Assembly (NCBI GenBank): GCA_964016885.1
Contig: OZ024743.1
Coordinates: 263,004,001 to 263,068,000, forward strand
Length of the DNA stretch: 64,000 bases
Source of the DNA: Eledone cirrhosa
Lineage: Eukaryota
Direction of reading: 5' to 3'
In this document: positions 1-64,000 of the stretch, in pieces
How the letters are laid out: the number at the start of each line of letters is the position of its first letter
How positions within the stretch are numbered: position 1 is the first letter of the stretch
Made by a program: the position numbers and the translations under genes
Notes under the pieces: generated by a model
What the model was told of the DNA's origin: nothing
Seen by the model: only the letters and a program-made list of their open reading frames with translations
Databases searched by the model: none

Positions 1-1080
1 CAAAATTATCACCATCACTGCCATCAACATAATTATTACCACCAACACCACCACTGCCATCAACATAATTATTACCACCAACACCACCACTGCCATCAAC
101 ATAATTGCCACCACCAACACCACCACTGCCATCAACATAATTGCCAACACCACCACTGCCATCAACATAATTGCCAACACCACCACTGCCATCAACATAA
201 TTGCCACCACCAACACCACCACTGCCATCAACATAATTATTACCACCACCACCACCACTGCCATCAACATAATTATTACCACCAACACCACCACTGCCAT
301 CAACATAATTGCCACCACCAACACCACCACTGCCATCAACATAATTATTACCGCCAACACCACCACTGCCATCAACATAATTGCCACCACCAACACCACC
401 ACTGCCATCAACATAATTATTACCACCAACACCACCACTGCCATCAACATAATTGCCACCACCAACACCACCACTGCCATCAACAGAATTATTACCGCCA
501 ACACCACCACTGCCATCAACATAATTGCCACCACCAACACCACCACTGCCATCAACATAATTGCCACCACCAACACCACCACTGCCATCAACATAATTAT
601 TACCACCAACACCACCACTGCCATCAACATAATTGCCACCACCAACACCACCACTGCCATCAACATAATTACACCACCACCAACACCACCACTGCCATCA
701 ACATAATTATTACTGCCAACACCACCACTGCCATCAACATAATTATTACCACCAACACCACTACTGCCTTCAACAAAATTGCCACCAACACCACCACTGC
801 CAACACCACCACTGCCATCAACATAATTATTACCACCAACACCACCACTGCCATTAACATAATTATTACCACCAACACCACCACTGCCATTAACGAATTG
901 CCACCACCAACACCACCACTGCCATCAACATAATTGCTACCACCACCACTGCCATCAAGACAATTGCCATCACCAACACCACCACAGCCATCAACATAAC
1001 TATCACCACCACCACTATTACTATCAACCCAATTACCATCACCACTATTACTGACATCAACACAATTATCACCACCCACT
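1..1080. repeat. Minisatellite, 36-bp unit (CACCACTGCCATCAACATAATTATTACCACCAACAC) with 30-bp variants, degenerating to the right
   Basis: GCCATCAACAT recurs at 20, 56, 92, 128, 158 and onward. ORFs 669-1079 and 890-1075 are translations of the repeat. Confidence 0.95.
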
Positions 1081-1299
1081 ACTAATAGGTGACTATGCTC
1101 TCTTGTTATTTATACTTGGAAATATAATCATGATTATTTTTTTTCTCTTTAAGCATCTTTGTAAGTTGTTTTGTTTTTATAAATCCGGATATCCTCGTTT
1201 TATTCTTGAAACTACATCCAGGCCAGCTTTGCCTTTCATCCTTTTAAGGCCAACAAAACGTACCTGGCCTCGTGCCTTTGTTAGAAACTGATTGTTATT

Positions 1300-1480
1300 G
1301 AACGAAAGGCTTTGAAATATTTCTTTCTTACATTCTGAGTTCAAATCCTGCCAAGATCAATTTAGCCTTTCATCCTTTAAGGGTAGACAAAATAAAGTAC
1401 CAGTCAAGTACTGAGGTTGATTTAATCAACATTCCTCTGCACCAAAATGACTGGTCTTCTGTCTAAAGTAGAAATCATTA
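1300..1480 (+). mobile_element. Degenerate tRNA-derived SINE (octopus-type); further old copies at about 2060-2190 and 2530-2700
   Basis: Contains TTCTGAGTTCAAATCC (B-box-like) and CTTTCATCCTT...AAAATAAAGTACCAGT, shared with the younger copies. Confidence 0.7.
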
Positions 1481-1492
1481 TCATCACATTAA

Positions 1493-1682
1493 CCCTTTCA
1501 TTACCATATTTATAATGAAATACACTAAAATAATTATTTCATTATCAAGATAGTATTTGTAATATAATTTAACAAAAGGTTCTTATGTCAAATTATACTG
1601 GAAGATTTTAATGAAAATAGGAAACCTATGGTTTTGTTTTATAGAATCAGAGGTGGTTTTGAGTGGCTTGGTATCAAAAGGG
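1493..1682. mobile_element. piggyBac-like MITE
   Basis: TTAA|CCCTTTCATTACCA ... TGGTATCAAAAGGG|TTAA: imperfect terminal inverted repeats (TIRs) flanked by TTAA. Confidence 0.55.
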
Positions 1683-2814
1683 TTAAAAGGGGGTAGTTTG
1701 ACAGAATTGGTAGAGTAGGGGATAAAATACTTTCACTCTTCAGTATTTATATTATATATACTATTATATTTTCGCAGTAAAGGCTTTTTCTGACATAATG
1801 TCTCACATAATATTGAATCTGCGAGATTTTGATATTATTTATTTTGAGAATAATACCTTAACATAAGTATGAGAGGCCGGTTACAGCTGGTTTGAACAGA
1901 AAGAGGTGAGAGAATTCTGGTCAGATACAGCCGGTTTAAAGGCTAAAGGGTTAATGGTTGTAGTTTGACAGACTTGGTAGTATAGTGGATAAAATACTTT
2001 AATGGTAGTAGTTTGGTAGAGTAGGGGATAAAATACTTTGATGGCAGTAGATTAAGAAAATTGGTAGGGTAGGGGATAAAATACGATACAGTGTGTAGTT
2101 ACATCATTTTACATTCAGAGTTCAAATCTTGCTGGCATCTCGACTTTGGTTTTTGTTTTTCTGGGGTTGATAAAGTAAAATACCAGTCAATTAAAAAACT
2201 TGTGTATGTGTATATGAGTGTGTTAGAAACTACTACTACTACTATTACCACTATCGTCATATTGTTTGCTTCAGCTGGTGAGTTAATTATCTATCATTTC
2301 ATTAGCCATAGCCAGCTATTATATACTCACTAACTTCCACGTAACAGGTTGCCAACAAATCACTCCTTTAATATATACGTATAACTAGGACAAATACTTG
2401 ATCTTCCTCTCACTTACATGCCTTAAGCTTTCCCTGATTTTTCTCCGAATTTGCTGCCTCATACTTTTATAAACCAAGTTCTGATGATTTCAACATAATT
2501 TGTGTTGATATAAAAATTACAAAGTTGGATGATTGTCAGAATCAGAACGTCGGACAAAATGCAATACTTTGCAGTATATATTCCGACTCTTTATGTTCTA
2601 AGTATAAATCTCGCTGAGGTTAATTTTTGTCTTCATCCTTTGGGGTCGATAAAATAAAGTGTCGGTGAAGTACCAGGGTTGATTTAATTAACTAACCTCA
2701 CACCCACTTCGCTGGAAGTAAGTTGTTGTTTGTTACTGTTTAATCTCAGGTCATTCAACCCTGATTGAACAGACATCACACAAAGACACAAAATTCCATG
2801 CTAATCGGGCGTTG

Positions 2815-2882
2815 AGATGGACTTTGACAGTTTCGACCCCCTACCAATGGTACTGCTGGTCTACCCGGGCTCGTCAGCGTCT
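2815..2882 (-). ncRNA. Type I hammerhead ribozyme motif
   Basis: Minus strand: agacg CTGACGA gccc...gggtc GAA ACT gtcaa AGT C catct. Canonical core, GUC site, one stem I mismatch. Confidence 0.65.
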
Positions 2883-3339
2883 GACCAGTGGAGTAAGAGA
2901 AAAGAAAAACGGTAACTTATAGCAATTAAGCTATGACAAGTACATAGAAATTTACGTGACGACACGGAAGAGATATTGTGCTTTTATAGCATGAAAATCT
3001 CATGAGTGAAACAAAGGAAGGAAAAAAGGTAAGATATTGTTTTAAAAATGTGAGCCATTGAAATTAATAGCGGGAACGAGCGTTCGTCACAGATTAGTCA
3101 TGATAAAATTAGGAGGAAAAAAAAAAAGGACATGACAAGGTAAAACGAATATATATATATGTTTATCCCGGGTTCAATGGGGGGGGGGGGGTAATAAGGT
3201 ACTCAATACAAAACAGTATAAATATATATATATATGTTAAGTATTTCCGAAGAAAAAGCAAAGGAAGAGTGCTCTATGTATAATACAGAGCGATTTAATT
3301 AGTAAGTAAACAATTCAATTAGAAAAGTTATGATAACGT

Positions 3340-3405
3340 TTCATCCGATGAGTGAACTAAACGTATGTTAATATCGTCTAGGGTCCTGAAACCTTTGGTA
3401 ATGGA
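3340..3405 (+). ncRNA. Decayed hammerhead motif (U4C)
   Basis: ttcat CCGATGA ...long imperfect stem II... GAA ACC ttt GGT A atgga. Confidence 0.5.
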
Positions 3406-3603
3406 GTAGTTATATTGTTGTTTAATTTCTAATTATATATATATATATACATACATACATACACGCACACACACATATATATATGTTGGTATATCATCAA
3501 GATGCATTACAATATAAATGATGTTTGAAAACGTCATGTTATATATATATATATAATAAATGTAATCTGAGTTTTTCGAATATTAATAATCAATTCATTT
3601 GCA

Positions 3604-4148
3604 ATTATACAAACAACCCTCATTGTTAAAGCCATGTCAGTAGAATGAGTCCCTTATTCTTGCTCTTGTATTGGCATGTAAACAGAACTGCAGACACTAA
3701 TGTTTCAGAGTATTACCCTTCAATACAGTTCACTGTTCACCTGCCAACTGTCAGAGCTAGTGAAAATATATGATATTTTCTAAAATATACAGTGACTGAT
3801 CAGCCTGATTTGCATATTAGCAGACTGGCCAGTCAGTTTCCTGTATACGAGCGATAAATGGCCGGCTTTGCCACATTGAAAAAAAAAAACGGTGGATCTG
3901 CTAATATGCAGATGTTACTGATCAGCCAGTCTGCTAATATGCAAATCAGGCTGATCAGTCACTATATATTTTAGAAAATATCATATATTTTCACTAGCTC
4001 TGGCAGGTGAACAGTGAACTGTATTGAAGAAGGGTAATCACCCAGAAACATTAGTGTCTGCAGTTCTGTTTACATGCCAATACAAGAGCAAGAATAAGGG
4101 ACTCATTCTACTGACATGGCTTTAAAAATGAAGCTTGTTTGTATAATT
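3604..4148. mobile_element. Non-coding PLE/retrozyme-like element with about 225-bp inverted arms (3604-3829 and 3926-4148), each arm carrying an HHR remnant
   Basis: The arms are near-perfect reverse complements. The same family recurs at about 39700-40050 with an intact HHR. Confidence 0.8.
4016..4066 (+). ncRNA. Hammerhead motif with C3U; the mirror copy at 3685-3731 has a core deletion
   Basis: gaactgta TTGAAGA agggt aatc accca GAA ACA ttag TGT C tgcagttc. Confidence 0.65.
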
Positions 4149-4457
4149 CCAAGCGAATCGAATATTATTCTTTAATGAAATATATACAAGGAGGATTAAT
4201 CATTTTTTAAAAGGTAATATTTGAAGCTCTGGTTAAACTTTAATTAGTTACCTACCTAGCTATGTGTGATTACACAGTTTACAAATTATCTCCTGCGATT
4301 GTTTCATGTGTTTATTTTAAATATATATATATGACAATCAATTTCTAGTTGATATAAAATGCTCGGATCTATTCATTGGAATCTTTGAGCTTATTCTACG
4401 GTGTATATGGTGCATGTCTCGGACATGACTCCCTTAATTTAATTTAATTAATTTTGT

Positions 4458-4498
<41 letters not shown>

Positions 4499-4505
<7 letters not shown>

Positions 4506-4745
4506 GAAAACGAAAAATCAGTGATGCATCGGAACTCAATTTATTGTGTGTTACAATTGTCTCCCCGGCGAACAGCTCGAGGTGTGATCTGTGTGTGGAT
4601 CGACTTGATTCTGGATTCGCAGGTTCCTCGGACACGTCTATTGATTTCGGAGCATCCGAAATCAATAGTAACACACCGGGGAAACAATTGTAACACACAA
4701 TAAATTGAGTTCCGATACATCACTGATTTTTCGTTTTCCATTCTA
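4499..4745. mobile_element. Short inverted-arm element with a decayed HHR on the minus strand (4548-4635) and an HHR 3' half in the right arm
   Basis: Inverted arms of about 70 bp. Minus strand: gtgt CCGAGGA acctgcgaa...ttcgccggg GAG ACAATTGT A acac. The right arm retains GAAACAATTGTA. Confidence 0.6.
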
Positions 4746-4894
4746 TCATATTCTGCTCCGTAGGAGCATAGAGTGCTCGACCGGCATACCGCGTATGGAA
4801 GCATCTTAGCTACCATTAGAGAGAGAGAGACACACACACACACATAATTTAAAACAATGAAATAAAAAATCAAGTCATTAGAGATATACTTCAC

Positions 4895-5022
4895 TGCTTT
4901 ACGATCGTTTCTAGATGGTGATAATACATTGTATCTATACTCAGTTATTGATCTATGTAAGTTTACAAACTATCAGATAGAGAGAATATTTACTTGCATA
5001 TCACCAGCTGTTTTCAAAAGCA
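4895..5022 (-). ncRNA. Hammerhead with U3-A8 core and long stem II (mirror copy)
   Basis: Reverse complement of 5335-5466, with the same TTGAAAA core. Confidence 0.7.
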
Positions 5023-5334
5023 ATAATAATTTTATTCAATAATAATTTTACTCAGAACTAGTAGCATGTTAGTATCATGTCTTTATTTGGGGATAGTTGA
5101 AGAACTAACGAATCAAATTGTTTTTTTTTCATATGGTGTTAAGATGAAAAGTAATACACTCCTTCAACCATTCCTTTCAAAGGGTCATGACCGCAACTAA
5201 AGTGTATTACTTTTCATCTTAACACAATATGAAAAAAAAGAATTTGATTCGTTAGTTCTTCAACGACCTCCAAATAAGGACATGATACTAACATGCTACT
5301 AATTCTGAGTAAAATTATTATTGAATAAAATTAT

Positions 5335-5466
5335 TGCTTTTGAAAACAGCTGGTGATATGCATGTAAGTAAATATTCTCTCTATCTGATAGTTTGTAAAC
5401 TTACATAGATCAATAACTGAGTATAGATACAATGTATTATCACCATCTAGAAACGATCGTAAAGCA
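5335..5466 (+). ncRNA. Hammerhead with U3-A8 core (TTGAAAA), 79-nt loop II and palindromic stem III
   Basis: tgctt TTGAAAA cagctggtgata [79 nt] tatcaccatcta GAA ACGATCGT A aagca. Confidence 0.7.
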
Positions 5467-5649
5467 GTGAAGTATATCTCTAATGACTTGATTTTTTATT
5501 TCATTGTTTTAACTTATATCATGACTCTGTTTTCCTTTTAATGTTTTATTGTTTTCTGATATTTATCTTAACCTACAACATTTTCAACATATGGATTATA
5601 TCGAGTTCTTCATGCAGAATAGACCCCACAACTTACTGTGGATACCTCT

Positions 5650-5685
<36 letters not shown>

Positions 5686-6954
5686 GTTCATATGTTCATT
5701 AAGTATATATGATCTATGAATAGGTTATGAGTATATACATGTATGTGCAGTGTACAAGATGTATTTACAAGTAACAGAACTGAAATTAAAATAAAACAAT
5801 GTGACTAGGAACCTTCTAAACTGTAGGCCCATGCCAATAGCCTGTTTATATCTGCCATAAAAGCATTTAGCAATATCCTTAATTAGCAAGTGCATATAAA
5901 TTATATATCTCCAGAATAAAGTTTACTTTAAAAATTGTTATGCAGTTACCAATGCCTATTCAAAACATATTTCTCTAACCCTATCACAAACCCACTTTTA
6001 AACAAGAAAAGAAGGTTTAAGTATCTTTCACTTGTTTTTGATTGGTACTTTATTTATCGACCCAAAATGACTCAAAGCAAATTTTACCTCGGTGGGATTT
6101 GAACTCGCAGCACAGAGAACCAGAACAAATATAAAAGTATTAAATCCAATGCTCAAATGATTATGCTAATTTGCTGCATTAAAGGAGGGTGCTATGTAGA
6201 ATATGCTAAAAAAGTAACAACAGTAACTACTGAAGCTACAAAGCCCACAGACTCATTTGTTCTTTTATAGATTTTTAATTAATCAAATTGTTTGATCAGT
6301 TGTCTCTCTGTGACACACTTCATACATTGATATTGAGAGTATTCAGCATCAACAACTAAATACACGCCCACAAAGATACACACATACACACACAAGCACA
6401 TACACACATACACATAAAAGCACGCACACACACACACATGCACACATAAACGTACACACGTATCCACAAAGACACACGCACACACATACACACAAATATA
6501 CACTTACACACAAGCACATGCACATACACACACGCGCATATACAGGCGTACTCACTCCCACTCACACACATGTTAGAGAAGAAAAGATCGTTTTACAAAG
6601 TCGTGAGCAAATTCTAAATTTGATAGTATGTCCTCTTATTGTAAGCTACTAGAAAATAGTTTTGATTATTGAATAGTCAGATAAGTTGGGTATATAAACC
6701 TTCAAAGAGGTATAAAGGTGGACAGAGTTACTTCCGGGAATCGAGATCGTATCTGCAGTATGCCGGTGCGAGTTCGATTCCCATAGCCGCTTCTGTTCAT
6801 TTTTCACCTCTAGGAATATCTTATAGCGAAACCTGCGTTGTAGTGGCTTACAGTAAGCTAATACTTTCAATACACCCCATATATACACACACGCGTGTAT
6901 ATATATATATATATATATATATGCCAATGAAGACCATGAGTTTAATGTCTAAAG

Positions 6955-7155
6955 CAGGCATGTCAAACTGAGGGTCCCCCAAAGGCCACATGGATCACAT
7001 ATGTGTTGTGTGAGGGCCACACACGACAACTAATTGCACACATTACAACTATTTTTTCTCAATTTATATTACAAAGATAAAACATGCTCGCACTGTAAAG
7101 ATCTTTGTACGGGCTGCGGGTGTGCTTGTAAAGGGCCGCATGTTTGACATGCCTA
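6955..7155. mobile_element. hAT (Charlie-type) MITE
   Basis: TIRs CAGGCATGTCAAAC / GTTTGACATGCCTA. 8-bp target-site duplication (TSD) GTCTAAAG at 6947-6954 and 7156-7163. Confidence 0.9.
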
Positions 7156-7537
7156 GTCTAAAGTCTGTTTCAAGCCCAGAGGCTCATCAGACCGGTGCTT
7201 ATCCGTAGCGTTAAGTGACTAAGAGTACAAAACTTCCCCTGGACAGGACGTCAGTTTATGACAGAGCTAGAGCCCCAACTACTGCTGGTACACATTTTCA
7301 GCTGAGTATACTGGATCAACGTAAAATGCATATTCGAAAATTATTTCAACTCACCATTAATCGTCCATTTTCTTTTTGAAAATAAATATTTTACTCGAAA
7401 TCCCAAATCGAAGATAAATATTAAAAAAAAAACATTTATTTGTCACGACTTCTCCATTTTAATAAAATTAACAATTTCTAGAATGCATAACGCAAATATT
7501 TTCCAAAATTTCCTAAATTAATTAAACCTAAAATTTC

Positions 7538-7580
<43 letters not shown>

Positions 7581-7589
7581 ATATATATA

Positions 7590-8215
7590 TATGACCACCA
7601 CCAACATTGGATTCCACACCACCGGACACTTCTCCAGCCATCCACTCCATACCATGGCAAATATCCAACATCTCTTCTCACACTCGATGGAACTACCTCA
7701 GGAACTTACCCACAGACATACACTCACATTTTATTTCGCACACGCCACCCACATCCACACCACATATAAACACAAACACACACGTGCGTACACACTCAAC
7801 CTCTGGAATCCAGAACATGGAATCTCGTCCTTCTTCTCACACACACACTCACGTACACCTGCACACATACACAAACACCACCTTCAGCCTTCCCCGCCTC
7901 GATCCTCCGCCTCCCTCGCCCAACTCCACCCGCCACCACCCTTACACGCCTCACACCCTTCCACCACTTGCTCATCTTATTGTTAATTCCTATGTTTATT
8001 TTAACGTTTATTTTTATTTTTATTTTTATTTGTTCTCCTTCCCCCTTTTTTCTAAATGTATTTCCACACACCCTCGGAACTCTCTTCCTAACCTATATTT
8101 ATCCTGAAGAAGGGCTTATGCCCGAAACGTCCCCCACCCCACTCTCAAATTCGTGAACCTAATAAACCTTTATTTGTCTGCCTCTGTTTTGTTCCCGTCT
8201 AAATTTGCACTAATA
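7590..8215 (+). mobile_element. Probable PLE 3' remnant with a minimal HHR core at 8104-8131
   Basis: CTGAAGA agggc ttat gccc GAAACGTC; stem I is not recoverable. The upstream frame has HF..H and TLNLWNPEHGI, weakly like a GIY-YIG C-terminus. Bounded by (TA)n. Confidence 0.45.
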
Positions 8216-8624
8216 TATATACAGTTATGTTTGCGCTCTATTTTATATATGTATATATGTATATATACTACCAAAATTAGATTAAAGATGCCATGTCTGA
8301 GAATATCAGAAGCATGCGCCATACCACTTGTGGAATAAGCTCAAAGTAAATCCGAGCATTTATTAACATCAAATTACAGCGGGTAATTTGTAAAGAGTGT
8401 AACCACACATAGTTACGGAGGTAACATATTAATAATTAACAAGAACCTTGAATATATATATGCATTAATATATCTATCATCTTTAATAAACACCATAACA
8501 GCATTTGTAATCGAACAATCTGTCACTTGTGTCAATGTGTCTTCAATATATTGCTAAACTGATCTCTTTTGTGTAGTTAATAAGAGCTGAATTTCTAAAA
8601 TTTATCATAGAATTATTTATTATT

Positions 8625-8950
8625 CGGTGGATTGGCAGTATCGGTAGAGCGTCGGACAACATGCTTTGAGTATAGAATTATGGCCCTTTACGTTCTGAGT
8701 TCAAATCCTACCGTAGTTAGCTTTGCCTTTTATCCTTACGGGGTCGATAAAATAAAGTACCAGTAATGTACTGGGATAATTGCTGGCCATGTGCCAAAAA
8801 TGGAAACAATTATTATCATTATGATTAGTATATAGTTACTGCCCTTTACGTTCTCAGTTCAACTCCAACCAAGGTTAGCTTTGCCTTTCAGCCTTACGGG
8901 TCGATAAAATAAAGTAACGCACTGGGGTCGATTTAATCGACTTTCCTCTT
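8625..8950 (+). mobile_element. Two tandem tRNA-derived SINE copies
   Basis: CGGTGGATTGGCAGTATCGGTAGAG (A-box-like) ... GAGTTCAAATCC ... GGGGTCGATAAAATAAAGTACCAG. Confidence 0.85.
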
Positions 8951-9444
8951 GTTGTTTCAGGTGATATTTTAGCGTTTTGTCTGTCGAATAATATCTGACC
9001 TTTGGCGGATCATAGCAGTGGCGTGCTTTGCGATTCCAAGAATATATGTGCGGTTTTTCAACAGGATTTTACTGAATGGCCCTCAAGGATTAATGGGTTC
9101 CAAAAGATATACCTGGATGACTAGAAAGACAATCTGTCGCGACACTGAAGTAGTGGACGGAAAACCGTTTTAGAGGGCGGGTCGAGTAAAAAATGCAGGC
9201 GAAAGCGAATAAAAAAACATGATCATACAAGGTAGTGGAAGCATCTCATTTTAAAATTATTTTAATGTTTTTCATTATGAGTGTTTAAGCTAGAATAAAA
9301 TAAATGTTTGTTTTTTACCAGTGATATAAAGTATAACTAAAAGAGCAGACGTTTCTTAATACCACTGCATCGTTTAATTACATTGAAAAAAATATTTCTC
9401 TTCCAAATCCACAGAAGGCTCAGAATTCAACACAGAATAATTTA

Positions 9445-9666
9445 TATAAACATCGGGGCTTGACCAACCGCTTCCTTCTCGTACCGGTCATCGTCGAGAC
9501 CTCATGTGTTCTCGGCCGCCGCACTGCTGATTTCCTTCGTAAAATAGGAAAGACAGCAACCCGTTTGAGGAAGGAGCCCCGTGAGGTGGGTTGGCTGTTG
9601 CAGTGGGTGGCGCTGGCCATTTTCCACGGCAATACCTTAACCATTTTATCCGCGGGATGCAGCTGA
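9445..9666 (+). pseudogene. C-terminal fragment of a CRE-like non-LTR retroelement ORF
   Basis: FLLVPVIVETSCVLG...WLLQWVALAIFHGNTLTIL matches the P..ET.G..G / QR...A..RGN pattern at the end of REL-domain ORFs. Confidence 0.6.
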
Positions 9667-10123
9667 AACCCCGCTCTGACTGGAGTGTAGAGTCTGTTTT
9701 TTCCCCTCTCCCTTCCTTTCATTGCTTAATTCCTCTTTTCTTACTCTTTTTCTTGTTTTCTTTTCTTTTCTTTTCTTTCTTTTCTTATTGCACAGTTTTT
9801 TTCTTATTGCACAGTTTTTTTCTTATTGCACAGTTTTTTTTCCTACAGGATATTTTGTATTTTATTTTGTATTTTATTTTGTATTTTATTAAAGGATGTG
9901 GATAGACAAATAATTAGAAGAGTGAGTTATAACAGCATCAAAAGAACAGCATGATGGGAGAAAAGAACTAACAACTATAATTGGGGATATTTAAAGTCAT
10001 TCAAGACAAATGTTTTAGTCTCAATATATGTCACAAAGAAAACACTGTTCCGGTTTAATATTGGTTTGAATACATTTATGATGTAATCTATATAAGAATA
10101 TATATTTGTGAATAGCAGGATAT

Positions 10124-10298
10124 ATACAATTGATATATATATATATATATATATACACAATTGATATATATATATATATATATACAATTGATATATACAC
10201 AATTGATATATATATATATATATATATATACACAATTGATATATATATATATATATATATATACACAATTGATATATATATATATATATATACAATTG

Positions 10299-10329
<31 letters not shown>

Positions 10330-10331
10330 AT

Positions 10332-10372
<41 letters not shown>

Positions 10373-10401
10373 ATTGATATATATATATATATATATACAA
10401 T

Positions 10402-10456
<55 letters not shown>

Positions 10457-10458
10457 AT

Positions 10459-10533
<75 letters not shown>

Positions 10534-10535
10534 AT

Positions 10536-10594
<59 letters not shown>

Positions 10595-10596
10595 AT

Positions 10597-10635
<39 letters not shown>

Positions 10636-10681
10636 ATTGATATATATATATATATATATATACAATTGATATATATATATA
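10124..10681. repeat. Compound satellite [(TA)n CACAATTGA]n
   Basis: CAATTG punctuates variable (TA)n tracts more than 15 times. Confidence 0.95.
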
Positions 10682-10919
10682 CAGAGAGAGAGAGACAATG
10701 TTTTACCAGGAAACTGTCGCACTATCGTTTTTAGCATTTCCGTTAGCTTACATAATAGTAATCTAGCAGCCAGGCGGAAAAGGGCCCACTGTGCCACCAA
10801 GGAAACGCATTAATTTGCGTTTAATATTCAAAATAGTCTCAGTGTGTGACATTTAAAATACATTTATATGTAAGTTACGGTGAAAGAGATGAAGAGTCAA
10901 AGCTTAGCAATATAATAAT

Positions 10920-11365
10920 GGTTTCTGATTTAGGCACAGGGCCAGCAAATTTTGGAGGGAGAGGAAAGTCGATAAAACCGACCCCAGTGCGTAACTGATA
11001 CTTTATTTTATTGACCCCGTAAGGATGAAAGACAAAGCTAAGCTCGGTGGAATTTTAACTCAGAACGTAAAGGGCCGTAACTCTATGCTGCAAAGCATGT
11101 TGACTGACGTTCTACTGATACAGCCAATCCAGCTCCGCAATATATAATGATTTCTAGTATAGGCACAAGGCCAGTAATTTGAAGGAGAGGGGAAAGTCGA
11201 TTAAATCGACACCAGTGCATTACTGGTGCTTTATTTTATCGACACCGTAAGGATGAAAGGTAAAGTTAACCTCGGCGGGATTTGAACTAAGACAGTAAAG
11301 GGCCGTAACTCTATGCTGCAAAGCATGGTGTCCGACTCTCTACCGATACTGCCAATCCACCACCC
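10920..11365 (-). mobile_element. Two tandem SINE copies
   Basis: Reverse complement of the SINE consensus (…TTTATTTTATCGAC…GATACTGCCAATCCACC). Confidence 0.85.
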
Positions 11366-11425
11366 TCAGCTCCGCAATATATAATGAGGGCCAGTTAAAA
11401 GAAAAATAGAAAGAGAAAGAGTAAG

Positions 11426-11594
11426 CAGGGCTTAACTTAGTTGGTGCAGGGCCCAATTTAGGTGTTACATATATATTGCAATGTATTCCTACGTGTATTT
11501 AACGAGCAGTCAGTAGATTACTATAGCGTGGGGCCTCCAATTGGGCAGGACCTGATTGGGAGTTACTGGTTTTTATGGTTTTAGTCCAGCCCTG
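11426..11594. mobile_element. hAT-type MITE
   Basis: Termini CAGGGCT / AGCCCTG. 8-bp TSD AGAGTAAG at 11418-11425 and 11595-11602. Confidence 0.85.
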
Positions 11595-11961
11595 AGAGTA
11601 AGTATGCAGTACATTATGTATATGTGTGTATGGACCTGTAATTCCTATTCGAGTCGTAGGGGTGTAGCGAAAGCGTTCCAATGTTCTCAGATGTTCATTT
11701 TATTAATACACACTGACCTTTAACCTCACTCAGACTAACTGAAATACCAATTCTTTTGTTTGAGCTAACATTGTCGCCATTTAGATGTATGGCCTTTGTT
11801 TAAAAGGAAATTATCAAGGACAATATGTTTAACAACGCTTATAAATACAAGAGATTTTGACCACGGAAAACAGAGAGCCTATTTCTTCTTCCCGTTACAG
11901 AACAGAGTCGGCTTCTTTGCTCTGCAACACACACACAGCACAGTTTACCGAGTAGTCACAC

Positions 11962-12003
<42 letters not shown>

Positions 12004-12092
12004 CTGCTGTCTTAACATCAACACTACAGGTTAGTCCAATCCCTATTTTGGAATTCTACATTCGCACACACATTATCAACACACTTTAATTA

Positions 12093-12285
12093 GGGCGGTG
12101 GATTGGCAGTATCAGTAGAGGATCGGACGCCATGCTTTTCAGCATAGAGTTACGGCCCTTTACGATCTGAGTTCAAATCCCGCTGAGGTTAACTTTGCCT
12201 TTCATCCTTACGGGGTCGATAAAATAAAGTACCAGTAATGCACTGGGATAATTGCTGGCCTTGTGCCAAAAGAAGAAACAATCAT
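12093..12285 (+). mobile_element. Young tRNA-derived SINE; other copies near 6040, 18145, 19305, 39500, 46965, 47135, 52530, 56283, 56474 and 63750
   Basis: GGCGGTGGATTGGCAGTATC…GAGTTCAAATCCCG…GGGGTCGATAAAATAAAGTACCAGTAATGCACTGGG…GGCCTTGTGCCAAAAG. The copy at about 39500 has TSD CATAAGTTAATAAT. Confidence 0.9.
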
Positions 12286-12689
12286 TCATGTACTTTTTTC
12301 CGTTTTTCATTATTACTGCACAAGATTTCGAAGTAAATCATGCAACCAATAAAAACATAAGTCACTGAGACACACTTCACTCACTTACCATGGACTTAAC
12401 AAACAAACCACTCATTCAACTTTATCTGGCAATACCTACTACATTACTACAAATAAACTAAACAGATAAAAAAAAAAAAAAAATCTTTCGTACCCTTGCT
12501 ACGCCGTTTCTCGGGTATTTTAAAACCTAGCAGACCTTTCCCGGTCTGAATACAACTGATTCCTTCGAGAGAAAGATAAAGAGTGAGAAAGAGATATAGA
12601 ATAAGAATCAACCCAAGTATATATTTTTTTATCGATTTCGAGAGGTTGAAAGACAAAGCTAACCTCGGTGGGATTTGAACTCAGGGAGT

Positions 12690-12945
12690 CCAATAATTGG
12701 AATATTGGGAATAAATGTATTTTCCCCTTGATGATTGCCTCCAAAAATAGTGACCTCTAGGAGATGTTTCATAGATGTGGCGGGTCCAGGTTTCTCAAAA
12801 GGATGAAGGCAGTTCCAAACTATAGCGCCAATTTGTGTGGAGGAAGTCCAGGAAGTTCCAAGCTCTTAAGGAACTCTGCAGGATAATTAACAACTTCATC
12901 ACTCTCTTCAACCTGATTTACCATATCCTTTTTTGACGCTAAAAC
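12690..12945 (-). pseudogene. Helitron PIF1-like helicase fragment
   Basis: Manual translation YPAEFLKSLELPGLPPHKLAL*FGTAFILLRNLDPPHL* matches the Helitron motif YP.EFLNSL...GLPPH.L.LKVG.PI.LLRNLDP. Contains in-frame stops. Confidence 0.85.
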
Positions 12946-12962
12946 TGCTGCCAACACACAAA

Positions 12963-13103
<141 letters not shown>

Positions 13104-14342
13104 CGGGTCTAGGATAAAATTAAATTACACACAAATAATAAAGAATTAAATATTTAGTCAATCATACAGAAAAAGAAAGTAGCATTGCAACAAACTACAA
13201 ATGCTATACATGAGAGGGAAAAGTGGGAAAGAGTAAGGATTATTAATCCATGAAGTGTATTTCTTAAACAACTTGAAATTAACCAGAATGACTAACGTTT
13301 TAATCGTAGCTGGGTAAATTTTCTAGATCGACATACATAGAAGAAATTATAACGTTAGATTAGAAACGCCTCTCAGTATTTGTTCAGACTTTTCTCATTT
13401 TGAATGACAATCCAGCTGTGATCAACATTGCTTTTCTTCTATCTGTAAATGAAATAATAGGCCAGTGCTGTGGCTTGACGGAACCGTTAGAGCGTCGGTT
13501 GTGATGTTTGGTAGTATATTGTTTTTGGCCTATTCGACTGAAGACCTTGATGCCAAGCTGCATCGACTCTTGTTTTTTTCCCCAAGCTCAATGGGGTCAT
13601 GAAGGGGACCCGTTTTAAAGGCCATCAAGAGGCCCATAACGAAGTAGCTGAGAGGCAGCAGAGAAAAATCCTTCTAGTAGTGCATAGAAGTGTGGCAGAG
13701 AAAGTTGGAAAAATTCATTAGACTCGAAGAGGATTACTTTGAAGGGAAACCATGTAGTTTGTTGTTTGGAATTGAAATAAATTGTTTGTGACACTAGTCC
13801 CGTTACTTTTCAGATAGACTCATATATATTTACCAGAAGAAATGGCGCCTTTTGTTCGGCTTTCTGCTAACGTAGGTATTGTGTGCATGTCTTTTGTAAT
13901 ATATCTATCATTGTGTATAGATGTATAAAAAGGAGAAACCAAATTTTTGACATGCAAATGAAACGAACATGCAGATATATTTCGTTTTGTGGTTTATATA
14001 ATTTAATACAACCACATTTATTTGCAAAATGGTCACCCTCAATAATAAGCAATGACAGGAAACAACTCAAAACAGCATTATTGATGAGATTCAAAACCGT
14101 ATCGATTTTCGAATAAATGATTTTTTATCGACTCTCTAATACACTGTAACTACTATAATGAAAAGGCAATATTTCTTTCGTGATGCGAGATCGATGTGGA
14201 CTTACGTTGACATATTTGATTTTATAGATTTATTCACTTTAATACAATATTTGTTTACCGACCGCCATAGATATCGGTGTGTGTACACTATACATATTTA
14301 GCGAATTGCTTTATTGGTTTAATCTTCTCCGGAAGATACCAC

Positions 14343-14520
14343 TGGTAACCAACCACTAATTCAATAAGAAAGAAGATATAGAGAGCTGCTCGTCAGAACG
14401 AGGCCAGCAGCGAATAAGAGAGTGAGAAACACAAGTCTCGTCTATTTATAATGCCTACGGGAAGTAACTCTAATTAATTCTCTTTTTTTACCCTAGGGGT
14501 CGCTACAATACTCTCCTCCA
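14343..14520 (-). mobile_element. Gypsy 3' LTR (about 14343-14507) with polypurine tract (PPT)
   Basis: Minus strand GGAGGAGAGTAT|TGTAGCGACCCC … GGTTACCA, downstream of the integrase. The left boundary is uncertain. Confidence 0.6.
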
Positions 14521-14648
14521 GACGAGAGGCGAATAACCCCAAGGTAATTGTAGCGACCCCGCAAGAAATTGGGATCAAGGCAAAGGTATGAAAAAGGTAC
14601 ATGAAAAACAATACAAAAAAAAAGAAACTCTATAGTTAAAGAAAACTT

Positions 14649-15627
14649 TCAACTATTAAGAAACAAGGTAAAGAAAAGCATATAATACACAATACAAAAA
14701 AGGCTCCATAGTGGCCAGTTCAGATAAAAACTGTTTGACAAAATCTTTTGGGCCAGTGGACTCTTCGACCGGAACGGTGAAGGTGGGGCAGAAGGAGCAG
14801 GTGTATGTACAACAGTGAAATATGGGGGTATATGTGGCTCAGGTCTATGAGCGTCTGTGTATGCCCTTTTCAGTCTGTCAACCGAAATTGTCTCTCTGGA
14901 TCCCTTAATGTCTACAGTAAAATGTTTGTTAGTACGTGCTAACACACAGTAGGGACCAGAGTACCGTTGTGTGAGAGGTGGTCTAACAGTGTCATCTCTG
15001 ACAAAAACATGTATCCACGAGGCAATATCCCTCGGGACTGCAATTTTAACAGTTTGTTTCCTGGTATCCATAAGTGGTAAGTCCTGAAAATACGAGCGCA
15101 AACGAGATACATAGGAAAGGGGATCTTGAGTAGCAAGATCAACAGGGGAAAGCATTTGCCCAGGCAACGCTAGAGGAGCACCATACAACAATTCAGCCGG
15201 GGAGAATCCAAAGTCCTCCTTTATTGAAGACCGAATTCCTAATAACACAATAGGAAGGTACTCGCTCCAACGTAGAGAGTCTGGATAAGCGCGAAGAGCG
15301 GCTTTTAATTGGCGGTGAAAACGCTCCACCAATCCTTTTGAAGCAGGATGATAAGATGTAGTCCGAATGCGTTGAGCGTCAATAATTTTTGTTAACTCCG
15401 AGAAAAGATCGAATTGCCTACCACGGTCTGTAGTAATTGTGGTTGGCACGCCATAGCGGGCAATCCACCATGATACCAGAGCACGCGCTATCGGGTCGGC
15501 GGTAATATCCTTTAAGGGGATGGCTTCAGGCCATCGCGAAAAAACGATCAATGCAGGTCAAAAGGTAAGAATATCCACTACTGACTGGCCAAGGTCCAAT
15601 GATATCGATGAGGATGTGTCGAAAACG
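14649..15627 (-). pseudogene. Ty3/Gypsy integrase (rve core and GPY/F), frameshifted near 15545
   Basis: RFRHILIDIIGP…[45 protein letters not shown]. Truncated at about 15630 by the HHR element. Confidence 0.93.
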
Positions 15628-15804
15628 AAATAATCGAATATAAAAGAAAAACGAACACAGATATATACATATATGTGTTCAAACCGTAAGGGACCGGATT
15701 CGCTAAGGTGAAAAGAATACTAACTACAGACAATTGGGTTTTCTTGTCTCAATTTAAGAAAAAATCAAGAAAATAAATACAAACCGCAATTGTGGTAACT
15801 ACCA

Positions 15805-15882
15805 ATCACCCAGACAACTTGGTGTTGTTTCGCAATGTTAATTGTGAATAAAATTACCAATTCAAGCTCATCAGTGGGTGAT
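15805..15882 (-). ncRNA. Canonical type I hammerhead ribozyme
   Basis: atcaccca CTGATGA gc[32 nt]gc GAA ACAAC accaa GTTGT C tgggtgat: 8-bp stem I, 5-bp stem III, GUC site. Confidence 0.85.
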
Positions 15883-16310
15883 GAATTAGTATCCTAGACA
15901 CTTCTAAGTATATTAAGAACCTGAAAAGTGTGCTATATATAATAGCGCACATGGTATCTTAGCTTGTCTCACAAACCTACACCACTAAAAATAGCAGCCA
16001 GGTTTATTCGACATTTGAAATAGCTCAACAAATTAACGGAGCCGAATATATCAAATGTATATATTGAGTTAGGAACTAAAAATAGTCTCTTACAACAAAA
16101 TAGCTCTAAGAACGAGACATTTCCGAGTCGTATATTATAGTAGAATATAAAAGAAAACGAACACAGATATATACATATATGTGTTCAAATCGTAAGGGAC
16201 CAGATGCGCTAAGGTGAAAAGAATACTAACTATAGACAATTGGGTTTGCTTGTCTCAATTTAAGAAAAAATCAAGAAAATAAATACAAACCGGAATTATG
16301 GTAACTACCG

Positions 16311-16388
16311 ATCACCCAGACAACTTGGTGTTGTTTCGCAATGTTAATTGTGAATAGAATTACCAATTCAAGCTCATCAGTGGGTGAT
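16311..16388 (-). ncRNA. Canonical type I hammerhead ribozyme (second tandem copy)
   Basis: Same core and stems as 15805-15882. Confidence 0.85.
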
Positions 16389-17147
16389 GAATTAGTATCC
16401 TAGACACTTCTAAGTATACTAAGAAACTGAATGAGCTTGAATTGGTAATTCTATTCACAATTAACATTGCGAAACAACAACAAGTTGTCTGGGTGATTGG
16501 TAGTTACCACAATTCCGGTTTGTATTTATTTTCTTGATTTTTTCTTAAATTGAGAAAAGCAAACCCAATTGTCTGTAGTTAGTATTCTTTTCACCTTAGC
16601 GAATCTGGTCCCTTACGATTTCAACACATATATGTATATATCTGTGTTCGTTTTTCTTTTATATTCTATTATAATATACGGCTCGGAAATATCTCTTTCT
16701 CAGAGCTATTTTGTTGTAAGAGACTATTTTGAGTTCCTAACTCAATATATATCTTTGATATACATATTTATATATATATACATATATATATACATACATA
16801 TATATATATATAATTTTTTATTAATTGTATGTTTATGTATTCTCCTCATAAATTAATTCTAATGACAAGGTGAATAATTAAGTATAGGAAGGACAACAAA
16901 CTGTGACAAATTTTCAAGCAAAATACACTCTTGTTCCTATTAACATAATAAAATATCGTAGAACAAGGCAGCAGATGGAATCCTAAGCTTTATACAATCG
17001 CTATCGATTTTGGTAAATCAATAATGCCTCACGTCCCAAATTCAATCCTTAACAAATATACATTATTTTTGGAGTAATTAAGGAAGACAAACGTTTGATA
17101 CAAACCTTTGACACAATTGAACCCCACATAAATGTTCACACACAAAT

Positions 17148-17229
<82 letters not shown>

Positions 17230-17289
17230 TAAAAATGCCATCTGGACCATTATTTTGAATAGTAAAAGTATTTTCTATTTTAACCAAAT

Positions 17290-17870
17290 GAATTCAATTA
17301 AATCCTAACCCGGTGAACCCCACTTTCACCTTCAGTGAACAAAATGATTAACGATGCATGTAAAGCTTTCACTTCAGCCTGTATAAACTCACAACACACC
17401 GATGACATTAAATCAAGACCAATTGTAGCGGGCCCAAATTGTGAAATACAGAGACTCGGTAACTTTATAGACATAATATTGAAATCAATTCTAAAATATA
17501 TATCAAACCTCATAAGAGATGACCTAGACCTCTTAAACAACCTGCATAAACAGGTCAACATACATACCATTATTTTATCATTTGATGTAGTAAACCTCTA
17601 CACTACGATCCTACACCAATACGGACTAAAGGCAATAGGGTTCTGGCTCAAAAATTCCCTAATTCAATCCCGCAAAGAATAGAAAAAGGATTCATCACCG
17701 AGGGACTAAAATTCATTCTGCAAAATAATTGTTTTAATTTCAATGGCAATACTTACAAACAAATATAGAGTACTGCGATGGACACAAAAGTTGCCAATTT
17801 AGTCATGGCATGCCTGGAAGTCCATATTAAATCCAGATTAAAATATGACTTGAATTTCCACAAATCTTTG
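17290..17870 (+). pseudogene. Penelope-like RT fragment
   Basis: SRPIVAGPNC…FIDIILK…LSFDVVNLYT…, then after a frameshift LKFILQNNCFNFNG.TYKQ..TAM. Confidence 0.85.
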
Positions 17871-18797
17871 CTAGACACTAATCGCTGATTAAGTCGATCG
17901 TCGCATTTTAACTAATTTGGTCACCAATTATTTCACACTAATGCTACCTGAAATTCACATAAAGTGTATGTATCTATTTATGGACTCGTAACTCGAGGTG
18001 GTGTCTTACTGACACATGGCGTTTCTTGGGCGTTTAAACTCAGGCGGAGCCCATCTCTCCTCCAGGTCTAAATACGTTCCATTTATTCAAGAGTAAGAGA
18101 GTGATAGAAAAGAAGTGAGAAAGATATATAAAGAAACAACCCCAATACTGGATTAGTACTTTATTTTAATCGACCTTGAAAGGATGGAACGTAAAGTTGA
18201 TTTCAGCGGGATTTTAACTCAGAGCGCAGATAGCCAGAATGAATACTGCAAAACATTCTATCTGACGTTCTAATGGCTCTGCCACTTCACCGCATGGAAT
18301 ATTGTGCCTTATGGATACCAATTCAACGTACGGTAGTTCAGTTGATCAAACAACTGAATCCTCATCGTCAAGAACGTCGAAGATTAATTTACGTTTAGGC
18401 AGATATGGAAGCTATTTACAAAAGTGTGTCTATCAACAGCAATATCATCATCTCAGATTATATCAAATTAACAAAACTTCTATCACAGTTGATACGATGC
18501 AAATATGGAGAAAAACACAAAGAAAAAAAAAAAAATAAAGAGCGATTAAATCCGATCGTCGCCGCCGCCACCGCCACCGCCGCCACAGCCATCGCCACCA
18601 CCACCACCACCACCACCGCCGCCGCCGCCGCCACCACCATTGCCACCGCCGTCCCCATCAACGCCGCCGCTGCCCTATTGCCCATTTATAGCTTGAAGAG
18701 CTTCCATAGCTGATATCGTATTACATATGCAATTTTCTCCAACAATCATATATCAATGAATTTTGACAAACCGGCAACAGTTTATTCTGCAGTTAAA

Positions 18798-18874
<77 letters not shown>

Positions 18875-19251
18875 ATTATATAGTTACCTGTATATGTATA
18901 TTTACCAATGTATTTATTTAGAAAATCTGAGTCGCAGTCTGAAAATACTCAGATACAAAGTCATCGAATTTAGTGGATATATGTCATAATGATTAAAGAA
19001 AATATGGAAGAAATTTATTGTAATTCATATAAATGAATGTAAAATAAATATTAAATCATATATCTTGATGCCATCTTTGATTTTCTGGTTTTCTGTTTGT
19101 TTATTTATTTGTTTATTTATTTATTTATTTATTCAATCAATTTAAACGTCGATGGTAAGTCATGACAGATAGGGAGATGTATCTAATACGCCTTTTGATT
19201 AAGGAACAAAAAACAATGTATTCACACACACATACACACACACACATATAT

Positions 19252-19283
<32 letters not shown>

Positions 19284-19484
19284 GTGAGCTTTATATAATA
19301 ATTATTATTTCTACATTTGACACAAGGCCAGCAATTATCCCAATGCATTACTGGTACTTTATTTTATCGACCCCCGTAAGTATGAAAGGCAAAGTTAACC
19401 TCGGCGGGATTTGAACGCAGACCGGGAAGGGACATAACTCTTTGCTGGAAAGCATGGCGTCTGACACTCTACCGATACTCAATA

Positions 19485-19930
19485 ATAATATCCGATTCGT
19501 TTGCAAGCAAACAGCCTCATTACGCTATGTTCTTTAGATGATCGACGTCATCCTTTCTTCTAGCAGTGGCATATAGAAACAATCTACAACGTTGTTTCAT
19601 GGTTATTGCCCTTTGACAAGACTATATCTCTTTCTGCCACTGACTTGAACTGTTGAAAATATATTATTTTCTAAAGTATGCATCGGCTGATTAGCCTCAT
19701 TTGCATACCGAGCGTTTTTAAGGTTGGTTTGTCGAGCATTAAAAACAAAATTTGGTATCTCGCTCTTACATAGCTGGTTACATAAATGTATTTGTGAGTT
19801 TTATATCGAATGATAATAACAATATTCGATTCGTTTGCAAGCAAGCAGCTTCATTACTCTACGTTTTTTAGATGACCGTCGGCATACTTTTGTTCTAGCA
19901 GTGACATATATATAAATAGAATCTACGGTG
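19485..19930 (-). mobile_element. Old tandem unit of about 330 bp with a decayed U3-A8-type HHR (19580-19624) and an octamer (19699-19706)
   Basis: 19485-19590 is repeated at about 19817-19927. Minus strand: tagtc TTGTCAA aggg caataa ccat GAA ACAACGTTGT A gattg. Similar to 61480-61610. Confidence 0.6.
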
Positions 19931-20091
19931 CTGAGACCGAGGAGACCATTAACCATGTGAATACTCAATACATGGGGAAATGCAGAGTGGGTATAAAGAT
20001 ATATAAAATCCTGACCGCGGCGGCAAACGGTTTCGGCGCTGCGGTCGAGATTTTACACCTCTCGCTTTCTCCCCCCCCCCCCCTCCCCCCT

Positions 20092-20201
<110 letters not shown>

Positions 20202-20326
20202 AAGAAGGACAAACACAGACAGAGATATGAACTCTCCTCTCAAAATATGTATGTAAAAATTTATAATTTTTCGTTCCCTTTTTATTATTATTTGTATAAA
20301 TATGGAACTTAACCATATTATGCATA

Positions 20327-20380
20327 TCCGCAGTTGACAATGCATATACTGCTGAAACCGGTACCATTATTAAATGCGGA
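20327..20380 (+). ncRNA. Possible U3-A8 hammerhead
   Basis: g TTGACAA tgca tatac tgct GAA ACCGGT A c. Stem I is weak: 1 bp, then tccgca/tgcgga after a bulge. Confidence 0.4.
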
Positions 20381-20534
20381 AATATCCTCTTTATAAATAA
20401 ATAAATGTTTTGATATTACACTGAAAGAATCTCTTCAGCATTTTCTACTGAAAATATCTTTTTCCTTTCTACTATTTGTTTTTATATATATATCAACTCG
20501 TGTGTTACTTTTCTACATTCGATATATATATATT

Positions 20535-20589
<55 letters not shown>

Positions 20590-20591
<2 letters not shown>

Positions 20592-21041
20592 AAGGAGCTC
20601 TTAAGAGTCAATGGCCGTCCAAAATCACCGGGAGAGATGACCCCTTAGGCTTTGTCAAGGCAGAATTCTAGGAGAAGGAAAACTCTGATATAACACCTGC
20701 AACCCTGATGGTATCCAATGATCCAATGACTTGTTCTTCTTTTTGGTAAATATCATCTTGGTTAAGAGAGTGGGACTGGCTTTGTGCAGTGCCTTTGCTC
20801 ACTATGAAAGCTTCACAGCACAGGCATTGCTTTATATCTGGAGATCTCTCTGCACTTGTCGTCACATGGTACCATGGGCCCAGCACTATGTGTCAATAAT
20901 TGTCACAAGTGTAGTGTTTGTACCAGAGTTTTCAAGTCGCTGGCTGGACTAAAAAGTCACACTCGTTCAGCGCATTGGTAGGAGTTCTCCTACATGGATA
21001 TAAAGTAGTGGCCGTACTCGAAAACGAGTTGGCAGCCACCA
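20590..21041 (+). mobile_element. Non-coding interspersed repeat, probably an RTE-derived non-autonomous element; longer copy at 53600-54207
   Basis: About 450 bp near-identical to 53758-54207. Contains CTAGGAGAAGGAAAACTCTG (RTE 5'UTR-like) and a 3' hairpin before a microsatellite tail. Confidence 0.7.
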
Positions 21042-21116
21042 TATATATATATATGTATGCATATATGTATGTATATATATATATATATAAATATATATAT
21101 ATCGAATGTAGAAAAG

Positions 21117-21238
<122 letters not shown>

Positions 21239-21397
21239 GGGGGAACAAAAAAGGCAAAAGAGGCCAAAAATAAGAGATAAAACAAAAGTAAAAAATAAGG
21301 TCAACTATAAAGCAGCTAAATATTTCTGTTGTTGAATCTTTTCATAGCCTCCATGTATTAGAAGACCGTGTTTATATTTGGTAGATTCTTGGCAATA

Positions 21398-21596
21398 TAC
21401 GAGAGTCGACTGAAAAGTTGATAGGCTGACCAAGAATCTCTCTTCGAATGAGAAGTTTACTTTTCAACATGGTCTCTGGAAAAAAACAATAATGCAGTTA
21501 TTAATAAGAAGAGTTAAAATTAGTGCATGCTAGATTTCAAAGCTCTAGCATCAATTCTTCATAGTCGGACTATGAACTTTTCAGCCGATCCTCATA
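21398..21596. mobile_element. Tc1/mariner-type MITE
   Basis: TACGAGAGTCGACTGAAAAGTTGATAG … CTATGAACTTTTCAGCCGATCCTCATA: imperfect TIRs with TA ends. Confidence 0.7.
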
Positions 21597-21862
21597 TTGC
21601 ACCTCCACTGTTGGTAGTGTTTTTTAAAGGTCAGTGTCAAAATGTTTTCTCTCTCAGATTTACACTGGAACCCCAGCCCACATAAAAAATAACTCAGTGC
21701 CATAAGTTTCTGGAAAACCTCCATATGAACTTCGTAATTCAGTAGGTCATTCTGTTGAAGGGATAAATATTCTGACAATTACTAATTCGTTATTTCATAT
21801 TTTTACTGGGTAGTGTATTTATTACCGTTTCATAATTACATCATTTTGGTATATTTCTCTTT

Positions 21863-22375
<513 letters not shown>

Positions 22376-22452
22376 CACGTCAGTTCTACACCCATGAGAA
22401 TGTTTAAGAAAACTAATGTTGTCAGGACAAGAACAATAACGATAATATTGTG

Positions 22453-22513
<61 letters not shown>

Positions 22514-22761
22514 TTTCTTTATTAACCACAAGGGTTTACATAAAGTAGACATTAAGGACAGTGCAGGACAATGCAGGACGGTACAAATGGGCATTTCTGC
22601 GTGTAAAAAACAAAAACAGAGGATGTAACAAAAAATAACAATGAAAAATTCCCCAATAGGGGGGAGACTTCGGAGGGACATATGTGAAGAAAGCCCATTA
22701 AAAGACCACAGTGACTCTGACCACCAGGGCAAGTGCCCTCTCCCAGTTTTCCACCTTTAAT

Positions 22762-25700
22762 TTACAGACACATACTCAGAGAAGGCCCATTCATTCGGGC
22801 CATACTTGCTTCTCTCACCCATCTTTCAACAAAATTCTGGGAAGAGAGCACTTCCCTCTCTACCCTGATTTTCCTTTTCAAATGAAATTTGAAAAAGTTA
22901 ATCAGGGCATCACCGAAGAGGTAAGTGCTCGTCTTCAGCCCTTTCAAACGTGTCCACCATACTATCTCTTTCGCCATGGCCACCAGACAGATAAAAACTG
23001 CCTGCCCTTCCCGGCTAAAGGAAGAGGGCGGGGCAATCCTCACGATGGACTCAGCTGATAGCTGGATTCGTCCTACACGTGACAGCAGGTGTTCGACATA
23101 AACCCACAAGTCAGCAATGCTCGGACACTGGACGAGTGCGTGCAGGACGGTTTCGTCGCCCTGTGCGCATCTCGGACATGCCCGACTGACGGCACCTCCA
23201 TGCCTGTAGAGTTTATCCCGAACTGGCAAAGCTCCCCGGTAGCACTGCCAGGCCAGGGATTTCTGGAAGTTGTCCATAGGCCCCGGCCCGAAAGTCCTTC
23301 CGAAGAGATTGGCTAGTTGATTTTCGTCGACGCCTAGAGTTTCTCCAAGTACGTCGTCGCTCTTCCCCTCCACTAATCCCCTATAGAACGCCAAGGTGGA
23401 GTTTCCACCTATCACATTGCCCGATTGGTCGAGGGCTGTGAGCGCCTGAAGACATTCCAGTCTCCAGGCGCCCCCTCTCGGTCTTCGCTTGACCCAGGAC
23501 TACAGCTCCGTCAAGGAAACGAGCTGGGGAAATACGTGTCTAGCAAACGGCGACCACACCTGATCACCGTCGAGGAAGAGGTGGAGATGTCGTAGCCTGA
23601 GCGCGTGCCTGCGCATCATCAGCCACGGCATGCCCAGCCCTCCACGTAGCGGGTGTTGACAACAGATGGACCGCCTGTACATCGGAGCGCGTCCCTTCCA
23701 CAAAAAGCGAAAGAGCAAACGCTCCAGCGCAGTCAGGCGAGGCTTAGGACAAGGTACGACGGTCAGGCGGTAGCAGATGACAGACGCGATGTACGCGTTG
23801 CCACCTCCGCTCGACCTTTCAGGGATAGCTTCTTCTTCGCCCATTTCTGGGTGAGAGAAGCCACCCTGCTCGTCACCTCGTCCCAGTTTTTGTCCGTCTG
23901 GAGGTCCGGACCGAACCAGACCCCTAGTAATTTAACCGGTCCGTCCGTCCAGCGTCCGACGACGCTGTTGGACGGCATGGACCTGCCTCTCCAGGTGCCG
24001 AGCTGCAGGCCCACTGACTTTTCCTGGTTGATCATTGATCCTGTCACCGCTTCGTATTCTCTTAGTGTAGTGCCGATCGCCTCGATGTGTTTGGCGTTCG
24101 ACACCACTACGGTGACATCGTCCGCATATGCTGACACGGATCTTCCGCATCCTAGTTCGCGCGGGACGCCCCTCAACATCTCCAGTTTGTGCAGTAATGG
24201 CTCGAGAGTCAATACGTACAAGAGGGACGAGAGGGGACATCCTTGGCGGACCGAGCGCATGATGTTGAACGGTTCCGACAGGTGACCGTTCACTCTCACC
24301 ACAGAACAGATGTCGCTGTGCATGGCAGCGATCCAGCCTCTGAAGACGGGCCCAAAGCCAGCCGCCCTCAGGACTGCCGCTAGGTAACGATGGTCGACCC
24401 TATCGAAAGCTTTCGACTGATCTAAATTTATCAAGGACCCACCCGTGCCAGGTTCCTTAGCTACCCTCTCTACGATGTATCGCATGAGGTGGAGGTTGTC
24501 GTGGATGGATCTGTCGGGAATGGCGCATGTCTGCGCCTCTCCCACCAGACCACCAACGACAAGCGCCAACCTCTTTGCTAGCACCTTGGTCAAAATCTTG
24601 AACTCTGTGTTTAGCAGAGTTATGGGCCGGAAATTATCTATGTTATCCCCCTTGTTCGGATCCTTTCTCAGCAGTGCCACCGCTCCTCGGCTCACAGAAC
24701 TGGGAATTCTCCCGTTCTGTTGCCAGTTGCAGTAGACGTCCGCCAAGAGGCCTCCGAACAAGTCTGGCATCTGTACGTAAAGTTCATAGGGCAGACCATC
24801 CAAACCAGGCGATTTACCCCTTGTGCAGCCAGTCATTGCCTCCCTTACTTCAGCGGCTGTTATCGGCTTTTCGCAACACTTCACCTCAGTAGCCGAGATC
24901 CGCGGCAGTCCGTCGAGGTAGACACTAAAGTCCATCCCTCGACCCGGCCCACCGTTGCCCCCGAACAGCTGAGCGAAGTGTCGCTGAAAAGCTTCACACA
25001 TTTGCCCGGGATCGAGTAGCATGCGCCCGTCGTGGTCCACCAAAGACCGGATCGTGGCTTTGTTGCCACGACGCGCCTCCGCCACTCGGGCCCATTGAAC
25101 GGCTTTCGTCCCCTCGTGTCTGAGAGCACGCACCCTTGCTCTGACAACGCAGCCTTCGTGCTTTGCATTGAAGAATTGGTCAAGGGCCAATTTCGCCGCA
25201 AGCACGTCGGTCGCAATGCCTTTGCTAAGCGCCTCGTCTAATTTTCTAACTAGTTCTCCCTCTGCTCTATTTTTCTCTATTGCTAAAGCCTTACTAAACC
25301 TAATGGATTCTATTCTAATCGCTCTTTTCAGAGCAAACCACCACTTGTTGTTGACGATGGCCCCCGTCAACGCCCGCTTAACTAGTTCGCTAATCCGGTC
25401 TCTGTAGGCCTTGTGCGCTGGTAAGGACGCGTTTAGCTTCCAGTAGCCGGGTCCTCGTCTATGAAGCCTATCTAAGTCAAGCACACAGATCACGAATTTG
25501 TGGTCCGTGTAGCTGACTATCTTGAATTGTATGCTAGACCTATCTATTTCCCTACAAAATACTCTATCTAGATATGATCTGGATGACCCTATGCGATTTG
25601 TCCAAGTCCACATTGGCACATTCGGGAAATCCAATCGGTACCTGTCAGACAGTTCAAAACGCCTGAGAAGGTTGGTGAGGCTCTTGCACCCTCCACCCCT

Positions 25701-26170
25701 ATCCGCTAATCCCACACAGTCCCAGCGTGCATCTAAGATCCCGTTCCAGTCGCCCACTAACACTAAAGAGCGGGACGTTCCAAGAAAGGTCTCCAGACGC
25801 CGGAAGAAATCAGGCCGCCCTGCTCCTGTCGGGGCATAGACGGCCACTAGCCTGAAAGCTTGCCCGTCTCCGCTGGTCACGTCCAGCACCACCAGCTTAC
25901 CCTCTGTGTCCAGGAAGATGGCCCGTATGGCGAGATCCAAACCTCTCCGAAAAAGCACAGCAACTCCACCCCCCGATCCAGGACGGCTGGGAATGCGTAC
26001 ACATCGTAGCCGCCGAAGATCGGTGCGAAGGCCCGTGCTTCGGAGATTCTGGTCTCGCTGATGGCCACTACATCTATGTTTAGTGACCTGAGGTCGTTGA
26101 GCAGGTGACCCTGCTTCCATGACGACCCCAAGCCACGCGCATTTATGCTGCCTATTCTGAGTGAGGTCAT
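22762..26170 (-). pseudogene. Tx1 ORF2 (APE endonuclease, RT, zf-RVT), frameshifted
   Basis: MTSLRIGSINARGL, GDWN, SYLDR, TDH, SPGLDGLP, FRPITLLN, LDQSKAFDRVDH, QGCPLS, YADD, CPRC…H…C. Split over 4 ORFs. Confidence 0.95.
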
Positions 26171-26205
26171 GTTTACAATAGAGTGGAAATGATGGGAAAG
26201 ACCAC

Positions 26206-28316
26206 TTACCGTACTTTTGGTAGAGGAGGGATGGTTTTTACATCCCTTTTCACTTGATCGTCTGGTGAAGGGACCGTTGAATCGTCCCTTCGGCTGGTCG
26301 TCGGCTCTTCTATGAGAATGTCTGAATATACTCTTCGATTGATAGTTCCTCCTAGGACCCTGAAATCACCAACTGCGTTGGGGAATTTCGTTTTAATGTT
26401 TGTATATTGTTTCTGTGCTATTTTTAGCAGTCTTATGTTAGTTGGCGTTTTGATTGGTGCTGGTATTATGTAGTCGTGTTGTGAAATGTCTGTGTGTTCA
26501 ATTATGTAAGTCATTAGTTTCTTGTTGTGTGTATTTATTGCCGTGCATTTGTTTTTCTGGGGGTGGGGTGTGGTTCTGCTATTTTCTTGTCGTTGTTGCT
26601 GGGTGTGTGTGTTTTGTTGTTGTGTTTGCGATGTTGGTGCTTGTGGTGGTGGTGTTGAAGGTGTTGTTGGCGGTGGGGTTGTCGCCGGTGGTGATGGTGG
26701 TGCTAGTGTGGGTGGTGATGGTGTTGGTGGTGTTGCTGCTGTGGGTCTCTTTGCAGTAGACTTTACCCTTTTCTCATTTCTTTCCTCCCTTTTCAAAGGC
26801 GACGATGTGCTGCTTCTGCGTGGGTTTGTGCCTTCTTACGACCTTTTGCCATCCCTCTCCTACCTCACACTCCATGTCTGATTCTGTGAGGTCGGGGAGG
26901 GGTACCAGCTCCACTCTTTCACTTGTTGTTGTTGGTGATGTTTGCACTGGAGTCTCTGTTGCAGCTGCATTTGGTATTGCTGTTGTTGTTGTTAATATTT
27001 CCACTGCTGCTGCTGTTTTTGATTTCCGTGGCGTGGGTATGGGTGCCACGGACCTATCGTTCCTGGTTGCCGCTTGTCCTGTTGCTGGTAGCCGTGGAGC
27101 CGGTTTCGGAAGGAGGGGGGTTTTCTCCTTTCTCAGGGTCTTCTCGTTGCAGAAGGCCCTGAGGTGAGTCTTCGATCCACAGCGAAAGCATTTCGGGCGT
27201 TTGCCCTCAACACTTATGGGCAGTTGAGTGCCGTTATCGAAGTCTATCACATCCGGGATAGCTTCGATGCACTCCTGGTTGGTTTGGATTAACATCTCAA
27301 TGGAGGTGCCGACCCAATCTTCTCTTACTTTTTTCTGTACTTGCAGTACAGTTGTTTTGTCCTCGATTCCGACGAGGACAGACGCGGCCAGCCAAGAAGG
27401 GGCCATCCGGGGGGGGGGGGGGGGGGTCAGTTTGACCCTCACACTTTTTTGCCCGCAGTAGGAGGGCACCAACAACATTTCCTCGCTCCTTAGGGTCACT
27501 ACGGATTGAGCCTTTGCCTCCTCGTGTGTGGCAAAAAGTACGTCTACGGTGGCATATTTTTTGCCTCGGGTGATGTGCGTTTTCCGCTGCCACACAGACC
27601 CCAAGCTTTGCTTTTTGTATTTGAGCCTCTGTGGCTCTTTCAACCCTACGGTATTTTGTACTTACTGTACGGTACGTGACCGTACAGTGCTGTTGGGTTT
27701 CGAAAAATTTTTCCGCTGCCTTGCAGATTGCTCGGTATCCAGTTTTTGTCACCATCTTCTTCGCTTCCTCTAATTCCTCATTTGTTATGAGGATTGTTTC
27801 CAGGTTCTTCGCGATACCTGCAAATGAGATTGGTTTTTCTTTGCTGCTGTTGTTGTTGTTGTCGTCAGAGCTACTGTTACTTTTGTTGTTGCTGCAGGTA
27901 CTACGACTACTGCCTCCGCCGCTGTTGCTGTGGTTGTTGTTGGTGTTGCTGCTGCTAATGCTGTTGTTGTTTATGCTGCTGGTGATGCTGTTGCGGCTGC
28001 TACTGTTGTTTTCATTGTCACTGTTGCTGTTGTTATTACGGCTGCTACTGCTATTATTCCTGACGTCAGACGAATGAAATGGGTTTTCGTATTTCCCGCA
28101 CACCTGTTTCGTCGTTGTCGTCGTCGTGGAGAAATCTTGCACGCTTTGCACGAGACTTTTCTTTTCTGTCGTCGCTTGCGAAAGAGAAGGGAGGGAGAGA
28201 GGCACATTTAAAGAAGGGAGGGAGAGAGACAATCTTCTCTCTGCTGTAGTGATGATTGTGGAAGAAGAAGACGAAATGAGTGGGAGTGACCTATGAAAAT
28301 TCTTTTTCGTAGCCAT
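26206..28316 (-). pseudogene. Tx1 ORF1 (gag-like, CCHC zinc knuckle), frameshifted
   Basis: Three successive ORFs upstream of ORF2; CFRCGSKTHLRAFC. Confidence 0.8.
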
Positions 28317-28533
28317 GTTGTTTTTTTTTGTTTAAAATAAATATTGGGCACAAAACCCCAATAAGCAGTTATTTAACCCCGAAGGGCCAAATAACGGGCA
28401 GAAAGACCCCTCTCACGAGGAGGAGGGTGTTTTTGTCTACAAGTTCATTAAAGTTTTAAACAATTTACAATTGTTATAGCGTTCAAAATTTACAATACCT
28501 TACAGAGCCGAGCCTCCGTCAACCATAGAATTC

Positions 28534-28607
<74 letters not shown>

Positions 28608-28608
<1 letters not shown>

Positions 28609-31600
28609 TTTTGGAACGCTTCAAAAGGCATGCTTGCTGGGAACAGCAAAAACCCTCCGATACGTCCTGAATATCTGAGGCTGCAGTTAGTGGTTTGATA
28701 TTCATTTCAACAAACTTGTTTGTTTGTTTATTTATGTTCGTCTACAGCGTGATAATGCCACACAAAAATCATCGGGAGTGACGAAATCACCGGTGGTTAT
28801 GTAACCATACATTCGCCAATCCTCGATAAGAGTGTTTAAATGTCGAACCTAAACAGTTCGAATAACGGTGGAATGGAGACCAGAATGTCATGTGACAGAC
28901 TCTCACCCAACATGTGCTCCCTGGCTCAGCAGCAGGGACCTGGCTGTCAACCAAATACTGCTGGTATCGGAGGAAGAAGAAGAAGGAAAGGGACCAGAAC
29001 CAACTGGACGAAAGAATTGAATAGAACTGTTATGCAATGTTACCTGAAAAGTAACCCCAAGGAGAAAGGCTATAGGAAACGGATGCATAACATCTGGAAC
29101 GAGATTGGTCTATTTAAATTAGATGAACAAAAGTTGGCCGGGCAGGCTCGGGTAATAAGAACTAATGGGTGGATAAGCGAGCTGGAACTGGAGGAACTGA
29201 GCAGAGAGATTAGCTTGGAGATAGAGAGTGGAGTATGCCAGGCAAACGAGCCAGTGGGAAATGAAGGTAAAGAGGTCGAGAGAACGGAGGAACCACCCGA
29301 AGCAGACAATGATCTGAATGCTGAGATAAATAATACCTGGAACAGAGATACGGCCACTGAGGAGATGAATGCTGACGGGCTAGGACAAGATTTGGTTGAT
29401 ATCCTAAACTTAGTGGTAGATGAATTGAACAATGATAGTGGGAAACCTATGAACCTAAGATTTGTAGACAGGAAAAAGTTAAAAGAAACAACAGCTAAGG
29501 TAAACAAAGTCATCCCATACCTTGAGGCGAGGAGCCTTCACCAGTGCAACAATATCCTCAAAGCAACAGCAAATACGGTGAGGAAACTACTTGGTATAAA
29601 AGCGAGAGGAAACAACAGACAAGAAAGAGCAGAGCCTTGGTGGAAGAAACGACTGAGTGGTCAAATCAGGGAAATGAGAAATGACATTGGAAAGCTTGAG
29701 TCCCTACTGAATGGGACACTAAAAAACATAGACACTAAAAATAGACTGGAAATAAAGTACAAAACTAGGAGGAAAAAGCTAAATATTATCATAGAGGAAC
29801 TGAAGCAACGCATTGTAGCAAAGAGTGCAAAAATCAGGCGATACGAGAACAGAGTCAGTCAGTATAGACAGAACCGCATGTTCGACAACAACCAGAAGAT
29901 GCTGTTTGGACAGCTTGAAGGGAAAGAAAGAGGCAACGACTTGATCCCTGAGGCGGAACAAACTAAAATATTCTGGAGAGGAATATGGGAGCAGGATGTT
30001 AAACATAATGACCAGGCAGTGTGGATTGAGACAGTACAGAAGGAGATTAGTGAACAGGCACACCAACAAACTGATTTGAGTATCACAGTTGAAACTCTTA
30101 AGGGGCAGGCCCCAAAACTAACCAACTGGAAATCACCAGGCCCAGATGGTGTGCAGGGGTATTGGATTAAAAATATAACATCCCTCCACCCGAAACTGAC
30201 AACCATGTTCAATGACTGCTTGATGTCAGGTGAGGTACCAGAGTGGTTGACAAAAGGTACCACAGTTCTGATAATGAAAGACCGAATCAAGGGTAATGAT
30301 GTTACCAACTATAGACCTATCACATGTCTGTCCGTAATGTGGAAACTGTTGACAAGCATTATGTCTGAGGAAATCTACCATCACCTCCACACAAACAACT
30401 TGTTACCGGACGAACAGAAAGGATGCCGAAAGAAGTCACGTGGTACAAAGGACCAGTTGCTTATTGATAAGATGGTAATGAGGAATTGCAAGAAGAGATA
30501 CACTGATCTTGCCATGGGATGGATAGACTACAAAAAGGCATTTGACATGGTGCCTCATTCTTGGATCACCAAAAGCCTGGAGATCTTCAAGGTGGCAGAT
30601 AACATCAGACAGTTGTTGGGCAAAAATATGAAGTCCTGGGAAACAGAGTTAACATCAACTGGAGAATCCTTGGGAAGCGTGAAGATCAAGAGAGGTATCT
30701 TCCAGGGAGATAGTCTGTCCCCTCTGTTGTTTGTCCTTGCCCTGATGCCCCTGACCAGTGTACTGCGAAAAGTGAGAGCAGGATACAGGTTGGGAAAGGG
30801 AGAGCTTACCATCAATCACCTCCCCTTCATGGACGATCTTAAGCTCTTCGGGAAGAGTGAAAGGAGTTGGATGTGCTTGTTGACACTGTCCGTATTTTCA
30901 GGAATGATATATGTATGCAATTTGGTATTAGTAAGTGTGGAGTCCTTGTGATGAAGAGGGGTAAATTGAGCAGAAGTAACGGAATCCAGGTACCAACAGG
31001 TGAGATGATAAAGGAAATTGACTCTGAAGAAGGATACAAGTATTTGGGTATTCTGGAGTCTGATGACATCAAGAACAAAAAAATGAAGGAATTGATAAGA
31101 ACTGAATACATTCGGAGAGTAAGGAGCGTATTAAAGTCACATCTGAACAGTAGGAATGCATAAGTGCAGTAAATTCCCAAGCTGTATCTATTATTAGGTA
31201 CAGTGCGGGAATTCTGAGATGGAATGTTGCTGAACAAAAAGAAATGGATAGGAAGACTAGGAAGCTATTGACTATCTACAACATGTTCCACAAGAGGAGT
31301 GATGTCGATAGACTCTACTTAAGGAGATCTGAAGGTGGAAGAGGTCTTATCAGCATAGAGGACTGTGTTCAGATGGAGAAAAACAACCTACACAAATACG
31401 TGACTGATAGTAAGGAGCCAATGCTCAGAACTGTACTGAAGGAGGGGACAATAGACCAGGGGATGTCCAAGGAGGAAATAAGAACGTGGAGAAAGAGCAG
31501 CCTTCATGAATTATCCCTTCATAGTACCTTCTTTGAGAAAATTGAATTTAGAGATCCACAGACATGGAACTGGTTGAAAAGAGGAGACCTTAAAAAGGCT

Positions 31601-32365
31601 ACAGAAGGAATGTTAATGGCTGCGCAGGAGCAGGCCCTCAAAACGAAGTGGTTGAAACACCATATTTACAAGGAGGAGGCTAGCCCACTGTGCAGGATCT
31701 GTGGAGAGAGAGAGAGAGGAGACTGTGGCTCACATTGTATCCGAGTGTAAACACCTAGCACAGACTCACTATAAGGGCTGGAGACATGATGTGATGGGCA
31801 GGGTGATCCACTGGCACCTATGCAAAGTAAACAATTTACCACATTCTGAGAAGTGGTATGGGCATAAGCCAGAGTCGGTGATAGAAAACGATCAGGTGAA
31901 GGTGCTGTGGGATTTTAGGATACAGACGGACAAGAAACTGGAACACAATAGACCTGACCTGGTGGTTGTGGACAAAGAAAAAAGATCGTGCCTGATTGTG
32001 GATGTGGCCTTCCCATTCGACACGAGAGTGCAAGAGAAGGAGAGGGAGAAAATTAACCGATACCAGAACTTAAAGTGGGAGGTAAAAAGGATTTGGAACT
32101 GCCATGAAGTCAAAGTGATCCCGATTGTCATAGGCGCACTAGGGACTATCTCAAAAAGTTTCCAGGGATGGTTAAAGAAAATTGGCCCATTCACGCTTTT
32201 TGGAACGCTTCAAAAGGCATGCTTGCTGGGAACAGCAAGAACCCTCCGATACGTACTGAATATCTGAGGCTGCAGGTAGTGGCTTGATATTCATTTCAAC
32301 AAACTTTCCAGTTAACTAACATCAATGACTGAGACTCAAAGAATAATAATAATAATAATAATAAT
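28608..32365 (+). mobile_element. R4/Dong-type non-LTR retrotransposon, near full length, with (AAT)n tail
   Basis: Single-ORF RT + zinc finger + REL endonuclease, inserted in (TAA)n, the known Dong target. Confidence 0.85.
28840..32267 (+). pseudogene. RT plus restriction-like endonuclease ORF, broken into 4 pieces
   Basis: WKSPGPDG, YRPITCL, WIDYKKAFDMVPH, GIFQGDSLSP, FMDDLKL, CRIC..HIVSEC, RHD, WDF.IQTD, RPDLVV…DVA.P.D, VIGALG. Confidence 0.93.
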
Positions 32366-33280
32366 AGAGAAAATTAACCTATACCAGGACTTAAAGTGGG
32401 AGGTAAAAAGGATTTGGAACTGCCATGAAGTCAAAGTGGTCCCGATTGTCATAGCCACACTAGGTACTATCTCAAAAAGTTTCCAGGGATGGTTAAAGAA
32501 AATTGGCCCCGCCACGCTTTTTGGAACGCTTCGAAAGGCATGCTTGCTGAGAACAGCAAGAACCCTCCGATACGTCCTGAATATCTGAGGCTGCAGGTAG
32601 TGGCTTGATATTCATTTCAACAAACTTTCCAGTTAACTAACATCAATGACTGAGACTCAAAGAACAATAATAATAATAATAGTATGATGATGATGACATG
32701 ATGTGATGGGCAGGGTGATCCACTGGCATCTGTGCAACGTAAACAATTTACAACACTCTGAGAAGTGGTATGAACATAAGCCAGAGTCGGTGATAGAAAA
32801 CGATCAGGTGAAGATGCTATGGGATTTTAGGATACAGGCGGACAATAAGTTAGAACACAATAGGCCTGACCTGGTGGTTTTGGACAAGGAAAAAAGATCA
32901 TGCCTGATTGTAGATGTAGCCTGCCCATTTGACACGAGAGTGCAAGAAAGGAAGAAGGAGAAAATTAACTGATACCAGGACTTAAAGTGGGAGTTAAAAA
33001 GGATTTGGAACTTCCATGAAATCAAGGTCGTCCCGATTGCCATAGGCGCACTAGGTACTATCTCAAAGAGTTTCCAGGGATGGTTAAAGAAGATTAGTCC
33101 AGCCCCGCTTTTTGGAACACTTCAAAAGGCATGCTTGCTGAGAACAGCAAGAACCCTCCGATTCGTCCTGAATATCCGAGGCTGCAGATAGCGGCTTGGT
33201 ATTCATTTCAACAAACTTTCCAGTTAACTAACATCAATGACTGAGACTCAAAGAATAATAATAATAACAATAATAATAAT
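32366..33280 (+). mobile_element. Two further 5'-truncated 3' fragments of the same Dong-like element (about 32366-32680 and 32694-33280)
   Basis: Each repeats the REL C-terminus and 3'UTR and ends …GACTCAAAGA followed by (AAT)n. Confidence 0.9.
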
Positions 33281-36200
33281 GCTTTCTTTATTAACCACAA
33301 GGGTTTACACAAAGTAAGACATTAAAGACAATACTTGACAAATAAAGGACGGTACAAATGGACATTTCTGCGTGTAAAAAAACAAAACCAGAGGATGTAC
33401 CAAAAAGAAACAATGAAAAATTCCCCAATAGAGGGAAGACTTCCGAGGGACATTCGTGGAGAAAGCCCATTAAAAAAGCCACGGTGACCCTGACCACCAG
33501 GCCAAGTGCCCTCTCCCAGTTTTCCACCTTCATCTTACCGACACATACTCGGGCCATTCTTGCCTCTCTCACCCATCTTTCAACAAAATGCTGGGAAGAG
33601 AGCACTTCCCTCTCTTCCCTGATTTTCCTTTTCAAATGAAATTTGAAAAAGTTAATCAGGGCATCACCGAAGAGGTAAGTTCTCGTCTTCAGCCCTTTCA
33701 AACGCGTCCACCATACTATCTCTTTCGCCATGGCCACCGGACAGATAAAAACTGCCTGCCCTTCCCGGCTAAAGGAAGAGGGCGGGGCAATCCTCACGAT
33801 GGACTCAGCTGGTAGCCGGATCCGTCCTACACGCGACAACAGGTGTTCGACATAAACCCAGAAGTCAGCAATGCTCGGACACTGGACGAGTGCGCGCAGG
33901 ACGGTTTCGTCACCCTGCGCACATCTCGGACATACCCGGCTGACGGCACCTCCATGCTTGTAGAGTTTATCCCGAACTGGCAAAGCCCTTCGGTAGCACT
34001 GCCAGGCCAGGGATTTCTGGAAGTTGTCCATAGGCCTCGGCTCGAAAGAGATTGGCTAGTTGATTTTCGTCGACGCCTAGAGTTTCCCCAATTACGTCGT
34101 CGCACTTCCCCACCACTAATCCTCTATAGAACGCCAAGGTGGAGTTTCCTCCGATCACATTGCCCGACTGGTCGAGGGCTGTGAGCGCCTGAAGACATTC
34201 CAGTCTCCAAGCGCTCCCTCTCGGTCTTCGCTTGACTCAGGACTACAGCTCCGTCAAGGAGATGAGCTGGGGAAAGACGCGTCTAGCAAACGGCGACCGC
34301 ACCTGATCACCGTCGAGGAAGAGGTGGAGATGTCGTAGCCTGAGCGCGTGCCTGCGCATCATCAGCCACGGCATGCCCAGCCCTCCACGTAGCGGGTGGT
34401 GACAACAGATGGACCGCCTGACCATCGGAGCGAGTCCCTTCCACAAAAAGCGAAAGAGCAAACGCTCCAGTGCAGTTAAGCGAGGCTTAGGACAAGGCAT
34501 GACGGTCAGGCTGTAGTAGATGACGGACGCGATGTACGCATTCGCCACCTCCGCTCGAGCTTTCAGGGATAGCTTCCTCTCTGCCCATTTCTGGGTGAGA
34601 GAAGTCACCCTGCTTGTCACTTCGTCCCAGTTTTTGTCCGTCTGGAGGTCCGTACCGAAACAGACCCCTAGCAATTTAACCGGTCCGTCCGTCCAGCGCC
34701 CGACGACGCTGTTGGACGGCATGGACCTGCCTCTCCCGGTGCCGAGCTGCCTACCGACTTTTCCTGGTTGATCATTGCTCCCGTCACCGCCTCGTATTCT
34801 CTTAGTGTAGTGTCGATCGCCTCAATGTGTTTGGCGTTCGACACCACTACGGTGACATCGTCCGCATATGCCGACACGGATCTTCCGCATCCTAGTTCGC
34901 GTGCCCCCCCCCCCTCCCTCAACGTCTTCAGTTTGTGAAGTAATGGCTCGAGAGTCAATACGTACAACAATGACGAGAGGCGACATCCTTGGCGAACCGA
35001 GCGCATGATGTTGAACGGTTCCGAAAGATGACCGTTCACTCTCTCCATGTCGCTGTGCATGGCAGCGATCCAGCCTCTGAAGACGGGCCCAAAACCATCC
35101 GCCCTCAGGATTGCCGCCATATAACGATGGTCTACCCTATCGAAGCTTTCGACTGATCTAAATTGATCAAGGACCCACCCGTGCCAGGTTCCCTAGCTAC
35201 CCTCTCCACGATGTATCGCATGAGGTGGAGGTTGTCGTGGATGGACCTGTCTGGAATGGCACATGTCTGCGCCTCTCCCACCAGACCACCAACCTCTCTG
35301 CTAGCACATTGGCTAAAATCTTGAACTCTGTGTTTAGCAGAAATTATCTATGTTATCCCTCTTGTTCGGATCCTTTCTCAGCAGCGCCACCGCTCCTCGG
35401 CTCACAGAGCTGGGAATTCTCTCGTTCTGTTTCCAGTTGCAGTAGACATCCGAACAAGTCTGGTATGTGTACGTAAAGTTCGTAGGGCAGACCATCCAAA
35501 CCAGGCGATTTACTCCTTGTGCAGCCAGTCATTGCCTCCCGTACTTTAGCGGCTGTTATCGGCTTTTCGCAACACTTCACCTCAGTGGCCGAGAGGTAGG
35601 CACTAAAGTCCATCCCTAGATCCGGCCCGCCGCTGCTCCAAAACAGCTGAGCGAAGTGTCGCTGAAAAGCTTCACACATTTTCCCGGGATCGAGTAGCAT
35701 GCGCCCGTCGTGGTCCATCAAAGACCGGATCGAGGCTTTGTTTCAACGATGCGCCTCCGCCACTCGGGCCCATTGAACGGCTTTCGTCCCCTCATGTCTT
35801 AGAGCACGCACCCTAGCTCTGACAACGCAGCCTTCGTACTTTGCATTTAAGAATTGGTCAAGGGCCAATTTCGCCGCAAGTACGTCGGTCGCGATGCCTT
35901 TCCTAAGAGCCTCGTCTAATTTTCTAACTAGTTCTCCCTCTGCTCTATTTTTCTCTATTGCTAAAGCCTTACTAAACCTAATGGACTCTATTCTAATTGC
36001 TCTTTTCAGAGCAAACCACCATTTGTTGTTGACGATGGCCCCCGTCAACACCTGCTTCAGTAGTTCGCTAATCCGGTCTCTGTAGGCCTTGCGCTCTGTT
36101 AAGGACGCGTTTAGCTTTCAGTAGCCGGGTCGCTGTCTATGAAGCCTATCTAAGTCAACCTCACAGATCATGAATTTGTGGTCCGTGTAGTCGACTATTT

Positions 36201-36890
36201 TGAAATGTGGACAGCCTATGCTAGACTTATCTATTTCCCTACAAAATACCCTATCTAGATATGATCTGGATGACCCGATGCGGTTTGTCCATGTCCACAT
36301 TGTCACATTCGGGAAATCCAGACGGTACCTGTCAGACAGTTGAAACCGTCTGAGCAGGTTTGCGAGACTTTTACACCCTCCACCCCTATCCCCTAATCCC
36401 ACACAGTCCCAGCGTGCATCTCGTTCCAGTCGCCCACTAGCACTAAAGAGCGGGACGTTCCAAGAAAGGTCTCCAGACGCCGGAAGAAATCAGGCCACCC
36501 TGCTCCTCTTGAGGCATAGACGGCTACTAGCCTGAAAGCTTGCCCGTCTCCACTGGTCACGTCCAGCACCACCAACTTATCTTCTGGGTCCAGGAATATG
36601 GCCCGTATGGCGAGATCCGAGCCTCTCCGAAAAAGCACAGCAACTCCACCCCCTGATCCTAGACGACTGGGAGATGCGTATACATCGTAGCCGCCGAAGA
36701 TCGGTGCGAAGGCTCGTGCTTCGGAGATTCTGGTCTCGTTGATGGCCACCACATCTATGTTTAGTGACCTGAGGTTGGTGAGCAGGTGGCTCTGCTTCCA
36801 TGACGACACCAGGCCACGCGCATTTATGCTGGCTATTCTGAGTGAGGTCATGTTGAAAAGGAGTGGAAAAAGATAGGAAAGACCACTTAT
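33281..36890 (-). mobile_element. 5'-truncated, decayed copy of the Tx1 LINE (ORF2 only)
   Basis: High identity to 22512-26210. ATG at 36851, many frameshifts, 3' end abuts (AAT)n. Confidence 0.93.
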
Positions 36891-36914
36891 ATAAACACAC
36901 ACACACACGCGCGT

Positions 36915-36996
<82 letters not shown>

Positions 36997-37004
36997 GCAC
37001 ACAC

Positions 37005-37058
<54 letters not shown>

Positions 37059-37062
<4 letters not shown>

Positions 37063-37265
37063 GAAAGGAGTCAGGGCCCCGACTGCTGAGCTCCGGCCGT
37101 TTCAACAGCTAGATCCGAACTCGTAGTTCGGATCTAGCTGTCGAAAGGGCCGGAGTTCAGCCGTGGAGGCCCTGACTCTTTTCATATTACCCACTCTACT
37201 ACCCTAAGTATCGAGTACTCTGGTGCGTTATGGTTTACCTGGTATCTTACCACACACTCTTTGTT
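37059..37265. mobile_element. Palindromic truncated PLE-type end (37059-37187); both arms hold only the 3' half of an HHR
   Basis: Arms of about 62 bp. Consensus GAAACGGC cggagttca GCCGT C. A related tail occurs at 40160-40270. Confidence 0.5.
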
Positions 37266-37333
37266 ATATATATATATAGACAGACTAAATAAAAATGGCG
37301 TAGACATACAATGTAACGGGAGGAAACAATAGC

Positions 37334-37375
37334 ACCACTGACGATGTTGCAGATGTGCAACGAAAGAACTTTGAT
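37334..37375 (+). ncRNA. Minimal hammerhead motif
   Basis: acca CTGACGA t gttgca gatg tgcaac GAA AG aa CT T tgat. Same GAAAGAACT design as 62570-62612. Confidence 0.6.
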
Positions 37376-37689
37376 AAACTATATATATGTGCTTGTGTCT
37401 ATATTATATCTGTATTATTTTTGACCGTTGGTCAGTCAATGGCAACATTGAGGACCGAATAAATTAGATTATCGATATAAAAGACACAGAAGCGAAAACC
37501 AACCAAACAGTGAGTGTGTTCTGTTATTAATTCTAGCAATATTACACAAATATGACCCTCCCCAAGTATAACAATATATATATATTCATACATGCATACA
37601 CATGTCCTTGGCATGGCTAAAAGGTCATGTTTGTGCCGTCCATGTATGTGGAAACCGAGATGCAGCCATTACACACATACGCACGTGAA

Positions 37690-37755
<66 letters not shown>

Positions 37756-38060
37756 AAATAGGACAAAAGCAATGGAAAAACAACGGAAAGACGGATAATC
37801 CTGTCACCTCAGTCAACTTCTGGCGATTACTACGGTTTTGGTTTTCCGTTGTTTTTCCATTGTCTTTGTGTGTCCTGTGTTACCCTATTTTGAATTTATA
37901 TTCTAAATGCTTAGTCATGCGGGCTTTTTTTAATAGAAATTATATATATATATATATATATACATGATGTCAACATGAATGGACCTGTTATTTTTATCTA
38001 AAGACATTTTTTCCAATTCCATCCCGCCCGTCCCCTCAATCTATTTTATTTCTCATTCTT

Positions 38061-38096
38061 TCTTCTGATGAAGGACTAGCGTCCGAAACGTTAAGA
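38061..38096 (+). ncRNA. Minimal PLE-type hammerhead within an element fragment at about 37965-38180
   Basis: tctt CTGATGA a ggac tagc gtcc GAAACGT T aaga. Homologous to 57570-57792. Confidence 0.75.
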
Positions 38097-38177
38097 CCCT
38101 CTTCCTGCTATATCAAGCGTTAACCTAATATATACCTTCCATATACTGTACCGATTGTGTTGTTATTTCTGTTTACC

Positions 38178-38267
<90 letters not shown>

Positions 38268-38269
38268 CC

Positions 38270-39000
38270 AAGACTGTTAGCATCTTCCCCTGCCAAGAAA
38301 TCCCATGTTGTTGATGGTTCATTGATTTGTTCATAATGCAGTCCATTACTATAAGGAAGAAAAATGGAGAAGAAATATCTCCCTGTTGTACACCAGTGTT
38401 GACTTCAAAGTAACCAGTAGTATCATACCCTGTCTTGACACAGCATCAGGAATTTGTGTATAATTCTTTAAAAAATCTGTATATGCTGTCGTGGGATACC
38501 GTATAGTTGATAACTATTCTTTACAACTTTGTTTAGAACATTATATCTTATTCTGAGTTGAACTGCGTAATCACTAACAACTGCTTGATCTCTTTGGACT
38601 TGGACTTTTTTTACTTTCATCAATCAAATCCTACGTTTTATTAGATATCCCTTGCTCTTTGATCAGCGCTTTTCAACGTCACCAGTAGCCTCCAGTACTA
38701 CAAACCTGTTTTGTACCTCAACCTGGCAATTCTCTCTAATAAAACGTTCATTTAACTTAATGACATCAAATTTCATTTGTCTATCAGCCTTCTTAAGTTT
38801 CTTGAACTTCAAATTTAGTTTTGCCAAGAGCAAGTGGTGATCATTTCCACAATCAGCTCCTCTATACAATCTGATATCTTGTGGCGCCATCTGCTACTGA
38901 TGTACCAATTTGTGCATTAAAGTCTCCAAGCAAGACTTTAATATCATGTCGAGTTATTTCATCGATAGTGTCTTTTAACAAAGAATTCCTCTTTATCAAC
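38270..39000 (-). pseudogene. RTE-clade LINE fragments
   Basis: DIRLYRGADCGNDHHLL (end of APE) and FEVNTGVQQGDISSPFFFLIVMD (RT). Confidence 0.75.
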
Positions 39001-39897
39001 TTCATCAGCTTTGGTAACCTTTGGCGTGCCTTGTCTGAAGACGGACAGTACTTCAGGTTTTTTTGGCATATGCTTAATATGTAAAATTGCTTCTGTGAGT
39101 GATATCTTATCTGTATATTTTATCCATTAATTGAGATGTCAAAGTATTAGAAACAAATAACCTTTTGATTAATATTAACAGCTAATTCTAGCGTCATTAT
39201 AAGCCCGTCGCATTGTCCTAATAAATATAGATTTGTTGATTTAGTAGTTCAACAAAGCAACGCGTAGGACAGCACCCGGTTTCGACAACGAAATGGTATG
39301 TATGCTTTAGGACCAATACTCTTCTTTTACTAAAAATGAATTCTTAGAGTATTGGTTATTCCAAGGATTTGAAATGCTTGGTGCTGTTTCCTCCGTTTTG
39401 GATACCATGGTAGGGGCGTTTATATGAGGGAGACTGTCTTATTTTAGTCTGTCTCATATATACTCCCATAAATAGAGTTTTTTTTGGCATAAGTTAATAA
39501 TTGTTTCTACTTTTGGCACAAGGCCAGCAATTACCCAGCGCATTACTGGTACTTTATTTTATCGACCGTGTAAGGATGAAAGGCAAAGTGAACCTCGGCG
39601 GGATTTGAACTCAGAACGTAAAGGGACGTAACTATGCTGGAAATCATGGCGTCCGACTCTCTACCGATACTGCCAATCCACCGCCATAAGTTAATAATAA
39701 TATTCAATTCGTTTGCAATTATGCAAACAAGCCTCCTTTAAGCCATGTCAGTACACTGGCTGATCTGTGGATCTGCTAACATGCAGATCTGACTGATAAG
39801 CCAGTCAGCTAATATGCAAATTAGGTCGATCAGTCACTGTATATTTTAGAAAAATTCATATATTTTCACTAGCTCTGACAGTTGGCAGGTTAACAGT

Positions 39898-39948
39898 GAA
39901 CTGCACTGATGAAGGGTAATCACCCAGAAACATTTATGTCTGCAGTTC
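39898..39948 (+). ncRNA. Canonical type I hammerhead (family of 3604-4148)
   Basis: gaactgca CTGATGA agggt aatc accca GAA ACA ttta TGT C tgcagttc: 8-bp stem I. Confidence 0.85.
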
Positions 39949-40119
39949 TATTTACATGTCAACACAAGAGCAATAATGAGAGGCTCATTCTACTGACATG
40001 GCTTAAAAGAGGCTTGTTTGTATAATTCCAAGCGAATCGAATATTATTATTAATATTCGAAAAACACAGATTACATTTATTGTATTCAGCCATATAGAGC
40101 GATAACTTTTTTGTTTTAG

Positions 40120-40168
<49 letters not shown>

Positions 40169-40270
40169 TGTCGGAACCTTGACTCTCTCATATAACCAAA
40201 CTCTACTACCCCATCTATGGTGTACTCTGGTAAGTAATGGTCTAAACAAGTTTTTACTGCATCTATTTGG

Positions 40271-40302
<32 letters not shown>

Positions 40303-40307
40303 GTATT

Positions 40308-40404
<97 letters not shown>

Positions 40405-40441
40405 TATATATATATATATATATATATAGTATATATATATA

Positions 40442-40591
<150 letters not shown>

Positions 40592-40959
40592 TACAGATCT
40601 CACTTTTAAGCTATACATATTTCTATGCAGACAGAGGCTTGCAAAATGTCTTTCAATATTATTCTTGGCCACTGACAACCGCACTAAAGATCAAAAGAAC
40701 CAATTATATCCAGACAAATATAACCCACCACACTGCATTACACGTTATATCACTCCTATCACACCGTATTACACCACGCCCATGCCTTATGGCACTATAC
40801 TACATTATATCACATTATGTCGCACCAACCATATCTACGTATCATATCACAGACTATATATATCACGGAAGCACACCATATCACATAATACCACATTACT
40901 CCTCATCACATTAAGCCAGATCAAACTATATCACACACATATATATATATGTATATACA

Positions 40960-40991
<32 letters not shown>

Positions 40992-41092
40992 CACACATAC
41001 ACACACACACACACCCACACACATATATATATATATATATTTTTTTTTTTTAAATATAGATGAGATTCTACAGGACTAGAACTGTTTCATTC

Positions 41093-41149
41093 ATGAGATT
41101 CCTGATGATTTCTAACGAATGAAACAGTTCTAGTCCTGTAGAATCTCAT
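41093..41149 (+). ncRNA. Type I hammerhead in a short element (about 41053-41220) preceded by an inverted copy of its own 3' half
   Basis: atgagattc CTGATGA tttc taac gaat GAA ACAG ttctagtc CTGT A gaatctcat: 9-bp stem I, GUA site. Confidence 0.8.
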
Positions 41150-41218
41150 CTATATTAAAATTGCAATGTATTGAGTACCTTACTTACTGTGGTTACCTCC
41201 GATTCAACCCAGAATAAC

Positions 41219-41284
<66 letters not shown>

Positions 41285-41303
41285 GATACACGCACACACA
41301 AAC

Positions 41304-41395
<92 letters not shown>

Positions 41396-41406
41396 TATAT
41401 ATGTAT

Positions 41407-41497
<91 letters not shown>

Positions 41498-41549
41498 AAC
41501 ATATATACACACACACACATATATCATCATCATCATATCCACACACACA

Positions 41550-41585
<36 letters not shown>

Positions 41586-42113
41586 ACTAAATCAGATCAT
41601 ACCAGACTATAATACCTCCCACCATCCGTGTCTACACCACTTCAAACATCTTCCTATGGTGACCATATCTCTATATAACAGCCGTAATCCGACTGTCGTT
41701 ACCATATTGTCAGGACTTCTTCCATTTACCAATATACAATTCTTTATAATTCACTCTTGTCACTAACATTCTCTAATTTTATATCAAGTGTCGTGGAATT
41801 GATTGTTCAAGTTTGGCATATCTTTCATTGGTTGATTTTGCTCATTAATTCTTCACTTTGAACAAGAAAATGGAACTCAAAACCAATTATTTCTATCACT
41901 CTCTCTCTCATCCCTCTCATTGTCTCTCCCTCTGTATCTCTCTCTTCCCCACACTCTCTATTTCTCCCTCTTTCTATCTCTCTTTCTCTTTTTATCTCTC
42001 TCTCACTGTTTCTATCCCAAAGATGGTGATTTTTAACATTAGCAAACAAACTCACCTTGCGTAGGAGTGTTGCCCAGGGTTCTACAGAGCCTGCAATGCG
42101 AGGCTACAAATAA

Positions 42114-42149
<36 letters not shown>

Positions 42150-42157
<8 letters not shown>

Positions 42158-42340
42158 GAACTGGCTTCTACAGGACTAGAACTGTTTCATTCGGAAGAAA
42201 TCCTCTTTTCTTGATGAATTCTTCCGAATGGAACAGTTCTAATCCTGTAGAAGCCATTTCTATATTAAATAGTTATACTCTGCTATGTATTGAGTTCCTT
42301 ACTTACTGTGGTTACCCCTGATTGAACCCGGGATAAACAC
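42150..42340 (+). mobile_element. Related element with a decayed HHR (42207-42253) and an inverted 5' arm
   Basis: TTGATGA attc ttcc gaat GGA ACAG…CTGT A gaag. Shares its tail with 41170-41220 and with the reverse complement of 3160-3220. Confidence 0.7.
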
Positions 42341-42364
42341 ACACACACACACACACATATATAC

Positions 42365-42404
<40 letters not shown>

Positions 42405-42513
42405 ACGTAAGAATATGTATATGTCTGTGTGCGTATGTATATGTATGTGTATATGTGTATATATAAATATATTTGTATATATGTAGGTATGAATGCATGC
42501 GTGTATGCATATA

Positions 42514-42568
<55 letters not shown>

Positions 42569-42699
42569 ATTGCTCTACAGAATGTTTTCTTCCTCAGCTC
42601 TCGACTAGAAATTTCAACGATTTCGATATTTTCCACCAGTGTCACTTCCTCCGGTGTTGCCAAGAAGCATTGATCTTAATAGGGAACATCCAGCATAAC

Positions 42700-43547
42700 C
42701 AAGAACCTGGTAAAAACGTTTCTTTGAAGCTTTCCCGTCTATCTACTAACGAGCATATTTTCAACGACCATTTCACATATTACAATGAAGCTCTTGCTCG
42801 GAGTGGATTTGTCGATAAGATAGCATATACAGAGTACGAGTATAGACCTAGAAAAAATAGATCCCGACGCATTATATGGTATAACCCACCATATAATATG
42901 GAGGTGGCCACACCATTAGCTAAGATCTTTCTCTCCCTTATTATGAAGCATTTTCCCCCAACACATAAATATAGTAAAATTTTTAATAGAAATACCATTA
43001 AAATATCTTACTCTACGACTCCTAACCTTGCACATAACATCACAGCTTCACATTTAGCTAAACTACCTAGCCGTAGGAACACGTGAACCCTGTAGTTAGT
43101 ACTAACTGCAATTGTAGGAATCGGGTTGACTGCCCCCTATCCGGGAAATGCCTCTCTAGTAACATTGTCTACAAATGTAAGGTTGAAACACCCACGTCCC
43201 GTAGGGACTACATAGGGTTAACCGCCAATAGATTCAAGCAGCGTGTTTACATGCATACCCATTCTTGTTTTAACCCTTTAAGAAGGAATATGAGGTCACT
43301 TTCAGCTTATATCTGGAGTCTAAAAGACAACCACACCCAATATAAGTTACACTGGGAGATCCTAGCTAAGGCTAGATCGTATAACGGAAATAAAAGACCA
43401 TGTGACCTCTGCGCCGCTGAGGCCCTGGAAATACTCTACGCCAAAGACCACATCTTAAACAAAAAATCTGAGGCAATTTCGGCTTGTAAACATAAATTGC
43501 ACAAAACATTCCTGTATTACAGCCCCACATTATACCCTAACGGATAG
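42700..43547 (+). pseudogene. Penelope-like (Naiad-type) RT thumb and GIY-YIG endonuclease, frameshift at about 43083
   Basis: IIWYNPPY…KHFP…KIFNRNTIKISYS, CNCRNRVDCPLSGKCL, IVY…YIG…FKQR…H, CDLC..E…LN. Confidence 0.88.
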
Positions 43548-44567
43548 TACGAGCTATACGCGGATATTTTACGTCTTGATGTGGTAGCTAAGTATATGTT
43601 ATGTTTATACCATTACTTACTTGTATAGGTAAGTATATATTACATGTATGTTTTGTGAAGGTACGTATACTTTCTCGTACGTACATTTGATTGTATATGT
43701 TATGGCGTATATATTATATATTCTGGTACATATGCATTTGGTTATGTGTATACGCGAGTTTTGCGTCTGTGTGAGTATGCGGGTTCGTACGTATGTAGGG
43801 TATGTGTATATATGTACTTTGTGTTTTGGTTGACGTACGTCTCCGAACATATGTGTATTTACATGTAGGTATGTGTGTGCGCGCGTTATATACGTATTTA
43901 TTTATTTATATATGTATACACGCACACACACTCATATATATATATATATATATTTTTTAATATATATTTTTATGTGTATTTGGTGTATACATTCGTATGT
44001 GTGCGGGTACAGCCGTCGCGTGGGTTCTGTATGTGCGTGCGGGTTTTTTTGTGTACGTGCTTGTATTTGTATACCTATGGCGAGTGTTTTCGTGTATGCT
44101 TGTGTATATACGTATATGGATGCGTGTATGTATTTATTTAATTTCAATTACCTCTGTATTTTATTTACTTTATTCTTAACTCTGAAGCCGAGAATCATTC
44201 GGTTTCCTAGTTAGAAATTTAGTCTATGACTTCAGTTATACCATTTACGTAGTTTTGTCTTTGCGTGCAATTGTTCTCCCCGATCCACATAATGACGTAT
44301 TATCTTCGTTTTTTCCGTTCATTGCCACAGAACGTCTCCATGAACCACCCAATAGGGTATTAGTCTACGACTTCTTTTATACGATAAACGTGGTCTTGCC
44401 TTTGCGTGTAATTGTTTTTCACCGCTCCAAATAATGACGTATTATCTTCGTTTTATCCCGTTCTTTGCCAGGGAACGTTTCCATGAACCAGAGTATCGTC
44501 TTCCTGTCTTCCTCCGGTTGCAACGCTTTTTGAAATATTTACTTCTGCGTTCACAGATTGACTTTTT

Positions 44568-44618
44568 AGTTTCAGAAGATCCCGTTAAGGGTGAAAGCAG
44601 CGATTCTTTGCTTAAACT
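44568..44618 (+). ncRNA. Hammerhead with U4A at the 3' pseudo-LTR of this PLE
   Basis: agttt CAGAAGA tccc gttaa gggt GAA AGCA…TGCT T aaact, followed by AATAAA and (TA)n. Confidence 0.6.
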
Positions 44619-44725
44619 TTAATATGTTATTTTAATAAATATTTGCTCTACGGTTCTTATATATTTGATATATATTTATCCTTATCGAGCCCTCTTTGGA
44701 TTTTAGTCTTCAAATTTATTATTAT

Positions 44726-44774
<49 letters not shown>

Positions 44775-45317
44775 ATATAAAGTGACAATAAGAATTGCTG
44801 CTATTTGTAAACTTTATTACATACTAGACCACCAGCAAACCGTTGGGTCACGTTCATTTAAAAATAATTTTTAAATAATTACAATATACACAGACATCTA
44901 AACTATAATAAAGTAAGGAGCGCGGGACTGCGTACGGTTTATAATTTTTTATCCCATTAGTAAAATAAGTTGGATTAATTTCAATAAATAATGACTGAAT
45001 ATTACATAAATTATCTACTAAATTTCGTGGCTGTTGATTAAATATATTTTGTTTATTTAAAGATTCGCTTCTTTAAAATTTCTGCAATGTCAACACTTAC
45101 GGTTGGCCATCGCTTAAATAAAGTTACTAATTTTCTCCTAATGCAGTTTATATATAATATAATCTTTTTTTTTAATGTATCATGGATTACGTTACTGATT
45201 AAATAAGACAGTATAACGCGGTCTTCGTTCGATTTCTATGTATTATATATTGTCAATTACGATTTTATTTCATGTATCATATCTACATGTATATATACCT
45301 GCGTATAATATCAATAT

Positions 45318-45401
45318 ACACACTACACATGCTATCAGAAAACCACCCTAAGGGTGGTTTTTCTGGTAGTGTGTATAATGTAAAATGAAATTGGAAGGCC
45401 C

Positions 45402-45462
<61 letters not shown>

Positions 45463-45553
45463 TATATATACATATGGGCCTTCCAATTTCATTTTACATT
45501 ATATACACTAGCAGAAAAACCACCCTTAGGGTGGTTTTCTGATAGCATGTGTA

Positions 45554-45559
<6 letters not shown>
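45318..45559. repeat. Inverted repeat of about 92 bp enclosing (TA)n; each arm has an internal hairpin
   Basis: AGAAAACCACCC TAA GGGTGGTTTTTCT in both arms. Confidence 0.85.
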
Positions 45560-45623
<64 letters not shown>

Positions 45624-45905
45624 GTATGTGTGTGTGTGTGTGTGTATATGCGGGTGTCTGTGACCTATATAAACCGGTAACACACACACACATACATATA
45701 TATATATATTCATATATATGTAGATAAATCTACCAAAATATACGGTAGTGTCCAATCCGTATGAAGAACTGAATGTAATCCAAATATCATAAAAAAAGAA
45801 GATGCATTCAAAAATTTTCCATGAAAATCATAGGAAAACAGAGTCAAGATAATTAATAAAACAATGAATAAAAACAAAGAACAAGTTCCTTATATTAAAA
45901 AATTC

Positions 45906-46036
45906 ATCATTTTACGATCGTTTCTAGGATATATATGTGTGTTGGTATGTATATCATATAGATCTATGTAAAAATATTACAAACTATCAGAGGAAATATA
46001 CATACCTTCACATATATATGCTGTCTTCAGAAATGA

Positions 46037-46037
<1 letters not shown>
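45906..46037 (-). ncRNA. Canonical-core hammerhead with a 99-nt stem-loop II; relative of 5335-5466
   Basis: atcattt CTGAAGA cag…cta GAA ACGATCGT A aaatgat. Confidence 0.8.
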
Positions 46038-46122
<85 letters not shown>

Positions 46123-46232
46123 TATAAATATATATTTTCACACACACACACTTAGAAACCCTTTCTATTTAACAGGATACAGTATTCGTTTCATTGAAGT
46201 CACCGGTTATAATTTCATTCAACAACACCAGC

Positions 46233-46313
<81 letters not shown>

Positions 46314-47609
46314 CCTTCTCTCCCTCTCTCTTCCATTTTCCTTCTCAGTCTCATTCACTCTCTCTCTATGTGTCTCTTTCAATCTACTCTCTCACAACCA
46401 CTATCTCTTTTTCTCTATCATTCTCTCTCTCTCTATTTATGAAGGTAAAACCCCTTATCTCGGGAACCCGTGCACCGATTTACGCGAAACTTGTTTTATT
46501 CTATTTGTATTCGCATTTCAGGTTCGACTTTCTTTCAAAGTATTTTCCCCTTTTGGCTGTATTACATTAGAGATACGCACAGAATCACAGAGCGTTAGTA
46601 ACATATATATTACAATTTGCTTCCGTATTGATCAGCTCGGGTTTGATCATGTGATCGGATCCGGACTCTTAATATGTATACACACACACATATATATATT
46701 TGTATATATATTCACAACACACACATATATATATATATATATATATGTATATACACACACACACATATATATATTTGTATATATATTCACCCCCCCCCCC
46801 ACATATGTACATATATTTGTATAAGTAGCGAACAGCTGTTCATTCAACGATGTTAAATAGAAAACACGGTTGTGTTCCAGTCTGATCACTTTTATTACGG
46901 ATTTTCTGTATTTTCTTATTTGTTCTTTATGCTTAGTTTAACACTATCGTTCCGAAATCCATGTTTGGGCTATGATCTGAGTTCAAATCCCTCCTAGGTT
47001 AACTTTGCCTTTCATCCTTACGGGGTCGATAAAATAAGGTACCAGTCTCGCACTGCGGTCGATTTAATCGACGTTCCCCTTCTCCAAAATTGCTGGCCTT
47101 GTGTCTATATAAGAAACTATTATTAATGTTTAGGTTGCAGTATCGGTAGAGGGTCGGACGCCATGCTTAGCAGCATAGAGTTACGGACCTTTACGATCTG
47201 AGTTCAAATCCCACCGAGTTTAACTTTTTCTTTCATCCTTTCGGGGTCGATAAAATAAGGTACCAGTAATGCAATGGGATAATTGCTGGCCTTGTGCCAA
47301 AAGTAGAAACAATTATTAATGTTTCGAAGTTTTGAAGGTTTCATCATCAGAATCAGAATAGTTATACTATTGGCCTATTCGTCATATGCTTAGTAGTGGT
47401 TGTAAAGTACTATAGAAGTGATATGAGATCGTGGACGCCTGATTTAAAATTCGTCACGCTTAATACATGTACACAGTTAGGGGGTGGCTCCACAGATACA
47501 AAATATCTGTAGTGAAAACTCTCATTACTTCACGTTTTAAGCTTTCATTACTAAGACCGATTTAAATAAGGAAATCTTACGCATAAAATAAGCATCAGTT
47601 AATAACAGT

Positions 47610-47730
47610 GAAGGCGTGTGGCTGATTGGTTAGAGAACTGGATTCGCAATCGTGAGGTTGTTAGTTCGATTCCTGGACCGCGCGATGCGTTATGTCCTTG
47701 AGCAAGAGACTTTATTCCACGTTGCTCCTT
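47610..47730 (+). mobile_element. Second tRNA-derived SINE family
   Basis: TGGCTGATTGG (A box), GTTCGATTCC (B box), then TGTCCTTGAGCAAG body. Confidence 0.65.
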
Positions 47731-48533
47731 CTATCTGGAGTTGCGACCGATAGATAGTATTAGCAATTGGAAAGACCAACGGAAACATTGTTTCCTCGGT
47801 CCGATTTGTCGATCGACACCATAATTAATAACGTTTTGCCCAAAACTGTAGTAGGTAGTAGACCATGGCAAGACAACAGAAGTAACACCAAAAAAAGATA
47901 CAACAGAACAAGTTGGGCATATAAGCCATTAGAAAAAAGAAAAACGGACAATATCACATGTGGGAACTGAGCTATTGAAAGACGGATCTTTTTCAACACG
48001 CTGACGCGTGTGTGTATACGTGTGTACGTGCGTGTATGTACATCTGCATACATTTATACGTATGTATGTCTGTGAGTGTTTATTTTTGTGTGTCTGTGTT
48101 TGCGCATAAATATAAACGCGAAAATACAGACACACAAAAATAAACACTGACAGACATACATTCAGACAAATACATTCACACACATACATTCAGAAAACAC
48201 ACACATACATTTACATAAAGACACATATACATATACACTCACACAGCGTAATAAATGTAACGTCAGTGTCGGTGTTTTGCTATAGTTTTTTCACCATCCC
48301 CTTCCTTCCCTTTACACACACATATATTCACAAGCAGCAGACGTAAAAAGAGAGGAGTAGTATGAGGTAGTTAAACTACTCCTCTCTCTTTACGTGTTGT
48401 GACAGAATCGCAAACATTTATATATAGATTAAAAGCAATGATTTCCTGGAAAACAGTAACGCATATTATGCTATCGAAGGCAGAAATATATTTGAAGAAA
48501 TAAGACGTTAAAATCGATGAGAGATAGATAGAT

Positions 48534-51072
48534 GTGTTTCTTTATTAGCCACAGGGGCACAAAAGAAGGAGACAAATACAAAGGGGGTAGTTTACATACA
48601 ATAAAAACGTGTAAAATATGATCACAAATGCAATTTAAAAGTTAATTGATTTTCCCCAATAGGGGGAGACATTTCATATGGGTAACACATACCCCCGAAA
48701 AAATGTGCAACCCTCATCTCCAGGAGTACGAAGAGTTTGTATCTCTTTCCTCTCTTCCTCCTTTTCCTCAACCTACAGGCTGATATAGAGAGAAGGCCCA
48801 TTCACTCGGGCCATTCTCGCCACTTTCACCCACCTTTCATAAAACTTGCTGGGGAACAGCACCTCTCTCTCCATCCTGATTCTTCTTCCAAAGTGGTACT
48901 TGAAAAAAAGAATCAGTTGTTGGCCGGAGAGAAAGGTGTCTGACCTCAGCCCTTTCAACCTTGTCCACCATACAACCTCTTTCGCCATAGCTATCACACA
49001 AAGGAAAACCTCCTCTCCTTCATTTTTGAAGGAGGGTGGCGGTTTGATCATGACAATGGACTCGGTGGTCAACCGGATTGGTACCACCCGCGACAATAGT
49101 CGTTCTACATAGCCCCACAGATCGGTAACGCCCGGGCAGTGTATGAATGCGTGCACGACGGTTTCTTCGTCTCGCACGCATCTCGGACAGATCTTTTTCG
49201 AAGGGTCCCTGCCCGGGCGCCCATGTCTGTAGAGCTTGTCTCGAACTGGTAGAGCTCCTCGGTAGCACTGCCTGGCCAGGGACTTTTGGAAGTTGTCCAC
49301 CGGTCCCGGGCGGAAGGTCCTACCGAACAGACTGGCCAGTTCGTCTTCCTCTACGCCTAGAGCTTCTCCGAGCGCGTCGTCGCACTTGCTGCGGATCAAC
49401 CTTCTATAGAATGACGAAGTGGAGTCTCCACTGATCGCCGGGTCCGCCTGCCAGAGTGTTGTGAGCGCCTGAGCACATTCGATGTGTCAGTCGCCCATTT
49501 TCCTCGGTCCTTGCTTGACCCAGGACTGCAGCTCGGTCAGCGAGACGAGTCGTGGGAAGGCTCGCCTCACGAATGGGGCCCACACCGGTTGTCCGGTGAG
49601 GAATACGTAGAGATGCCGCAGCCTGAGCGCGTGTTTGCGCATCGTCAGCCACGGCATCTCCAGCCCTCCATTGGAAGGGTGTTGCAGCAGATGGATTTTC
49701 TCACCAGAGGAGCCCGCTTCTTCCAAAGGAATTGGAAGAGGGCGCGCTCTATTTTGGTGAGCGTTTTGGCTGGACAACGCACGACGGTCAAGCGGTAGTA
49801 GATGACGGACGCTATAAACGTGTTCGCCACCTCCGCTCGACCTTTCAAGGATAGTTTGCACTCGGCCCACTTCTGGGTGAGTGCATACACCTTGGCCGTC
49901 ACCTCGTTCCAGTTCTTCTCCACCTGGAGGTCCGGACCAAACCAGACCCCGAACAACTTTACCCGTCCTTCCGTCCAGCGTCCGACGACGCCATCGGAAG
50001 GCATCGGTTTGCCTCTCCACGATCCGAGTTGCAAACCGATGGACTTGTCCCGGTTCAACTTCGCTCCTGTGAATCTTTCGTATTCCTTCAGTTAGGTGCC
50101 AACTTCCTCGATTTGCGAGGTGCTCGACACCATTACTCTGACGTCGTCGGCGTAAGCCGACGCCGCTTTCCGCAGTCCCGGTTCCAGAGGGATGCCCTGC
50201 AGTAGCTCCAACTTCCGCAGTAGTGGCTCGAGAGTCAGTACGTACAGAAGGGAGGATAGAGGGCATCCCTGTCGAATGGATCGCGTGATATGGAACGGCT
50301 CCGAGAGGTAGCCGTTCACCTTGACCCTTGAGCAGATGTTGCTGTTGTGCATTGCAGCAATCCAGCCCCTGAACACGGGTCCGATGCCTGCCGCCTCGAG
50401 CACCGCATCCAGGTAACGATGGTCAACCCTATCGAAATCCTTAGACTGATCCAAGTTGATCAGGGCCCCACCGAAGCCGGGTTTACACCCTACCCTCTCT
50501 ATGATGTATCGCATGAGGTGGAGGTTGTCGTGTATGGACCTGGTCGGGATTGCGCATGTCTGCGCTTCTCCCACTAGATTTTCGACGACAAGTGCCAGCC
50601 TCTTTGCCATCACATTGGCCAAAATCTGTAACTCTGTGTTTAGCAGAGTTATATGCCGGAAGTTGCCTATGTCATCCCCCTTATTCTCGTCCTTCCTGAC
50701 TAGTGTGACTACGCCCCTGGTCACAGAACTGGGAATTCTCCCGTTCTGCTGCCAGTTGCAGTAGACCGCTTCCAGGAGACCGGAGAACAAGTCCGGCATT
50801 GCTACGTAAAATTCGTAGGGTAGACCGTCGAGACCTGGAGATTTGCGTTTGCCGCATTGGCTCAGCGCGTCCCCTATCTCAGCGGCTGAAATCGGCTTTT
50901 TGCAGAACTTCGCCTCGCTGTCCGAGAGTCGCGGTAGGCCGTCGAGGTATGGACCGAAATCCATAGCCCCTCCTGGCGCGCCGCTCTGCCCGAACAGCTG
51001 AGGAAAGTGCCGCTGAAAAGCCGCGCACATCTGCTTCGGCTCACGTATCACGCGTCCGTCTTGGTCCTTCAA
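48534..51072 (-). mobile_element. 5'-truncated Tx1-like LINE of a second subfamily (RT and zf-RVT)
   Basis: SPGLDGLP, QGCPLS, YADD, CPRC. 14-bp TSD AGAGATAGATAGAT at 48520-48533 and 51073-51086. Confidence 0.92.
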
Positions 51073-51123
51073 AGAGATAGATAGATAGAGAGATAGAGAG
51101 ATAGAGATATAGAGAAAGAGAGG

Positions 51124-51157
<34 letters not shown>

Positions 51158-51191
51158 TATAGATAGATAGAGAGGGAGAGAGAACGAGAGC

Positions 51192-51298
<107 letters not shown>

Positions 51299-53599
51299 TG
51301 TGTGTGTATGTTTTAGCAGAGATTAAGTATTCTGTTCATCTTGAATCGTTCTTTTCTTATTTTTAGCGAAATCTCAAAGCCGATGATAAGAAAATTAAAG
51401 ATGACTGTAGCAGACGATATTACATATCGGATTGATATTGATATTTGAATTAGATTATTACATGTGTTGTTTTTATAGATGTTGTGACTCAACATTTACC
51501 CTCAGGGCTTTTTGCCAGTATCTCACATCATTATCTATTCCTTTGTTACAGAATGTGGTAAACAGAGTCGGTTACTTGATCTTTTTCCAAACCAAATATT
51601 TGTCGAAATCAATTCTCCCGAATTCTAGAAAATGTCTCTCCCAAATCTACATACATTCCTTATCTTGTGCCTTGACATATCGACCTATATTACGGCTCCC
51701 TAAGCTTAAATATTTTGGCCGTGTACAGAGAAATAAGAATCGACTACATTGGTTAGTATACCGACATACTATTGACTCGACCAGCTGCCACTCCACCAAT
51801 TGCCATATCAGAAGACATGTTTAGTGTCTACGCAGTTCTTTTTGTGATATTGATGACCATAGAAATAGATCCATGGAGGAATTAAGCTACTGTTATGCGG
51901 TCAAAATTTCAGAGAAATCTACGATAGGTACGTTAGAACGTCGGTTAGACTGCTTTGCGGTATTCGTTCTGGATTCCTGCACTCATCTCGCCAAGGTCAG
52001 CTTCTCCCTTCATATTTTTGAGGTTGATAAAATAGTACCGATTCAGTACGGACACCAGTCCTTCTATACATTTCTATACATTTCGCACTTCTTCTCTATC
52101 ATTCTCATTCCTTATTTAAAAAAAAAAACCCAGCTGCTTTACGATCTGGAGAGAAGACGGCTTCCGCTAGGTTTAAAAATGCCCAAGAAGCACTGCCATC
52201 ACGACTCCATCAGGAGTTACGGGTTGAGAAAAAGAAGATAGGCACAAGGCCACACATTTTAAGTAAGGTGTGTCGTCAATTTCATCGTTCTCAGTACTTT
52301 ATTTATGGAATGAAGCTGTGATAAACGATAAAGCCAGTTTTGACAGGATTTGAATTTCGAATGTAAAGAATTGTAGTTAAACACCACAATACATTTTATT
52401 TGTCATTCTACTGATTTAGTAGTCTTGGAGTCATTGGTTTCTGGCATTGGCACAAGACTATACATTTTTTGTGGGGGTGGGGGGTGAGGTGGATATATTC
52501 TTAGCATTTTATTATTATACCATTAACACGAGGGCGGTGGATAGGCAGAATCGTTAGAGGCATCGGACGAATGCTTAGCAGTATTTGTTCTGGCTCTTTA
52601 CGTTCTGATTTCAAATCCCGCAGAGGTCAACTTTGACTTTCATCTTTCCAAAGTGAATGAAATAAAGCACTAGTTAATTACCGATGCCGATTTAATCAAT
52701 TTTTCCTTTCTTTCAAATTATTGGCGTTGTGCTTTGTGCCTATAAACTATTATTATCCCATTAACATCTAGGATGTATTATAGGAATATAAATATATTTC
52801 AATACTTGTTTGGTACTTTACTTTATATACCCAGGAAGATAACCATGTCGAGATTTGAACTCAAAATTAAAAGACTATAACTGAAAAAAAATGCATATAT
52901 ATATATTTCTAATTTCAAACTCGGTCGCTGTTTCAAAACACACTAACTTGTCATTATACTTGCTAAGAATATAGGTTCTAATTTCAATAAAAGGGGATGG
53001 GTGATGTGTTGGTGTAAGCACAGTGGTTTGAATAATCAAAGATGTGGGTTCGACTCCTATGTACGTCAAAACTCATCTTTTTTTTCCATTTCTTAGAGGG
53101 TTCTAAACTCCACTATCAGGCTAACATTTTCTTTAGTAAAAAATACGACGAAAGCTTCTAATTTCACACACACATACACTCGTACATACATATATACACA
53201 CATACACACATATATATAGCTATGTTCGAAGCTAAATTCTAATTATATATATATATATATATATATAGTAATAGTAATAGTAATAAATTTGAAGACCTAA
53301 ATCCATATATATATATATATATATATACGCACATACACACACATATATAGCTATGTTCGAAGCTAAATTCTAATTATATATACATATACATACATACACA
53401 CGCGCACACACATATATATAGCTATATTCGAAGCTAAATTCTTATTCTCTCTCTATATATGTATATATACAAACACATACGCACATTCATACGTACACAC
53501 GCCTGTCTATGTATGTATGTATGTATGTATGTATGTATGTATGTATGTATGTATGTATGCATGCATGCATGCATGCATGCATGCATGCATGTATGTATG

Positions 53600-54207
53600 T
53601 CAGGTCACCACTTGGTGCTACTGGTAACATGTATCCCAGTACAACCTGTCTCATGGTCGGGTCGTTGGCGACTAAACTGGCAACCCCACCAAGGTTTCTT
53701 GGTGAGGAGGGTGTCTTTGGACATCCTGCAGGACTAAAAACAAAACCTGTCAAAGGGAAAAGGAGCTCTTAAGAGTCAATGGCCATCCAAAATCACTGGG
53801 AGAGATGACCCCTTAGCCTTTGTCAAGGCAGAATTCTAGGAGAAGGAAAACTCTGATATAACACCTGCAACCCTGATGGTATCCAATGATGTTGACTTGT
53901 TCTTCTTTTTGGTAAATATCATCTTGGTTAAGAGAGTGGGTCTGGCTTTGTGCAGTGCCTTTGCTCACTATAAAAGCTTCACGGCACAGACATTGCTTTA
54001 TATTTGGAGATCTCTCTGCACTTGTCGTCATATGGTACCATGGGCCCAGCACTATGTGTCAATAATTGTCACAAGTGTAGTGTTTGTACCAGAGTTTTCA
54101 AGTCGCTGGGTGGACTAAAAAGTCACACTCGTTCAGCGCATCGGTAAGGGTTCTCCTACATGGATATAAAGTAGTGGCCGTACTCGAAAACGAGTTGGCA
54201 GCCACCA
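53600..54207 (+). mobile_element. Longer copy of the 20590-21041 repeat, inside (TATG)n
   Basis: Sequence identity to 20590-21041; flanked by (ATGT)n. Confidence 0.75.
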
Positions 54208-54477
54208 TGTATGTATGTATGTATGTATGTATGTATGTATGTATGTATGTATGTATGTATGTATGTGGGCGTGTGTACAATTTACAAACGAAGCCTTTGA
54301 AATATTTTACATATTTCAGCAGTTACATTAATGGTTTCTACTTGGAATTTACTTATTAGTCATCTTCATCTTGCAAAAACTCAGCTTCTTAATATTGGTG
54401 CAGAATGGGTATGAACGTGGTCGCTAAAACTGTTTTTAGCAACCACGTTCATACTAATTTCAAACTCCCTTCCAAGT

Positions 54478-54515
<38 letters not shown>

Positions 54516-54997
54516 TCAGGAAGTTGGATGTGTTCTGATTTGGAGGAAGAAAGTCTTCGCCAGGTTTAAAATGCCTGACTCGTATATCATGAAGGACTCC
54601 CACGACTTGATCAGGAGTTCGTGGCTCGTGGATGGATGTATGGATTCTTTCTCTATGTATGATTGTTTCCTTACCAAATTCTTTGAATTCTTTCTATAAA
54701 GAAGAGGCAGTAGTAGCAACAAACAAACAAAACAAAACAAAACAAAAACTAAAATGAAAAACAAAGCTCTACCATCGGTGGAATTTAGTTGATGACAACA
54801 ATATGATGATTTTTAGAAAGGTCTTCTTTATTAACATTGGTCATACACGTAATATGTATTGCGCTACCTTAGATTTCGAGGCGTAGGCGTGGCAGCGCCT
54901 ATATCTTGAAATGATAAGGTAGTGTAATACATAATGTATTAGGTCTTTTTCATTAGGTAGAGAGGTATTTTCATTTTTTCTTCCTACGGACATTCTA

Positions 54998-55071
<74 letters not shown>

Positions 55072-55168
55072 TATATATATATATATATATATAGTACATT
55101 ATGAAGAGAGAAGAAACATTTAGATATAATTAGTAATAAGATGTATCATACCTAAACTGCTTCTAGAT

Positions 55169-55258
55169 TCCTCGACTACGTAGTTTCGTGGCATAATCAA
55201 AAACAATACATCATAGAGATATAGAGCTTCTGTGAGGTCTGCCGACTTATCAAGAGGA
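55169..55258 (-). ncRNA. Hammerhead with U3-A8 core (mirror copy)
   Basis: Reverse complement of 55752-55841. Confidence 0.75.
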
Positions 55259-55751
55259 TACCTCATTTTACTAGCTTCAAAGAGCACGTCTATAAGATGT
55301 GAGATAGAATCCCAAAAGGCGGAGGGGGAGTCAATCACGTGATACGACGGTCAAGAAACAGAGCTAAGCCCCTTATAACCCTGAAAAAAATACCACGGAG
55401 GCGGAGGGGGTATTTATATCGAGGCCGTAGAAGAGGTGGTTAAGGAGGCAAGAAGTATGAGTAATGGCAGCTTCCCAGCAGTCACTACACTTCAAGGATT
55501 ACTCGACCAGGAGGAGTTATAAACAATATATTGAGAAACACACAGATACATGCGGACACATACATATACATGAATATATCCACATCCATCCTTGAGTTAA
55601 TGGTGCCAACCTTAACCGATGTTGCTCTATGAATAACTGGGACAAACCAATCCGAATGGATTAGACTGAACCAGTATCAGAGCTAAAAGTACATTATGAA
55701 GAGAGAAGAAACATTTAGATAAGTGCTCTTTGAAGCTAGTAAAATGAGGTA

Positions 55752-55841
55752 TCCTCTTGATAAGTCGGCAGACCTCACAAAAGCTCTATATCTCTATGAT
55801 GTATTGTTTTTGATTATGCCACGAAACTACGTAGTCGAGGA
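55752..55841 (+). ncRNA. Hammerhead with U3-A8 core (TTGATAA), 46-nt loop II and palindromic stem III
   Basis: tcctc TTGATAA gt(c)ggca [46 nt] tgccac GAA ACTACGTAGT C gagga. Confidence 0.75.
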
Positions 55842-56800
55842 ATCTAAAAGCAGTTTAGGTATGATACATCTTATTACTAATTATATCTAAATGTTTCTTC
55901 TCTCTTCATAATGTACTTTTAGCTCTGATACTGGTTCAGTCTAATCCATTCGGATTGGTTTGTCCCAGTTATTCATAGAGCAACATCGGTTAAGGTTGGC
56001 ATCATTAACTCAAGGATGGATGTAGATATATTCATGTATATGTATGTGTCCGCATGTATCTTTGTGTTTCTCAATATATTGTATATATATATATATATTC
56101 CTGAGTTTCCACAATCTCCAGATTACCTGATGTTATGTCTCATCCGAAATATCGGTGTACGTAGGCACTTGTAAATAAGGTTTCTGAATAACACGGCGGG
56201 TGATTCAAATGCTCGTGTAAGATGATGACCCACTGTATATGTTTAATGTTTTTTTCCTTTACCCTAAATTACAAACTATGCGACAGTATCGGTAGAGGAT
56301 CGGGCGCCATGCTTTGCAGCATAGTGTTACGGCCCTTTACGATCTGAGTTCAAATCCGACTGAGATTAACTTTGCCTTCCCTCCTTACGGGGTCGATAAA
56401 ATAAAGTACCTGTAATGCACTGGGATAATTGCTGGCCTTGTGCCAAAAGTAGAAACAATTATTATATGTTCATCGGTGGATTGGCAGTATCGGTAGAGGG
56501 TCGGACTCCATGCTTTGCAACATAGAGTTACGGCCCTTTATGATCTGAGTTCAAATCCCACCGAGGTTAACTTTGCCTTTCCTCCTTACGGGGTCGATAA
56601 AATAAAGTACCAGTAATGCACTGGGGTAATTGCTGGCCTTGTGCCAAAGGTAGCAACAATTATTATATGTTCCATCTGTGAAATTTCAAATAAAGCCTCT
56701 TGTCTTAAACAAGGAGTGAACATATTTTACTCCACAGCATGTGTTGCATTGTCTCTTCTCTTTCTCTATCCGCCTCTCCCTCTGTATATATATATATATA

Positions 56801-58920
<2,120 letters not shown>

Positions 58921-58972
58921 AGTATGTATACGTACAAACATATAACAAACAGCCTGAATTAAGCCGTACAGT

Positions 58973-59009
<37 letters not shown>

Positions 59010-59013
<4 letters not shown>

Positions 59014-61068
59014 GCAGGAGTTGCCTCCCTTGTTGTGACACTCAAATCTCCAATAGATTAACGCTCTCTAAACAGGAAGTAGAACCCTTTCTGTAACTTC
59101 CGGTCAGAACCCTATAAAACTAATAACGTTAAGCTCCCTCTCTCATTCGCCTTTTCGGCTCCTGGCCTTCACCAGGAGTCTTCGCTCAGGCGCGTTCACC
59201 TGGCAACCAAGCGGTAACTAATAACTTTGTTTCATTCTCTCATCTATTCATTGACATATTAACTATACTGTTCTATATATCCACAAATTGTTTATTAAAT
59301 ATTATACACACAAACCAATCGTCTTTGTTACATTCATACACACTAGTATTTTGTTATAAGTGGTGACCCCGACGTGATACGAACACGCAGCCGTTCATTG
59401 TTATAAAATAGCAGAATCTGGTGTTGTGTGAGTAACATTACGAATACACAGCAAATTTTATTGACAAACTTTGAAAATACGCAGTGAAAGAAACGCACAC
59501 CACGCACATGTGAAATTCTCGTTCAGACAGACTTTTTCTCTCACGCATCAACTGTCGCATTTCACTATATATATATATATGTTTTTCGTTGCTTTCTTAC
59601 AACGAACACTTTAAAAACAAAAAAAAAACAAAAAAAGAAATTGATTTTTTTAAAAAACATTTCAAAAAGAACATTTATTTTCGATGAATCTCAACCATTG
59701 CCTTATTTTTCATCGTTTTCTTCATCGTTCAAGTTTTTTTCAAAGTTCACACTAAAAAAAAAAAAAATTGAACTCGCCATATTTGTTATACTAAGTGAAG
59801 CCTTTCTTTCTTTTTCATCATTGTCACTTTCACACACACATTTTTTCAAAATGGCTGCCAACGACCTGTTGCACTATCATTTTCGCGTCATTTTCTCGCG
59901 CATTAGAAATATATATATATATTTTTTCAACTTAACCTTGTTTTGGCCCGTGTAGGCAGCAGGATTTCTCGACTCACAGAGATAGCCGCACACCATGAGA
60001 TAACGTTTCTCGCCAAGGATTCTCCAGCCTTAAGCTATATTCTTCTATTTGCCGGTTTATAAATTTACCACGTAAATTTGCCGTTGAAAACTGCGCATTT
60101 ATTCAGAATGCTTATTTCTTTGGTCGCTGGCTTCTTCACCCTTCCAGGTCAACGCATTCTCAACATCGACCATCAACTTCGGCTGTGATTTCTAGCACTT
60201 TGCGCAACTCATTTTTTCTGAAAAAAATATTTTTACTTTGAATTTAAACATCGAATACGCTCACTCCGCGAGACAACAGCATCAACAGCAACACAGCTTC
60301 ATCAACAACCAAAACCAGCAGAACAAGCCAGAGAATTTATTTTTGCAGCACTCTTTCTGTGAGAAAATCCATTCGGAGGTTGGAAATTTCACGATATACC
60401 ACAGAACAGAAACCACCTGCATTCATTCTCTGGAACACACTTTCTTTCCTGCTGTCGTGTGATTGCACACCTGTGAACTATATTTTGTACATTTGAACTT
60501 TGAGCTCTTCTCTTATTTTATTACATTGTATCTTTGGGTGATGGTTAGATAGATGTCCAGTCGTTCTCTGGCCAAGAGCGGTTGGCTACCTTGATATCTA
60601 TCATTGATTTTTGCAAACATTATTTTTTTTTCGTAATTTTCATGCCTGTTACAACATTCTCGCCAACTTACTACATACATATTTCATTCGATTTTTATAT
60701 TTTAAAAATCTGGTGGGAAGTAATGTAGCAGGAGTTGCCTCCCTTGTTGTGACACTCAAATCTCCAATAGATTAACGCTCTCTAGACAGGAAGTAGAACC
60801 CTTTCTGTAACTTCTGGTCAGAACCCTATAAAACTAATAACGTTAAGCTCCCTCTCTCATTCGCCTTTTCGGCTCCTGGCCTTCGCCAGGAGTCTTCGCT
60901 CAGGCGCGTTCACCTGGCAACCAAGCGGTAACTAATAACTTTGTTTCATTCTCTCATCTATTCATTGACATGTCAACTATACTGTTCTATATATCCACAA
61001 ATTGTTTATTAAATATTATACACACAAACCAATCGTCTTTGTTATACTCATACACACCAGTATAATGT

Positions 61069-61072
<4 letters not shown>
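59010..61072 (+). mobile_element. Non-autonomous LTR retroelement: 349-bp LTRs (59010-59358, 60724-61072), tRNA-Trp primer binding site (PBS), PPT, about 1.36-kb non-coding interior
   Basis: LTRs start TGTAG and differ at about 10 positions. PBS TGGTGACCCCGACGTGAT at 59361, TGGTGGGAAGTAA before the 3' LTR, inserted in (TA)n. Confidence 0.93.
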
Positions 61073-61118
<46 letters not shown>

Positions 61119-61152
61119 TGTATGTATGTATGTATGTATGTATGTATGTATG

Positions 61153-61183
<31 letters not shown>

Positions 61184-61389
61184 GTATGTATACGTACATA
61201 CAAATATGTATACAGACGTACAGTAGTATGTATATATATACATACATGCACACATATATATATGCACGTATCGGTTTACCGAACATTTATTATAATGCTC
61301 GGATTGTTTGTAAACAAACAAACAGCCCGAATTTCGCCGTACAGTGTTTAGGCAACCACATCACCTTTTTGTTCAACACGGACACAGGA

Positions 61390-61432
61390 ACGATGTACTA
61401 GTTTCAAGCTTATTAGCTATCGTCAGCATCGT
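61390..61432 (-). ncRNA. Minimal hammerhead with palindromic stem III
   Basis: acgatg CTGACGA tagc taataa gctt GAA ACTAGT A catcgt. Confidence 0.8.
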
Positions 61433-62143
61433 ATACCTTCCTGCAAGAGGGTTGAACGTATGAAAGTCTATACTTTCCTTATGCATATTAACGGCTGAGC
61501 AGCCTAATTTGCATATCGAGTGAGTTCAGTCGCACCAAAAACGATAAATGGAATAGAATGAAACGAAATTTCATTTCTCACTCTTAGTACGGCACTTACT
61601 TAAATGTAAGTATGTATGTATGTATACGTACATACATATATGTATACAGACGTACAGAAGCATGTAGATGTATACATACATGCACACATATATATATGCA
61701 CGTATCAGTAAGCTAATAAGCTTGAAACTAGTACATCGTTCCTGTGTCAGTGTTGAACAAAAAGGTGACGTGGTTGCATAAACACTGTACGGCGTATTTT
61801 CGGGCTGTTTGTTTGTTTACAAACAAACAAACCGAGCATTATAATAAATGTTCGGTAAACTGATACGTGCATATATATATGTGTGCATGTATGTATATAT
61901 ATACATACTACTGTACGTCTGTATACATATATGTATGTACGTATACATACATACATACTTACATTTAAGTAAGTGCCGTACTAAGAGTGAGAAATGAAAT
62001 TTCGTTTCATTCTATTCCATTTATTATTTTCGGTGTGCCCGGCCGACTGAACTGACTCGATATGCAAATTAGGCTGCTCAGCCGTTAATATGCATAAGGA
62101 AAATATATACTTTCAGACGTTCAACCATCTGGCAGGAAGGTAT

Positions 62144-62186
62144 ACAATGCTGACGATAGCTAATAAGCTTGAAACTAGTACATCGT
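62144..62186 (+). ncRNA. Minimal hammerhead (same family)
   Basis: acaatg CTGACGA tagc taataa gctt GAA ACTAGT A catcgt. Confidence 0.8.
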
Positions 62187-62569
62187 TCCTGTGTCAGTGT
62201 TGAACAAAAAGGTGTAAACACTGTACGGCGCAATTCGGGCTGTTTGTTTGTTTACAAACAAACAAACGGAGCATTATAATAAATGTTCGGTAAACCGATA
62301 CGTGCATATATATATATGTGTGCATGTATGTATATATATACATACTACTATATATATATTTCGTTTCTGAATTTGTTTAGCAAGATTCTTTAGCTGAAAA
62401 CGTGTGTTGAAACCGATATTGTTATACTTTGGGAGGGTCATGTTGCCAATAAGAAACACACGCACCAGTTGCTTTCACTTCAATTTATTATAATAAATTT
62501 ATAAATTTAGGAATTTATAAATTGCCGGTTGGTTGGTTGGTTCCACAACCAGATGATTGTTTATATATT

Positions 62570-62612
62570 GTCATAGTTCTTTCGTCACACATTCTGTGAC
62601 CTCTTCAGTGAC
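62570..62612 (-). ncRNA. Minimal hammerhead about 140 nt downstream of the PLE ORF stop
   Basis: gtca CTGAAGA g gtcaca gaatg tgtgac GAA AG aa CT A tgac. Confidence 0.8.
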
Positions 62613-62753
62613 TCGGGATTCTTTTCTTTGTTTTTGTGCCTCTCCATTGTTCTGTCCTTCGCCATTTTGTTTTTGTGTGTGTGTTGTGTGCTTAGTTTGC
62701 GCATGTGTTACATCCGGGTGTCTCTGTGTGTTTATATTTGTTTATTTATTTGT

Positions 62754-64000
62754 TTATTTACATGTTACTGGTTGGTTGTTTGTTCCATGTGCGTGTGTGT
62801 TTTCATTTTGTCTTGAATTGTAAGTTGTGGTCTTGCTGTTCCACTGATGTTTTCTATTTAATTTTGGTTGGAGTTCATTTATGTTTATTGCCTCTGTGAT
62901 TTGTCTAAACATTGCGTCTTTTCTGTGTGTAGATTCTATTTTTATTTCTATGTTCTCTAATTTACCCTTATGTTCTATTTTAGCATGTTCGTAGAGTACA
63001 GATGATTCTTTACTATCTTGAAGGTCTCGCCAGTGTTCATTTATCCGTTCCCCTATACTACGAGCTGTCTCACCTATGTATACTATATTTTTATCTCTAC
63101 ATTGTCCTTCAGTACATCTTATGTTATATACTACATTTCTAGTTTTACAGTTAATATGGGGGCTTAATTTATAGATTATACATTTCTTATCTATACAGGG
63201 AAGTCTTTGAAAAGGGTATGTATTGCTAATTAGTGTTTTTATGGAGGTACCTGGTCTTTCTGCTATCTTAATATTGAGTTTCTGTTTATCTAGGGCCCTT
63301 CTAAATTTGTAAGCTAATTCACCTCTAGGGGTTGTATCGATGAACATTACACTCTGGTATTTATTGCTATCATACCATGAGTTTATTCTATTAGCCTTAT
63401 TCCTAGTTCTTTCTATTCTATTCCAAAATTTGCTCCTATACATCTGGCAGGTCCCATTTGTGTCGTTATTTACCATTTTTTCCCATTTGGTTCTGGCTCC
63501 TCTATATACTCTGATTTTATCTCTCTGATTGTAACCAGAGAACTGCATACGGTGGATGAAGTGTTGTATGTGTCTCTCTAGTTCTTCGGGGTTGCACATG
63601 CGGGACACGTTTCTCATCACCCGTACCAAATCCGCAATCTGTATATTGATTTTGGTATGGTCCGAAACAGCTGAGTTTCGGTGGATCAGATATTTGGAAG
63701 TCATGGGTTTGGCATAATGGGAATGGAGGATTTGTTTTTTGTTATTAATTGTTTCTACTTTTGGCACAAGGCCAGCAATTACCCAGTGCATTACTGGGAC
63801 TTTATTTTATCGACCCCCGTAAGGATGAAAGGCAACGTTAACCTCGGCGGGATTTGAACTAGAGATCATACAGGGAGGTAACTCTATGCTTCAAAGCATG
63901 GCGTCCGACCCTCTACCCATACTGCCAATCCACCGTTTTTTGTTATTAATGGTATCTAACCAGAGCTCTGTGTCTAGTACAGGTAATCGATGGTTGGGTG
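62754..64000 (-). pseudogene. Penelope-like RT C-terminus plus GIY-YIG, interrupted by a SINE; runs off the window
   Basis: NVVY.I.C…YIGETARSIGERINEH…E…I…LN. Removing the SINE restores …LPVLDTELWLDTINNKKQILHSHYAKP. Confidence 0.9.
63750..63934 (-). mobile_element. SINE inserted in the PLE ORF
   Basis: 16-bp TSD GTTTTTTGTTATTAAT at 63734-63749 and 63935-63950. Confidence 0.93.

Follow-up and report, generated by a model that had tools for sequence, protein, structure and literature searches.

The hammerhead motifs of two sister families of Penelope-like retrotransposons (PLEs) in Eledone cirrhosa carry either a U3-A8 or a C3-G8 core, each fixed within its family, and we consider it likely that selection on active elements has retained this pair in a ribozyme that cleaves itself weakly and probably as a dimer. 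Positions 3 and 8 pair with each other in the conformation in which the hammerhead is catalytically active. Fold anatomy, family-level fixation, a link to an ORF of the RT plus GIY-YIG type and recurrence in other families are observed directly. The window, i.e. the whole 64,000-nt stretch of DNA that was analysed, contains the core UUGAAAA in a motif at 5333-5468(+) and in its mirror at 4893-5024(-), and the core CUGAAGA in a homolog at 45906-46037(-). The cores TTGAAAA (5335-5466 and its mirror) and CTGAAGA (45906-46037) are thus present where the initial annotation had placed them. The motifs and their surroundings comprise:

5333-5468 (+), type I hammerhead motif whose core has U3-A8, cleavage being predicted 3′ of A17 (5461)
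5333-5339/5462-5468 (+), stem I of the plus copy
5340-5346 (+), core UUGAAAA, with U3 at 5340, N7 at 5344 and A8 at 5345
5347-5449 (+), stem II arm with long loop, containing an 8-bp helix (5351-5358/5438-5445)
5364-5408 (+), candidate 45-nt GT-AG intron with donor GTAAGT, branch-like CTGAT at 5385 and acceptor TTACATAG
5450-5453 (+), GAAA of the plus copy
5453-5460 (+), palindromic stem III ACGATCGT (in RNA letters ACGAUCGU)
4893-5024 (-), mirror U3-A8 hammerhead, core at 5017-5011
45906-46037 (-), C3-G8 hammerhead of the sister family, with C3 at 46030 and G8 at 46025
46005-45964 (-), candidate 42-nt intron of the C3-G8 homolog
5163-5652 (+), 5′-truncated pLTR of the U3A8 family (right arm), 3′ end at a (TA)n run
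4855-5160 (-), inverted 5′-truncated pLTR (left arm), ending ~55 nt past the predicted cleavage site

The letters of the hammerhead core (N3-UGA-N7-N8-A9 together with G12-A13-A14-A15.1, U16.1 and H17) are present. The mirror equals the plus copy over 5333-5505 apart from one 4-nt deletion, which takes out the candidate intron donor. Both belong to one insertion with an inverted 5′-truncated pLTR, and the mirror is no independent evidence. The homolog, a solo pLTR, has its 5′ end at stem I, adjoining (TA)n, and is 68-72% identical to the plus copy (blastn). The two motif types share GAAACGATCGTA, the loop motif and the downstream tail, as had been described. The cag and cta letters of the stem II base are likewise shared, but the first position of this base is a C10.1-A11.1 mismatch, followed upward by 2 bp, a C-Y mismatch and a helix of 8-10 bp. 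The C-A base occurs in 41/41 sampled copies of each family, a count largely fixed by the extraction pattern. A search of Rfam with 4800-5640 at E≤10 gave no hammerhead among 14 matches, and with the whole window none among the 150 matches listed of 166. The Rfam miRNA matches were rejected as due to the inverted repeat and microsatellites.

Judging from diagnostic motifs, both motif types sit in pLTRs of high-copy Hydra-clade PLEs. Two hammerhead-linked proteins, P0007 and P0001, consist of an RT followed by a C-terminal GIY-YIG-type domain and possess the CxCx5C linker, CxxC and CxH. The RT N-terminus contains DKT and MRW in the U-family tandem copy L143 and VRW in the C-family copy L102; RW and DKT also occur in an intact relative of 821 aa. 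Tandem or inverted pLTRs, 5′ truncation and (TA)n insertion were all seen, and element units measure ~3.8-3.9 kb. In the window, the insertion is a pair of truncated pLTRs whose head-to-head arms are 91.7% alike over 687 columns. Its right arm includes sequence that precedes the ORF in L143, positions 5461-5652 having 97% identity to the hammerhead-to-ORF-start stretch of that copy. Among the 20 loci fetched via the U-family endonuclease domain, nine carry the U3A8 hammerhead 750-1435 nt downstream of this domain on the same strand. Searches of the ORFs against Pfam, NCBIfam and PDB returned no relevant match, and a protein search found four unnamed relatives. The Hydra-clade PLEs described by Craig et al. 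2021 (PMC8557442) share RW, DKT, the CxCx5C linker, CxxC, CxH and the C-terminal GIY-YIG-type domain, as well as (TA)n targets, a pLTR hammerhead and an inverted 5′-truncated copy. In contrast, the units reported there are shorter than 3 kb, and the four Hydra hammerhead rows examined from file S2 of that paper are all C3-G8 with short loops.

The best 150 U-family endonuclease matches contain no intact ORF, the longest open frame being 483 aa, so that the U family may be extinct. P0002 (L103) was rejected as the RT of the U3A8 family, as it comes from a different young C3G8 family with the palindrome ATGCGCAT; a U3A8 copy is nested in the (TA)n end of this young element. A young Hydra-type family (L189:1277-3739, L190, L191) has intact 821-codon frames in ~3.9-kb tandem arrays, a C3-G8 hammerhead and the palindrome ATGCGCAT, and its many near-identical copies suggest that it was probably active recently. 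The window itself holds another 5′-truncated Hydra-type PLE at 42684-44720(+), with RT-thumb and endonuclease coding sequence at 42760-43526 and a long UTR. At 44573 it has a hammerhead-like motif whose core reads CAGAAGA and whose stem III is a true, non-palindromic one. AATAAA lies ~20 nt upstream of the core in copies of both focal families that are linked to an ORF (window 5314-5319; same offset in the C family); it may be a signal for polyadenylation or have arisen by chance in AT-rich sequence.

According to the modelled folds, the motif is most likely a dimer-type PLE hammerhead. As a monomer, stem III has a pair probability of 0.01, and the palindrome as an intermolecular duplex reaches −10 kcal/mol. 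The monomer hammerhead fold lies above the MFE by 3.2 kcal/mol (U) and 4.6 kcal/mol (C), and in the U3A8 MFE the core mispairs with the stem III strand. The palindrome, as a putative stem III, resembles that of published dimer-type PLE motifs (PMC4209133, PMC6765202), for which Cervera and De la Pena 2014 (PMC4209133) report low activity and as dimers only. Position 10.1-11.1 is occupied by C-A in place of a G-C pair. The usual R10.1-Y11.1 closing pair is conserved, not obligatory. U-U is tolerated (PMC3088659), and T-T occurs at this position among the listed Hydra hammerheads (PMC8557442 supplement).

We propose that the pLTR promoter would start the RNA just before stem I and that two copies would associate via the palindrome of stem III, perhaps with assistance from the protein of the element. 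The paired copies would be cut after GUA, cleavage acting on a fraction of the transcripts. Only elements with an intact 3-8 pair would have founded amplifying families, and inserted copies would decay neutrally afterwards. The 5′ end lies at most 25 nt from the core in 9/15 U copies and 9/12 C copies (the latter including two mirror pairs), the denominators being pattern-selected copies with a 5′ end less than 200 nt from the core among 30 U and 23 C copies examined. Copies thus begin upstream of the hammerhead and retain all of it, which would fit transcription starting shortly before stem I and an RNA that serves as template without having been cleaved; RT stalling or microhomology might be an alternative source of these ends. 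In a C3G8 subfamily (L104, L071, L072 and others), an unrelated repeat end lies directly upstream of stem I, apparently captured and then amplified together with the element. The many '-7' ends behind this shared repeat were not accepted as independent junctions, since they mark a single subfamily; its copies were counted as long copies in the 5′-end and 3′-end tallies. The 3′ ends form two groups, ~50-70 and 180-200 nt past the cut site, similar to the two RT starts of the anole PLE studied by Frangieh et al. 2024 (PMC11167929). In that element, C3G and G8C are reported to abolish cleavage and the double mutant to regain it partly. Cleavage is reported there to need protein, and no reads to end at the cut site.

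The catalytic letters G5, A6, A9, G12-A14, A15.1-U16.1 and a non-G 17 are common to both families, and the helices turn over. This argues against the rival explanation that the fold serves some function other than catalysis (in RNP assembly, as a promoter or as a splicing context), with the 3-8 pair holding the fold and cleavage in vivo being negligible. The sharing of letters is partly imposed by the search pattern, yet it is present in similarity-selected copies too. The 3-8 pair, moreover, belongs to the conformation in which catalysis takes place. The C10.1-A11.1 mismatch and the weak monomer fold speak for a non-catalytic fold, as does the derivation of copies from RNA that still held the whole motif. 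Other PLE hammerheads do cleave in vitro (PMC4209133, PMC11167929), but hammerhead mutants of the anole PLE leave insertion in vitro unaffected, i.e. insertion needs no cleavage there (PMC11167929), and Naiad PLEs are described as thriving without canonical hammerheads (PMC8557442). On balance, we regard a purely structural role as unlikely, and selection for the pair of a self-cleaving RNA as the better reading.

Family-level fixation is evident from a census across the 3.0-Gb genome with an exact pattern, positions 3, 7 and 8 being free, in which counts are lower bounds. It gave 4883 matches versus none for the reversed control, which excludes a chance origin of the motif. The 3/8 state was C3G8 in 3804 matches, U3A8 in 858, U3G8 in 48 and C3A8 in 44, with other letters at 3 or 8 in the remaining 129. 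According to the letters after the core, U3G8 occurs on the C-family background in 46/48 cases (seven of which are one local cluster) and on the U-family background in 2/48; for C3A8, these values are 36/44 and 8/44. Expressed as shares of the parent family, U3G8 reaches 1.2% (C) and 0.2% (U), and C3A8 0.9% in either. The matching transitions have background rates of 0.8-1.0% in samples of 41 copies from each family; the inclusion of anchored columns makes these values slightly too low. The 5′ junction supplied position 3 in 5/30 fetched single-state loci. Single-state copies lie at, or under, a decay background of about 1%, and the picture is one of two fixed families plus decay. It had been considered in advance that CTGAAGA might be the consensus, with U3 and A8 arising independently; instead, the two letters are co-fixed in 858 exact copies and the singles occur at decay rates. 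N7, the free core position, varies in the U family (27 A and 13 C among the 41 sampled copies), and A8 is invariant there. The C3G8 and U3A8 counts reflect one switch between two sister families, and the table alone therefore cannot show selection. Since it counts one event, a 2x2 table at the level of copies was discarded as a measure of covariation.

Stronger evidence for constraint comes from other families rather than from the focal copy counts. A scan of 1.0 Mb of fetched loci with positions 3 and 8 free detected 249 distinct motifs versus one in the reversed control. Its 12 clusters with at least two copies divide into 8 C-G, 3 U-A and 1 mixed, and its 15 singletons into 10 C-G, 2 U-A and 3 mismatched. 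We dropped one C-G cluster composed of deletion derivatives of the focal family, took the mixed cluster as U-A (5/6 related motifs) and added one U3A8 family that the scan had missed for its short stem I. The adjusted tally of sampled hammerhead families is 7 C-G and about 5 U-A, and no family has a fixed mismatch (Fisher p=0.0013 assuming independent families; the families are related and two were chosen by design). A second U3A8 family (L169-L188) has 2400 U3A8 matches versus about a dozen G8 copies, the G8 search having yielded 35 matches in all and 48 in the control. In the RT tree (16 rows), the two focal families are sisters with support 92/97, and they are so weakly in the tree of the endonuclease (40 rows, with 9 near-duplicate or wrongly linked ones dropped). 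A single clade of all U3A8 rows is rejected by the RT tree (p-AU 0.005). Thus, the 3-8 pair changed at least twice among the four families on the tree, where one row with a long branch represents the second U3A8 family.

Stems I and II covary between the focal families, with pairing kept. In stem I, for which divergence with retained pairing had been claimed, changes are two-sided at two pairs and one-sided at two; in the 8-bp helix of stem II, six are two-sided and one is one-sided. These pairs were counted by hand-anchoring on the core because the MAFFT alignment A1 misregisters stem II; in the C family, this helix consists of a simple AT repeat. Another rival idea is that one family's founder acquired two common transitions accidentally and carried them along as it amplified, their complementarity being a coincidence. 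In its favour, C>T and G>A rank with the most frequent changes in the sampled copies, as the initial annotation had cautioned, the focal comparison is a single event and the genome is AT-rich. The idea is nevertheless largely refuted and very improbable, given that all of the about 12 families have a Watson-Crick pair at 3-8, that this pair changed independently at least twice, that no family has a mismatch fixed there, and that hammerheads of schistosomes and others are reported to show this switch too (PMC4209133, PMC3088659). The earlier proposal that the variant core is selected for catalysis holds in so far as the pair is constrained (~12 Watson-Crick families, at least two changes). That this selection acts on catalysis rather than on the fold would go beyond these data; a related element inserts in vitro without cleavage, and the comparison of the two sequences is a single event.

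Further hammerhead-like motifs turned up in these searches. The second U3A8 family has a canonical GCCC/GGGC stem II, the palindrome ACGTACGT and only ~2 bp of clear stem I. An inverted pair in the window, 55174-55253(-) and 55757-55836(+), belongs to another U3-A8 family present in several loci, with core TTGATAA, palindrome ACTACGTAGT and C17. At 20334-20363(+) lies a small U3-A8 hammerhead-like motif of a further family (TTGACAA, palindrome ACCGGT). A hammerhead-like C3-U8 motif (CTGACTA) with long stem II and palindrome ACCGTACGGT was found in one place only (L090:2873, minus strand) and is probably a decayed copy.

The U3-A8 core switch is an already published natural variant, and the motif would function in the manner of known PLE hammerheads. 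Natural covariation is described by Perreault et al. 2011 (PMC3088659) from C3-G8 to U3-A8, stated to be active in vitro. U3-A8 is rare in that report, with several examples, whereas here it is found in ~5/12 sampled families and in thousands of copies. Starting from a PLE, Cervera and De la Pena 2014 (PMC4209133) found ~1,300 U3-A8 motifs in Schistosoma and noted that the variant is missed by the standard descriptor, in agreement with the earlier suggestion that CUGANGA searches would overlook it. The minimal hammerheads of Schistosoma mansoni (Cercyon PLE; PMC4209133) share with our motifs U3-A8, the PLE link, type I topology and a long helix II. They differ in having G-C with a 5′ bulge at 10.1-11.1 instead of the C-A mismatch; here, moreover, the arm within helix II measures ~100 nt and an 8-nt palindrome makes up stem III. 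With the core switch known, the main value of our observations is practical. Descriptors with fixed CUGANGA would overlook over 3,000 of the hammerheads in this genome (858 and 2400 exact matches in two families), and the sister pair provides a ready natural test set for the question whether PLE hammerheads are selected for cleavage.

The letters of loop II further provide a lead, namely that part of it may be a GT-AG intron. Splice-like signals are common to both families (donor GTAAGT in U and GTATGT in C, YTGAT and TTACATAG). The candidate intron is mostly 42-49 nt long in sampled copies, and its donor lies ~31-33 nt after the inferred transcription start. As counterpoints, such an intron would be very short, and an inner hairpin can explain part of the loop conservation. 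None of the 27 short-loop genomic copies lacks exactly the 5364-5408 stretch, which is uninformative since PLEs retain introns in genomic copies (PMC2377424). Three contig runs from one sample contained no joint across 5364-5408, which is evidence neither way. The pLTR of Drosophila virilis Penelope (Schostak 2008, PMC2377424; Cervera 2014) likewise combines an internal promoter, a short intron and a hammerhead in the repeat. Its intron is reported to be 75 nt long, to begin 46 nt after the start and to end at helix I, whereas the candidate of 42-49 nt lies inside loop II. If real, the loop II intron would place splicing within an arm of a ribozyme, an arrangement for which a limited literature search found no precedent; a PLE intron abutting helix I is published. 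It is conceivable, if doubtful, that a start at stem I, a 42-49-nt intron in loop II and a dimer-dependent ribozyme are combined within 135 nt, so that splicing remodels the ribozyme and could switch cleavage, with the 3-8 pair flipped repeatedly among co-resident families. In the same tentative scheme, the unspliced template would have the long arm and the spliced mRNA the short arm.

Two neighbouring features of the window complete the inventory. Positions 4494-4750 are MITE-like, with terminal inverted repeats of ~75 bp (96-97% alike) and an inner inverted repeat, and adjoin the left arm of the pLTR pair. A weak tRNA match at 53003-53068(+), 30.7 bits versus a gathering threshold of 29, is probably the head of a SINE.

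Follow-up and report, generated by a model that had tools for sequence, protein, structure and literature searches.

The locus at 55093-56083 of the DNA analysed here (64 kb in all, hereafter the window) belongs to a repeat family that bears on how Penelope-like elements (PLEs) make inverted copies and tails, and on whether their hammerhead ribozymes give circular templates. PLEs form partial tandems, often have an adjacent inverted 5'-truncated copy, are biased towards (TA)n and carry a tail of 30-40 bp, often at one end only, as described in PMC8557442. The same layout is reported in PMC3846280, together with head-to-head inversions, mobilisation in trans and a proposed self-priming on an antisense template. 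According to PMC4209133, hammerheads sit in the PLE pseudo-LTRs, their helix III is palindromic and their activity in vitro is low, and circular templates were proposed there for PLE copies of more than unit length. The locus studied here is likely an insertion of a non-autonomous PLE (a PLE-type retrozyme), with the following features:

55070-55092, no strand: left flank, (TA)n target tract, preceded by a (CA)n run (sequence).
55093-55721, minus: main arm of 629 nt, that is, the 595-nt unit plus 34 nt (self-BLAST).
55093-55126, minus: 3' copy of the 34-nt direct repeat, the end of the terminal pseudo-LTR (self-BLAST).
55169-55258, minus: type I hammerhead, copy 1, core 55253-55247, C17 at 55174 (descriptor scan).
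55233-55265, minus: predicted 6-bp pseudoknot between loop II and the helix I-proximal sequence (complementarity of 55265-55260 with 55238-55233).
55259-55517, minus: body of the unit, non-coding and 5' of the ribozyme, likely a promoter region (sequence).
55518-55526, minus: E2, a fixed 3' end of the family, AT-rich, with TA microhomology to the target (read ends).
55688-55721, minus: 5' copy of the 34-nt direct repeat, remnant of a 5'-truncated upstream tandem unit (self-BLAST).
55721-55722, no strand: joint at which the two arms meet head-to-head; asymmetric, joining unit position 55721 to 55288.
55722-56083, plus: inverted 5'-truncated arm of 362 nt with its 3' end at E2 (self-BLAST).
55752-55841, plus: type I hammerhead, copy 2, core 55757-55763, C17 at 55836 (descriptor scan).
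55918-56083, plus: the 'tail', a 3' extension present on one side and spanning E1 to E2, ~165 nt, a copy of 55687->55523.
56082-56098, no strand: right flank, (TA)n target tract (sequence).

As shown by self-BLAST, the main and inverted arms stand head-to-head with (TA)n on both sides, and no target-site duplication could be discerned in the sequence flanking the insertion. The ribozyme-sense strand of the main arm is the minus strand, and the arm has its 3' end at a fixed site, E1 (55093-55095), 81 nt beyond the hammerhead cut site. The exact repeat between its two ends (34 of 34 positions identical in 55093-55126 and 55688-55721) established the 595-nt unit that an earlier note on this DNA had proposed; the arm measures 1.06 units and crosses the cut site. 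The repeat is a very short direct pseudo-LTR. Its reading as the classical 30-40-nt tail was rejected, since the one-sided extension is the 165-nt stretch between E1 and E2 and the 34-mer is a truncated upstream unit. E2 lies ~246 nt beyond the cut site, and the main arm reads through it. The inverted arm aligns without a break to 55288->55093 and then to 55687->55523, so it is, as had been claimed, contiguous across the unit junction. It runs past E1 since its own end is E2, 165 nt beyond; and as the family has an internal start at E1, read-through at this junction needs no circle. The E1-E2 stretch is a tail by the published definition, at four to five times the usual length. At the 55721/55722 joint itself no perfect palindrome was found.

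The unit has a GC content of 41% and a longest ATG-initiated ORF of 48 aa, and none of its 14 peptides of at least 25 aa had a tblastn match in the rest of the window. An ORF with reverse transcriptase (RT) plus GIY-YIG is absent from the 595 nt, and the unit was therefore classed as non-autonomous, with a PLE protein needed in trans. By BLAST, the unit sequence had no match elsewhere in the 64-kb window. The layout includes a partial tandem with a pseudo-LTR (the 34-nt direct repeat, the 629-nt arm and a junction that is crossed in other copies), an adjacent inverted 5'-truncated head-to-head copy with a variable breakpoint, an AT-rich or (TA)n target, and a one-sided extension between two fixed 3' ends, here of 162-170 nt against the published 30-40. 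The 595-nt element is very probably of the PLE type. It also has features of a non-LTR retrozyme, namely an ORF-less unit that closes head-to-tail (in overlapping diverged pieces) and one type I hammerhead.

Coding remnants of PLE type are present in the window. A decayed fragment lies on the minus strand at 62754-63806, where HTH_animal and GIY-YIG were found in 92% and 17%, respectively, of the members among its atlas neighbours; it has no sequence link to the 595-nt family. Those at 42493-43547 (+) and 17317-17682 (+) we take, by motif, to be decayed PLE-like protein fragments. Pfam gave no family for any of the four candidate PLE fragments in the window.

To follow the family beyond this locus we used public sequencing runs, six of which, none recorded as RNA, contain part of the 595-nt unit. 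Four of the nine listed runs, X1, X4, X5 and X7, were aligned to the unit at 80% likeness. Matches were obtained for 1,345 of the 17.1 million X1 contigs, for four X4 and two X5 contigs, and for 3,139 of the 12.5 million DNA reads of X7, a reduced-representation library whose proportions are biased. The X1 pieces fall into four identity bands (307, 439, 373 and 226), which indicates many diverged copies; depth is no copy number. The analysis covers the 17 loose ends listed of 192 and the 40 substitutions listed of 140; core variants, or an ORF-bearing continuation from E2, could exist beyond these. Exact-pattern scans of metagenome and viral contigs returned no match.

Loose ends that run into (TA)n pile up at two places. 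At E1 (55095) they were seen in 155 X7 reads and 5 X1 contigs, and at E2 in 248 X7 reads and 4 X1 contigs (55526) and in a further 8 X1 contigs (55518). In the window, the main arm terminates at E1 and the inverted arm at E2. The outer ends are thus fixed at two sites and only the inversion breakpoints vary among copies, which is the PLE pattern and not the random permutation of start points that the earlier note had envisaged. Four further joints between opposite strands were recovered (55268/55585, 55382/55639, 55569/55604 and 55595/55685); these and the joint of the window are asymmetric, with offsets of 35-317 nt. Two of the four could be oriented from the read geometry (in one, 37 nt separate the CATG at 55549 from 55585; the other is that of the 55639/55382 reads), and both have the head-to-head orientation of the joint in the window; each comes from one X7 start and may represent one locus, and the 55382/55639 joint is additionally present in an X1 contig.

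The same reads cross both ends. E1 is crossed head-to-tail in other copies (55689->55095) in one X5 contig and in 5 + 9 X7 reads. E2 is crossed into the same body in X1 record 55444-55555, in 16-18 X1 contigs at 55511-55512 and, at the same point, in 24 X7 reads from 13 starts; because some of these reads have 7-16 other differences, closure is common to diverged copies. The 595-nt circle is tiled by overlapping pieces of diverged copies, no single one of which covers the whole unit. A unit that is closed head-to-tail and free of ORFs is very probable. Many copies have the segment 55568-55663 replaced (252 + 859 X7 reads with loose ends), which indicates that sister families are mixed into the aligned set.

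Crossing of E2 argues against a reading in which the pieces are no more than the terminal pseudo-LTRs of an autonomous PLE, with a 595-nt unit that arose by internal deletion and is confined to a few copies, as does the lack of any coding remnant in the unit. In its favour, most X7 reads that reach E2 stop there, with a depth of ~860 at 55534-55554 and of ~23 at 55492-55512, the sequence in the middle of the tail differs between copies, and PLE hammerheads are described in PMC4209133 as mostly solo truncated copies. We consider this derivation quite improbable. The inverted arms, the fixed ends and the TA flanks would also fit a MITE-like DNA transposon that has long inverted ends and inserted at TA, or an artefact of the assembly. 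However, neither terminus repeats the other in inverted orientation (one is E1, the other E2), the inner breakpoints vary, the two arms differ at five sites, and joints of this kind are found in independent reads. Both have been largely refuted already, and hardly any chance is left to them.

The arms of the locus differ at 5 of 360 internal positions and at the junction base. At all five sites the main arm has G or C and the inverted arm A or T, and one X4 contig is an exact match to the main arm over 55553-55703, a span that includes two of the five. Both arms carry all eight of the tested bases that deviate from the read majority, so they derive from one source lineage; this fits one source template and also the copying of one arm from the other. 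Within the body, a TATA-like box at 55418-55411 is poorly conserved (55415 varies in 67% of the X1 depth and in 5 of 21 X7 reads), and no Pol III A or B box was found in the 595-nt unit. A candidate intron of ~64 nt immediately after the ribozyme, with a GT donor, CTAAT, a tract of pyrimidines and AG at 55684-55683, proved unsupported and was dropped, since the acceptor G is missing in 941 of 1,081 X7 reads and no joint skips the intron.

The two hammerheads were confirmed, with the TTGATAA core, intact stems and GUC site that had been noted, by a strict descriptor and by their helices. Both have the U3-A8 core, GAA, the GUC site and G10.1-C11.1, a helix I of 5 bp (TCCTC/GAGGA), a helix II of 6 bp with one bulge (GT.GGCA/TGCCAC) under a loop of ~46 nt, and a helix III, ACTACGTAGT, that is a perfect 10-nt palindrome; in copy 1, helix II is 55246-55240/55193-55188 and helix III 55184-55175. 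A Watson-Crick 3-8 pair, GAAA, an NUH site and helices I-III, the marks of a type I hammerhead, are all present. On both strands of the 64 kb the strict descriptor matched copies 1 and 2 only. A relaxed descriptor found nine motifs in the window, five C3-G8 and four U3-A8, against 0.7 per shuffle, or 0.1 per shuffle when a palindromic helix III of at least 6 nt is required (20 shuffles each), so the variant U3-A8 core does recur in the window. Rfam reported no hammerhead among its 10 matches at this locus up to E 10, nor, for the C3-G8 motifs of the window, any match among the 150 listed of 166; the ribozyme call is therefore based on the descriptor match, on the helices and on conservation in reads.

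That conservation is uneven across the ribozyme. Among the 40 substitutions listed of 140, the 44 core and stem positions have none and the five that fall in the ribozyme are all in loop II, as are seven of nine indels. A common variant at 55233 turns a U-A pair of the predicted pseudoknot into U-G. An extended helix I was also considered, and the read variants gave it no clear support. For the monomer, adopting the hammerhead fold costs 1.5-3.6 kcal/mol relative to the minimum-energy structure, and helix III self-pairing is worth -12.9 kcal/mol, values that, as computed, are as expected for a hammerhead acting as a dimer. In the ribozyme, U3-A8 would take the place of C3-G8, and the palindromic helix III is predicted to let it cut as a dimer. 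Engineered U3-A8 cores retain some activity.

How were the two arms made? In the PLE of Anolis carolinensis (PAc; PMC11167929), the protein nicks and extends both target strands. Reverse transcription begins inside the RNA, at 111-118 nt of the ORF, and since the cut lies at +26 this is 85-92 nt beyond it; the sequence between two such starts makes up the tail, and the ribozyme is dispensable for insertion. By analogy, a tandem source locus of the 595-nt family would be transcribed through the ribozyme, yielding an uncut multimer or a re-ligated circle, and a PLE RT/GIY-YIG nuclease supplied in trans would nick both (TA)n strands. Reverse transcription would then start inside the RNA at E1 (+81 nt) or at E2 (~+246 nt). 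One strand, primed at E1, would extend for 629 nt and the other, primed at E2, for 362 nt, priming being the presumed cause of the ends seen at the locus. Both cDNAs would stop at arbitrary points and be joined head-to-head, and the E1-E2 interval would be left as a 165-nt tail at one end. That the inversion arose from priming of both target strands has, in our judgement, about an even chance.

Alternatively, the polymerase may have switched polarity, turning onto antisense RNA or onto its own cDNA and using the 34-nt repeat to jump E1; in the corresponding version of the last step, a nuclease or TA microhomology would resolve the intermediate at E2. The eight private bases common to both arms agree with such a switch, the 34-nt repeat would supply the homology for the jump, and the near-symmetric palindrome of the locus at 4844-5517 (see below) adds to the case, as do two published proposals, self-priming on an antisense template (PMC3846280) and resolution of the tail by a nuclease (PMC8557442). 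On the other side stand the asymmetry of the present joint and of the four read joints, the outer end of the inverted arm, which coincides with E2, the main fixed end of the family, and the extension of both target strands by PAc in vitro (PMC11167929). We regard the switch as rather unlikely; the asymmetric joints and the inverted arm that ends at the main fixed end led us to favour priming of both target strands.

Whichever way the arms arose, their template can be constrained. The main arm exceeds one unit and both junctions are crossed elsewhere, which requires a template longer than the unit or a closed one. The suggestion of the earlier note that the template was circular or multimeric thus stands in this form. 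An uncut tandem transcript, a circle and a jumped template are the candidates, and DNA alone separates none of these.

A circle would be formed if dimers self-cleaved at GUC and a host ligase closed the 595-nt monomer, rolling reverse transcription of which would give copies longer than the unit. The unit is closed at both junctions in the reads, each arm runs through an intact cut site, and the summed X1 depth, although noisy, does not drop there (359k, 392k and 408k in three adjacent bins). Peaks of X7 molecule starts and ends at 55549, 55572 and 55128-55131, considered as a cleavage signal, proved to be CATG and AATT library sites, and the peak at 55167 arises from reads of the 55268/55585 joint, so none of them marks cleavage. 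The sense strand folds better than its shuffles (z -4.2 as a linear molecule; -3.75 as a circle, against -1.26 for the antisense), but 4 of 28 control strand-windows (12 shuffles each) reach a z as low, so this folding is not specific. Circles of coral, mussel and axolotl retrozymes have been demonstrated (PMC7229834), and retrozyme units of 51-972 bp are reported in bioRxiv 10.64898/2026.07.22.740005. However, an uncut tandem transcript accounts for the same DNA, each arm has one ribozyme per strand, so that the locus cannot release a monomer in cis, and PLE hammerheads cleave poorly in vitro (PMC4209133). In PAc, insertion is independent of the ribozyme and, as far as the account in PMC11167929 goes, no RNA-seq reads end at the cut. 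We therefore hold the circular retrozyme only as a tentative, somewhat doubtful reading. The fuller version, a 595-nt U3-A8 circle that parasitises a PLE RT dimer and is copied from E1 and E2 on both strands of the (TA)n nick, is more doubtful still; if true, it would tie retrozyme circles directly to the inversion-plus-tail signature of PLEs, and would make the family a long-tail PLE variant whose mechanism is readable from many genomic copies. The account as a whole, an ORF-less hammerhead repeat mobilised in trans by a PLE and inserted head-to-head in (TA)n, is probable.

Other hammerhead loci of the window show related layouts. The '5335 family' (4844-5652) has a head-to-head near-palindrome at 4844-5517 with two U3-A8 hammerheads (cores at 5340 and 5017), whose helix III is ACGATCGT, with a C-A mismatch at the base of helix II and a loop II of ~80 nt. 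One of its arms stops 56 nt beyond the cut, and the second arm extends ~135 nt further, into (TA)n, the same two-end pattern as in the 55093 family. A C3-G8 relative, 5'-truncated beside (TA)n, lies on the minus strand at 45696-46030; the '5335' locus and 45991-45696, with its C3-G8 core, are 68% identical over 317 nt (0 of 200 shuffles as good), and since their cores differ, the 3-8 pair switches between U3-A8 and C3-G8 inside this lineage. The 55093 family had been called unrelated to it, which holds at the BLAST level and is borderline by local alignment (score 72 against 54 +/- 7, reached by 4 of 200 shuffles, as the best of five comparisons). From these alignments, an independent origin of U3-A8 in the two families appears plausible.

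A third PLE-like locus, at 61170-62352, combines inverted and partial-tandem arms with C3-G8 hammerheads and ends that differ by ~50 nt; its cut sites are near 61396 (minus) and 62181 (plus), and a truncated third hammerhead lies at 61724. The inverted-plus-tandem architecture is routine in this genome. Minimal C3-G8 hammerheads with a 4-nt palindromic helix III were seen at 56935-56962 (-), 57670-57697 (+) and 38065-38092 (+), the first two of them head-to-head with ~700 bp between them, and 78% alike over 140 nt. A strong inverted repeat at 4494-4751 and a separate one in 3601-4195, with a folding z far below that of shuffles, look like further inverted-arm elements.

The window has, besides, an extreme density of microsatellites and a low GC content, which point to an invertebrate animal as the host, perhaps an octopus-like one. 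Broken ORFs of non-LTR retrotransposons and an integrase-like fragment, with endonuclease and RT motifs recognised by eye, occupy 22762-28331, 33291-37070, 48773-51312, 28840-32267 and 14649-15557. A 191-nt interspersed repeat, possibly a SINE, is present in five copies (8624, 12096, 47127, 56273 and 56474), the last two in tandem just to the right of 55093-56083.

The inverted arrangement, the U3-A8 core and the circle model have all been published already for PLEs. What is new here is small: a tail of ~165 nt against the published 30-40, and the switch between U3-A8 and C3-G8 in the '5335' lineage. The family probably contributes a naturally occurring U3-A8 hammerhead whose helix III is both full and palindromic, and no new class of element or ribozyme core. 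As a short, abundant and ORF-less family with two fixed ends and many joints, it is a convenient test object for models of PLE inversion and tails. In the papers searched we found no report of the 595-nt family or of so long a tail; the family may already be catalogued in repeat databases, and similar motifs may stand in supplements. Nor did we find in the literature a measured U3-A8 cleavage rate, PMC4209133 being the sole source on U3-A8.

That source describes ~1,300 U3-A8 motifs in Schistosoma, with pairs on opposite strands 100-700 bp apart. As far as its description allows the comparison, the Schistosoma mansoni PLE Cercyon has the same U3-A8 covariation and the same opposite-strand pairs; its hammerheads, unlike those of the 595-nt unit, are minimal, with almost no helix III, and belong to a different host. 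Animal retrozymes derive from PLE pseudo-LTRs according to bioRxiv 10.64898/2026.07.22.740005. The non-LTR retrozymes of metazoans (coral, mussel, axolotl and vertebrates) resemble the present family in their ORF-less head-to-tail unit with one type I hammerhead, a GC content below 45% (here 41%), a structured sense strand, a size within 51-972 bp and their proposed PLE origin. They differ from it in the core, U3-A8 here, in the single complete ribozyme per strand at this 1.06-unit locus, and in the PLE-type inversion and tail, absent from the retrozyme descriptions as far as these go.

With the PLEs that have a C-terminal GIY-YIG (Penelope/Poseidon, Neptune, Nematis and Hydra) the family shares the 3'-proximal type I hammerhead with palindromic helix III, the partial tandem, the inverted 5'-truncated head-to-head copy, the one-sided tail, the (TA)n target and a fixed internal 3' end ~80 nt past the cut. 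In contrast to them, the 595-nt unit has no ORF, a tail of ~165 instead of 30-40 nt, a direct pseudo-LTR of only 34 nt, a longer helix III (the 10-nt palindrome), a loop II of ~46 nt and TA microhomology at its ends. PAc, a Poseidon element, is autonomous, and only 30-40 nt separate its two sites, which lack homology to the target, unlike those of the 595-nt unit. Common to PAc and, on the two-primer model, to the present family are two internal starts downstream of the hammerhead that bound the tail, and the extension of both strands; E1 lies 81 nt past the cut here against 85-92 nt in PAc, and the target is AT-rich in both.
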